A stretch of 32,000 nucleotides of DNA from Candidatus Saccharimonadota bacterium. Its GTDB lineage: Bacteria > Patescibacteriota > Saccharimonadia > Saccharimonadales > Saccharimonadaceae. The position numbers were made by a program, and so were the translations under genes. The stretch is from positions 510,001 through 542,000 of the forward strand of contig JBDSDX010000001.1 of the NCBI GenBank assembly GCA_039920285.1, given 5' to 3'. Below the pieces are notes generated by a model. That model was not told the origin of the DNA. It was given only the letters and a program-made list of their open reading frames with translations, and did not search any database. Below, one piece after another: positions 1 through 32,000 of this stretch. Position 1 is the stretch's first letter, and each line of letters opens with the position of its first letter.

Positions 1-2
1 TT

Positions 3-281
3 ATGTTTGAATTTGGGGTTGCCTCAGTTATTCTCGGTCAATCGTTTCGAAATAAAATAGTACACGATGAAGATATCGCACTCTTGGAAGCGAAAGGGTA
101 CGAAACGGTCTTCCGTGACATTCTTAAGTCAGTCATGTCATTACGAACATACGAACGCTATACCAATAAAGGTTGGGATCGCCAACTCGGGAAAGATGTC
201 CAGAAAGAACTCGTGCCATTAATTGTTAAAGGTGTCGTGCTTGGCTGGTATGCCGCTGTTCTTGATATGAGGAAGAAATAA
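3..281 (+). CDS. 3' end of a gene truncated by the window edge; hypothetical protein with RNxxxH (HEPN-like) motif
   Basis: Open frame from window edge to TAA 279-281. Stop overlaps the rsmD ATG (TAATG). FRNKIVH encoded at nt 45-65. Confidence 0.5.
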   Translation: MFEFGVASVILGQSFRNKIVHDEDIALLEAKGYETVFRDILKSVMSLRTYERYTNKGWDRQLGKDVQKELVPLIVKGVVLGWYAAVLDMRKK

Positions 282-823
282 TGAACGTTCGACTTATTGC
301 GGGCCGTTTCGGTGGACGTATTATTGAGGGTTCAGATACAGATCGGACACATCCAATGAGTGAACGTATTCGTAACGCTCTGTTCAACAAGATTTCCGAT
401 GAAATCAAAGATGCAAGTATTCTTGATGCATTTGCAGGCAGCGGGGCAATTGGACTCGAGGCTGTAAGTCGTGGTGCGAAAAACGCTGTTTTGATCGATA
501 GCGATAAAGTAGCTCAAAAGATTATCGAAAGAAATATTTATCTTTTAGGCGTTCAGAAGGACGTACACCTCATCAGATCTACCGTTTCGAGTTGGGCAAA
601 ATTGACAGATGAGCGCTTTGACATTATATTTGCTGATCCACCATTCAACGACATGCAGTTATCCACAGTTTCACTATTGTTCGGACTATTAAAACCGAAT
701 GGGCTTATGGTACTATCATACCCAGGTAAGGGAGAGGTGCCGGCCGAAACGGGAGTTGTTGTGGTGGACAATCGTAGTTACGGAAATGCGGCTCTCGCGT
801 TTTACCGACAAAAGGATGCTTAG
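281..823 (+). CDS. rsmD: 16S rRNA (guanine966-N2)-methyltransferase RsmD
   Basis: 180 aa. SAM-binding DAFAGSGAIGLEAVSRGA and catalytic FADPPF motif typical of RsmD-family N-methyltransferases. Confidence 0.85.
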   Translation: MNVRLIAGRFGGRIIEGSDTDRTHPMSERIRNALFNKISDEIKDASILDAFAGSGAIGLEAVSRGAKNAVLIDSDKVAQKIIERNIYLLGVQKDVHLIRSTVSSWAKLTDERFDIIFADPPFNDMQLSTVSLLFGLLKPNGLMVLSYPGKGEVPAETGVVVVDNRSYGNAALAFYRQKDA

Positions 824-833
824 GCATCCTTTT
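810..833. terminator. bidirectional hairpin between convergent rsmD and the 853-1278 gene
   Basis: AAAAGGATGC-ttag-GCATCCTTTT, A-run and T-run flanks; includes the rsmD stop codon. Confidence 0.5.
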
Positions 834-852
834 GATTGAGGTAAAATCTTTT

Positions 853-1278
853 TTATTCAGCGTTCGTTCGTCGGCCCGTATCGTAGCGAACACGGAACGA
901 TCGGAAGAGATGGTCTATCGTATCTTGGTCGACTGATGTAATATCTGACGTCCGGCCTTCGATAGTATGAAAGATCATGACGTCATCCAGCGCAGTGGTC
1001 GCAAAACCTTCAATGATCGCATTATTCGGCGGGTGCTTGACTCGCAGTTCGAGTAACGGTGCAAATGTGCCTTCGTGACCAGGTCCAAGGTAAGGGTTAA
1101 GGTCGGTAATCGCAGCCTCAGCGAGCAGACCATCACCCAATTTTAATGTTCCATAGAATAATAATGATGGATTGAGTGCTCGAATCACGGCAATACGCGC
1201 CACGTCATGACGGAACTGATCAACCGGGTGGATATGTTCACCGGCAGGTGTGGGTCGAACGAATTCGAAATCACTCAT
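853..1278 (-). CDS. hypothetical protein (141 aa)
   Basis: The ORF track extends to 1374, but that part overlaps the tRNA and terminator. The ATG at 1278 (MSDFEFVRP...) sits 6 nt after a TATTAT box (1290-1285 on the minus strand). Confidence 0.6.
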   Translation of the reverse strand: MSDFEFVRPTPAGEHIHPVDQFRHDVARIAVIRALNPSLLFYGTLKLGDGLLAEAAITDLNPYLGPGHEGTFAPLLELRVKHPPNNAIIEGFATTALDDVMIFHTIEGRTSDITSVDQDTIDHLFRSFRVRYDTGRRTNAE

Positions 1279-1300
1279 ATACTTATAATATCGCCAAATG

Positions 1301-1328
1301 AAAAAGCAGACCAGCCGATCTGCTTTTT
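1301..1328 (-). terminator. rho-independent terminator after tRNA-Leu(UAG)
   Basis: AAAAAGCAGA-ccagccga-TCTGCTTTTT perfect 10-bp stem; T-run on the minus strand. Confidence 0.6.
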
Positions 1329-1332
1329 CATT

Positions 1333-1417
1333 TGGTGCGCGCGAAAGGACTTGAACCTTCACGCCCGAAAGCACTAGCTCCTAAGGCTAGCGTGTCTACC
1401 AATTCCACCACGCGCGC
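1333..1417 (-). tRNA. tRNA-Leu (anticodon UAG), type II long variable arm, CCA encoded
   Basis: Reverse complement reads GCGCGCGTGGTGGAATTGGTAGACACGCTAGCCTTAGGAGCTAGTGCTTTCGGGCGTGAAGGTTCAAGTCCTTTCGCGCGCACCA. 7-bp acceptor stem, anticodon loop CTTAGGA, GGTTCAAGTCC T-arm. Confidence 0.9.
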
Positions 1418-1427
1418 ATTACGTTAC

Positions 1428-1438
1428 ATTATAACAGA
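1428..1438 (-). promoter_or_regulatory. extended -10 promoter TCTGTTATAAT for tRNA-Leu(UAG)
   Basis: Minus-strand TCTGTTATAAT ends 10 nt upstream of the tRNA 5' end. Confidence 0.5.
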
Positions 1439-1523
1439 GGGAATACTGAATATAAAGCAGTGGTCTCAAAGAGAAGTTGCTTGTGCTATCATAGAATTAA
1501 AGACATACAAGGGGATGTGAGGA

Positions 1524-3125
1524 ATGAACAAGATTGCAGTCTATCTAAATGAGCATTTACTGGGTGAAGTCAGTAGCTCTAAAGCCATGCGTCGACGCTA
1601 TAGTCGCGATGGGAGTGTCCTGACTATTACGCCTGAGATTATCGTATTTCCGCGTGTGACAAATGATATCCGAAAAGCAGCTCGTTTTGCGTGGCAACTC
1701 GCCGAAAAAGGACATGCGCTTCCTTTGACGGTTCGAGGCATGGGAACTGACCCAACAGGTGCAGCAATTGGAAAAGGGATGATCATTAGTACCAGTACCC
1801 ACCTCAATAAAATTATCCATGTGGCTATTAAAGAGCGTTTGATTCACGTCCAGCCAGGCGTTACCTTTGATCAACTTAACACCACATTGAAATGGAACGC
1901 GCTTGCCATTCCAAATACACCTGTCGATGGTCGTTATGGAACTGTTGGTGGCGCTATTGCGAGTAATGCACTAGGCTCAAGTGGTGAATTCGGCGCTGCG
2001 ATTGAAAAACTTGAAGTGGTTCTCGCAAATGGTGACCTTATGGAGACGTCTCGTATTAGCCGTCGTGACTTGAGTAAAAAGCTCGGTCTGCAAACTTTTG
2101 AAGGTGAAGTGTACCGTAAACTCGAAGGTCTTATTGAAGATAACGATGAATTGATTCAACAAATTGCCAAAGACCCTGTCCGTGACAATACTGGCTATAA
2201 GAATCTCTCGGCTGTAAAGGGAAAAGATGGTTCGTTTGACTTGACGCCACTCTTTATTGGGAGCCAAGGAACCTTAGGAATGATTTCAGAGATTGTTCTG
2301 AAAGCAGACTTTTATAGTGAAGACGTCACAATGGCTGTAGCGGTAGCCCAAAGCGATGAACTCGCTCGTGATATTGCTGATCGGCTGATTGAGTTGCAAC
2401 CGGCTGCGCTTGAAACCTACGACGGAGAGTTATTCCGACGTGCGAGTGCTGAAGGTGCACAATTTACACTTCTTGGTTCAACTGACCAGCTTGGAACGGT
2501 TATTTTCATTAAATTTAATGACTTTAGTGATCATGCCCAGGCGGTCAAATTGAAGAAAATGCGCAAAATGATGCAAAAACTCGGTGTCGGCATGGTTGAC
2601 TCAACTGATCATCAGATTGAAGAATTTGAAGCGGTGACTGGTGTTATTGAGTCACTTCGATTGATTGCGAATGATGATCAAACGGCGTTACCATTGGTTG
2701 ACGGCTCATTCATTCCAAATGAACGTCGTGAAGAGTTTGCCACTGCGGTAACAGAACTAGCTGCAAAACATCATACTCCATTGCCAATGAAACGAAACGT
2801 ACTAACGGGAACACTCTATAGTTTCCCAACCTTGAAACTTGATATCGTGAGCGACAAACAGAAACTCTTCCGTCTTTTGACAGATTATGCGGAACTTGTC
2901 GATCGTTGCAATGGAGCATTTGTCAGTGATGGTGCTGAAGGCCGATTGAAATCTAATGCTGCATGGACGATTCTCGATGATGCACATGCGCATTTGTATG
3001 AGCAACTGCGTGCTATCTTTGACCCATTCGGCACATTGAACCCAGGTGTAAAGCAGAAGAATGATATTCGCCACCTCGTTTCGTCGCTACGTTCGTCATA
3101 TGACGCGACCGATTTCGTCTCTTAA
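1524..3125 (+). CDS. FAD-binding oxidoreductase (GlcD / D-lactate dehydrogenase-like, FAD-linked oxidase family)
   Basis: 533 aa. N-terminal PCMH-type FAD-binding pattern (VRGMGTDPTGAAIG, GTVGGAIASNALG, FIGSQGTLGMISEIVLK) and a C-terminal FAD-linked oxidase-like region. GGGGA/GAGGA SD before the ATG. Confidence 0.75.
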   Translation: MNKIAVYLNEHLLGEVSSSKAMRRRYSRDGSVLTITPEIIVFPRVTNDIRKAARFAWQLAEKGHALPLTVRGMGTDPTGAAIGKGMIISTSTHLNKIIHVAIKERLIHVQPGVTFDQLNTTLKWNALAIPNTPVDGRYGTVGGAIASNALGSSGEFGAAIEKLEVVLANGDLMETSRISRRDLSKKLGLQTFEGEVYRKLEGLIEDNDELIQQIAKDPVRDNTGYKNLSAVKGKDGSFDLTPLFIGSQGTLGMISEIVLKADFYSEDVTMAVAVAQSDELARDIADRLIELQPAALETYDGELFRRASAEGAQFTLLGSTDQLGTVIFIKFNDFSDHAQAVKLKKMRKMMQKLGVGMVDSTDHQIEEFEAVTGVIESLRLIANDDQTALPLVDGSFIPNERREEFATAVTELAAKHHTPLPMKRNVLTGTLYSFPTLKLDIVSDKQKLFRLLTDYAELVDRCNGAFVSDGAEGRLKSNAAWTILDDAHAHLYEQLRAIFDPFGTLNPGVKQKNDIRHLVSSLRSSYDATDFVS

Positions 3126-3141
3126 CAGGGTCCCCCTAACC

Positions 3142-3150
3142 TGATATAAT
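3142..3150 (+). promoter_or_regulatory. extended -10 promoter (TGaTATAAT) for tRNA-Leu(CAG)
   Basis: cTGaTATAAT lies 28 nt upstream of the tRNA 5' end. Confidence 0.45.
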
Positions 3151-3177
3151 TCCGATTGTACGTGAAAGCAGCAATAT

Positions 3178-3264
3178 GCGCGCGTGGCGGAATTGGTAGA
3201 CGCGCTAGCTTCAGGTGCTAGTGTCAGCAATGACGTGGAGGTTCAAGTCCTCTCGCGCGCACCA
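3178..3264 (+). tRNA. tRNA-Leu (anticodon CAG), type II long variable arm, CCA encoded
   Basis: GCGCGCGTGGCGGAATTGGTAGACGCGCTAGCTTCAGGTGCTAGTGTCAGCAATGACGTGGAGGTTCAAGTCCTCTCGCGCGCACCA; anticodon loop TTCAGGT. Confidence 0.9.
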
Positions 3265-3269
3265 CGATA

Positions 3270-3299
3270 AGAACCCAAGAAATTGGGTTTTTATTTTTT
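3270..3299. terminator. bidirectional terminator (tRNA-Leu on the plus strand, 3291-4019 gene on the minus strand)
   Basis: AACCCAA-gaaa-TTGGGTT followed by TTTATTTTTT; overlaps the stop codon of the minus-strand gene. Confidence 0.6.
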
Positions 3300-4019
3300 G
3301 CGATCGGCAAATGTTTGCAGTGTAATGTGAGATAACTTGAGAAATGTTGATACATCGAGGCGTTTCATGAGAGTTATAATGCTCGGGAGCTGCATCTTTA
3401 TGAGTTTCCAATGGTCTCGTATAGAAGGATTAAACTCAACAAGTCCGTTTGCGGCGTCGCTCTTCATATCAAATAAGGTATCCATCGAGTTTGCGTAAGT
3501 GGTGAGGAGAGTTAAATAGTCATTAAATTCAGTAACATCCTGATCAGCTGCATGTTCTGGAGGGATAGTAACGAATCGACTTGTCACTCGGCCTTCTGCA
3601 AGTGCGACGAGACCGAGAGACTCTATATTAGACGCCTGTCGTGATCGTTCTCCAAGAAGTGCAATAGTATGTGCGTGAGTAGCGAATTCTTCTAATTTAT
3701 CCCGGCCGTCATGGATCATCACCTGTCGTAGCTCCACGAGAGAAGTGATCACATTTGGATCGATTGAGGAGTCAGCTTCACCCGTGACCATGAAATTGAT
3801 CGCTTTATCGTATGCTTTGAGACGTGTCTCTGGAGATTCTTCGCTGTCGAGAATCATGTCGAGATTGAACATAACAGAGAACACTGTTTGCCATTGTTGG
3901 CGTTGTTGCTCACTGATTTCAAGATTGAATAGTCTTGAAGCTATCGTGTGCAACATGTTATCACCGATACGATAACGATGTTTGTATTCGGAGTCGGGCA
4001 CGATATGTTCAGCGGTCAT
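3291..4019 (-). CDS. hypothetical all-helical protein with two DxxxD motifs (possible class I isoprenoid-synthase-like fold)
   Basis: 242 aa. DMILD at residues 54-58 and DTLFD at 180-184, about 126 aa apart. No other recognisable motif. Confidence 0.55.
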   Translation of the reverse strand: MTAEHIVPDSEYKHRYRIGDNMLHTIASRLFNLEISEQQRQQWQTVFSVMFNLDMILDSEESPETRLKAYDKAINFMVTGEADSSIDPNVITSLVELRQVMIHDGRDKLEEFATHAHTIALLGERSRQASNIESLGLVALAEGRVTSRFVTIPPEHAADQDVTEFNDYLTLLTTYANSMDTLFDMKSDAANGLVEFNPSIRDHWKLIKMQLPSIITLMKRLDVSTFLKLSHITLQTFADRKK

Positions 4020-4031
4020 TGATGACAGTAT

Positions 4032-4724
4032 GTGACATTATCGATGAATTACAAGCATGACCACGATACTGATCATTTAGTCGATTTGACCTCTATACTC
4101 TATACTGAAGTGATGCAAGAAGAAATTATTGGCGTGGGACCTCATCCTGAACCGTGGCCAACCGGTTCGCAGTACGATCGTATGCTGCTCAAAAATGGCG
4201 ATCAACGAAATGTTCTCGATAAATACCACTACTGGACGGTTGCTGCAATCAAAGAAGATCTCGACACAACTCGTGTAGATCTTGAGATTGCGATCGAAAA
4301 TCTGCAACGGGACTACAATATGGGTACGATTGTTCGATGTGCGAACGCTTTCAATATTAAGAAAGTCCACATTATTGGCCGCAAACAATGGAACAAACGC
4401 GGTGCGATGGTGACTGACCTTTACATGAATATTCAATATCATGATGACGTGAAGGCATTCCAAGCTGTTATGGAGAGAAGTAAACGTGAGATTATCGCGG
4501 TTGATATCGTCGAGGGGGCTAAAAACCTTTCTGAAACAACACTTCCACCGAATGCTGTACTTATCTTTGGTGCTGAAGGTCCTGGCCTGAGCAAAGAACT
4601 TCTTAATGTCGCGACTCAAACGGTCATGATTGAACAACTCGGTTCAACTCGTTCTATGAACGTTGGCGTGGCTGCAGGCATCGCTATGTACACTTGGGTT
4701 CAACAAAACTTGTTGACCAAATAA
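4032..4724 (+). CDS. SpoU/TrmH-family RNA 2'-O-methyltransferase
   Basis: C-terminal SPOUT motifs NMGTIVRCANAFN, LIFGAEGPGLS, IEQLGSTRSMNVGVAAGIAMY. Start is uncertain: GTG 4032, ATG 4044, or ATG 4113 (6 nt after a TATACT box). Confidence 0.8.
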   Translation: MTLSMNYKHDHDTDHLVDLTSILYTEVMQEEIIGVGPHPEPWPTGSQYDRMLLKNGDQRNVLDKYHYWTVAAIKEDLDTTRVDLEIAIENLQRDYNMGTIVRCANAFNIKKVHIIGRKQWNKRGAMVTDLYMNIQYHDDVKAFQAVMERSKREIIAVDIVEGAKNLSETTLPPNAVLIFGAEGPGLSKELLNVATQTVMIEQLGSTRSMNVGVAAGIAMYTWVQQNLLTK

Positions 4725-4825
4725 CATAAGCGTGTCATAATACCGACATGAACTACTACCGAACTCACCATGTACATATGTCGCCGGAGCGAATCGGTTA
4801 GTTAATTTTGTCTTAAATCATACTT

Positions 4826-4856
4826 ACGCCGAACATCGCTTCGGCGTATTTATTTA
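4826..4856 (+). terminator. rho-independent terminator
   Basis: CGCCGAA-catcgc-TTCGGCG followed by TATTTATTT. Confidence 0.7.
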
Positions 4857-4887
4857 CACGAGTCACCAATCATCAGATACCAATAAA

Positions 4888-4896
4888 TGATACAAT
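4888..4896 (+). promoter_or_regulatory. extended -10 promoter (TGaTACAAT) for hisS
   Basis: Lies 20 nt upstream of ATG 4916, with a GAAAGGA SD in between. Confidence 0.45.
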
Positions 4897-4915
4897 TTAA
4901 GAAAGGAATATAACA

Positions 4916-6205
4916 ATGACACTCTCATCACAACCATATAAAGGTACGCGCGACTATTACCCAGAAGATAAACGGGTTCAAAACTACATCTTTAATACTT
5001 GGCGATCTATCGTCGAACGTTTTGGATATGAGGAATACGGTGCACCGATTCTTGAACCACTCGATATCTATGCTGCAAAGAGCGGGCAAGAACTGGTTAA
5101 TGAACAAACGTACGTGTTTACTGATCGTGGCGGTCGGACAGTGGCGATTCGTCCTGAAATGACCCCAACGATTAGTCGTATGGTGGCAGCGCGTCGTCAA
5201 GAGTTGCCGTATCCAGCTCGATTGTACTCAATCGCTAACTTCATGCGGTACGAGCGTCCTCAGCGTGGTCGTGAGCGAGAGTTTTGGCAACTCAACGTCG
5301 ATATTTTCGGCGTTGAGGATACCAAGGCGGATATCGAGATCTTGACGATTGCAGATGCGATTTTAAAAGAGTTCGGTGCCAAGCCAACCGATTATGTTAT
5401 TCGCATTAACAATCGGAAGTTAATTAACTATATGATGGTTCAATATCTTGGACTCGATGAGGTTCAATCGCAGCAGATGATCAAATTGTTTGATCGCCGT
5501 GACAAGATTACCGAAAGTGACTTCGACGAGCAAACAACTCTGATTTTCGGTGAAACAAACGACGAACGTACTGAAAAAGTAAAACAGTTGATTGATGCGA
5601 AAAGTATTGACGAACTCCCCGAAGAAGTGAAGAAAGCGGAAGCGGTGAGTGAGTTGAGTGTCGTGTTCGATAGTCTAAAGAAAGCCGGTGTGACTGAAGC
5701 GGTCTTCGATGCGACGTTGATGCGGGGACTTGATTACTACACTGGCACGGTCTTTGAAGTATTTGATACACACCCTGATAATAATCGAGCACTATTCGGA
5801 GGCGGTCGTTATGACGGTCTCGTCGGTATGTTTGGCGCTGAACCTATCTCGGCGGTTGGTTTTGCCCCAGGTAATACAATGATGGAAAACTTCTTAGCTG
5901 TTCGCGATCTGCTCCCCAAGGCATCTTCAACGAGTCAGGTATATATTGTCGTGATTGACGATGCACTCGACACTGCAAACATGTTAGCGACAACGCTTCG
6001 TAGCGGGGGCATAAATACTGAAGTCGATATTACAAACCGCAAACTTGATAAACAAATTAAAACAGTACTAAAAAAGAATATCCCATACGTTATTTTTGTC
6101 GGTCCAAACGACGTTGATGCGAGTGAATTCTCTCTGAAGAATATTGCAACGGAACAAGAAGAAAAGCTGTCGATCGATGCGATTATTGAACGACTTTCGA
6201 AGTAG
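4916..6205 (+). CDS. hisS: histidine--tRNA ligase
   Basis: 429 aa. Class II HisRS signatures KGTRDYYPED, RYERPQRGREREFWQ, GGGRYDGLVGMFG, plus a C-terminal anticodon-binding domain. Confidence 0.95.
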   Translation: MTLSSQPYKGTRDYYPEDKRVQNYIFNTWRSIVERFGYEEYGAPILEPLDIYAAKSGQELVNEQTYVFTDRGGRTVAIRPEMTPTISRMVAARRQELPYPARLYSIANFMRYERPQRGREREFWQLNVDIFGVEDTKADIEILTIADAILKEFGAKPTDYVIRINNRKLINYMMVQYLGLDEVQSQQMIKLFDRRDKITESDFDEQTTLIFGETNDERTEKVKQLIDAKSIDELPEEVKKAEAVSELSVVFDSLKKAGVTEAVFDATLMRGLDYYTGTVFEVFDTHPDNNRALFGGGRYDGLVGMFGAEPISAVGFAPGNTMMENFLAVRDLLPKASSTSQVYIVVIDDALDTANMLATTLRSGGINTEVDITNRKLDKQIKTVLKKNIPYVIFVGPNDVDASEFSLKNIATEQEEKLSIDAIIERLSK

Positions 6206-6229
6206 GTCAATTTGCGGACGATTTCGACC

Positions 6230-6240
6230 TCTGTTATAAT
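6230..6240 (+). promoter_or_regulatory. extended -10 promoter TCTGTTATAAT for tig
   Basis: The TATAAT box ends 7 nt before ATG 6248. Confidence 0.55.
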
Positions 6241-6247
6241 TGGTCTA

Positions 6248-7552
6248 ATGGAAACTACACGAAAAAACCTATCTGACACAAAAGTATTACTGACAATTAC
6301 AGTGAGTAAAAAAGACCTCGTCGCGGCCGAGCAAGCTGCCCTTAAAACATTGAGTCGAACAGTGAAAGTTGCTGGCTTCCGCGCCGGTAAAGTACCTGCG
6401 GGCGTGGCTGCAAAACACGTCGATCCAGCAGCATTGCAAGACGAAAGTTTAAACAACGCTCTTAACAATGCAGTGACTGAGGCCTTCATTACAGAAAAGA
6501 TTCAACCACTTGACCGTCCTTCGGTTGAAGTACAAAAATTTGTTCCTGGTGAACTCCTTGAATTTACTGCTGAAGTTGAAATTGTTCCTAAGGTAAAACT
6601 TGGTGACTATAAACACCTTAAGGCGAAACAAGAACCTGCAAAGGTGACTGACATAGATGTCGAGGAAATCATTGAACGTATGCGCACGGGCTTTGCAACT
6701 CGTGAGGAAGTTGATCGTGGCGCAAAAGTTGGTGATGAAATCCTCATGGATTTTGTTGGTAAAAAAGAAGACGTTGCTTTTGACGGTGGAACAGCAAAAG
6801 ACTATACACTTGCGATTGGCTCTGGCCAATTTATCCCTGGTTTTGAAGAAGGTATCGTTGGTCACAAAGCTGGTGAAGAATTTGATATCGACCTTGATTT
6901 CCCAGCTGACTACCATGCGAAAGAACTCGCTGGTACGAAGGTTGTCTTCTCTGTCACACTAAAAAAGGTCCTCGAACCTAAACTACCTGAGGTCGATAAC
7001 GACTTTGCTGCTAAAGCGGGCCCATTTAAAACAGTCGCTGAACTAAAGGCTGACATCACACGCGAAATCAGTTCCCAAAAAGATCGTGAAGCCCACGAGA
7101 AGTATAAAGACGCACTCATTACGGAATTAGTTGAGAAGAGCACGGTTCCAACACCAGACATCCTGGTTGAAGACCACATGCGCTCAATCGAGCAAGACTT
7201 TGAACGAAACCTTGCGTACCAAGGTCTTAATCTGGATAGCTATTTTGTTACGAACAAATTTAAAGATGCAGATGACTGGCGTGATAAAGAAGTCCGTCCA
7301 ACGGCAACTCGTCGCGTTCAGGCTGGGCTTGTCTTGGCTGAATTAACCAGCGCCGAAAACGTTAAAGCTACTGATGCTGAAGTTGACGAACATGTCGAAG
7401 TTCATAAGAAGCAGTATGCTAATAACGAAGACGCTTTGAAGCAATTCGAAACAGCTGAAGTTCGCCGTGATATTGCCAATCATTTCTTGACTGAAAAAAC
7501 GATTGAACACTTGATCACACTCAATGGCGGCACCGCCAGCCACTCTCACTAG
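6248..7552 (+). CDS. tig: trigger factor
   Basis: N-terminal ribosome-binding GFRAGKVP motif, central FKBP-type PPIase region (GQFIPGFEEGIVGHKAGEEF), C-terminal arm domain. The TTG 6212 extension was rejected because the promoter lies inside it. Confidence 0.9.
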   Translation: METTRKNLSDTKVLLTITVSKKDLVAAEQAALKTLSRTVKVAGFRAGKVPAGVAAKHVDPAALQDESLNNALNNAVTEAFITEKIQPLDRPSVEVQKFVPGELLEFTAEVEIVPKVKLGDYKHLKAKQEPAKVTDIDVEEIIERMRTGFATREEVDRGAKVGDEILMDFVGKKEDVAFDGGTAKDYTLAIGSGQFIPGFEEGIVGHKAGEEFDIDLDFPADYHAKELAGTKVVFSVTLKKVLEPKLPEVDNDFAAKAGPFKTVAELKADITREISSQKDREAHEKYKDALITELVEKSTVPTPDILVEDHMRSIEQDFERNLAYQGLNLDSYFVTNKFKDADDWRDKEVRPTATRRVQAGLVLAELTSAENVKATDAEVDEHVEVHKKQYANNEDALKQFETAEVRRDIANHFLTEKTIEHLITLNGGTASHSH

Positions 7553-7572
7553 AGTAGGCACAAAGCAAATTG

Positions 7573-7600
7573 GCACTCACTTGCAACGAGTGCTAATTTT
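7573..7600 (+). terminator. weak hairpin terminator after tig
   Basis: GCACTC-acttgcaac-GAGTGC followed by TAATTTTAT. Confidence 0.35.
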
Positions 7601-7603
7601 ATA

Positions 7604-7609
7604 TACAAT
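7604..7609 (+). promoter_or_regulatory. -10 box TACAAT for clpP (leaderless geometry)
   Basis: The box ends 6 nt before ATG 7616; no SD. Confidence 0.4.
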
Positions 7610-7615
7610 AGATGT

Positions 7616-8212
7616 ATGAATAAGCCATCGAGTTACTTAGTACCAACAGTGATCGAAAAATCTTACGACGGGGAGCGGGCTTTTGATATCTACTCACGTC
7701 TCTTAAAAGAACGAATCATCTTTCTCAATGAAGACGTTAATGAACATACTGCGAGCCTGATCGTGGCACAACTTTTGTTCCTTGCCTACGAGGACCCGAA
7801 GAAAGACATCAAGCTGTATATCAATAGTCCTGGCGGGAGTGTCTATGACGGGCTTGCGATCTATGACACGATCCAGTTCATCTCACCGGATGTGCAGACG
7901 ATAGGTATTGGACTTCAGGCGAGTATGGGCGCTTTCTTACTTTCGAGTGGTACTAAAGGTAAGCGTTACGCGCTCCCAAACAGCCGTATCATGATTCACC
8001 AACCATCAAGTGGTACTCAAGGAAAGATTACTGACCAGGAGATCACTCTTAAAGAAGGAATTTTCCTTAAGCAACGACTCAATGAAATTCTTGCTAAGAA
8101 TACCGGACAGAAGTTATCTAAGATTGAAAAAGATGCTGATCGTGATTTCTGGATGAGCGCACAGGAGTCGAAAGACTACGGTCTTATTGATGACGTTATC
8201 GCCAAAGCATAG
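7616..8212 (+). CDS. clpP: ATP-dependent Clp protease proteolytic subunit
   Basis: 198 aa. [18 protein letters not shown], catalytic Ser in GLQASMGAF, His in IMIHQP, Asp in DRDFWMSA. Confidence 0.95.
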
Positions 8213-8248
8213 ACTTTTCGCTCGTATTATTGTATAATCTTCATCAAT

Positions 8249-8902
8249 ATGACAGATTTTGAAATTGGACGTATTGAACCCACAGAGCACAATGCGAAGC
8301 TGATCCAGTATATGTCTTTGGTTGACATGCAAATGGGCGGCCATCCTGATGCTTTGAAAGAAGCAAATCCTAATAACGCTGATAAAGTGAAGGCGCAAGC
8401 TGATAAGTTAGATCAGCATCCTGAGCGATATGCCGGAGCTTTCGCTGATGACGAACTTGTCGGATTCATTAAATATGATGATTGGCGCGTTGATCTTGAT
8501 ATGCCGTTTACGCACGGTACAGAACGCATAGATTCACTCATTCGTCGCTATGTACGACACGACTATAGCGTAAAAGGAAATCCTTTAGGAATTATGGGAC
8601 TAGTTTCGGATCCACGCATTGTCGATCGCTACCCTGAAGTAGCTGAGTCAGATATTGACGAGATGCTCGGGCAGTTAACCGATCAAGCAGTCGATGCAGC
8701 ACATTCGGGACGATATCCTCGTGAGATTCGTGTCCCGCATCACTATAATGACCCAGCGCGACGTGCAACCGCATCTCGTAGGTTTGAAACAACTGGGCAG
8801 TCTGCCGTTGTGTTCGGCATGAAACAAGAACTCTTTAGTCGCCCAGCAGTTGCCACAGAGTTAGAGCGATTTGCAGCTGCTCAAGACGAATTTGATAGTT
8901 AG
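8249..8902 (+). CDS. hypothetical protein (217 aa)
   Basis: Clean ORF occupying the position where clpX is often found. TGTATAAT (8231-8238) lies 10 nt upstream; no SD. No confident motif. Confidence 0.6.
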   Translation: MTDFEIGRIEPTEHNAKLIQYMSLVDMQMGGHPDALKEANPNNADKVKAQADKLDQHPERYAGAFADDELVGFIKYDDWRVDLDMPFTHGTERIDSLIRRYVRHDYSVKGNPLGIMGLVSDPRIVDRYPEVAESDIDEMLGQLTDQAVDAAHSGRYPREIRVPHHYNDPARRATASRRFETTGQSAVVFGMKQELFSRPAVATELERFAAAQDEFDS

Positions 8903-8925
8903 TTCAATTTCATAGCATATATATC

Positions 8926-8954
8926 TTGACTTAATCCTAAATAAGTCTCACAAT
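8926..8954 (+). promoter_or_regulatory. sigma70-type promoter for rpoBC (TTGACT-17-CACAAT)
   Basis: TTGACT 8926-8931, 17-nt spacer, CACAAT 8949-8954. Implies a ~145-nt 5' UTR containing an 8-bp inverted repeat (8984-8991 / 9021-9028). Confidence 0.5.
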
Positions 8955-9105
8955 AGGTACTAAGAAGTAGTGTAGCCGTGGTTACTTGTGTCTTGAATGT
9001 GGTGTGGCAGTCACGCATAAACACAAGTGGGACGACCAGCGGTTAAGGGAATCTTCGGCGCCAAGAACCCCTATAAATCTAACTATGCGAGGACAATTCA
9101 GGCCT

Positions 9106-12100
9106 ATGGCAACTACCAAACGTGCGAACGCGAAGCGTATTTTCTTTACTAAAGATGATACTGCTCTCCCTCTACCAAACTTAATTGACCACCAGCGCTC
9201 AAGCTGGCAGGAATTCGTCGAAACCGGACTCGGTGAGATCTTTGCAGAACTCAACCCGATCGACGACTACACGGGACAGAAACTCGCGCTTCGCTTCGGC
9301 CAGTACGCTTTTCATGATCCTAAAAATAGCGAACAGTTCGCTAAAGAAAACAACGTAACCTTTGATGCGCCACTTCACGCTACTGTGGAACTGACCAACA
9401 AAGTAACCGGTGAAGTAAAAGAACAAGAGATCTACTTGGGTGATTACCCATGGATGACTGACCGTGGAACCTTTATCATTAATGGTACTGAGCGTGTCGT
9501 CGTCTCTCAATTGATTCGTAGTGCTGGTGTCTTCTTTACTGCAGACCGCCTCGCAACTCGTAACAACTATGGTGCTAAATTGATCCCAGGCCGTGGTGCA
9601 TGGCTCGAATTCGAGACTGCAACAAACGGTGCTATCTATGTCAAAATCGACCGTCGTCGCAAACTGCCTGTGACAACTCTTTTCCGTGCCCTTGGATACA
9701 ACAAGACATCGGAAATCAAAGCTCTCTTCGAAGGTGTTGACACCGGTGAAGTAAAATATATCGACGCAACTCTCGAAAAAGACCCAGCAAAGGGTACGAA
9801 CGAAGCACTCATCGAAGTCTACCGCCGCCTCCGTCCAGGTGACCTCGCAACAGTCGACAACGCTCGTTCAATGATCGAACGTATGTTCTTTGACTTCAAA
9901 CGATTCGACTACAGCCGTGTTGGTCGTTACAAGCTCAACCAACGCCTCGGTATCGAAGTGCCAAACACGACTGAAAACCGTGTCTTCATGGTCAGTGACC
10001 TCGAAGCAATCGTTCGCGAAATCATTCGCTTGAACAACACCCAAGAACTTGCTGATGACATCGACGCCTTGTCAAACCGTCGCGTTAAACTTGTTGGTGA
10101 ACTCGTTGCACGTCAATTCCGTGTTGGTATGCTTCGTATGCAACGTAACGCCATGGACCGTATGTCTATGAGCGACATTGAAAACGTTTCTCCCTCACAA
10201 CTTATTAACGCTCGTCCTGTCGTGGCCGCTGTTCGTGAATTCTTCGCGAGTTCACAACTTTCACAACTTATGGACGAAACCAACCCACTGGCTGAACTCG
10301 CTCACAAGCGTCGCCTTAGCTCAATGGGTCCTGGTGGACTTTCTCGTGAACGTGCTGGATTCGACGTTCGTGACGCCCACCCAACTCACTACGGACGTCT
10401 TTGTGCCGTTGAGACACCTGAAGGTGCCAACATTGGACTGGTATTGAACCTTGCGGCCTATGCTCGTATTAACGAGTACGGTTTCATCGAAACTCCTTAC
10501 CTTAAGGTTGTAAAGGGTAAAGTTACCGAAGAAGTTGTTTACCTTGATGCTTCCGAAGAAGCGGTTGAAGTGATTGCTGATGCTGGTGCTGAACTCACTA
10601 AAGATGGTAAGTTTGCTGACGAACGTGTCAGTGCACGTAACGGACTTCTCCCTGAACAAGTTGACTCATCAGAAGTGACCTACATGGATGCTGCTCACAA
10701 GCAGATCCTTGGTTCAACTGCCGCTCTTGTGCCATTTGTTGAAAAGAACCGTGTCGACCGTTCATTGATGGCCTCATCAATGCAGAAGCAAGCTGTTCCA
10801 CTCTTGCACCCTGAAGCTCCTGTCGTGGGAACTGGTATCGAAGGCGAAATCGCTCGCAACACCAGCCAACTCGTTGAAGCTGAAGGTGCTGGTGAAGTTG
10901 TCCGTGCTGACGGTGAAGAAGTTCATGTCAAATACGCTGACGGCGTAAAGATCTACAAGCTGATTCACTTTGCGAAATCTAACGACGACCGTTCGATTAA
11001 CCAAAAAGTTCGTGTCGAACGTGGTGAAAAAGTTAAAAAGGGTGACATTCTTATCGAAGGTGCCTCAGTTGACCAAGGTGAAATTGCGCTCGGTCGCGAC
11101 CTCCTCGTTGCTTTCATGCCATGGAATGGCTACAACATGGACGACGCAATCGTTTTGAGCCAACGTCTTATTACTGATGACACACTGACAAGCGTGAACA
11201 TCAAAGACTACACTGTTGAAGTTCGTGAAACAAAGCTCGGTCCTGAAATTGTCACTCGGGACATTCCAAATGTGAGCGAAGAATCACTTCGTCACCTTGA
11301 CGAAAACGGTATCGTTACCCTTGGTTCTGAAGTGAAATCTGGCGACGTTCTCGTCGGTAAGATTACACCAAAGGGTGAACAAGAACTCAGCTCAGAAGAA
11401 CGACTTCTTCGTGCGATCTTCGGTGAAAAAGCCAAAGACGTCCGCGATACTTCACAGCGCATGAATAATGCAGGTGGCGGTAAAGTCGTCGGTATCAAGA
11501 TCTTCTCACGTGAGAATGGTCATGAACTCAAAGCTGGTGTGCTTATGCAAATCCAAATCTTCGTTGCTCAATTCCGTAAGATCTCAGTTGGTGACAAACT
11601 TGCTGGACGTCACGGAAACAAGGGTGTCGTTGCGCGTATTCTTCCAGTCGAGGACATGCCGTACATGGAAGATGGAACAGCAGTTGATGTTGTCTTGAAC
11701 CCACTTGGTGTCCCAAGTCGTATGAACATCGGACAACTGTTCGAAACTCACCTTGGAATGGCTGCTCGTGCACTTGGATACAAAGTTGCAACACCTCCAT
11801 TTAATGGTGTCACTGATGAGACTATCTCTGAAGAACTCGTGAAAGCCGGCTTTAACCGTGATGGTAAGAGTCAACTGTTTGACGGCCGTACTGGTGATGC
11901 CTTTGAAGAGCGCACAACTGTCGGTGTCATGCACATGCTGAAGCTTCACCACATGGTGAGCGACAAGATTCACGCCCGTTCTACTGGACCATACACAATG
12001 GTCACGCAGCAACCACTTGGTGGTAAAGCGCAAAACGGTGGTCAACGATTCGGTGAGATGGAAGTCTGGGCACTTGAAGCATATGGTGCTGCCTCAACAC

Positions 12101-12462
12101 TTCAGGAAATGTTGACAATTAAGTCTGACGACGTCTATGGACGTGCGAAAGCTTACGAATCAATCATTAAGAACGAGCCAATTGTTGGTCCGAAACTTCC
12201 AGAAAGCTTTAACGTTCTCGTTAAAGAACTTCAAGGTCTCGGTCTCCGTGTTGATCTTCTTGATGAATCTGAAGATGCTATTGTCGACGCTGAACAGGTA
12301 ATTGGGAGTGTCATCAATGGCGAACCAGTTCCTATGAGCGATGTGATGGAAGCTGATGAAGTAGAAGTAATTCTCGACGAAGCTGATGAACTTGGCGACC
12401 TCGATGATGGAACCACCATCCAGGATATTGATGAAGTAGAAGAAATTAAGGAGGAGGCGTAA
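9106..12462 (+). CDS. rpoB: DNA-directed RNA polymerase subunit beta
   Basis: Canonical N-terminus MATTKR..LPNLIDHQRSSW starts at ATG 9106. Conserved GRLCAVETPEGANIG, NPLGVPSRMNIGQ, GGQRFGEMEVWALEAYGA. 64-aa acidic C-terminal extension. Confidence 0.97.
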   Translation: MATTKRANAKRIFFTKDDTALPLPNLIDHQRSSWQEFVETGLGEIFAELNPIDDYTGQKLALRFGQYAFHDPKNSEQFAKENNVTFDAPLHATVELTNKVTGEVKEQEIYLGDYPWMTDRGTFIINGTERVVVSQLIRSAGVFFTADRLATRNNYGAKLIPGRGAWLEFETATNGAIYVKIDRRRKLPVTTLFRALGYNKTSEIKALFEGVDTGEVKYIDATLEKDPAKGTNEALIEVYRRLRPGDLATVDNARSMIERMFFDFKRFDYSRVGRYKLNQRLGIEVPNTTENRVFMVSDLEAIVREIIRLNNTQELADDIDALSNRRVKLVGELVARQFRVGMLRMQRNAMDRMSMSDIENVSPSQLINARPVVAAVREFFASSQLSQLMDETNPLAELAHKRRLSSMGPGGLSRERAGFDVRDAHPTHYGRLCAVETPEGANIGLVLNLAAYARINEYGFIETPYLKVVKGKVTEEVVYLDASEEAVEVIADAGAELTKDGKFADERVSARNGLLPEQVDSSEVTYMDAAHKQILGSTAALVPFVEKNRVDRSLMASSMQKQAVPLLHPEAPVVGTGIEGEIARNTSQLVEAEGAGEVVRADGEEVHVKYADGVKIYKLIHFAKSNDDRSINQKVRVERGEKVKKGDILIEGASVDQGEIALGRDLLVAFMPWNGYNMDDAIVLSQRLITDDTLTSVNIKDYTVEVRETKLGPEIVTRDIPNVSEESLRHLDENGIVTLGSEVKSGDVLVGKITPKGEQELSSEERLLRAIFGEKAKDVRDTSQRMNNAGGGKVVGIKIFSRENGHELKAGVLMQIQIFVAQFRKISVGDKLAGRHGNKGVVARILPVEDMPYMEDGTAVDVVLNPLGVPSRMNIGQLFETHLGMAARALGYKVATPPFNGVTDETISEELVKAGFNRDGKSQLFDGRTGDAFEERTTVGVMHMLKLHHMVSDKIHARSTGPYTMVTQQPLGGKAQNGGQRFGEMEVWALEAYGAASTLQEMLTIKSDDVYGRAKAYESIIKNEPIVGPKLPESFNVLVKELQGLGLRVDLLDESEDAIVDAEQVIGSVINGEPVPMSDVMEADEVEVILDEADELGDLDDGTTIQDIDEVEEIKEEA

Positions 12463-12463
12463 T

Positions 12464-15400
12464 ATGTCGCGCGTTGTAGCAAACAATGGTATTGCCGACT
12501 TTGACGCGATTCGTCTGTCAGTCGCAAGCTCTGATGACATCATGAAATGGAGTCACGGAGAAGTTACAAAACCTGAAACGATTAATTATCGTACCCAGAA
12601 ACCTGAGCGTGATGGTCTGTTCTGTGAACGAATTTTCGGTCCAGTCAAAGACATCAACCCACACGATAACAAGCTCAAGGGAGTTCGCTCTCGTGAAGCT
12701 GCTGTCGATAAGAATGGTGACCTCGTTACCAAGTCTATCGTTCGTCGTGAACGCATGGGTCACATTCAACTTGCAAGTCCTGTTGCGCACATCTGGTTTA
12801 TGCGTGGGACACCATCAGCAATGTCACTATTGCTTGGTATCACTGTTCGTAACCTCGAACGTATCGCGTACTTTGCAACCTACGTTGTCTTGAAATCTGA
12901 CGAAGAAAGCCGTGACAAGTTCTTGGCTGACCTCGAAGCAGAGACCGAAGCTGGTCGTGCTGCAATCAAGATGCGTTACGAAAAAGAAGCTGAAGCAGAA
13001 ACTGCTGATGTTAAATCACTTGCTGAATCAATGACCCGTGAAACTGAAGAGTTGAATGAAAGCTACTTGGTCAAGAAAGCTCAACTGGATTCACTGGTAA
13101 AGAACTCACTCATGAGTGAAGTTGATTACCGAAACATGCCAGAAGAGTACCAAGACTTGATCGAAGTTGGTATGGGTGGACTTGCACTGAAAGCACTTCT
13201 TGATGGTATTAACTTGAGCGAACTTATCGCCCAACTGACTGAAGAAGTCGCTGGTGCGAAGGGTCAACGTGAAAAGAAACTACTCAAGCGCCTGAAGGTA
13301 CTTGAAGGTATGCAATCTGCCGGTATCAAGCCTGCGAGTTTGACGCTGACTGTTCTTCCTGTCATTCCACCGGACCTTCGTCCAATGGTGCAATTGACTG
13401 GTGGCCGTTTTGCAACCTCAGACCTAAACGACCTTTACCGTCGTGTCATCAACCGTAACAACCGTCTCAAGAAGTTGATCGAACTCAATGCGCCTGAAGT
13501 CATTCGCCGCAACGAAATGCGTATGCTTCAAGAAGCTGTTGATGCATTGATCGACAACTCAGCTGCTCGTGGTGGCCGTGCGGTTAACGCAACAGGTGGC
13601 CGTCGCCGTCTGAAGTCTATCTCTGACATGCTCAAGGGTAAACAGGGTCGTTTCCGCCAAAACCTTCTTGGTAAGCGTGTTGACTACTCTGGACGTTCAG
13701 TTATTGTGGTTGGCCCTAAGCTTAAGATTTCAGAATGTGGTCTGCCAAAGCAGATGGCACTCGAACTCTTTAAGCCGTTTGTTATTCACTGGTTGATTGC
13801 TGGTGAGTACGCTCACAACATTCGTTCTGCAACTCGTTTGATCGAAGCTGGCGAAGCAGTTGTATGGGATGCTCTCGACTCTGTTATTGAAGGTAAGTAC
13901 GTTCTTTTGAACCGTGCACCATCACTTCACCGTCTTTCAATTCAGGCTTTCATGCCTAAATTGGTTGAAGGTAAAGCAATTCAGCTTCACCCACTTGTCG
14001 CAAACGGTTTCAACGCCGACTACGACGGTGACCAGATGGCAGTTCACTTGCCACTTTCAAAGCAAGCACAACAAGAAGCACGCGAGCTCATGAGCGCAAC
14101 TGCTAACCTGTTGAAGCCTGCCGATGGTGCGCCTGTACTCTCTATTAGCCAGGACGTCGTATTGGGTAACTACTACCTCACATACGCAAAACCAAGTGCA
14201 CAAGTTGACACGATCAAATCGTACAGCTCTGTCTACGAAGCTGAAATGGCATATGAGAACAAGGTAATTCAACTCCAAACGCCAATTCGTGTTTTTGCAC
14301 GTGGCGAAATCCGTTCAACAACACTCGGTCGCGTTTTCTTCAACGAAATCCTACCGGCTGACTTCCCCTACGACAACAACGTACAAAATAAGAAGCAACT
14401 CAAGAAAGTCTTGAACCAAATCTTCGAAAAGTATGGTGCTGAAGGGACTGCTCAGACAGCTGACCGCATCAAGGGACTTGCGTTCCGTTTTGCGACTGTC
14501 TCTGCTGTATCAACAGGTAAAGATGACTACGTCGAATTCGAAGAGACGAAGGAATTCATCGCAGAGGGTGACGCAAAGTCAGCTCTCATTAGCGAACAAT
14601 TCAACCAAGGTCTCATCACCGAAGAAGAACGATATAACCTTACCGTTTCAACCTGGCGTGCAGTGGTGCGTCGTGTTGGTGAATTCTTGGCTGAAAAGCT
14701 CAAGGACATGGATACCAGTGTCTCCGTCATGGTGAACTCTGGTGCTCGTGGTGACATCTCAAACGTTCAGCTTGCAAGCGCTATGATCGGTATCATGGTT
14801 GACGCAACGAACCGTGAGATCGAGCTTCCTATCCGAAGTAACTACAAGCACGGTCTGTCTTCACTTGAGCAATTCGTGGCCACCCGTGGTTCACGTAAGG
14901 GTCTGATTGACACCGCTCTTAAGACTGCTGACTCAGGGTATTTGACTCGTCGTCTCGTTGACGTCTCACAAGATGTCTTCACCGTTGAAGACACCCCTGG
15001 TGATGACGAAGGATTCTCAATCTACCGTGCTGAAACTGAAGAGACAATGATTGACTTCGGTAACCGTCTTTACGGACGATTTGCTGCAGAAGATGTTGCT
15101 GGTCACGTTAACGCTGGTGAGTTGATTAATCGTGAGACTGCAAAGGCGATCGAAGCTGATTCAGAAGTCACGGAAGTTAAAATCCGTTCAGTCCTTTCAA
15201 CCAAGAACCTCCGTGGTGTTCCTCAATCAAGCTATGGTATCGATATGTCGACCAATATGCTTGTTGCGAAAGCACAACCAGTTGGTGTCATCGCTGCTCA
15301 GTCTGTCGGTGAGCCTGGTACCCAGTTGACATTGAAGACCTTCCACGCAAGTGGTGTGGCCGAAAGTGACATCACCCAGGGTCTGCCTCGTGTTGAAGAG

Positions 15401-16303
15401 TTGTTCGAAGCACGTTCTCCAAAGGGACAAGCGTTCGTTACTGAAGTAACCGGACTCGTCGAACAGTGGGAAGATGGCAAGAAGTATATCGTTCAAGTGA
15501 CCCCAGAAGCTGGACACATTGAAACGATTGCTCTCGAAGGCCGAACTGCATCTGTAAAGAATGGTGCTAACGTCAAGGTCGGAGATGTTCTCGCCAGTGG
15601 TGAGAGTGAATCGAAGCCTTTGATCGCTCCATTCGATGGTATCGTTGAAGTAACTCCTGAACACTTAGTCCTTGCGGCAAACGCAAGCTCACCAGTCCGT
15701 TACGAAATCCCGGGTAACTACCAACTCACCGTTAACTCTGGTGACACGGTGCAAGCCGGTGATCGATTGACTGGCGGATCACTCAACCTACACGATTTGA
15801 TGCGCCTCAAGGGCATCGAAGCAACACAGCGTTACATTATCAACGCCGTGCTCCGTATCTACGCCGCACAGGGTCAAGACGTTGCTGACAAGCACCTCGA
15901 GATCATCGTTCGACAAATGTTTAGCCGTGTCCAAGTTGAAGATCCAGGTGATAGCGCCTTTGTGACTGGCGACATCGTTTCAAAAGCCTCTGTTATGGAA
16001 GCAATTGACGTGTTGGCCGCTGAGAAGAAAGAGACGATCGCGTTTACGCAGCTCCTTCTTGGAATCACTAAGGTCTCAATCTGGTCAGACAGCTTCCTAT
16101 CAGCCGCATCGTTCCAAGATACCACTCGTGTCCTGATCAACGCTGCAGTGAGTGGTCGTATCGACCGCCTACACGGCTTGAAGGAAAACGTGATCATCGG
16201 TCGTAAGATCCCTGTTGGTACAGGTGTCACGAGTGCAACTGCGCTCGACACTACTGACGAGGTGACTGCCGAGATCGCTGAAGACCTCGAACTCGCTGCT
16301 TAA
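12464..16303 (+). CDS. rpoC: DNA-directed RNA polymerase subunit beta-prime
   Basis: 1279 aa. AGGAGGAGG SD in the rpoB tail. Catalytic NADYDGDQMAVH, RFATSDLNDLYRRVINRNNRL, SGYLTRRLVDV, GEPGTQLTLKTFH. Confidence 0.97.
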   Translation: MSRVVANNGIADFDAIRLSVASSDDIMKWSHGEVTKPETINYRTQKPERDGLFCERIFGPVKDINPHDNKLKGVRSREAAVDKNGDLVTKSIVRRERMGHIQLASPVAHIWFMRGTPSAMSLLLGITVRNLERIAYFATYVVLKSDEESRDKFLADLEAETEAGRAAIKMRYEKEAEAETADVKSLAESMTRETEELNESYLVKKAQLDSLVKNSLMSEVDYRNMPEEYQDLIEVGMGGLALKALLDGINLSELIAQLTEEVAGAKGQREKKLLKRLKVLEGMQSAGIKPASLTLTVLPVIPPDLRPMVQLTGGRFATSDLNDLYRRVINRNNRLKKLIELNAPEVIRRNEMRMLQEAVDALIDNSAARGGRAVNATGGRRRLKSISDMLKGKQGRFRQNLLGKRVDYSGRSVIVVGPKLKISECGLPKQMALELFKPFVIHWLIAGEYAHNIRSATRLIEAGEAVVWDALDSVIEGKYVLLNRAPSLHRLSIQAFMPKLVEGKAIQLHPLVANGFNADYDGDQMAVHLPLSKQAQQEARELMSATANLLKPADGAPVLSISQDVVLGNYYLTYAKPSAQVDTIKSYSSVYEAEMAYENKVIQLQTPIRVFARGEIRSTTLGRVFFNEILPADFPYDNNVQNKKQLKKVLNQIFEKYGAEGTAQTADRIKGLAFRFATVSAVSTGKDDYVEFEETKEFIAEGDAKSALISEQFNQGLITEEERYNLTVSTWRAVVRRVGEFLAEKLKDMDTSVSVMVNSGARGDISNVQLASAMIGIMVDATNREIELPIRSNYKHGLSSLEQFVATRGSRKGLIDTALKTADSGYLTRRLVDVSQDVFTVEDTPGDDEGFSIYRAETEETMIDFGNRLYGRFAAEDVAGHVNAGELINRETAKAIEADSEVTEVKIRSVLSTKNLRGVPQSSYGIDMSTNMLVAKAQPVGVIAAQSVGEPGTQLTLKTFHASGVAESDITQGLPRVEELFEARSPKGQAFVTEVTGLVEQWEDGKKYIVQVTPEAGHIETIALEGRTASVKNGANVKVGDVLASGESESKPLIAPFDGIVEVTPEHLVLAANASSPVRYEIPGNYQLTVNSGDTVQAGDRLTGGSLNLHDLMRLKGIEATQRYIINAVLRIYAAQGQDVADKHLEIIVRQMFSRVQVEDPGDSAFVTGDIVSKASVMEAIDVLAAEKKETIAFTQLLLGITKVSIWSDSFLSAASFQDTTRVLINAAVSGRIDRLHGLKENVIIGRKIPVGTGVTSATALDTTDEVTAEIAEDLELAA

Positions 16304-16318
16304 TCGTAGACGAGATCA

Positions 16319-16350
16319 CAAAAACGCCTTCCGTTTGGGAGGCGTTTTTG
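16319..16350 (+). terminator. rho-independent terminator after rpoC
   Basis: AAAAACGCCTTCC-gttt-GGGAGGCGTTTTT. Confidence 0.8.
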
Positions 16351-16361
16351 GTTGGTTATGC

Positions 16362-16390
16362 TTTCAATTTTAAAGGGGTAAAGATATAGT
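16362..16390 (+). promoter_or_regulatory. candidate promoter TTTCAA-17-TATAGT
   Basis: The -10 box ends 8 nt before ATG 16399. Confidence 0.4.
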
Positions 16391-16398
16391 GGTTGACT

Positions 16399-17082
16399 AT
16401 GCAAGCTGGTGAAAAACTAAAAGAATTCGTGAGAGAATTCGATCCCTTTGATGAGAGACAGACTCCAACTGACGATCAACTCATCGATATCATTGAACTC
16501 TTCCTTGAGCTAAACAAAGGATTACTCTTGAGGTTCAGCTCGGATGTTCGCATGATGCCTGTATCAGATGAGCACGGCACTGCAACAGCGTTCGAAGTTT
16601 CACTCAAAGTACCCGCACGTGATGGGTCATATCTTCATGTTGTAGTGTTCGGCCACAATAGTGACGATAGCTTGGTTGATACAAATATTTCTGTCATCGA
16701 ACACCTACCTGGCGGCAATTATCAAACCGGACATCTCTACTCATTTTCATACGGAAATGTTGTCCGTTCCGATTTGGGTCTCGATCAAACGGACGACCCT
16801 GACGAGCAAAGGACTCACTTTAGCCTGTTTACTCTTCATGAGTCTCGAGACTTTCTTCGAGAACTCGAACAGAGTGAAGACCCGGAAGAAGTGAGAGTTG
16901 CATTAGAAACGAGAGCACAGCTCGACGATGACGAGAAAAACCTTGATCTTGCAGAACAGATGGGATACAACGTTCAGCCTGTTGATAAAGAAGAAATCGA
17001 AAAATTAGTACTGTTGTTATTTGATGCTGAATCTTTCCCACCCTCGATGTTTCCACATGCAGGTAATGACAGCATTTACTAA
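16399..17082 (+). CDS. hypothetical acidic protein (227 aa)
   Basis: Clean ORF between rpoC and rpsL; ATG 16399 is preferred over TTG 16393. D/E-rich; no recognised motif. Confidence 0.6.
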   Translation: MQAGEKLKEFVREFDPFDERQTPTDDQLIDIIELFLELNKGLLLRFSSDVRMMPVSDEHGTATAFEVSLKVPARDGSYLHVVVFGHNSDDSLVDTNISVIEHLPGGNYQTGHLYSFSYGNVVRSDLGLDQTDDPDEQRTHFSLFTLHESRDFLRELEQSEDPEEVRVALETRAQLDDDEKNLDLAEQMGYNVQPVDKEEIEKLVLLLFDAESFPPSMFPHAGNDSIY

Positions 17083-17092
17083 TCTGTCGCAA

Positions 17093-17103
17093 TCTGTTAG
17101 AAT
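17093..17103 (+). promoter_or_regulatory. extended -10 promoter TCTGTTAGAAT for rpsL-rpsG
   Basis: Variant of the recurrent motif, 10 nt after the stop of the preceding ORF. Implies a ~145-nt leader. Confidence 0.5.
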
Positions 17104-17252
17104 ACAAGGTGAGTTTCCGCTTATCATTACGAGTTAATGTACAAGATTCGTAATACGAGATAAGCACCGTTTTCAAAGGATGCTGACCTGAGAGAACACC
17201 CACATAGCGATTTCTTGCTATGCATCAAATTAATGAGGAAGTTTATTCAAAC

Positions 17253-17666
17253 ATGCCAACAATCAACCAGTTAGTGCGCAAGCCACGAAAGACCGCTCAC
17301 CAGAAGAGTAAATCTCCTGCGTTGGGTCGTATTCACAATGCGCTCAAGACTCGTTACTACGAACAAAACTCTCCACTAAAACGTGGCGTGTGTATCAAAG
17401 TAACGACCAAGACCCCTAAAAAGCCTAACTCTGCTCTCCGTAAGGTTGCCCGTGTTCGTTTGACCAATGGTCAAGAAGTCTGGGCATACATCGGTGGAGA
17501 AGGTCACAACCTCCAAGAGCACGCCGTTGTGCTTGTTCGTGGTGGTCGTGTTCCAGACCTTCCAGGTGTCCGTTACCACATCGTTCGTGGTGCACTCGAC
17601 CTTCAAGGTGTTGCCAACCGTAAGCAAGGCCGTTCTAAATACGGTGCAAAGAAGGATACTAAGTAA
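17253..17666 (+). CDS. rpsL: 30S ribosomal protein S12
   Basis: [14 protein letters not shown]-terminus, GAGGAAG SD 7 nt upstream, [16 protein letters not shown] motif. Confidence 0.97.
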
Positions 17667-18145
17667 TGCCACGAAAAGTTACTGCGAGCCTTCAGCGCCG
17701 CCTCAACCCAGACCGCCGCTACCAAAGCGTTATGGTCCAACGCCTTATCAACAAATCAATGCTTGACGGCAAAAAGCTCCTTGCAGAGCGTGCTGTCTAT
17801 ACTGCACTTGAAACTGCTGCCAAGAAACTTGATAGCGAAAACCCTCTTGAAGTGTTCGAACGAGCACTCAAGAACATTTCACCAAACTTCGAGGTTAAAT
17901 CTCGTCGTGTCGGTGGTGCAAACTACCAAATCCCATTCCCAGTTGCTGGTCACCGCCAGTTGCACTATGCGTTTAGCTGGCTTGTCCAAGCATCGCGTGC
18001 ACGTAAGGGTATTCCATACTCTCAACGTTTGGCTATGGAAATCGTTGACGCGTACAACGAAACAGGAGCTGCCTTCAAGAAAAAAGAAGACACCCACAAA
18101 ATGGCCGAAGCCAACCGTGCTTTTGCCCACTTCGCTCGCGGTTAA
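17666..18145 (+). CDS. rpsG: 30S ribosomal protein S7
   Basis: TAATG overlap with rpsL. VKSRRVGGANYQIP and AEANRAFAHFR signature. Confidence 0.97.
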   Translation: MPRKVTASLQRRLNPDRRYQSVMVQRLINKSMLDGKKLLAERAVYTALETAAKKLDSENPLEVFERALKNISPNFEVKSRRVGGANYQIPFPVAGHRQLHYAFSWLVQASRARKGIPYSQRLAMEIVDAYNETGAAFKKKEDTHKMAEANRAFAHFARG

Positions 18146-18158
18146 TACCATACAGAAC

Positions 18159-18192
18159 AAAAATATTCGTCCTCTCTGGGCGGATATTTTTT
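18159..18192 (+). terminator. rho-independent terminator after rpsG
   Basis: AAAATATTCGTCC-tctct-GGGCGGATATTTT followed by TT (two G-U pairs). Confidence 0.7.
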
Positions 18193-18202
18193 ATGAAAAC
18201 TA

Positions 18203-18232
18203 TTTACAAACCCCATTCCGCTCATGTATAAC
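18203..18232 (+). promoter_or_regulatory. candidate promoter TTTACA-18-TATAAC
   Basis: Shares ATTTACAAACC with the -35 region of the rpsJ promoter at 26486-26496. Confidence 0.4.
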
Positions 18233-18316
18233 AAAGATAAATGGGAGCAAAAACAAACATGACTGACATTTTCGATTTCTGCTTTAACGTTGGCCGAAAG
18301 GTCATCGGGGACTAGT

Positions 18317-19057
18317 ATGTCTGGAGAATGGATTGAACCGAACTTTGCCGGACCAACACCATTTCTCCCCCCTGAAGCAGTGAGACTTCACGATCTTCGT
18401 AAGGACGGACGCAAGCCAACGCCTGTTGATACGCGTACTAAGCTCGTTGATAGGCGAGCACTTATGATTATGGCGAGGGAGAGCGTTGTTCCTGGCTACG
18501 ACTGGCGCGCACCTGAGGTAAAGAAAAAGACCTCCAACCACCATCTTCACTGGCCTCACTTCCAAGATGCCAATAGCTTTCGTAATTCAGGGTCACGTAG
18601 AACAAACATCGCACCGATTGCACACAATTGGATTCACGAGTTGACAGTACCACCAGATGCGGTTGGGGAAGATGTCGAACATGATTATACGGAGGCGCAG
18701 GAGTATGCGATTGAACTAAGAACAATTGCCAACCATCCATTATTCCTGGGTCGTGAAACAGTACGAATTCATAAAGAAGTCTCTGCGGCTTTTCAAAACG
18801 AATACTTCGTTCTCTCTAAACAAGAAGTACGTCAAGATATAAAGCTCGATTTGGCATTTGCGTTCGATAGTTTTGCTGCTGTATTTGAAAGAGCACGTCA
18901 GGCCCCTATAGAATTCCAAGTTATTGATTATGAGGCAAGGCAACTTCGGGGAGTCCATGACATGATGAGTATTGCTCGTGAAATTGGCGCGACAATTCGA
19001 CGCGAGGCAGAATTGGACCAAAAGATTCTCGATGGAGCTGTCGATCTTGCTGCATAA
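18317..19057 (+). CDS. hypothetical protein with HH-x20-N-x5-HxxxH signature (possible His-Me finger / HNH-like nuclease)
   Basis: ATG 18317 with a GGGGA SD is preferred over TTG 18290. NHHLHWP...RRTNIAPIAHNWIHE is encoded at 18536-18640. Helical C-terminal half. Confidence 0.6.
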   Translation: MSGEWIEPNFAGPTPFLPPEAVRLHDLRKDGRKPTPVDTRTKLVDRRALMIMARESVVPGYDWRAPEVKKKTSNHHLHWPHFQDANSFRNSGSRRTNIAPIAHNWIHELTVPPDAVGEDVEHDYTEAQEYAIELRTIANHPLFLGRETVRIHKEVSAAFQNEYFVLSKQEVRQDIKLDLAFAFDSFAAVFERARQAPIEFQVIDYEARQLRGVHDMMSIAREIGATIRREAELDQKILDGAVDLAA

Positions 19058-19059
19058 GG

Positions 19060-19068
19060 TGTTATAAT
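19060..19068 (+). promoter_or_regulatory. extended -10 promoter TGTTATAAT
   Basis: Starts 3 nt after the stop of the 18317-19057 gene and lies 31 nt before ATG 19100. Confidence 0.45.
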
Positions 19069-19099
19069 TCCTAAATACTAATTTTCCCGAGAGACTGTC

Positions 19100-20119
19100 A
19101 TGGAATTCACCAAAGTAGACCGACTGTTCACCCCACTTCGCCCCGAAATAGCTGCTAAAATCCAAGCGATATCTGAAAAGCTGACGGACATCTATGATGA
19201 TGACCAAGCAAAGACTCTTCTTGTTGAACTGAATCATGAACTTACTAAACATAAACTAGTGGGTGATACAGTCCAAGTGAGTTCTGCCGATATGGTGTGG
19301 GGTAGTTATGGACTTGATGGAAACTTTATTCCGGTTCTAGATGTGGCGTTACTAGAGAAGCATATTATAGCGGGGACATTCTTGGGTGTCGGCGAACTCG
19401 ATATTGACGGCCTCCGGACGGTGGTCTACAACCTACAGGTAGAAATCGACGATGAAGCAACGAGTTCTTTTGTCATCAGTGCGCCAATTGAAACATCTCA
19501 TCTGGCAGTTGAGGTTGAGATACCGGCTTCAGTGCAGACAGATAACGAGCTTGCTCAACACTTTCAGGTATTGGCGGAAATTGAAGATCCTGCGTTCAGA
19601 GAACTCATAAAAGCGTTTATGGATGTACTTGATGATAACGACATGCTTAATGCATCAATGTTGAGACATCTCGGTGTTCTCGTAACTGAGATGCTTGCCC
19701 ATAGCGAAGTACAAGACAATGATCGACGCCAAGACGCGATAAGTAATATTCTTGCTGAAATACTGAATGATGACGGAATATATACCATTGTTGGACAGGA
19801 ATTTATGATTGATAGACAGTCTCCCAAAGGAACATTGTTTCTTAAGTCGTTCGAAGCGACAGGTGGTGTAGCAGGTGTTTCGCTTGTCAATGATTATACG
19901 ACCAACGAGCTAAGTATTGATACTTTCAAATCGACCTTTCAACCGGCAGCTATATTCCAGGACGGAAGTAATCGACGCTACACTATTCCATTAAAGTATA
20001 TTACGACGTTTGATATGCTTGAAGGTCCTGATATGTCACCTGATCCCGATGGCTGTCGGGCAAGTATCGGTCGATTCCTTATGCAAAACCCTCAAGTATT
20101 GAAAGCAATGAAATGGTAG
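19100..20119 (+). CDS. hypothetical acidic protein (339 aa)
   Basis: Clean ORF, GAGAGA SD-like sequence upstream. 7-nt overlap (ATGGTAG) with the next ORF. Confidence 0.65.
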   Translation: MEFTKVDRLFTPLRPEIAAKIQAISEKLTDIYDDDQAKTLLVELNHELTKHKLVGDTVQVSSADMVWGSYGLDGNFIPVLDVALLEKHIIAGTFLGVGELDIDGLRTVVYNLQVEIDDEATSSFVISAPIETSHLAVEVEIPASVQTDNELAQHFQVLAEIEDPAFRELIKAFMDVLDDNDMLNASMLRHLGVLVTEMLAHSEVQDNDRRQDAISNILAEILNDDGIYTIVGQEFMIDRQSPKGTLFLKSFEATGGVAGVSLVNDYTTNELSIDTFKSTFQPAAIFQDGSNRRYTIPLKYITTFDMLEGPDMSPDPDGCRASIGRFLMQNPQVLKAMKW

Positions 20120-21195
20120 ACTCTGATTCATTCCCTCCAACTCCTGAAAAAGGTCAACCGGTCGAACTCCAAGCCGCATTCACCTCAGAAAGAGAGTTTG
20201 AAGACTACTTTAAGACAGTTCAGTATCGCATCGCTCAGGTGAGAGGTACGGTTTTTACCGATGAAATCGAAGCTGAAAGAGCACTCGACGAACACGTCGA
20301 TTCGATCAATGATGAAATATTTGATCATCCTGAATGGTTTAAAATCCCTGTAGTTATAACTGGTGAGGGTATATCTGAACCAAACGCTGATTCAAGTATC
20401 TCGAATCTTACTGATGGCCGTAGGGCAATTGTGATAGCCTTTGACCCTGAACAAGGCTACGCTGCAACCCCGAGCTTCGAAACAAAAACAGGATATATAG
20501 AAGGGGTGTACGGCCAAGTCATTAGTCTTTTTGATGACAATGAGATTCCGACAGGTCAGCATGCGGTGAATGTCCGCTATATCGTCCGAGCAAAGTATCC
20601 AGAAACGATAGATATAACATTGGGTGGTCCAAATATCGCTGCTCTTCGAGTTGAGGCGTATCCTGCTTATTTTGCTCACATCGATATGGTTGAAATCGAA
20701 ACTGAAGCACTGAATAAACAGAGACAAGCTGAGGTATTGACGAATGACATGGTCCTGAGGGGTATTACGGGAAGTGTCTTTCAGCATAAACTTACAAAAG
20801 TTGAAGAGTCATTGAATAACGACACTCCATTTCAATTTATGACGTTTGAAAATATCGAAGATTTCCGTTCAGTTGGGACACTTGGCGCTGTGATTGCAAG
20901 AAAAGGTCCAGACTATGCTCGAACAGTGAAGGAAGCAATGCTAAACGCACTTCGCGTTGGACGTCCACTTAAAGTAGATGGAACATGTCTCCTTCCAAGA
21001 ATTGGTGACGATCCTATTTTAGTGACGGCAGAGTTAAAAGGCGAGATATACGACATTATGCTTCCTGAGTCGCCAGAAGATACAATCGCACCAACACTCG
21101 TCTTGAGCTGCCTTATAGAAACAGGAGAAGGCCAGCCGCCAAAAGAGGTATTGTACTTCTTTGATTTCGAGCAGATTCACGCTCTGAAGTTCTAG
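20113..21195 (+). CDS. hypothetical protein (360 aa)
   Basis: Clean ORF translationally coupled to 19100-20119. Stop lies 15 nt before the fusA promoter motif. Confidence 0.65.
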   Translation: MVDSDSFPPTPEKGQPVELQAAFTSEREFEDYFKTVQYRIAQVRGTVFTDEIEAERALDEHVDSINDEIFDHPEWFKIPVVITGEGISEPNADSSISNLTDGRRAIVIAFDPEQGYAATPSFETKTGYIEGVYGQVISLFDDNEIPTGQHAVNVRYIVRAKYPETIDITLGGPNIAALRVEAYPAYFAHIDMVEIETEALNKQRQAEVLTNDMVLRGITGSVFQHKLTKVEESLNNDTPFQFMTFENIEDFRSVGTLGAVIARKGPDYARTVKEAMLNALRVGRPLKVDGTCLLPRIGDDPILVTAELKGEIYDIMLPESPEDTIAPTLVLSCLIETGEGQPPKEVLYFFDFEQIHALKF

Positions 21196-21210
21196 CAAAT
21201 CACCCCACAA

Positions 21211-21221
21211 TCTGTTATAAT
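21211..21221 (+). promoter_or_regulatory. extended -10 promoter TCTGTTATAAT for fusA
   Basis: Exact copy of the motif seen before tig and tRNA-Leu(UAG). 60-nt leader. Confidence 0.55.
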
Positions 21222-21281
21222 CTACTTAAAGCGCTATTTTTTATGGCAAAAAATAATTAGAGAAAGAGAAGACCACTTACT

Positions 21282-23381
21282 ATGGCCCAGAAAACTGTCG
21301 AACTTAAGGACTTCCGCAACGTCGGAATTATTGCCCACATTGACGCCGGTAAAACGACGACTACTGAGGGTATCTTGTACCGTACGGGTATCAACCACAA
21401 AATTGGTGTGGTGAAAGGGACCGGCTCAGACGACGGAACAACCACTGACTGGATGGCTCAAGAAAAAGAACGCGGTATCACGATTACTTCTGCAGCTGTC
21501 ACCGCACAGTGGAAGGGTCATACCATCAACATTATCGACACCCCTGGTCACATTGACTTTACGGTTGAAGTTGAGCGTTCACTTCGTGTACTCGACGGTG
21601 CAGTAACAATCTTTGACGGGAAGATGGGCGTTGAAGCACAATCTGAAACTGTCTGGCGCCAAGCCAACAAGTATGGCGTGCCTCGTATCTGTTTCATCAA
21701 CAAGATCAACCAAATTGGTGGTGACTTCTACAAATCTCTCGACTCTATTCACCTTCGTCTTTCAAAGCATGCACTTCCGATTCACCTTCCAATTGGATTT
21801 GAAAAAGAAATTAATGGACTTGTCGACCTTGTCGATATGAAAGCATACACCTACGAAGACTACAAAGACCACGAACTTGTTGTCGGTGAGATTCCTGCTG
21901 ACATGCTTGAGAAAGCTAAAAATGCTCGTAGCCTTTTGGTTGAAGCAGCCGTTGAAGCTGAAGATGAGCTTTTCGAACGTTTTCTTAACGAAGGCGAAGA
22001 ATCAATTTCTGTTGAAGACTTGAAGCGTGGACTTCGCAAGCGTGTTCTTGCTGGTGATTTCTATCTTGTCACAGGTGGTGATGGACGTGGTGTGATTGTA
22101 GAGAAGGTCCTTGACCTTATTAACGACTACCTCCCATCTCCTCTTGATGTTGGTGCTGTTCAGGCAACGAACCCTAAGACTGGTGAAGTTGTTGAGCGCA
22201 AGCCATCAGATGATGAACCACTTTCTGCACTTGCATTTAAGATTGCTACTGACCCATTTGTGGGACGTTTGATCTTCGTCCGTGTCTATAGCGGTAAACT
22301 TACCGCTGGAAGCTATGTTTTGAACACCACAACTGGTAATAAAGAACGTATCGGCCGTGTCGTTCGTATGCACGCAGACAAGCGTGAAGACATTGAAATG
22401 ATTGGTGCAGGTGACATTGCTGCTGTTGTTGGACTTAAAGATACCTTTACTGGTCACACACTCGCTGATCCAGCTCACCCTGTACTACTTGAATCAATCG
22501 AATTTCCAGATCCTCCAGTTTCGATTGCTGTTGAGCCTAAAACCAAGGCCGATCAAGAAAAAATGGGTGTTGCCTTGCAGCGACTCGCAGAAGAAGACCC
22601 GACATTCCGTATTCACACAGATGATGAAACCGGACAAACGATCATGTCAGGTATGGGTGAACTTCACCTTGAAATTCTTGTCGACCGTATGAAACGTGAA
22701 TTCAACGTTGAAGCAAACGTCGGTGAACCACAAGTAGCCTTCCGTGAAGCCATTCGTGGAACTGTCGAAGCACAAGGTAAGCACGCCAAGCAATCTGGTG
22801 GACGTGGTCAATACGGTGATGTTTGGATTCGTTTCGAGCCGACAGAATCAGGTATTGGTTTCGAATTCGTCGATGCTGTAAAGGGTGGCGTGGTTCCAAA
22901 GGAATACATCAAACCTGTTGAGAAGGGTATTCGTGAAACACTTGAAGGCGGTGTCATCGCCGGCTATCCAATGATTGGTGTCAAAGCCACTCTTTACGAT
23001 GGTAGTTACCACGATGTGGACTCAAGCGAACTTGCCTTTAACCTTGCCGGAGTCATTGCTGTAAAAGAAGGTATTCCAAAGGCGAAACCCGTTATTCTTG
23101 AACCTATCATGAAAGTTGAAGTATCAACTCCTGAAGAGTTTATGGGTGATATCATCGGTGACCTTAACGGTCGCCGTGGACGTATCGACGCAATGGAAGA
23201 TATCCCAGGCGGTGCTAAACTGATCCGTGCCTTTGTCCCTCTTTCGAACCTCTTTGGATACACGAACGATATTCGTTCGATGAGCCAAGGACGTGCAGCA
23301 TCAACAATGGAGGTCGCTCAATATGAGGACGTACCACCAAATGTTCAAGCTGAGATCATTGCCAAGCGAACCAACGGCTAG
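21282..23381 (+). CDS. fusA: elongation factor G
   Basis: 699 aa. G1 AHIDAGKTT, DTPGHIDF, NKIN, and domain IV/V motifs. Confidence 0.97.
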   Translation: MAQKTVELKDFRNVGIIAHIDAGKTTTTEGILYRTGINHKIGVVKGTGSDDGTTTDWMAQEKERGITITSAAVTAQWKGHTINIIDTPGHIDFTVEVERSLRVLDGAVTIFDGKMGVEAQSETVWRQANKYGVPRICFINKINQIGGDFYKSLDSIHLRLSKHALPIHLPIGFEKEINGLVDLVDMKAYTYEDYKDHELVVGEIPADMLEKAKNARSLLVEAAVEAEDELFERFLNEGEESISVEDLKRGLRKRVLAGDFYLVTGGDGRGVIVEKVLDLINDYLPSPLDVGAVQATNPKTGEVVERKPSDDEPLSALAFKIATDPFVGRLIFVRVYSGKLTAGSYVLNTTTGNKERIGRVVRMHADKREDIEMIGAGDIAAVVGLKDTFTGHTLADPAHPVLLESIEFPDPPVSIAVEPKTKADQEKMGVALQRLAEEDPTFRIHTDDETGQTIMSGMGELHLEILVDRMKREFNVEANVGEPQVAFREAIRGTVEAQGKHAKQSGGRGQYGDVWIRFEPTESGIGFEFVDAVKGGVVPKEYIKPVEKGIRETLEGGVIAGYPMIGVKATLYDGSYHDVDSSELAFNLAGVIAVKEGIPKAKPVILEPIMKVEVSTPEEFMGDIIGDLNGRRGRIDAMEDIPGGAKLIRAFVPLSNLFGYTNDIRSMSQGRAASTMEVAQYEDVPPNVQAEIIAKRTNG

Positions 23382-23390
23382 CAACATTCA

Positions 23391-23420
23391 CCGAGGCATC
23401 AGTGCCTCGGTTTTTGTTTA
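23391..23420 (+). terminator. rho-independent terminator after fusA
   Basis: CCGAGGCA-tcag-TGCCTCGG followed by TTTTTGTTT. Confidence 0.8.
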
Positions 23421-23443
23421 AGAGCAATATAATCTGCGTTTTC

Positions 23444-23449
23444 TACAAT
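23444..23449 (+). promoter_or_regulatory. -10 box TACAAT (leaderless geometry)
   Basis: The box ends 6 nt before ATG 23456. Confidence 0.4.
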
Positions 23450-23455
23450 ATAGGT

Positions 23456-24097
23456 ATGAAAGCGATGAGTTATCTGAGGCCACGAGAAAAGTTGCAACAA
23501 AAAGGCGCAACTGTACTTACGAACGCTGAATTACTCCAGGTGATGATAGGGAGCGGCAATGCGCAGGCAAGCGTCAGCCGTATAGCGAAGCGTTCTATGA
23601 AGCAGTTATTGCGATATGGCAATGAGATTACGTATGATCAGTTGCACGAAGTAGCCGGGTTGGGTCCAGCTCGTGCCTGTCAGATACTAGCGGGTTTTGA
23701 GTTAGCAAGTCGCTATCCGGTTCGTCGGCAACAAATCGTGATTGATACGAGAGAAAAGGTACTCGCGTTAGTGGCGGATATCCGTAGTGCAACATTAGAC
23801 AGGTTGGATTACATTACGATTGACGGTGCAAAACGACTGATCGCAAAGAGGTCAGTAGCAATTGTAGAAACAGCACATCCTTCGACCATGCTGCGACAGA
23901 TATTTTCTGACGTCGTTACCGATAAAGCAGTGAATCTTTCGGTTGTGATCGGCTCATCAGATCGAGAACTTGAACCCTCTATGTTTGATTTAAGTCTTGG
24001 TCACGACTTAAAGATAATGGCTCAGTTGTTCAATGTCGGTATTCAGGACTACGTAATCATTAACAATAGTGGTCATAGAACCTTAGAGCTATCATGA
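23456..24097 (+). CDS. RadC-like protein with degenerate JAB/MPN (JAMM) active site
   Basis: N-terminal RadC pattern LTNAELLQVMIGSG and HhH EVAGLGPARACQILAGFEL. In the C-terminal JAB region the canonical HNHPSG is IGSSDR, PRE is LRQ and DH is DY. Confidence 0.7.
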   Translation: MKAMSYLRPREKLQQKGATVLTNAELLQVMIGSGNAQASVSRIAKRSMKQLLRYGNEITYDQLHEVAGLGPARACQILAGFELASRYPVRRQQIVIDTREKVLALVADIRSATLDRLDYITIDGAKRLIAKRSVAIVETAHPSTMLRQIFSDVVTDKAVNLSVVIGSSDRELEPSMFDLSLGHDLKIMAQLFNVGIQDYVIINNSGHRTLELS

Positions 24098-24597
24098 CAG
24101 AGTGTATTGAGGAGCTTGTCTATAGTTGGTACGAACGGTCACAGATTGACTACAGTGACCTATACGCTCGACTGTATATTTCGTATAATGCATGGTTTCG
24201 TAAAGTTACTCGAACGAGCAATGATAGTCAGGCTTTAGAACTGCTCAAGCGGCGCTTCATCATCTGGGATGATTATATACATAACCGGACAATGCGAGAT
24301 CTAACAGAGGTGATATCACGTATTTGCCGCCACACTGAAACAAATGTGAAAGATACAAGCGATTGGAGAGGACTCATCTCATTTTGGTATCAGGTACGCT
24401 GTGATCTATTTCACGGCACTATAAAGCCAGATAACGAAATTATTCGACTCGCGTATGAATCATTGGTTATATTTATGGATGAAATCGTTTCACGCATGCA
24501 TCAGTCATTTCCGTCTGGATACTTTTTCGCCCACGATCTATGGAGTGTCGATATGATGCGTGTTTTACCGAGTGAAACGCTTTACATAGCGACCTAA
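24094..24597 (+). CDS. hypothetical protein with Rx4H motif (HEPN-like, possible RNase)
   Basis: ATGA overlap with the RadC-like gene. [11 protein letters not shown] (R102-H107, nt 24397-24414). Helical. Stop lies 2 nt before the tuf promoter motif. Confidence 0.6.
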
Positions 24598-24599
24598 AA

Positions 24600-24609
24600 T
24601 CTGTATAAT
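24600..24609 (+). promoter_or_regulatory. extended -10 promoter TCTGTATAAT for tuf
   Basis: One-base-shorter variant of the recurrent motif. ~58-nt leader with a GGAGA SD. Confidence 0.5.
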
Positions 24610-24673
24610 CACACCTATACGTCGTGAGGTGGGTTTATCCTCATGCGAAATAATTAATGGAGAAACTAATTCA

Positions 24674-25855
24674 ATGGCAGATTTCGATCGAACCAAACCT
24701 CACGTTAACGTTGGTACAATGGGCCACGTTGACCACGGAAAAACTACTCTAACTGCAGCAATTACAGCTGTTCTCGCGAAGCGACTTCCTAGCGATGTCA
24801 ACAAAAAAGTTGACTACGCAATGATCGACAACGCACCTGAAGAGCGCGCACGTGGTATCACGATCGCTACCTCTCACCAGGAATATGAATCAGAAAACCG
24901 TCACTACGCACACGTCGACATGCCAGGACACGCTGACTATGTTAAAAACATGATCACCGGTGCTGCGCAAATTGATGGAGCAATCCTTGTGGTTGCTGCA
25001 AACGATGGTCCTTTGCCACAAACTCGTGAGCACGTTCTTCTTGCTCACCAAGTCGGTGTGCCTAAGATTCTTGTTTTCCTAAACAAGATGGACCTTGCAG
25101 ATCCTGAACTTGTTGAACTCGTTGAAATGGACATTCGTGAACTGCTCGCTAAGAACGGTTATGACGAAGATGCTCCTATTATCAAGGGCTCAGCAACGAA
25201 GGCACTTGAAGGTGATGAAGCCTCTGAAGACGCTATTATGGAACTGGTTTCTGCGCTTGATACGTACTTCCCAGAACCTACTCGCGACCTCGACAAGCCA
25301 TTCCTTATGCCAGTTGAAGACGTCTTCTCAATTAAGGGACGTGGAACTGTTGCAACAGGACGTATCGAAACTGGTGTTATCAACATCAACGACCCCGTTG
25401 AAATCGTTGGTATCAAAGCGACTCAAACTTCTACCGTTACTGGTATCGAAGCCTTCAAGAAGAACCTCGACCGTGGACAAGCTGGTGACAACGCCGGACT
25501 TCTCCTCCGTGGTATCGAACGCGAAGACATCGAACGTGGTCAGGTTATCGTGAAACCTGGTTCACTAACTCCTCACACTGAATTCGAAGCTGAAGTCTAC
25601 ATCCTCAAGAAAGAGGAAGGTGGTCGTCACACTCCATTCAGCAAGGGTTACAAACCTCAGTTTTACTTCCGTACTACTGATGTAACCGGTGAAGTTGAAC
25701 TGCCAGCTGACAAGGAACTTGTGATCCCTGGCGACACAGTCACTTTCATCGTGAAGTTGCTTGCACCTATCGCTATGGAGCAAGGTTTGAACTTTGCTAT
25801 CCGTGAAGGTGGCAAAACTGTTGGTGCCGGAGTGGTTACCAAAGTTGTTAAATAA
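24674..25855 (+). CDS. tuf: elongation factor Tu
   Basis: [26 protein letters not shown]-terminus at ATG 24674, DMPGH, NKMD, SALKALEG-like, GGRHTPF. Confidence 0.97.
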
Positions 25856-25875
25856 TTAGATCTTTCTAATTAATA

Positions 25876-25906
25876 AAATACCCTCGAGTAATCGGGGGTA
25901 TTTCTA
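25876..25906 (+). terminator. rho-independent terminator after tuf
   Basis: AAATACCCTCG-agtaat-CGGGGGTATTT. Confidence 0.7.
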
Positions 25907-25976
25907 TGTCTGGAATGCGAAGACCCCGCCTGATCCCGGAGGATCTCGGCGGAGAACTTCAACAGGTGAGACGGGG

Positions 25977-26393
25977 TTAGGGGAGACTCATGAGTCTCAC
26001 GGTGGCAGTTCCGTTATGGTAGAACTCTGTCGTGTGCTCAGAAGTTGCTCGAATGCTTTGAGCAAATGATACTTCAACCGTGAAAGTGAGGCCACCTACT
26101 TGGTTTTTCAGTTTCTCGGTGAGTTGACGAGCGATAGCTACGCTGCCAGGTCGTTCTTCCCATTCTGGATTGATACAGGCGGTTGCGCTGACGAGGTTGT
26201 CGGCTGAGCGATAACTGATACGGAGCCCTCGAATGAGTGCACCCGCAAGCTTATTAACGCTCATGCCGCGTTGTTTCTCTTCGAGCTTGAGAGCTCGAGT
26301 GACTTCGTCAGGCGTTGGATCTGGAAGATCGATTGGTGCGGTGACAGGTCGTCGCGCTTTGTGGCGCAACAACATATCTCTCTCATTGAACAT
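25977..26393 (-). CDS. hypothetical protein (138 aa), possible N-terminal ribbon-helix-helix
   Basis: AAGAAAGG SD 5 nt before ATG 26393. The segment PVTAPIDLP..EVTRALKLEEKQRGMSVNKLAGALIRGL resembles the RHH strand-helix-helix pattern (weak). Confidence 0.5.
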   Translation of the reverse strand: MFNERDMLLRHKARRPVTAPIDLPDPTPDEVTRALKLEEKQRGMSVNKLAGALIRGLRISYRSADNLVSATACINPEWEERPGSVAIARQLTEKLKNQVGGLTFTVEVSFAQSIRATSEHTTEFYHNGTATVRLMSLP

Positions 26394-26487
26394 TGGTACC
26401 TTTCTTGGTGCGAGCGACCCACTTGATCGCTATGTCTGATGATATATTATGCCAAATTAATGTCGATATGTCAATGATTATCGTAGA

Positions 26488-26516
26488 TTTACAAACCATG
26501 TTATATCTGTTATTAT
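26488..26516 (+). promoter_or_regulatory. promoter TTTACA-17-TATTAT (with TCTGT upstream) for rpsJ
   Basis: TCTGTTATTAT at 26506-26516 is a variant of the recurrent motif. ~90-nt leader. Confidence 0.5.
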
Positions 26517-26613
26517 CACTAAGTATATTAATCCATACCGAGAACTCGGCCAGACGTAATAACAGCGATTCGAGCAGAGGTTACGGTATACAACCAAGAA
26601 AGGTTTCTTCCAA

Positions 26614-26940
26614 ATGGCAGAAGCACCAAAAGAAGCGGGTCTCCGAATCCGTATTCGACTCAAGGCGTATGATCACAAGGTCATCGACCAATCAGCAAAA
26701 CAAATTATCGACACGGCTATCCGTACCGGTGCGAGCATTGCTGGACCAGTACCACTTCCAACACGTCGCAGTACGTTCACGGTTGTCAAAAGCCCGCACG
26801 TATACAAAAAGGGTGGTGAAACGTTCGAAATGCGTATTCACAAGCGTTTGATTGATATCACTAACGCAACACCAAAGACGATCGACAGTCTGCAAAACCT
26901 CAGTCTTCCAGCTGGCGTTGACGCAGAAATCCGCATGTAA
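26614..26940 (+). CDS. rpsJ: 30S ribosomal protein S10
   Basis: [29 protein letters not shown] and [12 protein letters not shown] signatures. Confidence 0.95.
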
Positions 26941-26954
26941 TTTCATCTGGATAT

Positions 26955-26981
26955 AAAATAGCCTCGAAAGGGGCTATTTTT
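26955..26981 (+). terminator. rho-independent terminator after rpsJ
   Basis: AAAATAGCCTC-gaaa-GGGGCTATTTTT. Confidence 0.75.
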
Positions 26982-26987
26982 GTATCG

Positions 26988-27016
26988 TTGTGAAGACAAA
27001 GCGTATGCATTATACT
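26988..27016 (+). promoter_or_regulatory. candidate promoter TTGTGA-17-TATACT for the pilin gene
   Basis: Hexamers with a 17-nt spacer, 23 nt before ATG 27040. Confidence 0.45.
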
Positions 27017-27039
27017 GATCTCAGAATGTTGGCTTTATT

Positions 27040-27711
27040 ATGATGACGCGTCGAGGGTTTACAATTGTTGAGCTATTAGTTGTCATTGTTGTTATTGGCA
27101 TTTTGGCAAGTATCGGCATCGTCAGTTATGGTGCAATCATACAGAAATCTGATGAAGCAACCATAAAAACAGGCATAGGCTACCAGTCACAACTGGTTCG
27201 TAAGTACTTTGCTGACAATAACAAATATCCCGCAACGTTGGCTGACACTGGTCAAACAGATAGTTCAACACCAAATATCACCTATGTTTATGTCTACGAT
27301 GCGGTCGCTAAAGATTATTGCCTCTCGGGTAAAAGTAATCGCAATAGCTCACCCTCATTTAAAGTAAATGCTGCGGGTGACGTTACTGCTGGTGAATGCT
27401 CGATACCTGCGCCTAACTATACGTATCCGACTTTGACACAAGATTTCCATCCATGTTACCCAGCATTTCCTAACTACTCGTATACATACAGTGCGACAGG
27501 AGATGGAACTATCACCTATGCTGTGCAGAGTGGAGCACTTCCCCCTGCTTTCACTCTAAATAGTGCCACAGGAAATCTTTCAGGAGTAGTTGCGAGTCCT
27601 GTCGCAAACAGCGGAACGACCTACAATTTTGTTATTGCAGCAACGAATAGTGGTGGATCAGCGACACAATCTGTCACACTGACGCTCTACAAAATGGTAT
27701 GTCCACCGTAG
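27040..27711 (+). CDS. type IV pilin-like protein with C-terminal putative Ig-like (He_PIG / cadherin-like) domain
   Basis: Prepilin signal MMTRRG|FTIVELLVVIVVIGILA with Glu at +5. Cys pair DYC...GEC. C-terminal TITYAVQSGALPPAFTLNSATGNLSGVVA..TYNFVIAATNSGGSATQSVTLTL. Confidence 0.8.
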   Translation: MMTRRGFTIVELLVVIVVIGILASIGIVSYGAIIQKSDEATIKTGIGYQSQLVRKYFADNNKYPATLADTGQTDSSTPNITYVYVYDAVAKDYCLSGKSNRNSSPSFKVNAAGDVTAGECSIPAPNYTYPTLTQDFHPCYPAFPNYSYTYSATGDGTITYAVQSGALPPAFTLNSATGNLSGVVASPVANSGTTYNFVIAATNSGGSATQSVTLTLYKMVCPP

Positions 27712-27738
27712 TGAGTGACTAATTATTTAAGATATATT

Positions 27739-27768
27739 AAAAATAGCCCCGCAAACGAGGCTATTTTT
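27739..27768. terminator. bidirectional terminator between the convergent pilin gene and the 27782-28048 gene
   Basis: AAAAATAGCC-ccgcaaacga-GGCTATTTTT. Confidence 0.75.
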
Positions 27769-27781
27769 AAATTGATTGATA

Positions 27782-28048
27782 CTAGTTGCTATTTTGAATT
27801 GTGACTAACGAGTCAGTCAAACTTGAGATGTCGAGTTGTAGCTTGACGATCCAGAGTTGGCTAAAGACAATAAATCCGACCAAAATGATCCAATAGACTG
27901 TTTGTCGAGTAATTTTCATTGATGAGAAAGGTTTCGTGTCTGGTGACATTACGAAAGATTTCATTGGTGGTACAGCTTTCGCCTTTGAAACGCGTGCCTT
28001 TGATGCCGTTGGTTTCTTTGCTGGTGTTGCCTTCTTTTTAGTGGCCAT
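27782..28048 (-). CDS. small membrane protein (88 aa): Lys/Ala-rich N-terminus plus one TM helix
   Basis: AAGGAAC SD before ATG 28048. MATKKKATPAKKPTASKARVSKAKA, then YWIILVGFIVFSQLWIV. Confidence 0.5.
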   Translation of the reverse strand: MATKKKATPAKKPTASKARVSKAKAVPPMKSFVMSPDTKPFSSMKITRQTVYWIILVGFIVFSQLWIVKLQLDISSLTDSLVTIQNSN

Positions 28049-28148
28049 AGAGGTTCCTTGATTATGATTCTAAACATGAGTATGACCAATGTCAGTGATA
28101 AACACAAGCGTTATTTTAAACACCTCCTCAGAACAGAGGCCAAAGGTG

Positions 28149-28177
28149 TTGACTCACGACCACTGATGTGTTAGATT
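28149..28177 (+). promoter_or_regulatory. promoter TTGACT-17-TAGATT (TGT extended) for rplC and downstream genes
   Basis: TTGACT 28149-28154, 17-nt spacer ending in TGT, TAGATT 28172-28177. Confidence 0.55.
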
Positions 28178-28294
28178 AAGTGGGTAACTTTATTAAGAAA
28201 TAACAAATAATTCTTGGTGAATTGGCAAGTCGGCGTCGCTTAGCGGCAAAGATACTACCTCCCACCAAGAATTTTAAGTGGGAGAATGAAGAGC
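28178..28294 (+). promoter_or_regulatory. structured 5' leader of the rplC operon with mutually exclusive helices
   Basis: 11-bp perfect stem 28209-28219 / 28263-28273. Alternative 7-bp helix CTCCCAC 28259-28265 / GTGGGAG 28278-28284 covers the SD. Confidence 0.4.
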
Positions 28295-28909
28295 ATGAAA
28301 GCACTTCTCGGTACCAAAATTGGTATGACCCAAATCATCAGCGAAGATGGCAAGGCAGTTCCTGTCACGCTTATTCAAGCTGGTCCTGTCACTGTGACTC
28401 AGGTGAAGTCTGTCGATATCGACGGCTACAACGCAGTGCAAGTAGGATTTGATTCGGGTAAGAACCTGAGCAAGGCCGTGGCCGGACATGTAAAGTCCGC
28501 CAATGTCACCCCGAAATATATTCGGGAATTCCGCGTTGAAGAATTACCTGAAGACCTACCGGTCGGCAGCACTATCGACGTTAACGCGTTCACCTTAGGT
28601 GAACTCGTTGATGCGACTGGTGTGAGCAAGGGTAAAGGATTCGCGGGTACTATTAAACGACATAACTTCGAGCGCCACAAGAAAAGCCACGGTGGAAAAG
28701 GAAACGTCCGTAAACCTGGTTCAATTGGCTCGATGTACCCACAAAAGGTCTTTAAGGGTAAGCGCATGGCTGGTCGTATGGGCCACGACCAAGTAACTGT
28801 TAAGAACCTTGTTGTCAGCTACATTGACATCGAGAACAATCTTATCGGTTTACGCGGCGCTGTACCTGGTCCTAAAAAGGGCCTGATCGTCATCGGAGGT
28901 AAAGCATAA
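28295..28909 (+). CDS. rplC: 50S ribosomal protein L3
   Basis: MKALLGTKIGMTQI N-terminus. ATG 28295 is preferred because the GGGAGA SD is 10 nt upstream; ATG 28286 is possible. Confidence 0.95.
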   Translation: MKALLGTKIGMTQIISEDGKAVPVTLIQAGPVTVTQVKSVDIDGYNAVQVGFDSGKNLSKAVAGHVKSANVTPKYIREFRVEELPEDLPVGSTIDVNAFTLGELVDATGVSKGKGFAGTIKRHNFERHKKSHGGKGNVRKPGSIGSMYPQKVFKGKRMAGRMGHDQVTVKNLVVSYIDIENNLIGLRGAVPGPKKGLIVIGGKA

Positions 28910-29526
28910 TGGCTGACGCTGTAAAAACTGTCGCGAAAGTAACGCTTCCTAAAGAAGTATTTGCTGTCGAGATTAAAAATCACGAACTATTAAAGCTTGC
29001 TTACGATTCTTATCTTGCTAATAGCCGTCTTTCAAGCGCAACGACTAAAACTCGTGGCGAAGTACGCGGTGGTGGTAAGAAACCTTGGGCGCAAAAAGGG
29101 ACTGGCCGTGCTCGTTTCGGCTCAAGCCGTAACCCTATCTGGCGCGGTGGTGGTATTGTCTTCGGTCCACTCGGCAACGAGAACCACAAGATTAAGCTTC
29201 CTACCCAGGCAAAACGCCAAGCTGTTCGCCAAGCACTAACATTGGCAAACGAAGCGAAGAAAATCCACGTCATAGATGTAAAGGCCACTGGTCGTACAGC
29301 TGACATGGTGAAGTTCCTCGCCGACAACAAGTTAAGCCGTAAAGTACTCTTGGTCGTTGATGAGAAAACTCCTCAATTGATTCAAGCGACGAACAACTTA
29401 CAAACTGTATTGTTGATCAGCACAAAGTACTTGAGCGTCTACCACATCTTGAACGCAGACAACATCGTGTTGTCAACGGCATCATTGCCAACGCTCAAAA
29501 GCTGGCTCGTAAAGGAGGAGGCGTAA
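28909..29526 (+). CDS. rplD: 50S ribosomal protein L4
   Basis: TAATG overlap with rplC. GGGKKPWAQKGTGRARFGS signature. Confidence 0.95.
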   Translation: MADAVKTVAKVTLPKEVFAVEIKNHELLKLAYDSYLANSRLSSATTKTRGEVRGGGKKPWAQKGTGRARFGSSRNPIWRGGGIVFGPLGNENHKIKLPTQAKRQAVRQALTLANEAKKIHVIDVKATGRTADMVKFLADNKLSRKVLLVVDEKTPQLIQATNNLQTVLLISTKYLSVYHILNADNIVLSTASLPTLKSWLVKEEA

Positions 29527-29528
29527 TC

Positions 29529-29843
29529 ATGGCTATTCTCGTTACCCCAGTCACGACTGAAAAAGCATACGGTCAGAGTCAACGAAACATCTATGTTTTC
29601 AAGGTTCCCCTAACTGCTAACAAGCAACAAATCCTACAGACTGTTGAAACCGAATATGGTGTCAAAGTTGCCGCTATCAAAACACTTGTTCAATCTGGTA
29701 AATCGATCCGCTTCTCACGAGGCAAGAACCGTTTCCCAGGTACGACAACTCGAAGCGATAGCAAAAAAGCGTATGTCACGCTGGCAGCTGGAAGCACGAT
29801 CAAGGGTGTCTTTGAAGAGCCTGTAGAAGAGGAGAAGAAGTAA
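29529..29843 (+). CDS. rplW: 50S ribosomal protein L23
   Basis: AGGAGGAGG SD in the rplD tail. TEKAY..YVFKV pattern, KKAYVTL. Confidence 0.93.
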   Translation: MAILVTPVTTEKAYGQSQRNIYVFKVPLTANKQQILQTVETEYGVKVAAIKTLVQSGKSIRFSRGKNRFPGTTTRSDSKKAYVTLAAGSTIKGVFEEPVEEEKK

Positions 29844-30682
29844 TGGCGATTAAAACCTACAACCCAACTACTCCTGCTCGTCGTGGCATGACCACGCAAG
29901 ACTTAAGTGAAGTAACGACTCGTAAACCACTAAAGAGCCTATTGAAGAGCAAGAAGCAAAACGCCGGACGTAACAACGCCGGACGCATCACGGTTCGTCA
30001 CCGCGGTGGAGGTGTCAAACGACATCACCGTCTCATGACTCACAACCTACCAGCTGGTACCGTTGCGACTATTGAGCAGATTGAATATGACCCAAACCGT
30101 AGTGCGCGTATCGCTCGTATTAAAGACCAAGATCAAAACTACCACTACGTCCTTGCTGACACAGCAATGACCGTTGGAAAAGTGATCAAGAGCGGTGCAG
30201 ATGTCCCTGTTGAATCTAGCAACCGTATGCCATTGGCAAACATCCCTGTTGGTTCACAGATCTACGCAATCGAGATTAACCCAGGTAAGGGAGCCCAAAT
30301 GGTTCGCTCAGCTGGGACAAAAGCTCAGTTGATGGCGAAAGAAGGCGACTACGCCCAAGTCCGTCTCCCTTCAGGTGAAGTCCGTCGATTCCGTCTCGAA
30401 GCAACTGCTGCCCTCGGTATTGTTGGAAACGTCCAACACCAGAACATTAAGATCGGTTCTGCTGGTCGTAACCGACGCAAGGGTATCCGTCCATCTGTTC
30501 GTGGTGTTGTTATGAACGCCGCAGATCACCCACATGGTGGTGGTGACGGTGGACGTCATGGCCCAGGTAAAGCACCACGTACACCATGGGGTCAATTGAC
30601 CCTTGGGTACCGAACACGTCGACGTAAAGATGTCGCCGGACTAATTGTAAGATCACGCCACGAAGCGAAGAGGAAACGATAA
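29843..30682 (+). CDS. rplB: 50S ribosomal protein L2
   Basis: [29 protein letters not shown] signature. Confidence 0.97.
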
Positions 30683-30945
30683 TGAGTCGATCACTGAAAA
30701 AAGGTCCATTCATTGACTTCAAGCTGGCCAAGAAAGTGGCTGCTCTAAGTCTGGAAGACCGCACGATTATTAAAACGTGGGCACGCGCTAGCACGATCAC
30801 TCCAGAGATGGTTGGACGTACTATTGCTGTTCACAACGGTAAAGTTCATGTCCCTGTTCTCGTTTCTGAGAACATGGTTGGCCATAAGTTAGGCGAATTT
30901 AGCCCAACTCGTAAGTTCCGTAAACACGGAGGCAAGGCGAAATAA
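30682..30945 (+). CDS. rpsS: 30S ribosomal protein S19
   Basis: [29 protein letters not shown]. Confidence 0.97.
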
Positions 30946-30947
30946 TC

Positions 30948-31349
30948 ATGGCTGACAATACTACCGTACGCGCATATGCGAAAAACGTTGATCAAACTCC
31001 CCGCAAGGTTAGCCTTGTTGCGAGCTTGGTGCGTGGTCGGACAGTTGCAGATGCAATCGTCATTTTGAACCACACTCCAAAGAGAGCTGTTCGCCCACTT
31101 ATTAAAGTGATCGAAAGTGCTCGAGCAAACGCAGTCAACAATCACGGATACGATGGTAAAACACTCGTTATCTCGACATTGTCTGTCACTACTGGCACAA
31201 GGTTGAAGCGATTCACCCCTGCAAGCCGTGGCCGTGCACTGCCTTTCCAAAAGAAATCTGCCAACATTCTCATTGAAGTATCTGGCGAATTGAAACCTAA
31301 GAAGCCTGCAGCTCCAAAAGCTGTCGCAGCGAAAGAGGAGAAGAAATAA
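30948..31349 (+). CDS. rplV: 50S ribosomal protein L22
   Basis: SPRKVSLVA-like TPRKVSLVASLVRGR, KRFTPASRGRALP. Confidence 0.95.
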   Translation: MADNTTVRAYAKNVDQTPRKVSLVASLVRGRTVADAIVILNHTPKRAVRPLIKVIESARANAVNNHGYDGKTLVISTLSVTTGTRLKRFTPASRGRALPFQKKSANILIEVSGELKPKKPAAPKAVAAKEEKK

Positions 31350-31978
31350 TGGGCCAAAAAGTAAACCCAATCAGCTTCCGACTCCAGGTCCACAAGAACT
31401 GGGACTCACGCTGGTTCGCACCGAAAAAAGACTTCGCTCGCTTGCTTATTGAAGACATCCGCGTCCGTGCTGCAGTTGAAAAACGATTTGAAAGTCGTCC
31501 AACTATTAGCCGCGTTGAGATTGAACGTTCACCAAACCTCATGACCGTCACGATCCACACTGCAAAAGCAGGTGTCGTCATTGGTCGTGGTGGTGCTGGT
31601 GTGACTGAACTGAAGGCTGAGCTCGAGAAGATTGCGAGCTTACCAGTTCGTATTAACATCGAAGAAGTGAAGCGTCCTGACATGTCAGCAAAATTAGTCG
31701 CTGAGAACATCGCTCACCAGCTTGAACGCCGCGGTAACTTCCGTCGTGCCACTAAAATGGCCGCACAGAATACTATGGCTGCTGGTGCAAAGGGTGTTCG
31801 TATCCAGGTTGCTGGACGACTGAACAACGCTGAAATGGCTCGTCGTGAAAAAGTTATCCTTGGTTCAGTGCCACTGCACACGATTCGTGCTGATATTGAC
31901 TTCCATACCGCACGTGCAAAAACACCTGCCGGTATCATTGGTGTCAAAGTATGGATCTATAAGGGCGAGAGAGGTTAA
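31349..31978 (+). CDS. rpsC: 30S ribosomal protein S3
   Basis: MGQKVNPISFRL, KH domain VIGRGGAGV, GRLNNAEMAR. Confidence 0.97.
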   Translation: MGQKVNPISFRLQVHKNWDSRWFAPKKDFARLLIEDIRVRAAVEKRFESRPTISRVEIERSPNLMTVTIHTAKAGVVIGRGGAGVTELKAELEKIASLPVRINIEEVKRPDMSAKLVAENIAHQLERRGNFRRATKMAAQNTMAAGAKGVRIQVAGRLNNAEMARREKVILGSVPLHTIRADIDFHTARAKTPAGIIGVKVWIYKGERG

Positions 31979-31983
31979 TCGAT

Positions 31984-32000
31984 ATGTTACTTCCAAAGAA
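31984..32000 (+). CDS. rplP: 50S ribosomal protein L16, first codons only (truncated by the window end)
   Basis: ATG 31984 after a GAGAGAGG SD; MLLPK matches the L16 N-terminus and the expected gene order. Confidence 0.7.

Follow-up and report, generated by a model that had tools for sequence, protein, structure and literature searches.

The RNA polymerase β′ subunit of the Saccharibacteria bacterium studied here has lost the cysteine ligands of both zinc sites, i.e. of the N-terminal zinc-binding domain (ZBD) and of the second site, and no Cys4 zinc site is left in the protein. Both β′ sites are usually regarded as invariable parts of RNA polymerase in bacteria. In the reading that we consider likely, rpoC is functional, the ligands of both sites were replaced ancestrally, and the ZBD would persist as a conserved module that is free of cysteine and of metal. 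From the sequences we infer the absence of metal, the retention of fold and function, and the selective reason for the change. The open-access literature that was searched yielded no earlier description of a β′ without zinc, be it from Saccharibacteria or from CPR bacteria.

The rpoBC locus

All coordinates refer to the window, i.e. the entire stretch of 32,000 nucleotides that was analysed. It comprises adjacent genes for the two large subunits of RNA polymerase:

8986 to 12462, plus strand: rpoB (β subunit), directly upstream of rpoC, identified by Pfam Rpb2 domains
12464 to 16303, plus strand: rpoC (RNA polymerase β′ subunit), 1279 aa, ORF intact, identified by translation, Pfam and PDB chain matches
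14012 to 14032, plus strand: catalytic Mg-binding motif NADYDGD, intact (residues N517-D523, from the translation)

The encoded β′ contains the Pfam Rpb1 domains 1-5 (PF04997, PF00623, PF04983, PF05000 and PF04998), each above its gathering score and with E-values from 1.7e-70 to 3e-06, and solved bacterial β′ chains in the PDB match it at E ~1e-60 (phmmer). Within the catalytic motif, A518, D519, D521, G522 and D523 are invariant in all 144 sequences of the clade. Only 1 nt separates the rpoB stop codon from the rpoC ATG, and the order rpoB-rpoC is the same in L123, a 1.25-Mb relative; rpoB itself probably starts at one of two Met codons, 9085 or 9106. The gene in the window is a functional rpoC from a member of the Saccharibacteria (TM7, class Saccharimonadia), and the rpoBC DNA of the window shares no more than 80% identity with any of at least 120 Saccharibacteria loci from GTDB genomes.

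The zinc-binding domain lacks all four cysteine ligands

The canonical ZBD (E. coli β′ ~68-96) coordinates zinc through C70, C72, C85 and C88. The original prediction, made from the DNA alone, had claimed that all four ligands are lost in the window β′ and that the segment is as long as in E. coli. The corresponding features are:

12623 to 12625, plus strand: C54, one of two cysteines in β′, equivalent to the non-ligand E. coli C58 (Cys in 121/123 clade members)
12653 to 12739, plus strand: Cys-free homologue of the β′ ZBD, I64-I92, 29 aa (ungapped alignments, ligand columns, clade conservation)
12659 to 12661, plus strand: ligand-equivalent codon P66, E. coli C70 column (MAFFT with E. coli reference)
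12665 to 12667, plus strand: ligand-equivalent codon D68, E. coli C72 column (MAFFT with E. coli reference)
12704 to 12706, plus strand: ligand-equivalent codon V81, E. coli C85 column (MAFFT with E. coli reference)
12713 to 12715, plus strand: ligand-equivalent codon N84, E. coli C88 column (MAFFT with E. coli reference)
13736 to 13738, plus strand: C425, the other cysteine in β′, equivalent to the non-ligand E. coli C366 (Cys in 123/123 clade members)

BLASTP, phmmer and MAFFT agree in reading the ligand columns as P66, D68, V81 and N84, and the length also holds, since the 29 residues that separate FGPVKD from VRRERMGH (INPHDNKLKGVRSREAAVDKNGDLVTKSI) align without gaps to E. coli β′ (BLASTP) as well as to PDB β′ chains (phmmer), and this length is constant across the clade. 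The E. coli reference has Cys at all eight ligand positions of the two sites (NC_000913.3). As originally delimited, with a start at 12644, the segment takes in V61-D63 as well.

The likeness to the canonical domain extends beyond its length. In both proteins the domain sits between FGPxKD and VRRERMGH, within highly conserved flanks, and the basic residues as well as the G-x-x-V-T of the second knuckle are shared. On the other hand, the clade has P, D, V/I and a variable residue in the ligand columns, so that no thiolate zinc site is possible, and the tip Arg (E. coli R77) has become Gly. The segment is a ZBD homologue in which a Cys4 zinc site is impossible. A shift in register that merely hides the cysteines was ruled out, because the only two cysteines in the 1279 residues of β′, C54 and C425, match the non-ligand positions C58 and C366 of the E. 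coli protein.

The Cys-free domain is a trait of the Saccharibacteria lineage

The 29-residue Cys-free segment is present in 120/120 of the database proteins most similar to the window β′ (70-95% identity); 119 of them were scored by a ZBD regular expression (29 aa, 0 Cys) and the last one was judged to be the same by eye. Where these proteins are named, nearly all belong to Candidatus Saccharibacteria, Saccharimonadales or Microsaccharimonas. A search from P0128, the most divergent member, yielded 118 more full-length proteins, which are assigned to Saccharibacteria or Saccharimonadales where named. Throughout the 123 full-length clade proteins, the ZBD site has 0/4 Cys. When the Cys-free motif was written as a degenerate DNA pattern, it matched at least 120 GTDB species representatives, and all of these matches are genuine rpoC genes carrying a Cys-free ZBD. 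Three of the matching contigs are labelled Dongiaceae, Dormiibacterota and Nomurabacteria; their sequence is typical of Saccharibacteria, and they are probably mis-binned.

For a representative survey we ran an exhaustive HMMER search over 1.84 billion cluster representatives and took the best 150 clusters (50% identity). Among these, a Cys-free ZBD occurs only in P0121, P0123, P0124, P0128 and two fragments, all of which have the signature INPxx...AVDxxG..VT; loss of the ZBD ligands outside the Saccharibacteria clade was not found among these 150 clusters, the ones most similar to the window β′. When the alignment was scored at the four ligand columns, the window read P/D/V/N whereas all 72 full-length non-clade representatives read CCCC. 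Candidatus Peribacteria and Dehalococcoidia are among the nearest Cys-retaining relatives. Judging from these alignments, the Cys-free ZBD is a lineage trait of Saccharibacteria that is not peculiar to the window genome, and it appears to be a derived state, in which case an ancestor of the lineage would have replaced the ligands.

The breadth of this distribution also bears on whether the finding might be an artefact, i.e. the product of faulty sequencing or assembly, of a pseudogene or of a shift in register, to which we assign next to no probability. The ORF of 1279 aa is intact and encodes the full set of Pfam domains as well as the catalytic motif, the alignments are ungapped, and the two cysteines lie at non-ligand positions. 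Sequencing error and pseudogenisation were ruled out because more than 360 independent relatives, drawn from NCBI, ENA, JGI, Logan and GTDB, all share the Cys-free 29-residue segment.

The second zinc site is lost as well

The second β′ zinc site of E. coli (C814/C888/C895/C898) reads P845, T913, P920 and S923 in the window:

14984 to 15013, plus strand: first element of the second zinc site, VEDTPGDDEG, residues 841-850 (alignment to PDB β′)
14996 to 14998, plus strand: P845, E. coli C814 column (alignment)
15182 to 15238, plus strand: second element of the second zinc site, IRSVLSTKNLRGVPQSSYG, residues 907-925 (T913/P920/S923 in the C888/C895/C898 columns)

In the phmmer alignments, VEDTPGDDEG pairs with 'retdcgtdrg' of PDB β′, and STKNLRGVPQSSYG pairs with 'tcntphgvckrcyg' of B. 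subtilis-type β′. As at the ZBD, the sequence neighbouring the site is conserved and alignable to its canonical counterpart (GYLTRRLVDVSQD..., ...YG...GVIAAQSVGEPGTQLT), whereas all four ligands are replaced (P, T, P, S). Markov et al. (1999) reportedly found this site to be needed for the folding and assembly of β′. Within the clade, a single Cys occupies the C888 column in 46 of the 123 members and the C898 column in 2, and no member has more than one of the four cysteines at this site. In our reading, the lone Cys in the C888 column may be a vestige of the ancestral second site.

Loss of the second site alone was observed in a different group. Among the relatives of P0240, 102/119 have lost all four cysteines of the second site and have kept CCCC at the ZBD, and P0194, P0203 and P0240 likewise combine replaced second-site cysteines with an intact CCCC. 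Where named, the P0240 relatives are Actinomycetota or Acidimicrobiia, and some of their sequences lie on multi-Mb contigs. As far as these alignments tell, the loss of the second site with retention of the ZBD is an independent event in Acidimicrobiia-like Actinomycetota.

The Cys-free segment is under constraint

The mean pairwise column identity among the 123 clade proteins, a set selected independently of the ZBD sequence, is 0.855 for the ZBD, compared with 0.756 for residues 1-420 and 0.692 for the whole protein. N65, R77, A80, D82, G85 and V88 are invariant in 123/123 sequences, at P66, D68, K72, G73, R75, K83, T89 and I92 the residue is kept in 121/123 or more, and the length of the segment shows zero variation in more than 360 sequences. 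At the codon level, pN/pS over the 29 ZBD codons is 0.15 (pS 0.82, near saturation) and that of the flanks is 0.12; the ZBD value is partly biased, because the loci were collected by a GTDB DNA pattern that itself fixes residues 80-89 and 94-99. The protein-based conservation in the 123 sequences gives the same picture and is the cleaner figure. By these measures, the Cys-free ZBD is under strong purifying selection.

A manual position-by-position comparison of the clade consensus, INPHDAKYKGVRSREAAVDKNGE[IL]VTKSI, with the canonical consensus gave 9 identical and 4 conservative residues in 29 positions. The equivalents of E. coli K74, K76, K79, R81, K87, G89, V92 and T93 are kept. Constant length, high conservation and these kept residues point to a retained and selected domain without a Cys4 site. 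They also fit what the original prediction had proposed as the consequence of ligand loss, namely that the fold would be kept by other means or that the function would have changed. E. coli R77, the tip Arg, wedges into putRNA (PMC9378689), and its equivalent is Gly in 121/123 clade members, so that some ZBD contacts would have changed.

Several of the conserved residues might be taken for a replacement metal site. D68 stands in place of a lost ligand, H67 and D82 are adjacent to lost-ligand positions, and all three are conserved in the clade (D68 in 122/123, D82 in 123/123, H67 in 114/123). Together, and perhaps with N65 (123/123) or E78 (110/123), they could form a new non-thiolate site, so that the ligands, and perhaps the metal, would have changed rather than the ZBD having become metal-free. 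We regard such a site as quite improbable. Two of the ligand columns hold residues unable to coordinate metal, i.e. Pro (121/123) and Val/Ile (123/123), and the fourth column is free (N, K, H, A, R, E, Q, S), which would be unusual for an obligate metal site. Moreover, H67 is replaced by Phe in 7 and by Asn in 2 members, and positions 67-68 are F-S in P0128 and N-N in P0013.

Structure prediction

AlphaFold2 models were computed for β′ residues 1-420 (alignment of 121 sequences) and 1-620 (144 sequences), in both cases with clade-only alignments. Over residues 61-100, which include the ZBD, pLDDT is 46-60 in both models, and these low-confidence predictions show only short strands at 80-81 and 87-88. 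The modelling thus lends no support to a retained fold. Low pLDDT values are likewise seen at residues 1-60 and 91-97. These parts of β′ need the β subunit to fold. Since N-terminal neighbours that depend on β score low too, the low values at the ZBD are not specific to this domain.

The low confidence of both models could also mean that the ribbon has collapsed, so that residues 64-92 would form a flexible basic loop with a shifted or narrowed role, for example because the ZBD had lost canonical partners like Rho, RapA or put-like RNAs. A new interaction would in that case account for the conservation. The replacement of the putRNA-contacting R77 equivalent by Gly in 121/123 members (contact known from E. 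coli, PMC9378689) would agree with this. It is unlikely, however, in view of the constant length in more than 360 sequences, the retention of the knuckle Gly G85 and of V88/T89 of the second hairpin, and the short strands at 80-81 and 87-88 that both models retain; furthermore, the low pLDDT is shared by residues 1-60 and 91-97. We favour a conserved module that would keep its shape without metal.

A proposed model: a zinc-free enzyme

According to the scenario that we propose, an ancestor of Saccharibacteria would have replaced the Cys4 ligands at each of the two structural zinc sites in β′, and the ZBD would not have been deleted but kept as a Cys-free module of equal length. Its ribbon/hairpin shape may be held without metal by hydrophobic packing (P66, V81, A79/A80, V88) and also by polar or charged contacts (N65, D68, D82), and the basic residues K70, K72, R75, R77 and K83 would face the nascent RNA and the upstream DNA at the RNA exit channel. 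To our knowledge, the bacterial α, β and ω subunits have no zinc sites. With the β′ sites lost, the core enzyme would therefore carry no structural zinc, and Saccharibacteria probably transcribe with such a zinc-free core enzyme.

Zinc-independent ('C-minus') versions of zinc-ribbon ribosomal proteins have reportedly been described by Makarova et al. in 2001 ('Two C or not two C'). Like these, the window ZBD is a collinear homologue of a Cys4 ribbon in which all ligands are replaced. C-minus cases usually come as paralogue pairs, the C-minus copy being induced under zinc starvation (Zur regulon). The change in Saccharibacteria differs in that it sits in the essential β′ gene and is fixed across the whole class, and also in that neither the window nor the other loci examined contain a second, Cys-containing rpoC. 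A related example is DksA2, the Cys-free paralogue of DksA (PMC11672702). What the Saccharibacteria ZBD has in common with the C-minus ribosomal proteins and DksA2 is that a protein of the nucleic-acid machinery has had its Cys4 site replaced without a change in domain length or, presumably, in fold.

The ZBD is known as a docking point for nascent RNA, upstream DNA, Rho, RapA, phage Q proteins and putRNA (literature including PMC9378689). Regulators and inhibitors that bind the ZBD may thus act differently in Saccharibacteria. The lineage that lacks both sites is large, partly cultivable and includes human oral TM7; therefore, neither β′ zinc site can be strictly required in nature. The loss of the ligands contradicts an assumed universal feature of RNA polymerase, a point that could be tested in cultivable TM7 strains, and it takes away a presumed obligate zinc sink, which bears on the thrift with cysteine and zinc of ultra-small, host-dependent bacteria.

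More tentatively, and with somewhat less than even confidence, we suggest that the core RNA polymerase of Saccharibacteria is without any structural zinc as part of a proteome-wide purge of Cys4 sites and cysteine. If this is true, a core RNA polymerase free of structural zinc would be known for the first time from a cellular lineage. The zinc and cysteine requirement of these epibionts would be exceptionally low, and their polymerase would be immune to oxidant damage by zinc release. In that case, nature would have provided, in the 29-residue sequence of the clade, a recipe for making a ZBD without metal, i.e. a selected sequence solution that could be tested by swapping it into model RNA polymerases.

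Cysteine content of the rpoBC neighbourhood

Zinc-ribbon ribosomal proteins were not found within ±10 kb of rpoC in L123. Mutational bias was considered as a cause of the cysteine loss and set aside; at 46% GC, TGY codons are not disfavoured.

The cysteine counts that follow sample only the rpoBC neighbourhood, about 30 genes. In the 27 main ORFs of the window, 24 of 9286 residues are Cys (0.26%). For the 11 orthologues shared with E. coli K-12 (rpoB, rpoC, rpsL, rpsG, fusA, tufA, rplC, rplD, rplW, rplB and rpsC), the count is 6/4817 (0.12%) in the window vs 34/5166 (0.66%) in E. coli, i.e. the window proteins are ~5-fold poorer in Cys than their counterparts. The same tendency is seen when the ORFs of 119 Saccharibacteria loci (0.35% Cys) are compared with a 36-kb E. 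coli region (1.18%). Judged from this neighbourhood, the loss of the zinc ligands is consistent with the idea that these host-dependent bacteria avoid cysteine in general. RpoC itself has 2-12 cysteines (median 6) in the clade, compared with 10-29 in the other representatives.

Residual cysteines in the Saccharibacteria β′ subunit

In Saccharibacteria, at most one cysteine persists at the second β′ zinc site (site 2; C814/C888/C895/C898 in E. coli). An alignment of 123 full-length Saccharibacteria β′ proteins revealed a lone cysteine in the C888 column in 46 sequences and a cysteine in the C898 column in two, which look like remnants of an ancestral site 2. In the window's β′, even this remnant is gone, as T913 (15200-15202) occupies the C888 column. 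The equivalent of E. coli C454, directly ahead of the catalytic NADFDGD motif, is a cysteine in 121 of the 123 clade members; against this majority, the window's protein has an alanine (A513, 14000-14002). With two cysteines in total, it has the lowest count among all β′ sequences examined.

Loss of site 2 in other bacteria

All four site-2 cysteines are also gone in the database protein P0240 and in 102 of its 119 relatives (P0428-P0546), where SDSS and TDSS are typical in these columns and the N-terminal zinc-binding domain (ZBD) still has its four cysteines. The named relatives belong to Actinomycetota or Acidimicrobiia, some on contigs of 1.6-5.9 Mb, and apparently site 2 has also been lost in lineages with multi-megabase genomes. 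Two more database proteins, P0194 and P0203, represent additional separate losses. Loss of site 2 is thus recurrent among bacteria.

Three GTDB loci (L044, L071 and L080) carry a typical Saccharibacteria rpoC with a cysteine-free ZBD on contigs labelled as Dongiaceae, Candidatus Dormiibacterota and Candidatus Nomurabacteria MAGs, respectively. These odd labels likely result from mis-binning or mislabelling in public records.

Gene neighbourhood of rpoBC

Upstream (6212-8902), rpoB is preceded by tig and clpP instead of rplKAJL. No clpX comes after clpP in the window; its place is taken by a 217-aa ORF without Pfam match (8249-8902). The rpoC-rpsL-rpsG-fusA-tuf-rpsJ string, normally compact, is broken up by ORFs, the majority of which lack a Pfam match:

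16393-17082, one ORF between rpoC and rpsL
18290-21195, three ORFs between rpsG and fusA
23402-24597, RadC-like gene and unknown ORF between fusA and tuf
25977-27711, type IV pilin-like protein (N_methyl and He_PIG) between tuf and rplC

In L123, the locus of a 1.25-Mb relative, tig and clpP likewise precede rpoB (1-6279), with additional ORFs separating them, and other insertions occupy the same junctions, e.g. an FtsK-like gene after rpsG.

Near its start, the window holds a pair of tRNA-Leu genes flanking an oxidase gene:

1333-1417 (-), tRNA-Leu, anticodon TAG
1524-3125, FAD-linked oxidase gene
3178-3264 (+), tRNA-Leu, anticodon CAG

Follow-up and report, generated by a model that had tools for sequence, protein, structure and literature searches.

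The window, i.e., the 32,000-nucleotide stretch of DNA that was analysed, carries rpoB, rpoC, rpsL, rpsG, fusA, tuf, rpsJ and rplC, all identified by Pfam (Table 1). One to three extra genes, here termed cassette genes c1 to c5b, were found at each of the rpoC/rpsL, rpsG/fusA, fusA/tuf, tuf/rpsJ and rpsJ/rplC junctions, where the gaps measured 949, 3136, 1292, 758 and 1345 bp, respectively. Both the colinearity of the core genes and the long open reading frames (ORFs) in all five junctions, as described in the initial annotation, were confirmed with Pfam and the ORF list. The rpoB-rpoC pair (8986..16303, +) is tight and constitutes the first transcription unit, with a gap of 1-4 bp in the window and in the relative L082; the rpsL stop overlaps the rpsG start (17253..18145); and the stretch from rplC to rpsC is the rest of the S10 operon without interruption. 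In L090 and L092, the tight order after rplC extends on through the spc genes.

Table 1. Core genes, cassette genes and predicted signals of the window
Feature	Coordinates	Strand	Basis and remarks
rpoB	8986-12462	+	Pfam RNA_pol_Rpb2/Rpb1 domains (rpoB-rpoC)
rpoC	12464-16303	+	Pfam RNA_pol_Rpb2/Rpb1 domains (rpoB-rpoC)
Predicted intrinsic terminator after rpoC	16319-16350	+	14-bp stem and T-run
c1 (rpoC/rpsL)	16399-17082	+	Acidic, 227 aa, pI 4.3
Predicted rpsL promoter and structured 5' leader	17075-17252	+	TTTACT-17-TAGAAT with TG; TCTGTTAGAAT at 17093
rpsL	17253-17666	+	Pfam S12; 96% aa identity vs L082
rpsG	17666-18145	+	Pfam S7; 94% aa identity vs L082
Predicted terminator hairpin after rpsG	18159-18192	+	RNAfold of intergenic region
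c2a (first gene of rpsG/fusA module)	18317-19057	+	246 aa
c2b (anchor family of rpsG/fusA)	19100-20119	+	Acidic, 339 aa; own TGTTATAAT box at 19060
c2c (rpsG/fusA)	20113-21195	+	Acidic, 360 aa; start overlaps c2b stop
Predicted fusA promoter TCTGTTATAAT and conserved leader AAAGCGCTATTTTTTATGGCAAAAAATAAT	21211-21281	+	Motif and leader alignment
fusA (EF-G)	21282-23381	+	Pfam; 94% aa identity vs L082
Predicted terminator after fusA	23390-23411	+	9-bp GC-rich stem, then TTTTTGTTT
c3a, RadC-like (fusA/tuf)	23456-24097	+	UPF0758 N-terminal HhH domain and degenerate JAB domain
c3b (fusA/tuf)	24094-24597	+	All-alpha, 167 aa; 4-bp overlap with c3a
Predicted tuf promoter and conserved leader hairpin	24581-24673	+	TTTACA-17-TATAAT, TCTG before it
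tuf (EF-Tu)	24674-25855	+	Pfam; 94% aa identity vs L082 by tblastn
Predicted hairpin after tuf, works from either strand, also ends c4	25876-25903		RNAfold
c4 (tuf/rpsJ)	25977-26393	-	Basic, 138 aa
Predicted rpsJ promoter and leader	26488-26613	+	TTTACA-17-TATTAT, TCTGTTATTAT
rpsJ (S10), single-gene unit	26614-26940	+	Pfam; 100% aa identity vs L082
Predicted terminator after rpsJ	26955-26982	+	RNAfold; position conserved
c5a, type IV pilin-like (rpsJ/rplC)	27040-27711	+	N-terminal methylation motif and He_PIG Ig-like domain
Predicted bidirectional terminator between convergent c5a and c5b	27737-27770		15-bp stem
c5b (rpsJ/rplC)	27782-28048	-	88 aa; Lys-rich N-terminus, one hydrophobic helix
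Predicted rplC promoter and conserved leader	28149-28285	+	TTGACT-17-TAGATT with TG
rplC	28286-28909	+	Pfam
rplC-rplD-rplW-rplB-rpsS-rplV-rpsC	28286..31978	+	ORFs abut or overlap; Pfam for rplC and rplD

Predicted transcription signals

Promoters and terminators are predictions from sequence, and generic scans gave no more sites than shuffled sequence. A hairpin followed by a T-run was located at the end of each upstream core gene (5 of 5 sites), as had been noted initially. The post-rpoC hairpin occurs at the equivalent place in L082, L090, L092 and L088, the post-rpsG hairpin and its T-tail are at the equivalent position in most clade genomes checked, and clade relatives have similar post-tuf hairpins. 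Straight after the cassette, rpsL, fusA, tuf and rpsJ each have a putative promoter of their own of the TCTGT(T)AnnAT type, and such sites were found only upstream of these four genes, tig and one tRNA. A distance of 2-15 bp separates the stops of c1, c2c and c3b from the corresponding TCTGT(T)A(G/T)AAT extended -10 element (15 bp between c2c and the fusA promoter, 2 bp between c3b and the tuf -10 region), and no hairpin was found between stop and element in any of the three, in agreement with the initial annotation.

The fusA promoter motif is positioned 70-97 nt upstream of fusA in six clade genomes, while the tuf promoter matches the consensus at 11 of 12 positions and shows clade-wide conservation of its -35, its -10 and the leader. 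Within the rpsL leader, which is likewise conserved in the clade, a hairpin (17119-17165) is followed by a T-run (17170-17173), and the alignment shows two compensatory pair changes. The rpsJ leader (~100 nt) is nearly invariant in six genomes and the rplC leader carries an SD-sequestering hairpin; neither leader had a match in Rfam. Overall, promoters and leaders were conserved over six to eight genomes.

Genes lodged at the five junctions

No match to c1 was obtained in Pfam, NCBIfam, PADLOC or PHROG, and c2a matched no family in Pfam or NCBIfam. Orthologues of c1 occupy the same junction in L082 (38% identity, dN = 0.66) and L090, and those of c2a lie at rpsG/fusA in L082 (67% identity), L090, L092, L084 and L091. 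For c2b, 65 representative relatives were found at E<=0.001 in a 50%-identity library, all of about 290-380 aa apart from one 249-aa partial match and one 2321-aa protein. The gene lies at the rpsG/fusA junction in L082, L086 and L088, as in the window, and upstream of fusA in L084 and probably L085 (both contigs without rpsG), with relatives of as little as ~23-28% identity keeping the position (L084, L086, L088). In L090, a gene of c2b size occupies the c2b slot; overall, the c2b family would occupy this junction in 7 of 7 genomes. The AF2 model of c2b (pLDDT 88.5) had no significant structural match in PDB or BFVD. Only two clusters among 5.8 billion contained c2c, namely itself and P0002 (59% identity), and its profile-level relatives are found directly upstream of fusA in L082, L090, L005 and L001.

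At fusA/tuf, c3a matched PF20582 (2e-16) and PF04002 (1e-7) in Pfam, and its NCBIfam RadC match (4e-26) was below the cutoff. Alignment to 2qlc revealed a JAB domain without the HxH metal ligands, IGS replacing HNH; the HxH motif is missing from every clade orthologue, and in L086 and L091 just the 88-aa N-terminal domain is left. By its sequence, c3a is thus judged to be catalytically degenerate. For its neighbour c3b, at least 165 relatives were found, every one an unnamed Saccharibacteria protein; c3b is characterised by an invariant WY.VRC...HG motif (with R102 and H107) and by the invariant polar residues N32, T39, D44, D90, R102, C103, H107 and E130; its AF2 model (pLDDT 87) had no PDB match. 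The RadC-like gene followed by c3b was present directly upstream of tuf in 7 of 7 genomes.

Searches of Pfam, NCBIfam, PADLOC and PHROG gave no match for c4; none of the fetched loci contained a relative, and a stringent peptide-pattern scan of JGI metagenome contigs yielded no close one. The site upstream of it (26474-26446) was the best promoter-like site of the promoter scan (11/12, TG), and a GAAAGG RBS is present. The claim that each cassette has its own -10 box held at the level of a consensus match only. The pilin-like c5a matched N_methyl (2e-6) and He_PIG (7e-8) in Pfam and, above the cutoff, IV_pilin_GFxxxE in NCBIfam (1.5e-7); its L082 orthologue lies at tuf/rpsJ, not at rpsJ/rplC. 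Orthologues of c5b (pI = 10.5, dN/dS about 0.26) were found on the minus strand in rpsJ/rplC in L082, L084, L090, L091 and L092. The term ORFan, initially applied to all cassettes, was therefore not confirmed for c3a and c5a, which belong to recognisable families, for c2b and c3b, which have numerous relatives, and for c1, c2a, c2c and c5b, which have positional orthologues; c4 is the sole candidate ORFan among them.

Conservation, composition and comparison with other lineages

Seven of the nine cassette genes have orthologues at the equivalent junction of related genomes. Among relatives, EF-G was 86-95% identical versus only 23-67% for the cassette proteins. In L082, where the shared cassette genes lie at the same junctions as in the window except for pilin c5a, core proteins were 80-100% identical (90-100% for the products of the eight core genes named above) and cassette proteins 37-67%. 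The dN values were 0.25-0.66 for cassettes versus 0.01-0.13 for the core, and the ORFs were intact. Some gene turnover does occur, as evidenced by the differing pilin junction, the presence of c4 in the window alone among the fetched loci, and additional 95-aa and 183-aa genes in L082.

GC content was 0.41-0.47 in eight of nine cassette genes (c4, 0.51) and 0.44-0.47 in ordinary genes of the window; the codon adaptation index (CAI) was 0.42-0.56 in eight of nine (c5b, 0.69), compared with 0.50-0.66 in ordinary and 0.62-0.78 in core genes. A check of GC and codon usage had been proposed for the cassettes; they match the ordinary genes of the window, and their composition is native. No integrase or transposase domains were found with Pfam or NCBIfam, the only tRNAs are located at 1333-1417 and 3178-3264, distant from the cassettes, and there were no meaningful flanking repeats around them, as expected from the original view that these are not classical islands. 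The cassettes had no phage, plasmid or defence-system (PADLOC) matches, and the only PHROG matches among them were those of the RadC-like gene and the pilin.

Saccharibacteria are tiny parasitic bacteria. In a sample of only about 20 of their loci, many had kb-scale gaps, and L008 and L015 had compact clusters. In non-CPR phyla, these junctions measured less than ~400 bp. Within the same clade, rpoB/rpoC, rpsL/rpsG and all of the about 20 junctions from rplC onward were tight. Because the other clade junctions are tight and non-CPR gaps are so short, the five-junction pattern is not a product of chance. More distant Saccharibacteria have ordinary genes at these junctions, including pyrG, MprF-C, alpha-amylase, NTP transferase, VanY, PBP5-type carboxypeptidase, PAP2, DUF520, APH, NUDIX and pilins, the last at fusA/tuf in L019. 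The cassettes of the window are lineage-specific, as first suggested; the possibility raised at that time that the inserts belong to ordinary housekeeping families was borne out in distant relatives, and in the window just the RadC-like gene and the pilin could be so assigned.

Origin of the interrupted gene order

Given the orthology at the junctions, the ordinary inserts of distant lineages, and the compact clusters of some Saccharibacteria and of other phyla, we consider it likely that the rpoBC-str-S10 cluster is fragmented throughout the clade and that the window, from a lineage of Candidatus Saccharimonadales near 'Ca. Microsaccharimonas', inherited this state. Five breaks would have divided the ancestral polycistrons into rpoB-rpoC, rpsL-rpsG, fusA, tuf, rpsJ and the unit beginning with rplC, each made autonomous by a predicted strong promoter of the extended -10 type, a 5' leader that is conserved and a predicted intrinsic terminator. 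As such boundaries would have lost their role in the operon, genes sitting there would be harmless, and native genes restricted to the lineage may have settled in the gaps, where they now reside long-term and are inherited vertically: c1; c2a-c2b-c2c; the degenerate RadC-like gene with c3b; the pilin; and a small membrane protein. At the protein level, these residents would be changing at 5-15 times the rate of the core. With no terminator intervening, it is plausible that transcription of c1, c2c and c3b runs into rpsL, fusA and tuf.

In Proteobacteria and Bacilli, the spaces that separate the operons of this cluster are known to be subject to gene "invasion", and long-distance transfer was found there not to be the driving force (PMC8046335); the layout of the window extends this pattern from between operons into operons, and probably arose by a similarly gradual process. 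The G1 group of Saccharibacteria shows high synteny although AAI is only 55-65% (PMC7427843), and the residents may persist because of this general synteny and because deletions beside essential genes are risky.

The fixed association of c2b with fusA and of RadC-like/c3b with tuf could, as a counterpoint, reflect functional coupling and not neutral residence. The residents, above all c2a/c2b/c2c and RadC-like/c3b, would then assist translation elongation as new, lineage-specific accessory factors, an alternative already raised in the initial annotation; they could serve as regulators, modifiers or protectors of EF-G/EF-Tu, with selection for co-transcription. Consistent with such linkage are a position fixed in every genome examined despite 23-50% identity, the shared orientation without a terminator ahead of the fusA and tuf promoters, the overlap of c3a and c3b, the invariant polar residues of c3b, which suggest an active or binding site, and the confident predicted folds of c2b and c3b, which indicate that both are real proteins. 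However, G1-group synteny could produce fixed positions without function (PMC7427843), codon adaptation is low (0.42-0.51), unlike that of the highly expressed neighbours, and fusA and tuf are each preceded, between cassette and gene, by a predicted strong promoter. Moreover, the partners of c2b differ between genomes, the RadC-like gene is decaying, and no domain or fold ties any resident to translation, so that we regard a role in elongation as rather unlikely.

Still less probable is a reading of the landing pads proposed in the initial annotation as recombination hot spots with horizontally acquired cargo, taken up, for example, by natural transformation in which the core genes on either side, being extremely conserved, serve as homology arms. 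The boundaries are indeed permissive, as their content differs by lineage and other lineages are compact: unrelated genes in both orientations occupy the same junctions among Saccharibacteria, pilins lie at rpsJ/rplC in the window, at tuf/rpsJ in L082 and at fusA/tuf in L019, c4 was found in the window only (among fetched loci and in the JGI metagenome scan), and L082 has its two extra genes. The idea of "landed" ORFans, however, conflicts with seven of nine cassettes having positional orthologues that predate divergence to 23-67% identity, with their native GC and codon usage, and with the lack of mobile-element genes, repeats, or phage, plasmid or defence-system similarity; in addition, the inserts of other lineages are ordinary housekeeping genes, not accessory cargo, and long-distance transfer is no driver in Proteobacteria and Bacilli (PMC8046335). 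A chimeric assembly or spurious ORFs in long spacers, conceivable for a metagenome-assembled genome in which c4 has no detectable relative (fetched loci, JGI metagenome scan), has a negligible probability and is effectively refuted for every gene, c4 possibly excepted, by an independent Logan contig (L081) that is identical over c2b-c2c-fusA, by seven other assemblies from different studies that repeat the order, by ORFs intact at dN 0.25-0.66, and by the confident AF2 models of c2b and c3b.

On the favoured reading of an inherited, fragmented operon cluster, the genes in the gaps would be old and inherited, not recent arrivals, and the layout is thus unusual but not revolutionary.

Occupied junctions and their distribution

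Pfam assignments placed the core genes rpoB-rpoC-rpsL-rpsG-fusA-tuf-rpsJ-rplC(-rplD) in colinear order on the plus strand, and ORF calls between these genes recovered exactly the ORFs that the initial annotation had reported at five junctions of the rpoBC-str-S10 supercluster, with gaps of 0.76-3.1 kb. Its label of ORFan was not sustained, as c3a and c5a matched families, c1, c2a, c2b, c2c, c3a, c3b and c5b had relatives, and c4 alone had none in the fetched loci. An assembly artefact was rejected on the grounds that independent contigs reproduced the arrangement. The window belongs to a CPR/Patescibacteria chromosome with a GC content of ~45%: its EF-G shared 75-83% identity with the counterparts from Candidatus Saccharibacteria/Saccharimonadales MAGs of a species-representative genome set, one cassette protein was identical to an NCBI entry from a 'Candidatus Saccharimonadales bacterium' MAG, and a 'Ca. 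Microsaccharimonas sp.' genome is among its close relatives. A 152-aa ORF without a family match near rpsJ was judged almost certainly spurious because, in a different frame, it runs through the rpsJ promoter and leader and into rpsJ itself.

Coordinates and gap sizes of features in the window and in comparison loci (L numbers)
Feature	Locus	Position	Strand	Junction or gap
c1	window	16399-17082		rpoC/rpsL
c2a, c2b, c2c	window	18317-21195		rpsG/fusA
c3a, c3b	window	23456-24597		fusA/tuf
c4	window	25977-26393	minus	tuf/rpsJ
c5a, c5b	window	27040-28048	convergent (c5b minus)	rpsJ/rplC
217-aa ORF	window	8249-8902	plus	clpP (7616-8212)/rpoB (8986)
tig-clpP region	window	6212-8985		upstream of rpoB
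152-aa ORF, spurious	window	26393-26851	plus	
tRNA-Leu	window	1333-1417	minus	
tRNA	window	3178-3264		
rpsL leader hairpin	window	17119-17173		
fusA leader	window	21222-21281		
tuf leader	window	24610-24673		
rpsJ leader	window	26517-26613		
rplC leader	window	28178-28285		
Pilin-like gene	window	27040-27711		
Pilin-like gene	L082	16440-17417		
Pilin-like genes	L019	2726-5519		fusA/tuf
Pilin-like gene	L091	1-898		
VanY-type gene	L084	9326-10201	minus	
VanY-type gene	L009	15565-16425	minus	
VanY-type gene	L086	16562-		
VanY-type gene	L091	12938-13822		
Gap	L005			rpsG/fusA, 5.6 kb
Gap	L003			rpoC/rpsL, 2.7 kb
Gap	L009			rpsJ/rplC, 7.5 kb
Gap	L012			rpsJ/rplC, 4.8 kb
Gaps	L004			2.1, 1.6 and 2.1 kb
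Gap	L019			fusA/tuf, 3.5 kb

Core genes were mapped on 80 loci around fusA. In Proteobacteria, Firmicutes and Acidobacteria the gaps at the five junctions were below ~400 bp wherever the genes were adjacent, and the clusters of the Saccharibacteria L008 and L015 were equally compact. Gaps in the kb range were seen in many other Saccharibacteria, with one to three of the five junctions affected; given the compactness of other phyla, the junctions are therefore specifically permissive in this phylum. The boundaries rpoB/rpoC, rpsL/rpsG and rplC/rplD were tight in the window's clade and below ~400 bp in nearly all loci, and L090 and L092 showed no break anywhere from rplC to rpsE. With four to five junctions filled, the window's clade stands at the extreme. 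Since L008, L015 and the other phyla are compact and the occupied state is common to the window's clade, the compact state is putatively ancestral, and the occupied state would be derived and then inherited. Inserts in these other Saccharibacteria were unrelated to the window cassettes, except that L005 and L001 had relatives of c2c and L019 had pilins; for the most part they were everyday genes, oriented either way (CTP synthase, MprF C-domain, alpha-amylase, nucleotidyl transferase, VanY, PBP5-type carboxypeptidase, PGA_cap, C39-like peptidases, PAP2, DUF520, APH and NUDIX). The possibility that inserted genes would prove to be of ordinary housekeeping families was thus borne out for more distant Saccharibacteria, whereas in the window only the RadC-like c3a and the pilin-like c5a matched families.

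The initial annotation's picture of permissive landing pads stood for the junctions of Saccharibacteria at large but not for the content of this cluster, because most window cassettes were positional orthologues across the clade (L082, L084, L086, L088, L090, L091 and L092). Iterative searches among the fetched loci yielded same-junction orthologues in relatives for c1, c2a, c2c, c3a, c3b and c5b. The order in L082, which was reached through the only c2c relative that a word-seeded search found among 5.8 billion clusters, was rpoC; a 95-aa gene and c1; rpsL-rpsG; c2a, c2b and c2c; fusA; a 183-aa gene, the RadC-like gene and c3b; tuf; a pilin; rpsJ; c5b (minus strand); and rplC. Core proteins of the window and L082 were 80-100% identical (most 90-100%, rplD 82%, rplW 80%) and cassette proteins only 37-67%, with dN values of 0.01-0.13 and 0.25-0.66, respectively. 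Saturation of synonymous sites left NG86 undefined in most cassettes, so that the assessment relied on dN and on whether the ORFs were preserved; all cassette ORFs were intact despite this saturation, and the cassette genes are, by these measures, real and fast-evolving under weak-to-moderate constraint. An exhaustive HMMER search found 65 representative relatives of c2b (E<=0.001), nearly all similar in length, and relatives ~23-40% identical to the window protein were still located upstream of fusA in L084, L086 and L088, lying between rpsG and fusA in the latter two; the L084 contig is without rpsG. For c3b, a profile search returned at least 165 clusters, all of unnamed Saccharibacteria proteins, and in L090, L091 and L092 the gene lay directly 5' of tuf with a 4-bp overlap with the stop of the RadC-like gene. 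No relative of c4 was found by iterative search in any fetched locus; this gene has the region's best promoter-like site and a plausible RBS. JGI metagenome scans returned no close relatives of c4 or c1, which is weak evidence because exact 8-residue words were required.

Type IV pilin-like genes recurred in or beside the junctions at places that differed by lineage, carrying N_methyl plus Ig-like or other adhesin-type domains; the two in L019 were in tandem, and a Fib_succ_major domain was present in one of them. A VanY-type D-Ala-D-Ala carboxypeptidase gene, absent from the window, recurred around tuf/rpsJ or rpsJ/rplC in several Saccharibacteria and was accompanied in L009 by other cell-wall genes (PBP5-type, PGA_cap and C39-like peptidases). 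A sixth junction, clpP/rpoB, was also occupied in the window, by an acidic 217-aa ORF with its own TGTATAAT box at 8231, for which we found no Pfam, PADLOC or PHROG match and no relative in any fetched locus; the gap was only ~200-250 bp in L008, L012 and L015. The usual genes preceding rpoB are nusG-rplKAJL. These were not upstream of rpoB in the window, where tig-clpP was found; tig-clpP-rpoB, which was also the order in L008 and L012 (clpP-rpoB in L015), may be an older cluster rearrangement, widespread in the phylum.

Cassette proteins

RadC/UPF0758 proteins are JAB/JAMM-domain proteins with the metal site HxH...S..D. Cassette protein c3a matched the UPF0758_N and RadC JAB Pfam models and the NCBIfam full-length RadC model end to end, with scores below the NCBIfam cutoffs for RadC. 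It resembles the family in its N-terminal UPF0758 helix-hairpin-helix domain (PF20582, E 2e-16, 60 bits, cutoff 27.1 bits), in which the GLGPA motif region was conserved and its two glycines were invariant, and in a detectable JAB domain (PF04002, 32 bits), but differs in that its HxH zinc ligands are replaced (HNH to IGS when aligned to 2qlc) and in that the gene is fixed 5' of tuf and coupled to c3b. The HxH ligands were absent in every RadC-like orthologue of the clade, and in L086 and L091 the protein was reduced to an 88-aa HhH domain, the JAB domain having gone.

The model of c3b was confidently all-alpha (pLDDT 87, pTM 0.81), and the protein carries an invariant WY.VRC...HG motif, with R102-x4-H107 (RCDLFH) on a long helix invariant in 46 sequences. 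HEPN RNases have an Rx4-6H motif on an all-alpha four-helix core, and the R-x4-H of c3b resembles that motif. No HEPN model was matched in Pfam, NCBIfam or PADLOC, and Foldseek and the PDB profile search gave chance matches only, with no HEPN structure; for want of sequence and structure support, and despite the motif, assignment of c3b as HEPN was not adopted, and kinship with this group would be a lead. For c2b, a confident two-module alpha/beta model (pLDDT 88.5) had no significant match in PDB or BFVD by Foldseek, nor in the PDB profile search (TM ~0.1-0.2, chance-level); dCache-like or portal-like identities were rejected, the top matches being weak and at chance level, as was paralogy of c2b and c2c (BLASTP E 0.002, alignment out of register). 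Proteins c1, c2b and c2c were very acidic (pI 4.3-4.5), and c5b was small and basic with one hydrophobic helix. Protein c5a was recognised as a type IV pilin that also carries an Ig-like domain (He_PIG); its N-terminal prepilin cleavage/methylation motif (PF07963, 27.4 bits, cutoff 21.2; TIGR02532, 30.9 bits, cutoff 16.3) precedes a hydrophobic helix, with a 19-residue hydrophobicity maximum of 2.95.

Predicted promoters, leaders and terminators

The hairpins that the initial annotation had placed 3' of rpoC, rpsG, fusA, tuf and rpsJ were real, stable and followed by T-runs, and the stops of c1, c2c and c3b, which it had put 2-15 bp from the next core promoter, lay at that distance from a common element, TCTGT(T)A(G/T)AAT. 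This element was also found upstream of rpsJ, tig and a tRNA-Leu and nowhere inside genes, and it is best read as a predicted strong extended -10 promoter of the organism. Copies of the form TCTGTTATAAT were seen at 1438 (minus strand), upstream of tRNA-Leu, and at 6230 (plus strand), within the listed TTG-start ORF of tig, whose true start is therefore probably an ATG near 6248. Generic promoter and terminator scans found no more sites than in shuffled sequence, and the weight therefore rests on position and conservation in relatives. When the 170 nt preceding rpsL, fusA, tuf, rpsJ and rplC were aligned for six to eight clade genomes, a conserved -35, a conserved extended -10 and strongly conserved 5' leaders were found, the fusA element lying 70-97 nt upstream of the start codon (six genomes); hairpins with T-rich tails stood 3' of the same five core genes in most clade genomes, with differing sequences. 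Conserved promoters and leaders and similarly positioned hairpins thus indicate, as a prediction from these alignments, that the core fragments have long been transcription units in their own right.

No Rfam family was found for any leader at the gathering or the E<=1 threshold. The rpsL leader contains a long hairpin (GCTTATC...GATAAGC, then TTTT) whose stem differs from that of L082 and L090 (GTTCATC...GATGAAC) by two compensatory changes; this leader may act in attenuation or bind a protein, and any read-through from c1 would also meet it. The rplC leader was nearly invariant in the window, L082, L084, L090, L091 and L092, and its AATTCTTGGTG can pair with CACCAAGAATT ~60 nt downstream in predicted competition with a hairpin (CTCCCAC/GTGGGAG) in which the Shine-Dalgarno sequence is sequestered, which makes the leader a candidate ribosomal-protein autoregulatory RNA. 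The rpsJ leader (~100 nt, GAACTCGGCCAGACG ... CGATTCGAGCAGAGGTTACGG) was common to six genomes, with a double change in one predicted pair; covariation in the rplC and rpsJ leaders was assessed on six sequences with very little variation. The leaders of fusA (AAAGCGCTATTTTTTATGGCAAAAAATAAT) and tuf (hairpin ATACGTCATGAG...CTTATGCGAAATAATTA) were strongly conserved across the clade.

The invariant placement of cassettes, with no terminators before the elongation-factor genes, would favour a functional linkage in which c2b-type proteins and the RadC-like/c3b pair are partners of EF-G and EF-Tu. This is unlikely, however, in view of the low codon adaptation of the cassette genes, the separate strong promoters predicted for fusA and tuf, the variable partners and the decay of the RadC-like protein. 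Positional stability need not imply function, as synteny in G1 Saccharibacteria is high even at 55-65% AAI (McLean et al., PMC7427843). A fuller version, to which we give still less credence, is that the Saccharimonadales clade recruited undescribed families to fixed slots 5' of the elongation-factor genes, a c2b-centred module at fusA and a catalytically dead RadC-like protein with the Rx4H protein c3b at tuf, and that these would be co-transcribed with those genes and serve EF-G and EF-Tu as partners, modifiers or guardians peculiar to this lineage of ultra-small epibionts.

Probable native origin and meaning of the fragmented cluster

Most cassette genes resembled ordinary window genes (hisS, SpoU, clpP and others) in GC, GC3 and codon adaptation and did not deviate from them; eight of the nine had a GC of 0.41-0.47 and eight of the nine a CAI of 0.42-0.56, the exceptions being c4 (GC 0.51) and c5b (CAI 0.69), which lies inside the range of the core genes, a group with higher codon adaptation than the cassettes. 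The absence of classical-island hallmarks, already remarked in the initial annotation, was corroborated: no integrase, recombinase or transposase was found among the cassette genes with Pfam, NCBIfam and PHROGs, the only direct repeats were short chance repeats that bracketed no cassette, and the window's tRNAs provided no attachment site near the cassettes. An island or integrative element was rejected on the strength of these results and of the composition. PHROG matches were confined to the RadC-like protein and the pilin N-terminus, and no PADLOC defence model was matched by the cassettes, barring a chance-level Csx1 hit (E 0.04) for c3b. Phage or plasmid origin was rejected, as a tblastn query of eight proteins joined end to end (hyp217 and all cassette proteins but c3a and c5a) had no match among 50,697 phage and 72,556 plasmid records. 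Islands at conserved hot spots share with this cluster variable, lineage-specific content between highly conserved flanks, but the content of the window's junctions is stably inherited within the clade and has no phage, plasmid or defence similarity. That the junctions are recombination hot spots for acquired genes is accordingly very improbable, since the bulk of the window's cassettes do not fit, even though content differs between lineages, the pilin has been relocated between the window and L082, and c4 is unique to the window.

The best-supported reading is that the operon cluster of the window was inherited in a fragmented state: it would have been split into separate transcription units, and native genes specific to the lineage would long ago have settled at its boundaries. 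Invasion between operons of the rpoBC-str-S10 cluster has been described in Gammaproteobacteria and Bacilli (Brandis 2021, PMC8046335); in Gammaproteobacteria, for instance, tusDCB separates rpoBC from str and bfd-bfr separates str from S10, and most highlighted insertions lie between operons, nrdHEF between rplL and rsmC being an exception (PMC8046335). The window resembles these cases in affecting the same cluster, in keeping core colinearity and a single orientation, in the extent of the extra genes (<10 kb) and in small, non-mobile gene sets that are probably chromosomal and would then have been vertically inherited, with no sign of long-distance transfer. It differs in that three of its five occupied junctions (rpsG/fusA, fusA/tuf and rpsJ/rplC) interrupt the classical str and S10 operons themselves, all five boundaries in the row are filled together, each fragment has its own predicted promoter, leader and terminator, and most inserts are fast-evolving and without known function. 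Because these three insertions lie within operons, we regard the layout as a variant of invasion, a process that would thereby be extended into the str and S10 operons. The literature searched contained no account of such an architecture for Saccharibacteria or CPR. The layout would be notable to specialists in the evolution of operons or in CPR biology, but it overturns nothing, its presumed mechanism being the ordinary one.

Few gene linkages in bacteria are as conserved as rpsG-fusA-tuf and rpsJ-rplC, and a whole clade in which all of them are broken indicates that they are dispensable under some lifestyles and is a natural setting in which to ask why concatenated operons otherwise persist. 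Ribosomal-cluster synteny is assumed in binning and marker extraction, and this case warns that the assumption may not hold in Saccharibacteria. New regulatory RNAs may be present in the 5' leaders of rpsL, fusA, tuf, rpsJ and rplC, which are conserved and lack annotation. Among the confidently folding, Saccharibacteria-restricted families, c2b and c3b are without a known fold relative and the RadC-like family is degenerate; their invariant EF-G/EF-Tu neighbourhood makes c2b, c3b and the RadC-like protein concrete functional targets in CPR bacteria.

Follow-up and report, generated by a model that had tools for sequence, protein, structure and literature searches.

Among the closest described counterparts of the locus analyzed here are the colicin E9/E7-type HNH DNases (PDB 1bxi, 1emv, and related entries), in which a His pair at the end of a strand (H102 H103 in E9) is followed by a loop and by an HxxxH pair on the next helix (H127xxxH131). 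Known DNase immunity proteins are much smaller than 339-360 aa. Small HNH genes are also found between conserved genes, as in the free-standing homing endonucleases of phages (the T4 mob genes and I-HmuI-like enzymes). At the level of control, bacterial genes regulated by upstream ORFs or leader peptides include those with the erm/cat leaders, tnaC, and secM; leaderless mRNAs are also known, and E. coli RecN ends in -LAA, a ClpX C-motif 1 or ssrA-like C-terminal degron. The Patescibacteria, Saccharibacteria included, consist mostly of epibionts that have not been cultured, and most of their lineage-specific genes still lack an explanation.

Here, we analyzed three genes, A, B, and C, located between rpsG and fusA in the window, i.e., the whole 32,000-nt stretch of Saccharimonadota DNA under study. 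The original prediction had read them as a toxin/immunity or defence set headed by a protein with a colicin-type HH/N/HxxxH nuclease signature. The features of the region are as follows:

17666-18145: rpsG, the upstream flank
18159-18195, forward strand: terminator-like hairpin with a U-run, directly 3' of the rpsG stop, with a 14-bp stem
18203-18232, forward strand: gene A promoter-like element (TTTACA at 18203-18208, an 18-nt spacer, TG plus TATAAC at 18225-18232)
18241-18315, forward strand: mini-ORF of 24 codons upstream of gene A, reading MGAKTNMTDIFDFCFNVGRKVIGD and a stop
18317-19057, forward strand: gene A, 246 aa; N-terminal alpha/beta domain with H75 H76, R89, and H103xxxH107 on a predicted beta-beta-alpha element, and a C-terminal part predicted as a three-helix bundle followed by an unstructured tail ending in -LAA
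19060-19068, forward strand: extended -10 TGTTATAAT, promoter element for B-C
19100-20119, forward strand: gene B, 339 aa, pI 4.4
20113-21195, forward strand: gene C, 360 aa, pI 4.5, with a 7-nt overlap with B
21213-21221, forward strand: identical copy of TGTTATAAT, fusA promoter element and downstream edge of the variable slot
21282-23381: fusA, the downstream flank

The predicted positions of the three ORFs were correct, and the alignment of homologues favoured ATG 18317 over TTG 18290 as the start of gene A. The remaining sequence facts of the original prediction were likewise confirmed, apart from the choice of the Asn and some elements that were missed. The hairpin after rpsG and the 24-codon upstream ORF had been absent from that account.

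The gene A family and its predicted fold

The gene A protein contains the peptide SNHHLHWPHFQDANSFRNSGSRRTNIAPIAHNWIHE on which the nuclease signature was based, and it has no cysteine, as predicted. No sequence match was obtained for it in Pfam, NCBIfam, PADLOC, PHROG, or PDB. Its relatives, 220-270 aa long, formed 156 representative clusters and were seen only in Saccharibacteria; judged by these sequence comparisons, this is an undescribed, unannotated, and phylum-restricted family. None of 139 members gave an HNH-type Pfam match, the NCBIfam and PDB profile searches with the family returned no HNH/His-Me match, hhalign found no match to the colicin E9 DNase (probability 0.1), and no relatives were found among 2.9 million viral contigs.

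When 140 family members were compared, H75, H76, and H107 were each conserved in about 99%, and H103 in 81%, with Glu replacing His in several members; R89 was conserved in 91% and F88 in more than 90%. This is a real protein family, and its best-conserved positions are the HH...HxxxH residues. The His part of the proposed signature therefore stood, but the Asn chosen for it (N97) did not, being N, D, T, K, or S among nine close homologues. N90 was invariant among close homologues only, the residue being N, E, or D across the family at large, and no conserved counterpart of the canonical HNH Asn was found in the family. A loose version of the pattern, HH.{10,25}N.{4,12}H...H, appeared in 37 of 20000 shuffles of the gene A protein. 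The exchange of H103 to Glu, next to a His and an Arg that do not vary, points to a catalytic or metal-binding site more than to a purely structural one. Close pairs of gene A were under purifying selection (dN 0.13, dS saturated). No recognizable DNA-binding domain was found with Pfam, and neither a secretion or trafficking domain nor a signal peptide was visible in the sequence. Most family members have a mildly acidic pI of about 6, which is unusual for a DNA-binding nuclease.

The structure of gene A was modelled with AlphaFold2 using 139 sequences (pLDDT 93, pTM 0.87). The model placed H75 H76 in a strand at 73-76, a second strand at 95-98, and H103 and H107 in a helix at 100-109, giving, at the level of secondary structure only, a beta-beta-alpha topology with His at the end of strand 1. 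The layout of the modelled N-terminal domain is His-Me-finger-like, in keeping with the fold that had been proposed; however, none of the searches by sequence, by profile, or with the full-length fold connected A to HNH/His-Me proteins. A Foldseek search of PDB and BFVD with the full-length model yielded best E values of 0.3-0.6, and the matches were helical bundles throughout. The model also bore out the helical C-terminal half. Metal binding and nuclease activity of gene A are both suggested by this predicted arrangement.

Control elements and C-terminal tail of the gene A module

The hairpin at 18159-18195 has a dG of -16.6 kcal/mol and a z of -4.7, and none of 200 shuffles was as stable. 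Hairpins with a U-run but different sequences also follow rpsG in L001, L002, L009, L018, and L015 (z from -4.1 to -6.8). Such a strong terminator-like structure suggests that the A cassette is probably not co-transcribed with the S12-S7 message. The promoter-like element at 18203-18232 is kept in position and sequence across loci where A identity is 25-45%, and the same element precedes A copies at the unrelated loci L011, L012, and L017; we regard it as the putative promoter of gene A.

With its start 8 nt downstream of the -10 hexamer, the mini-ORF is probably leaderless; its TAG stop lies 1 nt before the gene A ATG (TAG-T-ATG). An MGxKTN-type mini-ORF of 11-24 codons was found in ten loci (the window, L001, L002, L004, L018, L020, L022, L023, L024, and L025), and in all of them its stop is 1-2 nt from the gene A start, a distance that suggests translational coupling. 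The start reads MRVKTN in L014 and MKIKTN in L011, both close variants. More divergent forms were seen in L013, L014, and L015 and, away from the str locus, in L011, L012, and L017; L008 has a looser form, and L016 has no mini-ORF of the MGxKTN type. Overall, these mini-ORFs are 8 to 24 codons long and show no conservation in the middle. The mini-ORF region matched no Rfam family. As read from these elements, gene A is a separate expression module composed of the rpsG terminator, promoter, mini-ORF, and A. The same module is found at other loci without a partner gene, and in L012 and L017 gene A is followed directly by terminators, forming single-gene units.

The C-terminus of the family ends in AA in 82 of 140 members and in VA in 17, and the AlphaFold2 model places the gene A tail outside the last helix. 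Among 188 long ORFs from all the loci, -AA endings were found only in A-family proteins and RpoC. This tail resembles the ssrA degradation tag and may serve as a degron. Saccharibacteria encode ClpP, a Clp ATPase, and SmpB, and in Southlakia ClpX is not annotated, only ClpP and a ClpC-like ATPase (PMC10633639 Table S1). RpoC shares the -LAA ending, so in these bacteria the degron function of -AA may not be strong.

Allele replacement and partner genes in the rpsG-fusA slot

At least 15 distinct loci carry gene A in the rpsG-fusA interval, with A identities of 25-70%, and it was intact in all of the at least 20 environmental Saccharimonadia loci sampled. In Southlakia epibionticum, the S7-EF-G gap is 466 bp and gene A is absent there (PMC10633639 Table S1). 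When L004 and L018 were compared, their DNA was 85% identical until about 18 nt short of the A ATG, showed no similarity throughout A (24% aa identity), and was 80% identical again from the first base of the gene that follows. These two loci, 80-85% identical otherwise, differ by replacement of the A ORF alone. The partner genes of L004 and L018 are 64-68% identical at the aa level, i.e., the same partner goes with a different A, a pattern contrary to that expected of a toxin and its cognate immunity protein. Moreover, the gene A tree disagrees with the flanking genes: EF-G is 94% identical to that of the window in L001, L004, and L018, and the corresponding A identity is 70%, 43%, and undetectable, respectively.

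Genes B and C are acidic, as predicted (Asp+Glu 16-17%), and their overlap in ATGGTAG was also borne out. Gene B had only five homologues in a search of 5.8 billion proteins and no Pfam, NCBIfam, PADLOC, PHROG, or PDB match; it is 57% identical to its counterpart in L001 and 25% to that in L002. A distant B-like gene (27% over 337 aa) occurs in L023, L026, and L028 within a different gene combination. Gene C had four homologues even with a profile query, is 32-34% identical to those of L001 and L002, and matched no family or PDB entry, Pfam, PADLOC, and PHROG included.

The internal promoter proposed before B held up, the element at 19060-19068 being conserved in L001 and L002. The TGNTATAAT motif was found five times in the window, against 0.7 expected, and also precedes two tRNA genes and fusA there. 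In seven other loci, fusA is preceded by an extended -10 match, TGNTANAAT, which in six is exactly TGNTATAAT. From 21208-21229 onward, the DNA is again similar to that of all related loci. No terminator-like hairpin was found between A and fusA, as had been noted.

The idea of a fixed three-gene toxin/immunity or defence set mostly failed. The A-B-C trio was found in only five genomes or contigs (the window, L001, L002, L029, and L031), all in one genus-level clade, and elsewhere A is alone (L016), accompanied by unrelated partners, or present as two A genes, in tandem in L022. The partner families (B, C, a 319/337-aa family, and a 217/219/222-aa family) assort independently of A type; L018 and L020, for example, share an A type and differ in the partner. 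B and C are optional accessory genes of one clade and not a fixed toxin/antidote set.

Possible roles of gene A and comparison with known systems

We tentatively favour a reading in which A is a probable metal-dependent nuclease under separate control, its versions are exchanged between lineages, and B and C are optional modulators. The N-terminal domain of about 115 aa would form the metal site, with HH ending strand 1, the Arg in the loop, and (H/E)xxxH on the helix, and is followed in the model by a variable three-helix bundle and the exposed -AA tail. Behind the rpsG terminator, the module runs from its own putative promoter through the probably leaderless mini-ORF to A, whose amount may be held low and conditional by mini-ORF coupling and proteolysis. 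A alleles and the genes up to the fusA promoter are exchanged and shuffled among lineages within conserved flanks; B and C, expressed from their own promoter, would act as accessory or modulator proteins of one clade and not as obligate immunity. The role of A may lie in some genetic conflict or in DNA/RNA processing. A bolder proposal, which we regard as rather doubtful, is that promoter, leaderless mini-ORF, and His-metal nuclease with its degron tail make up a new self-contained, Saccharibacteria-specific conflict or sensing module, in which translation of the mini-ORF would gate a short-lived nuclease, deeply diverged alleles would be maintained and exchanged by recombination in the rpsG-fusA slot like pherotype or immunity polymorphisms, and the acidic accessories would vary.

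It is unlikely that A is instead a non-nuclease metal-binding regulatory or housekeeping protein, e.g., a translation or stress factor, placed here by a functional link to translation. Such a role would suit the retention of the rpsG-fusA position over diverged loci, the purifying selection, the pI of about 6 with no nuclease family match, and a mini-ORF that could sense translation status; however, the terminator insulates A from rpsG and its promoter is separate from that of fusA, the same module sits at unrelated loci, Southlakia epibionticum lacks A at this position (PMC10633639 Table S1), in situ replacement by 24%-identical alleles is atypical for such a factor, and the H103-to-Glu exchange beside invariant His and Arg looks catalytic or metal-binding. 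We consider quite improbable the cassette in which A would be a colicin-like DNase toxin and B and/or C its acidic immunity proteins or partners, with a toxin/immunity or anti-phage function. The conserved HH...HxxxH on a predicted beta-beta-alpha element, the acidic, fast-evolving, and translationally overlapped B and C, the hypervariable locus with allele replacement, as in conflict loci, and the recurrence of the trio agree with it. Against it stand the solitary A of L016 and the terminated single-gene units of L012 and L017, the independent assortment of partners, the L004/L018 pair, the separate conserved promoter of B-C, the empty PADLOC and PHROGs searches for A, B, and C, the lack of visible secretion, trafficking, or signal-peptide sequences, and the size of B and C, far above that of DNase immunity proteins.

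A free-standing HNH-type homing endonuclease, or its domesticated descendant, would spread by cutting alleles from which it is missing or which differ from its own, followed by repair-mediated copying. An HNH-like gene between two of the most conserved bacterial genes, single-ORF replacement with sharp boundaries and conserved flanks, and copies at other loci would all fit, as would the Southlakia site without A (PMC10633639 Table S1) and the natural competence of Saccharibacteria (PMC10633639). This origin is nonetheless very improbable, given that none of the environmental Saccharimonadia loci sampled was without an intact A, that A is under purifying selection, that its promoter, mini-ORF, and C-terminal tail are conserved and host-like, that it is acidic with no recognizable DNA-binding domain, and that it has no relative in the viral contigs. 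Finally, the mini-ORF peptide might be the substrate or partner of A, as a RiPP-like precursor for a His-metal enzyme or a micropeptide antitoxin. The mini-ORF always accompanies A, other loci included, its MGxKTN start recurs, as do its VIGD, LGD, or KND ends and, within the window clade, an aromatic FxFxF core, and there are synonymous changes (e.g., the Val codon is GTC, GTG, or GTA in the window, L001, and L002). This possibility is scarcely credible, however: length and middle vary, L016 lacks this type, and the likely transcription start and the ribosome-binding region of A fall on the conserved ends, so that nucleotide-level constraints can explain them.

Under the favoured reading of a separately controlled probable nuclease, A would be a candidate for a part in defence, in telling self from non-self, or in the scavenging of nucleic acids by organisms that rely on a host for their nucleotides. 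Our analysis defines a phylum-restricted family with a probable catalytic site, and gives clear evidence that lineages swap whole alleles within a gene neighbourhood that is among the most conserved in bacteria. It also defines a compact and unusual form of control: the slot is insulated by a terminator, the mini-ORF is coupled and probably leaderless, and the tail is ssrA-like. The conserved flanks, with the leader motif, offer a PCR or metagenomic handle for surveying A allele diversity, and at least one Saccharibacterium is genetically tractable (PMC10633639).

Compared with the colicin DNases, gene A (H75 H76...H103xxxH107) shares the order and similar spacing of HH, loop, and HxxxH, the placement of HH at a strand end and HxxxH on the next helix (in A, in the predicted model), a Pro shortly after HH, and the lack of Cys zinc ligands. 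It differs in having no detectable sequence or profile similarity, no conserved Asn, a longer inter-strand loop with a short helix in the model, an additional subdomain at the N-terminus, and a three-helix bundle at the C-terminus; it is also cytoplasmic, without translocation or receptor domains or a small cognate immunity gene. With phage HNH homing endonucleases it has in common a small HNH-like gene amid conserved genes and whole-ORF replacement with sharp edges, but it has no viral relatives or DNA-binding module, and is near-universal in its clade, intact, under purifying selection, and equipped with a host-type regulatory module. As in leader-peptide genes, a short conserved ORF lies immediately upstream with stop-start coupling, and, as in leaderless mRNAs, a -10 element lies 8 nt before the AUG, where initiation would be leaderless; in contrast to leader-peptide genes, neither a known arrest motif nor alternative hairpins were detected, and the regulated product is nuclease-like, not a resistance or biosynthetic protein. 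Proteins with ssrA-like degrons share the exposed tail, xAA or xVA in most family members, whereas Southlakia has no annotated ClpX and RpoC carries the same ending as gene A. Polymorphic toxin/immunity loci and defence islands resemble this slot in being hypervariable between stretches of conserved DNA, in the modular shuffling of fast-evolving orphan genes, with tandem A copies in L022, and in a conserved, putatively catalytic core joined to a variable remainder; they differ from it in that the slot has no trafficking domain, no fixed pairing of toxin and immunity, no mobile-element genes, and no PADLOC match, and in that partnerless A units are found.

The rpsG-fusA slot and its contents

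The window is part of a Candidatus Saccharimonadales (TM7 / Patescibacteria) MAG. The genes A, B and C (246, 339 and 360 aa) lie in its rpsG-fusA gap, within the rpsL/rpsG/fusA/tuf neighbourhood (str locus).

Genes of the window from rpoB to tuf
8986-12462, + strand, rpoB
12464-16303, + strand, rpoC
16393-17082, + strand, acidic ORF
17220-17666, + strand, rpsL
17666-18145, + strand, rpsG
18317-19057, + strand, A
19100-20119, + strand, B
20113-21195, + strand, C
21282-23381, + strand, fusA
23402-24097, + strand, radC-like
24094-24597, + strand, ORF
24629-25855, + strand, tuf

The original prediction likened these three genes, headed by a protein with a colicin-type nuclease signature, to toxin/immunity or defence modules, and the sequence features that it described were found: A (100% identical to the NCBI protein ABIP50_02745) contains the HH...N...HxxxH peptide, has no cysteine and has a helical C-terminal half; TGTTATAAT precedes B at 19060-19068; B and C overlap by ATGGTAG and are acidic (pI 4.4 and 4.5, respectively); and the stretch from A to fusA has no terminator. 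The window was compared with related loci (L numbers). DNA similarity to all of them ran from rpsL/rpsG and resumed at the fusA promoter, ~21209; it was unbroken until ~18261 in L009 and L018, and L004 and L005 gave a separate match at 18220-18260. The contents of the slot, i.e., the variable stretch between rpsG and the fusA promoter, were as follows.

Slot content in the window and related loci
Window, L001, L002, L029, L031: A + B + C
L004, L018: A + 217/222-aa gene
L009: A + 319-aa gene + 219-aa gene
L015: A + 337-aa gene + ~3 kb more
L020: L018-type A (81%) + 319-like gene
L022: A + second A-family gene
L023, L026, L028: divergent A + 319-like gene + B-like gene
L016: A alone

The proposed unit of A, B and C was not supported, as the trio is confined to the loci in the first line and the other slots have other content. 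The partner proteins of A were acidic in all the cases examined, and B and C have 4-5 database homologues each. Analysis with hhalign revealed no convincing homology among the partner families (B, C, 319/337-aa and 217/219-aa), and B against C gave a P of 0.003 and a probability of 11%. In L022, the tandem A-family genes follow the rpsG leader at ~519-1106 and 1262-1600 (reverse-complemented), and the second runs off the contig end. An extra 91-aa ORF with a CxxC pair (...SPACFSCG...) was observed between rpsG and the A promoter/mini-ORF at 4574-4849 of L014, in this lineage only.

A-family genes were located between rpsG and fusA in the window, L001, L002, L004-L007, L009, L013-L016, L018, L020-L028 and L029-L032; of these, L021 and L027 duplicate the contigs of L006 and L007, the L025 contig stops inside A, before fusA, and that of L032 stops short of the upstream rpsG. 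Southlakia epibionticum, a cultured species, has S7 next to EF-G with only 466 bp between them (PMC10633639 Table S1), and therefore A is not universal at this site. A-family genes away from rpsG-fusA were found in L008, L011, L012 and L017. ABC-transporter genes (MacB/FtsX type or ABC-2 type) were observed 0-3 kb from A at three of these four copies (L008 3784-5915; L012 7752-9922; L017 8044-10028); this proximity could be shared synteny or chance, and a functional link to A was rejected as too inconsistent.

The L004 and L018 loci share 85% DNA identity from the rpsG 3' end to ~18 nt before the A ATG and 80% from the first base of the post-A gene through fusA; across the A ORF, no DNA similarity was detected, and the protein identity was 24%. 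In a neighbour-joining tree, the L004 A grouped with the window clade and the L018 A with those of L013 and L016. By their flanks, L001, L004 and L018 are equidistant from the window (EF-G 94%, RadC 52-56%), and the identity of their A to that of the window was 70%, 43% and undetectable by tblastn, respectively. Close A pairs showed purifying selection (84% aa identity, dN 0.13, dS saturated); because of this saturation, dN/dS was dropped as a means of testing A for positive selection. The A variants are functional alleles swapped as units rather than decaying copies.

The rpoC-rpsL gap is a second variable slot of the same conserved gene neighbourhood. Its acidic 229-aa ORF (16393-17082; pI 4.3, 21% Asp+Glu, no family match) is kept at ~40% in L001 and L002 only, and L009, L023, L026 and L028 have in its place a ~334-aa opposite-strand ORF, whose counterpart by position and size is Southlakia SEML1_0489 (PMC10633639 Table S1). 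The fusA-tuf gap (23402-24597) contains a RadC-like gene (UPF0758 + JAB) overlapped by a 167-aa ORF that matched no family; the pair is kept (39-56% aa) in L001, L004, L009, L014 and L018, and is lacking in L002, where tuf directly follows fusA.

Putative promoters and the mini-ORF upstream of A

A terminator-like 14-bp hairpin with a U-run was found directly 3' of the rpsG stop (18159-18195, dG -16.6 kcal/mol, z -4.7), and five other loci have a hairpin at this position as well, although its sequence differs. The putative A promoter, TTTACA-N18-TGTATAAC, spans 18203-18232. A 24-codon mini-ORF, MGAKTNMTDIFDFCFNVGRKVIGD (18241-18315), has its ATG exactly 8 nt past the -10 hexamer and its TAG stop 1 nt upstream of the A ATG; because of this short distance from the -10 element, the transcript of the A module would be leaderless or nearly so. 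An MGxKTN-type mini-ORF 11-24 codons long, whose stop is 1-2 nt upstream of A, was present in ten str-locus sequences, with variants in L013, L014 and L015, and L016 lacks it. Variants likewise precede A at L011, L012 and L017, which are unrelated loci, and L008 has a looser one. L012 and L017 have strong terminator hairpins directly 3' of A and contain a complete single-gene unit of promoter, mini-ORF, A and terminator. The 24-codon mini-ORFs of the window, L001, L002 and L022 have a mid-peptide aromatic pattern (FDFCF, FQFVF, LQFVF, LHLCF) that is kept although the nucleotides diverge, which hints at a peptide-level constraint and at a possible nascent-chain effect.

The extended -10 element TGNTATAAT occurs 5 times in the window, where 0.7 copies are expected (7-fold enriched).

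Copies of TGNTATAAT in the window
1428-1436, - strand
3142-3150, + strand
6232-6240, + strand
19060-19068, + strand
21213-21221, + strand

The element precedes both tRNA genes (1336-1417, minus strand; 3178-3261, plus strand), B and fusA. The copy before B is conserved in L001 and L002, and the fusA of seven loci is preceded by an extended -10 match, TGNTANAAT. These separate promoter elements would place A, B-C and fusA each under its own promoter; as no terminator follows A, transcription could also run on from A into B-C. The 6232 copy is positioned shortly after the annotated TTG start (6212) of a 446-aa ORF, suggesting that the true start codon of this ORF is further downstream. The Rfam search of the window and the A leader retrieved two tRNAs only.

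The A family, its predicted metal site and its tail

Nine close homologues of A, all Saccharimonadales-like, came out of a word-indexed search, and 156 clusters, mostly of 220-270 aa, were retrieved at E below 1e-3 when 1.84 billion representatives were searched with a profile; the members were Saccharibacteria wherever the taxon was readable, with one labelled Parcubacteria. When A, B, C and their neighbours were compared with Pfam, PADLOC, PHROGs and NCBIfam, only RadC and EF-Tu, both neighbours, gave matches; no Pfam match was obtained with 139 A-family members, and NCBIfam likewise had none for the family. No curated model covers the A family, and it is not mentioned in the literature searched, where nothing relevant was found on the str operon, HNH proteins or leaderless transcripts of Saccharibacteria. 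A phage origin of A was rejected, since scans of IMG/VR contigs found no viral relatives; the sole 'viral' match to the A profile (L019 4072-4326) was a false positive, antisense to a phage large-terminase gene and with no ORF.

Among 139-140 members, H75, H76 and H107 were ~99% conserved, W63, Y84, F88, R89 and P116 >90%, and H103 81%, with Glu in several other members; the consensus was HH[LF]xWP...Y...FR[NED]L...K...PRxF[HE]NWxHxxTxPPxxP. The histidines of the proposed HH/N/HxxxH signature were thus retained, but its asparagine was not, as N97 varies among close homologues; N90 is invariant in the close-homologue subgroup only. The C-terminal half is poorly conserved across the family. The loose motif arose in 37/20000 shuffles of A, and conservation is the stronger argument for it. 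For a metal ligand, the replacement of His by Glu at position 103 is chemically plausible.

An AlphaFold run with 9 sequences gave a pLDDT <50 over the motif region, and the AlphaFold2 model built with 139 sequences had a pLDDT of 93 and a pTM of 0.87.

Elements of the AlphaFold2 model of A
Residues 73-76, strand ending in H75 and H76
Residues 86-89, short helix with F88 and R89
Residues 95-98, strand
Residues 100-109, helix with H103 and H107 one turn apart
Residues 118-156, 161-195 and 213-238, three long helices, then an unstructured tail

Foldseek with the whole model against PDB and BFVD gave helical-bundle noise only, and PDB sequence and profile searches with full-length A or its N-domain retrieved nothing beyond coiled-coil designs and a heptosyltransferase hit attributable to chance; the B and C profiles found nothing useful in PDB. 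Moreover, hhalign of the N-domain profile against the colicin E9 DNase (sequence checked against PDB 1bxi) gave no match. The His-Me-finger fold suggested by the beta-beta-alpha order of the model was not confirmed by Foldseek, PDB profiles or hhalign, and therefore the predicted 'His-Me-finger-like metal site' is regarded as likely, short of demonstrated.

The C-termini of the A family (n=140) ended in Ala in 107 cases, with -AA in 82 and -VA in 17, and the preceding residues vary. The tail is outside the last helix in the AlphaFold2 model. Among 188 long ORFs from all the fetched loci, -AA endings were found in A-family proteins and RpoC (-ELAA) only, and a genome-wide tendency to this ending was thus rejected. 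In Southlakia, genes for ClpP, SmpB and a Clp ATPase are present (PMC10633639 Table S1). It is reasonable to infer that the tail is an ssrA-like degron, and the identical RpoC ending is a caution against this reading. The end of rpoC (window 16292-16303; also L001, L002, L016, L018, L023, L025, L026 and L028) has a conserved -(E/A)LAA.

Alternative readings and known systems

Collectively, the constant unit is the mini-ORF and A, rather than A, B and C. The classical toxin/immunity reading raised by the original prediction, with A as the toxin and its partners as immunity proteins, is weakened by the existence of A units with no partner, by the fact that partners and A types assort independently, and by the comparison of L004 with L018. 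Less probable rival readings are a homing-endonuclease origin of A, a non-catalytic housekeeping role and, least probable, a pairing of the mini-ORF peptide with A as a peptide-enzyme pair. The most economical account has three parts: A would be a nuclease-like, metal-dependent protein under tight control and probably short-lived; diverged A alleles would pass between lineages within the conserved slot; and the acidic accessory genes behind A would be variable, B and C being the version of this clade.

No earlier description appears to exist of the A control module or of the slot with its swapped alleles. The ending of the A family, shared with the -(E/A)LAA of RpoC, resembles the ssrA tag. 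If the His-Me assignment holds, the A family would add a new branch of unusual architecture to a known nuclease superfamily. The modelled strand/strand/helix order is that of the His-Me finger, and the conserved histidines of A match the places of H102, H103, H127 and H131 in colicin E9.

Follow-up and report, generated by a model that had tools for sequence, protein, structure and literature searches.

A catalytically degenerate RadC-family protein strictly coupled to a HEPN-like protein upstream of tuf in Saccharibacteria

RadC proteins are near-universal among bacteria. In the 32,000-nt stretch of a Candidatus Saccharimonadota genome analysed here (contig JBDSDX010000001.1, positions 510,001 to 542,000; hereafter, the window), a RadC-like gene whose catalytic positions have been replaced overlaps a gene for a small protein with an Rx4H motif, and both lie between the genes for EF-G and EF-Tu. 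This arrangement raises the question of what such a pair does at this position, and whether it is a mobile toxin–antitoxin or defence cassette, as a first, sequence-only reading implied by calling it inserted, or a resident part of the chromosome. The locus consists of fusA (21282–23381), the radC-like gene 1 (23456–24097; 213 aa), the HEPN-like gene 2 (24094–24597; 167 aa), and tuf (24674–25855), all of them, like every other feature described below, on the + strand. The gene coordinates, the length of the gene 2 protein, the ATGA overlap between genes 1 and 2, and the fusA and tuf flanks are as that reading had them. Among the neighbours, tuf is constant, while fusA is usual but not obligatory.

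Gene 1 has the two-domain architecture of RadC (PF20582 plus PF04002), with a UPF0758_N domain holding a helix-hairpin-helix (23477–23680), followed by a RadC-type JAB/MPN domain (23750–24073). The protein exceeds the Pfam cut-offs for both UPF0758_N (1.9e-16; 60.3 bits against a cut-off of 27.1), which substantiates the proposed retention of the RadC N-terminal region and its helix-hairpin-helix, and the RadC JAB domain (9.4e-8; 32.5 bits against 22.1). With the NCBIfam RadC models (TIGR00608 and NF000642) it scores 92 bits, under their cut-offs of 133.85 and 180. It is 100% identical to a Candidatus Saccharimonadales entry annotated as "UPF0758 domain-containing protein" and encoded on a 795-kb contig. 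Its AF2 model (pLDDT 86.7) has RadC 2QLC as the best Foldseek match (E 4e-7; TM 0.77–0.82), and entries of the Rpn8–Rpn11 and BRCC36 complexes are also found in the list. In addition to the architecture and the JAB fold, canonical RadC (YicR; PDB 2QLC; Pfam PF04002 and PF20582) shares with gene 1 the N-terminal motifs PREKL and LIGSG and the helix-hairpin-helix, which in gene 1 is GLGPARACQIL (residues 68–78). This N-terminal domain is the most conserved portion of the protein: 21 of the 23 invariant columns of the coupled RadC-like family fall within residues 21–86.

Contrary to the N-terminal domain, the JAB domain has degenerated. Alignment to 2QLC and canonical RadCs shows that LRQ (Q148) has replaced the PRE Glu, IGSSDR (residues 165–170; 23948–23965) the HNHPSG site, and DY the DH, exactly the replacements noted in the first reading, and of the JAMM/MPN+ motif E ... 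HxH ... S..D only PS..D (PSMFD) remains. On the basis of the alignment and the model, gene 1 is a RadC-family protein without the catalytic Glu, HxH, and DH, in which the predicted JAB fold is retained. A JAB fold lacking the zinc ligands is also characteristic of the inactive MPN− scaffolds Rpn8, CSN6, and KIAA0157, which have binding or scaffolding roles, and of the inactive RadC-JAB domains in fusobacterial DinG fusions (PMC3239186); inactive RadC JAB domains have already been proposed as nucleic-acid-binding modules (PMC3239186). However, those inactive proteins pair with an active JAB protein or a helicase, whereas gene 1 pairs with a HEPN-like protein, and, unlike in those scaffolds, the JAB domain of the RadC-like partner can vanish entirely. 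RadC itself, historically associated with repair and competence (PMC3239186), has had a contested function for decades, at least as reflected in "RadC, a misleading name?", a work cited in PMC3239186.

The second gene is more difficult to classify. Direct searches of Pfam, NCBIfam, PADLOC, and PDB sequences with gene 2 returned only noise, and its family, with 443 representatives at 50% identity in an exhaustive profile search, has no Pfam or NCBIfam model. Its most distinctive feature is R102-C-D-L-F-H107 (24397–24414; codons 24397–24399 for R102 and 24412–24414 for H107), a predicted RNase active-site motif of the Rx4H type. R102, C103, H107, and G108 are invariant among 22 close homologs, all of the distinct coupled homologs (70/70) retain R-C-x3-H-G, and Rx4H is present in nearly all full-length sequences of the 148 best profile matches. 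An alignment of 58 diverse superfamily members leaves Y99, R102, and H107 as the sole invariant columns, in full agreement with the Rx4H motif originally proposed. The three cysteines to which attention had been drawn are present, although C103 alone is conserved. The residue after the Arg is an invariant Cys in the coupled branch and Asn in part of the wider family (RNNLFHG); thus, gene 2 has Cys instead of the polar residue (N/D/H) typical of HEPN proteins at this place. N32-x3-R36 (24187–24201; predicted helix 20–39) is likewise invariant among close homologs and, with E-x3-K in some superfamily members at that place, may be the positional counterpart of the E-x3-[KR] motif of HEPN helix-2. 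D148, W150, D153, and R156, also invariant in close homologs, form part of a tail motif, D-x-W-x-x-D-M-x-R (24535–24561), which is specific to the RadC-coupled Saccharibacterial branch and missing from the restriction-modification-associated branch in the superfamily alignment.

The AF2 model of gene 2 (pLDDT 80) is all-helical, with helix 91–107 ending in R102...H107, a loop (108–114), helix 115–137, and helical inserts at 44–80. HEPN proteins are defined by Rx4-6H at the end of helix-3 (PMC3710099), and the secondary structure predicted around Rx4H in gene 2 is compatible with this definition. In the same direction, the superfamily profile finds its best PDB matches among HEPN defence proteins, those of ApeA, with the Rx4H motifs in register and a sub-threshold E of 0.028. 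An hhalign comparison with an ApeA fragment gave 85% probability over 41 columns, a value that is partly circular because the target fragment was chosen from the earlier match. The weak Pfam matches of individual members include HEPN_Apea (three members, joint most frequent family; 0.041 for a single member) and HEPN_RiboL-PSP (0.0024, likewise for a single member), both below cut-off, and the remaining ones are to unrelated families. The only PADLOC families matched by the superfamily are DzbB (19/58 members; best E 6e-6), Cas13-ApeA (0.002), and Cas13a (0.0025), and the gene 2 family is linked to those superfamily members at 1e-15 to 3e-9 in a profile search of 1.8 billion proteins.

On the other hand, none of the curated HEPN models has an above-threshold match to gene 2 or its family, and Foldseek with the gene 2 model against PDB and BFVD retrieved no match at E<1, HEPN or other. 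Since this method is weak on small helical bundles, the null result lowers the HEPN claim but does not exclude it. The HMM searches had an uneven outcome: gene 1 matches RadC and UPF0758_N, whereas gene 2 reaches no HEPN profile above threshold. Of the HEPN assignment first made from the motif, the motif itself, the predicted helices, and the HEPN-type nature of the remote matches stand, while no family threshold was reached and the structural search was null. The remote matches aligned on the motif of gene 2 are all HEPN-type, either sub-threshold or by transitivity, and gene 2 is a probable rather than a certain member of the HEPN superfamily.

Among the systems to which the pair can be compared, Dazbog is also a two-gene system, with an anti-phage (abortive infection) function and a nucleic-acid-sensing protein (DUF262) as its other component. 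The C-terminal ~130 positions of the PADLOC model for DzbB match the superfamily over the R[CN]xxxHG region; the model has 341 positions, so DzbB carries extra N-terminal sequence compared with the gene 2 family. However, gene 2 of the window lacks a direct DzbB match and is connected to it by transitivity through wider-family members, and its partner is RadC-like instead of the DUF262 protein DzbA, so that the pair does not belong to Dazbog. Dazbog is, moreover, a patchy defence-island system, in contrast to the fixed locus of the pair. A dzbB deletion in Dazbog was untransformable, "possibly due to toxicity", and the apparent toxicity of its loss means that DzbB may restrain its partner instead of acting as a toxic effector. 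The alignment of ApeA (PF18739; PDB 9HXB and related entries) with the superfamily runs from helix-3 through Rx4H and the loop to helix-4. This HEPN RNase cuts tRNA anticodon loops and is activated by a DNA-derived ligand. Unlike gene 2, it is a single protein of ~590 aa with its own sensor domain that forms large ring oligomers, and it has RN where the RadC-coupled family has RC.

The HEPN-MNT (HepT-MntA) systems resemble the pair in that a small Rx4H protein is encoded overlapping its partner, which in HepT-MntA keeps the toxin inactive. Another branch of the gene 2 family lies between hsdM and hsdS, in a position like that of PrrC, which sits in the EcoprrI type I restriction-modification operon (Table 1, PMC3710099), and of three superfamily relatives examined, two belong to a type I restriction-modification operon or a defence island. 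Nevertheless, the partner of HepT-MntA is a nucleotidyltransferase and that of PrrC a restriction-modification complex, whereas here it is a dead RadC or UPF0758_N; furthermore, unlike those systems, the locus is fixed and vertically inherited in the clade of the window.

The association between both genes is strict. The order radC-like, HEPN-like, tuf was found in 16/16 species genomes and in about 70 distinct metagenome loci, and in all HEPN-side loci the radC-like gene is located 5' of the HEPN-like gene with an overlap of 1–11 nt. Because every related locus examined has this order, the pairing is far beyond chance. From the RadC side, all 52 HEPN-coupled copies in the metagenome set (52/52) lack HxH, while all 18 uncoupled homologs (18/18) are canonical and keep HPRE...HNHPSG...S..D...DH; that is, RadC-like copies are always HEPN-coupled and their canonical relatives never are; since one of these lies on a 1.9-Mb contig, they are probably not all Saccharibacteria. 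Among the 80 loci kept, the near-complete contigs of carriers (715, 724, and 845 kb) have no canonical RadC match, which is weak evidence against a second, canonical RadC in carrier genomes. The distance matrices of both proteins correlate (Pearson 0.67; 0.60 controlling for tuf). With Rx4H strictly conserved and the linkage found everywhere that the family occurs, neither of the outcomes named beforehand as fatal to the sequence-only reading was observed: gene 2 was not assigned to a non-HEPN family and R102 and H107 are both invariant, and no degenerate RadC without linkage to gene 2 turned up elsewhere, all uncoupled copies being canonical.

Distant relatives of gene 2 show which part of the RadC-like protein is constant. 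In one of them, the partner is an 88-aa protein consisting of UPF0758_N only, and in another it is UPF0758_N with an unrecognisable C-terminal region. Pairing with UPF0758_N alone makes the RadC N-terminal domain look like the functional partner, and, from these sequence comparisons, it is this domain rather than the dead JAB that appears to be the constant partner. The earlier reading had overlooked this domain in that role. A literature search on RadC with HEPN, on UPF0758, and on RadC in Saccharibacteria found nothing relevant.

The pair also has signals of its own. An intrinsic terminator (23390–23419), with a GC-rich 9-bp stem, a 4-nt loop, and a T-run, separates it from fusA, and a hairpin with a T-run is found 3' of fusA in nearly all related loci, with differing stem sequences. 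A −10-like hexamer, TACAAT (23444–23449), is placed exactly 6 nt 5' of the gene 1 ATG, and a TAnnnT hexamer precedes an in-frame start codon by exactly this distance in 59/66 distinct related loci; no Shine-Dalgarno sequence precedes gene 1. Judging from these elements, the radC-like/HEPN-like pair is transcribed from its own putative leaderless-type promoter after the fusA terminator. At the other end, the tuf promoter (TTTACA-17-TATAAT, with a TG 5' of the −10; 24581–24609) straddles the gene 2 stop codon, its −35 falls within the final codons of gene 2, and no terminator lies between gene 2 and tuf in the window sequence, in keeping with the description of the pair as reading into the EF-Tu promoter. 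This promoter is kept in 57 distinct loci. An Rfam scan of the region gave only a sub-threshold chance match on the terminator hairpin.

The carriers are a clade of ultrasmall Saccharibacteria, whose ribosomal super-operon also houses unrelated lineage-specific genes (pilin, VanY, RCC1, and three unknown genes). In all lineages except one, 45–160 nt separate the stop codon of the HEPN-like gene from the tuf ATG, while the radC-like gene lies anywhere from 62 to 3648 nt away from fusA, with other genes inserted in some lineages. The related loci extend to EF-G identities of 82% with the EF-G of the window. The pair and its flanks diverge together. The dN/dS of the pair is 0.03–0.15, although it is computable for only a few sequence pairs because synonymous sites are saturated, for which reason codon-position identities were used in its place; for one pair of loci, the HEPN-like gene shows 99% identity at second codon positions and 49% at third positions. 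The GC content of the pair is similar to that of its flanks, without compositional anomaly, and no integrase, repeats, or tRNA are found among the genes called around it. These observations are consistent with a fixed, vertically inherited feature of a Saccharimonadaceae-type clade under strong purifying selection.

Several explanations of the pair can be weighed against these data. That a mobile toxin–antitoxin or defence cassette recently landed by chance between fusA and tuf would fit with two overlapping small genes, one of which has relatives in defence contexts. However, the recurrence of the locus in genomes of 16 species and in about 70 distinct loci from metagenomes, always directly 5' of tuf instead of patchily distributed in variable neighbourhoods, the divergence of the pair in step with its flanks, the flank-like GC, and the lack of integrase, repeats, or tRNA among nearby called genes make this idea highly improbable. 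Mobile insertion is rejected on fixed synteny and normal composition, and with it, considering also vertical inheritance, purifying selection, and the pair's own promoter, the "inserted" cassette of the sequence-only reading largely falls. Gene 2 might not be a nuclease at all, but a helical accessory subunit of RadC-type DNA uptake, recombination, or repair, with its Arg and His binding a ligand or DNA and the RadC-like protein as the functional core through its helix-hairpin-helix. The lack of any statistically significant HEPN match or structural match for gene 2, the N-domain as the most conserved element, common to canonical RadC, and the historical ties of RadC to repair and competence (PMC3239186) agree with this proposal. 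Nevertheless, it is unlikely: Y, R, and H are the sole invariants across a superfamily mostly without a RadC partner, which suggests that gene 2 is itself the catalyst; the remote matches aligned on the motif are all HEPN RNases; and what decays or disappears is precisely the catalytic site of the JAB domain, where the enzymatic activity of RadC is presumed to reside.

A housekeeping role can be envisaged more readily, and is tentatively put forward as a possibility. Here, a HEPN-like nuclease with a RadC-like nucleic-acid-binding adaptor, rather than a toxin held in check, would act in rRNA, tRNA, or mRNA maturation or quality control, or as a switch that shuts translation down in a programmed way for the host-free stage, and would be kept by tuf to serve translation. 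The constant place directly 5' of tuf in about 70 distinct loci, the vertical inheritance, a purifying selection no weaker than on core genes, with a genome size of about 0.8 Mb, and the existence of eukaryotic HEPN nucleases that process rRNA, such as Las1 (PMC3710099), are in its favour. Yet the nearest relatives of gene 2, which show similarity to DzbB and ApeA, belong to restriction-modification operons and to defence islands; a terminator cuts the pair off from fusA and a separate promoter precedes it; and, as the super-operon of the clade carries unrelated genes too, position alone is weak evidence of a role in translation.

The preferred reading, to which a probability of about 0.5 is assigned, is that the pair represents a domesticated toxin–antitoxin-like RNase/regulator module, in which a HEPN-type RNase and a RadC-like regulator work as a complex. 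The pair matches a type II-like toxin–antitoxin layout (two small, adjacent, overlapping, and co-directional genes with 100% co-occurrence), whereas the fixed chromosomal locus, the vertical inheritance, and the very low dN/dS are atypical of a toxin–antitoxin or defence cassette. Both genes would constitute one small operon started at the leaderless-type promoter after the fusA terminator, with probable translational coupling, given that their reading frames overlap, and transcription would continue into the tuf promoter region. The gene 2 product is most likely a metal-independent HEPN endoribonuclease with R102 and H107 as catalytic residues, derived from a family that would be homologous to the C-terminal region of DzbB and whose other branch is found within operons for type I restriction-modification and within defence islands. 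We infer that the two proteins bind each other and that the RadC-like protein, mainly through UPF0758_N, holds the RNase in check, directs it to its target, or activates it, perhaps on sensing a nucleic-acid ligand; that gene 2 is an RNase, that the two form a complex, which way regulation runs, and what the pair does in the cell are all deduced from the comparisons above. An architecture of the toxin–antitoxin or abortive-infection type would in this way have been turned into a fixed, vertically inherited core pair of the clade.

A bolder version of the domesticated module, doubtful as a whole, takes UPF0758_N as a dedicated nucleic-acid-sensing regulator. A defence-type HEPN RNase would have been captured by a decaying RadC in the Saccharibacteria clade and made into an essential, host-cycle-linked translation switch (e.g., through tRNA or rRNA cleavage in the host-free stage), expressed from a leaderless mRNA beside tuf. 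If true, UPF0758_N as the sensor of such a switch would for the first time give mechanistic access to what is sensed by RadC proteins, and with the switch itself, ultrasmall episymbionts would have a core regulatory RNase of a new class.

That the RadC N-domain is strictly coupled to a predicted RNase, whereas the JAB domain degenerates or is lost, sets the two domains apart in their roles and makes the N-domain a candidate module for regulation or sensing. HEPN nucleases would have a new type of partner in a dead RadC or in UPF0758_N, and the pairing offers a rare functional clue on the RadC family. The analysis also defines a sizeable, hitherto unannotated HEPN-like family with ties to type I restriction-modification operons and the uncharacterised DzbB, and describes what seems to be a gene of defence type that, in reduced CPR genomes, has become a fixed core gene next to EF-Tu. 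Because the cultivated strain TM7i, whose genome is complete (CP075337.1), carries the pair, these predictions are testable. Two copies found in the MAG GCA_028286445.1 were considered as paralogs and rejected as such; each is located in its own divergent fusA...tuf region, so this assembly is probably a mixed bin.

The RadC-like gene (gene 1; window 23456-24097, + strand, 213 aa) and the HEPN-like gene (gene 2; 24094-24597, +, 167 aa) overlap by an ATGA and lie between fusA (21282-23381, +) and tuf (start at 24674, +), the coordinates of both genes being the same in the ORF map and the sequence as in the sequence-only reading. Gene 1 exceeds the Pfam cut-offs for UPF0758_N (60 bits) and the RadC JAB domain (32.5 bits), and stays, with 92 bits, under the NCBIfam RadC cut-offs of 134 and 180. 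When aligned to the RadC 2QLC and canonical RadCs, it holds LRQ at the PRE position, IGSSDR (residues 165-170, nt 23948-23965) at the HNHPSG position, and DY at the DH position, while PSMFD is kept; these replacements and the retained PS..D segment had already been read from the sequence. About 80 clusters were found as close relatives in a database search (E<1e-30), and every cluster with an organism name belongs to Saccharibacteria; beyond them there is a sharp gap, canonical RadC being reached only at E>1e-12. One of the clusters matches gene 1 at 100% identity; its contig, of 795 kb, belongs to a Candidatus Saccharimonadales MAG.

Throughout the RadC-like proteins that are coupled (encoded with a HEPN-like gene directly downstream), both zinc-binding His are missing, the Glu and DH positions are free to vary, and the invariant columns cluster in the N-terminal UPF0758_N/HhH domain. 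The AlphaFold model of gene 1 (pLDDT 86.7) has the Chlorobium tepidum RadC as its best Foldseek match (E 4e-7, TM 0.77-0.82, rmsd 2.1-2.6 Å), with further JAB and deaminase folds ranked below it. Gene 1 is a true pseudo-RadC rather than a wreck. In one sub-clade of coupled loci (L039, L041, L042, L044, L045, L048, and L053-L055), a His-rich IGHxxH occupies the former HNHPSG site and could represent the partial return of a metal site; the coupled family as a whole does not conserve it.

Direct searches of Pfam, NCBIfam, PADLOC, and PDB sequences gave no match for gene 2, which carries an Rx4H motif (R102 and H107). Its 21 close clusters, the two with organism names being Saccharibacteria MAGs, share 36 invariant positions, among them R102, C103, H107, and G108. 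When 1.84 billion representatives were searched exhaustively with a profile, 443 relatives were recovered; [WIL]Y.[VI]R[CN].[LIV][FV]HG is present in nearly all full-length sequences among the best 148 of them, and Y99, R102, and H107 are the sole invariant columns in a family-wide alignment of 58 sequences. The AlphaFold model (pLDDT 80) is all-helical, with the motif at the C-terminal end of a helix (91-107) followed by a loop and a long helix (115-137), a predicted arrangement that fits the HEPN definition; in helix 20-39, N32-x3-R36 may plausibly correspond to the HEPN helix-2 E-x3-[KR] motif.

In the PDB, the family profile matches ApeA HEPN defence proteins best, at E 0.028 and in alignments that run over the motif, and hhalign gives 85% probability against an ApeA fragment. 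Weak Pfam matches include HEPN_Apea (three members, the joint commonest family) and HEPN_RiboL-PSP, the remainder being unrelated, and the only PADLOC matches are DzbB from Dazbog (19/58 members, best 6e-6), Cas13-ApeA, and Cas13a. The remote homology to HEPN suggested by these comparisons is consistent but weak. Foldseek found no structural neighbour for the model, and a Cys directly follows the motif Arg, where HEPN proteins usually hold N, D, or H; both observations count against membership. The HEPN assignment of the sequence-only reading is therefore upheld in part, by the conserved R102/H107, the helix placement, and the weak HEPN-type matches, and the name "HEPN-like" is used here. The gene 2 product is predicted very probably to work like a HEPN RNase, although formal membership is not proven.

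Both genes are strictly associated. In 7/7 gene 2 homolog clusters examined, a RadC-like gene of 214-216 aa lies directly upstream and overlapping, with tuf downstream. A scan of 185,579 species genomes identified 16 carriers, all Saccharibacteria-type, with two of the bins apparently mislabelled. Among them are Candidatus Microsaccharimonas spp. and the cultivated strain TM7i, whose genome is complete, and all 16 hold the order radC-like, HEPN-like, tuf, rpsJ. A metagenome search from the RadC side returned 80 loci: 52 with a HEPN-like gene directly downstream, 18 without it despite contig room, and 10 too short to score for this neighbour. JAMM residues are missing in every coupled RadC of this set, whereas the uncoupled ones all hold HPRE...HNHPSG...S..D...DH and none adjoins fusA or tuf. 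The association between a degenerate RadC and gene 2, noticed at first in the window only, is thus a recurrent one.

The HEPN-like stop codon is 45-160 nt from the tuf ATG in all lineages except one, while the distance from fusA to the radC-like gene varies from 62 to 3648 nt, with extra genes in between in some lineages; the conserved unit is therefore radC-like/HEPN-like/tuf. In one divergent relative, the gene for a 159-aa HEPN-like protein is overlapped by an upstream gene for an 88-aa UPF0758_N-only protein and followed by the same tuf promoter; in another (152 aa), the upstream gene, with a 4-nt overlap, encodes UPF0758_N plus an unrecognisable C-terminal region. Thus, the RadC N-terminal domain appears to be the constant partner, and the JAB domain is decaying.

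Several loci deserve separate mention. Two coupled loci appear partly damaged, L047 with a HEPN-like ORF lacking its N-terminus and L101 with an unrecognisable C-terminal half of the RadC-like ORF, which could reflect assembly errors or real decay. Bins labelled 'Parcubacteria' and 'Dongiaceae' (loci L029 and L036) hold contigs with tuf 91-94% identical to that of the window, which suggests misbinning or mislabelling, and MAG GCA_028286445.1 holds two divergent fusA-pair-tuf regions (L001 and L008) and is therefore probably a mixed bin.

For the other branch of the gene 2 family, the gene neighbourhoods of three ~180-aa relatives that lack the C-terminal tail motif were examined, and none of the three includes RadC. 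The first gene is flanked and overlapped by hsdM and hsdS in a type I restriction-modification operon; the second has as neighbours hsdS, hsdR, and genes for an AAA_13 ATPase and a SLFN/AlbA_2 protein; and no obvious partner was found beside the third. Such contexts are classic HEPN territory, as restriction-modification operons harbour many HEPN families (PMC3710099). On the RadC side, a canonical, catalytically intact relative (L069, 2925-8507) has a Fic/DOC gene on one side and type I restriction-modification hsdR/hsdM on the other, so canonical RadC of that type can also be defence-island associated.

Identity to the window proteins is 87-96% for EF-Tu and 82-95% for EF-G, and 30-58% for RadC-like and 37-57% for HEPN-like proteins. 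The distance matrices of the latter two correlate (Pearson 0.67; 0.60 with tuf controlled for). Synonymous sites are saturated in most locus pairs; where dN/dS is computable, it is 0.03-0.15, and between L072 and L078 the HEPN-like gene is 99% identical at second codon positions and 49% at third positions. Strong purifying selection therefore acts on both genes. In the same and other locus pairs, tuf third positions are ~92% identical versus 42-49% in adjacent genes, its synonymous sites being extraordinarily constrained, or homogenised, in the clade.

The upstream partner and downstream Rx4H protein, overlapping frames, absolute co-occurrence, and relatives in defence loci compose what reads as the architecture of a toxin-antitoxin or abortive-infection pair, with the partner controlling a HEPN RNase. 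The pair also behaves as core genes, with one fixed clade-wide locus, very low dN/dS, and survival in roughly 0.8-Mb genomes, a distribution consistent with vertical inheritance. Together, these features favour a domesticated, regulated RNase module, with a probability of about 0.5. In this module, the RadC N-domain would restrain, target, or activate the gene 2 nuclease, possibly in response to a nucleic-acid ligand, by analogy with ApeA, which is activated by deoxydinucleotides, and Dazbog, where DzbB stands alongside a DNA-sensing DUF262 partner instead of a RadC N-domain. The Dazbog analogy carries a caveat: transformation with the dzbB deletion failed, 'possibly due to toxicity', so DzbB may not be the effector and may instead hold its partner in check.

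A more tentative proposal is a housekeeping enzyme that processes RNA for the translation apparatus; the position next to tuf is weak evidence for it, since in this clade a pilin, VanY, an RCC1 protein, and three unknown genes also have a place in that super-operon. Gene 2 is unlikely to be an accessory, without catalysis of its own, to a DNA function of RadC. A recent mobile insertion, as in the "inserted" of the sequence-only reading, is highly improbable and largely refuted by the fixed locus across the clade, the very low dN/dS, and a GC content equal to that of the flanks. With regard to the domesticated module, HEPN nucleases with a controlling partner are an already known kind of system, and no literature linking RadC or UPF0758 with HEPN was found. 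Earlier mentions of inactive RadC JAB domains concern only fusobacterial helicase fusions, with a proposed DNA-binding role (PMC3239186). The new elements are the type of partner, which is a pseudo-RadC or a UPF0758_N domain, a HEPN-like family that is unannotated and linked to DzbB, and the fixation of the pair as a core operon upstream of EF-Tu.

A strong intrinsic terminator follows fusA in the window (23390-23411) and nearly all relatives, with stem sequences that vary from locus to locus. In 59 of 66 distinct loci, TAnnnT precedes the start codon of the RadC-like gene by exactly 6 nt (TACAAT at 23444-23449 in the window), and there is no Shine-Dalgarno sequence, a geometry that indicates a putatively leaderless mRNA and confirms the start codon at 23456. 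The same spacing of exactly 6 nt separates a -10-like TACAAT from the clpP ATG (start at 7616), and leaderless-type promoters may be common in this genome. No terminator was found between gene 2 and tuf, and the conserved tuf promoter, TTTAC-17-TGTATAAT, begins within or just past the last gene 2 codons. Comparison of window 24581-24673 with 57 related loci revealed high conservation of this promoter and a ~60-nt leader, which starts with ATACG, contains a hairpin, and ends with AGGAG; RNAalifold gives the leader weak covariation support, one pair having a compensatory change.

Other genes of the locus lack Pfam matches, namely a 229-aa ORF between rpoC and rpsL (16393-17082, +), a 138-aa ORF between tuf and rpsJ (25977-26393, -), and three successive genes of 255, 339, and 360 aa between rpsG and fusA (18290-21195, +), the latter three being kept in related Saccharibacteria loci with identities of up to 69%, 56%, and 34%, respectively. 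A type IV pilin-like gene (27040-27711, +), with an N-terminal methylation motif and a He_PIG Ig domain, interrupts the rpsJ-rplC interval, which holds other inserts, such as VanY, in related loci.
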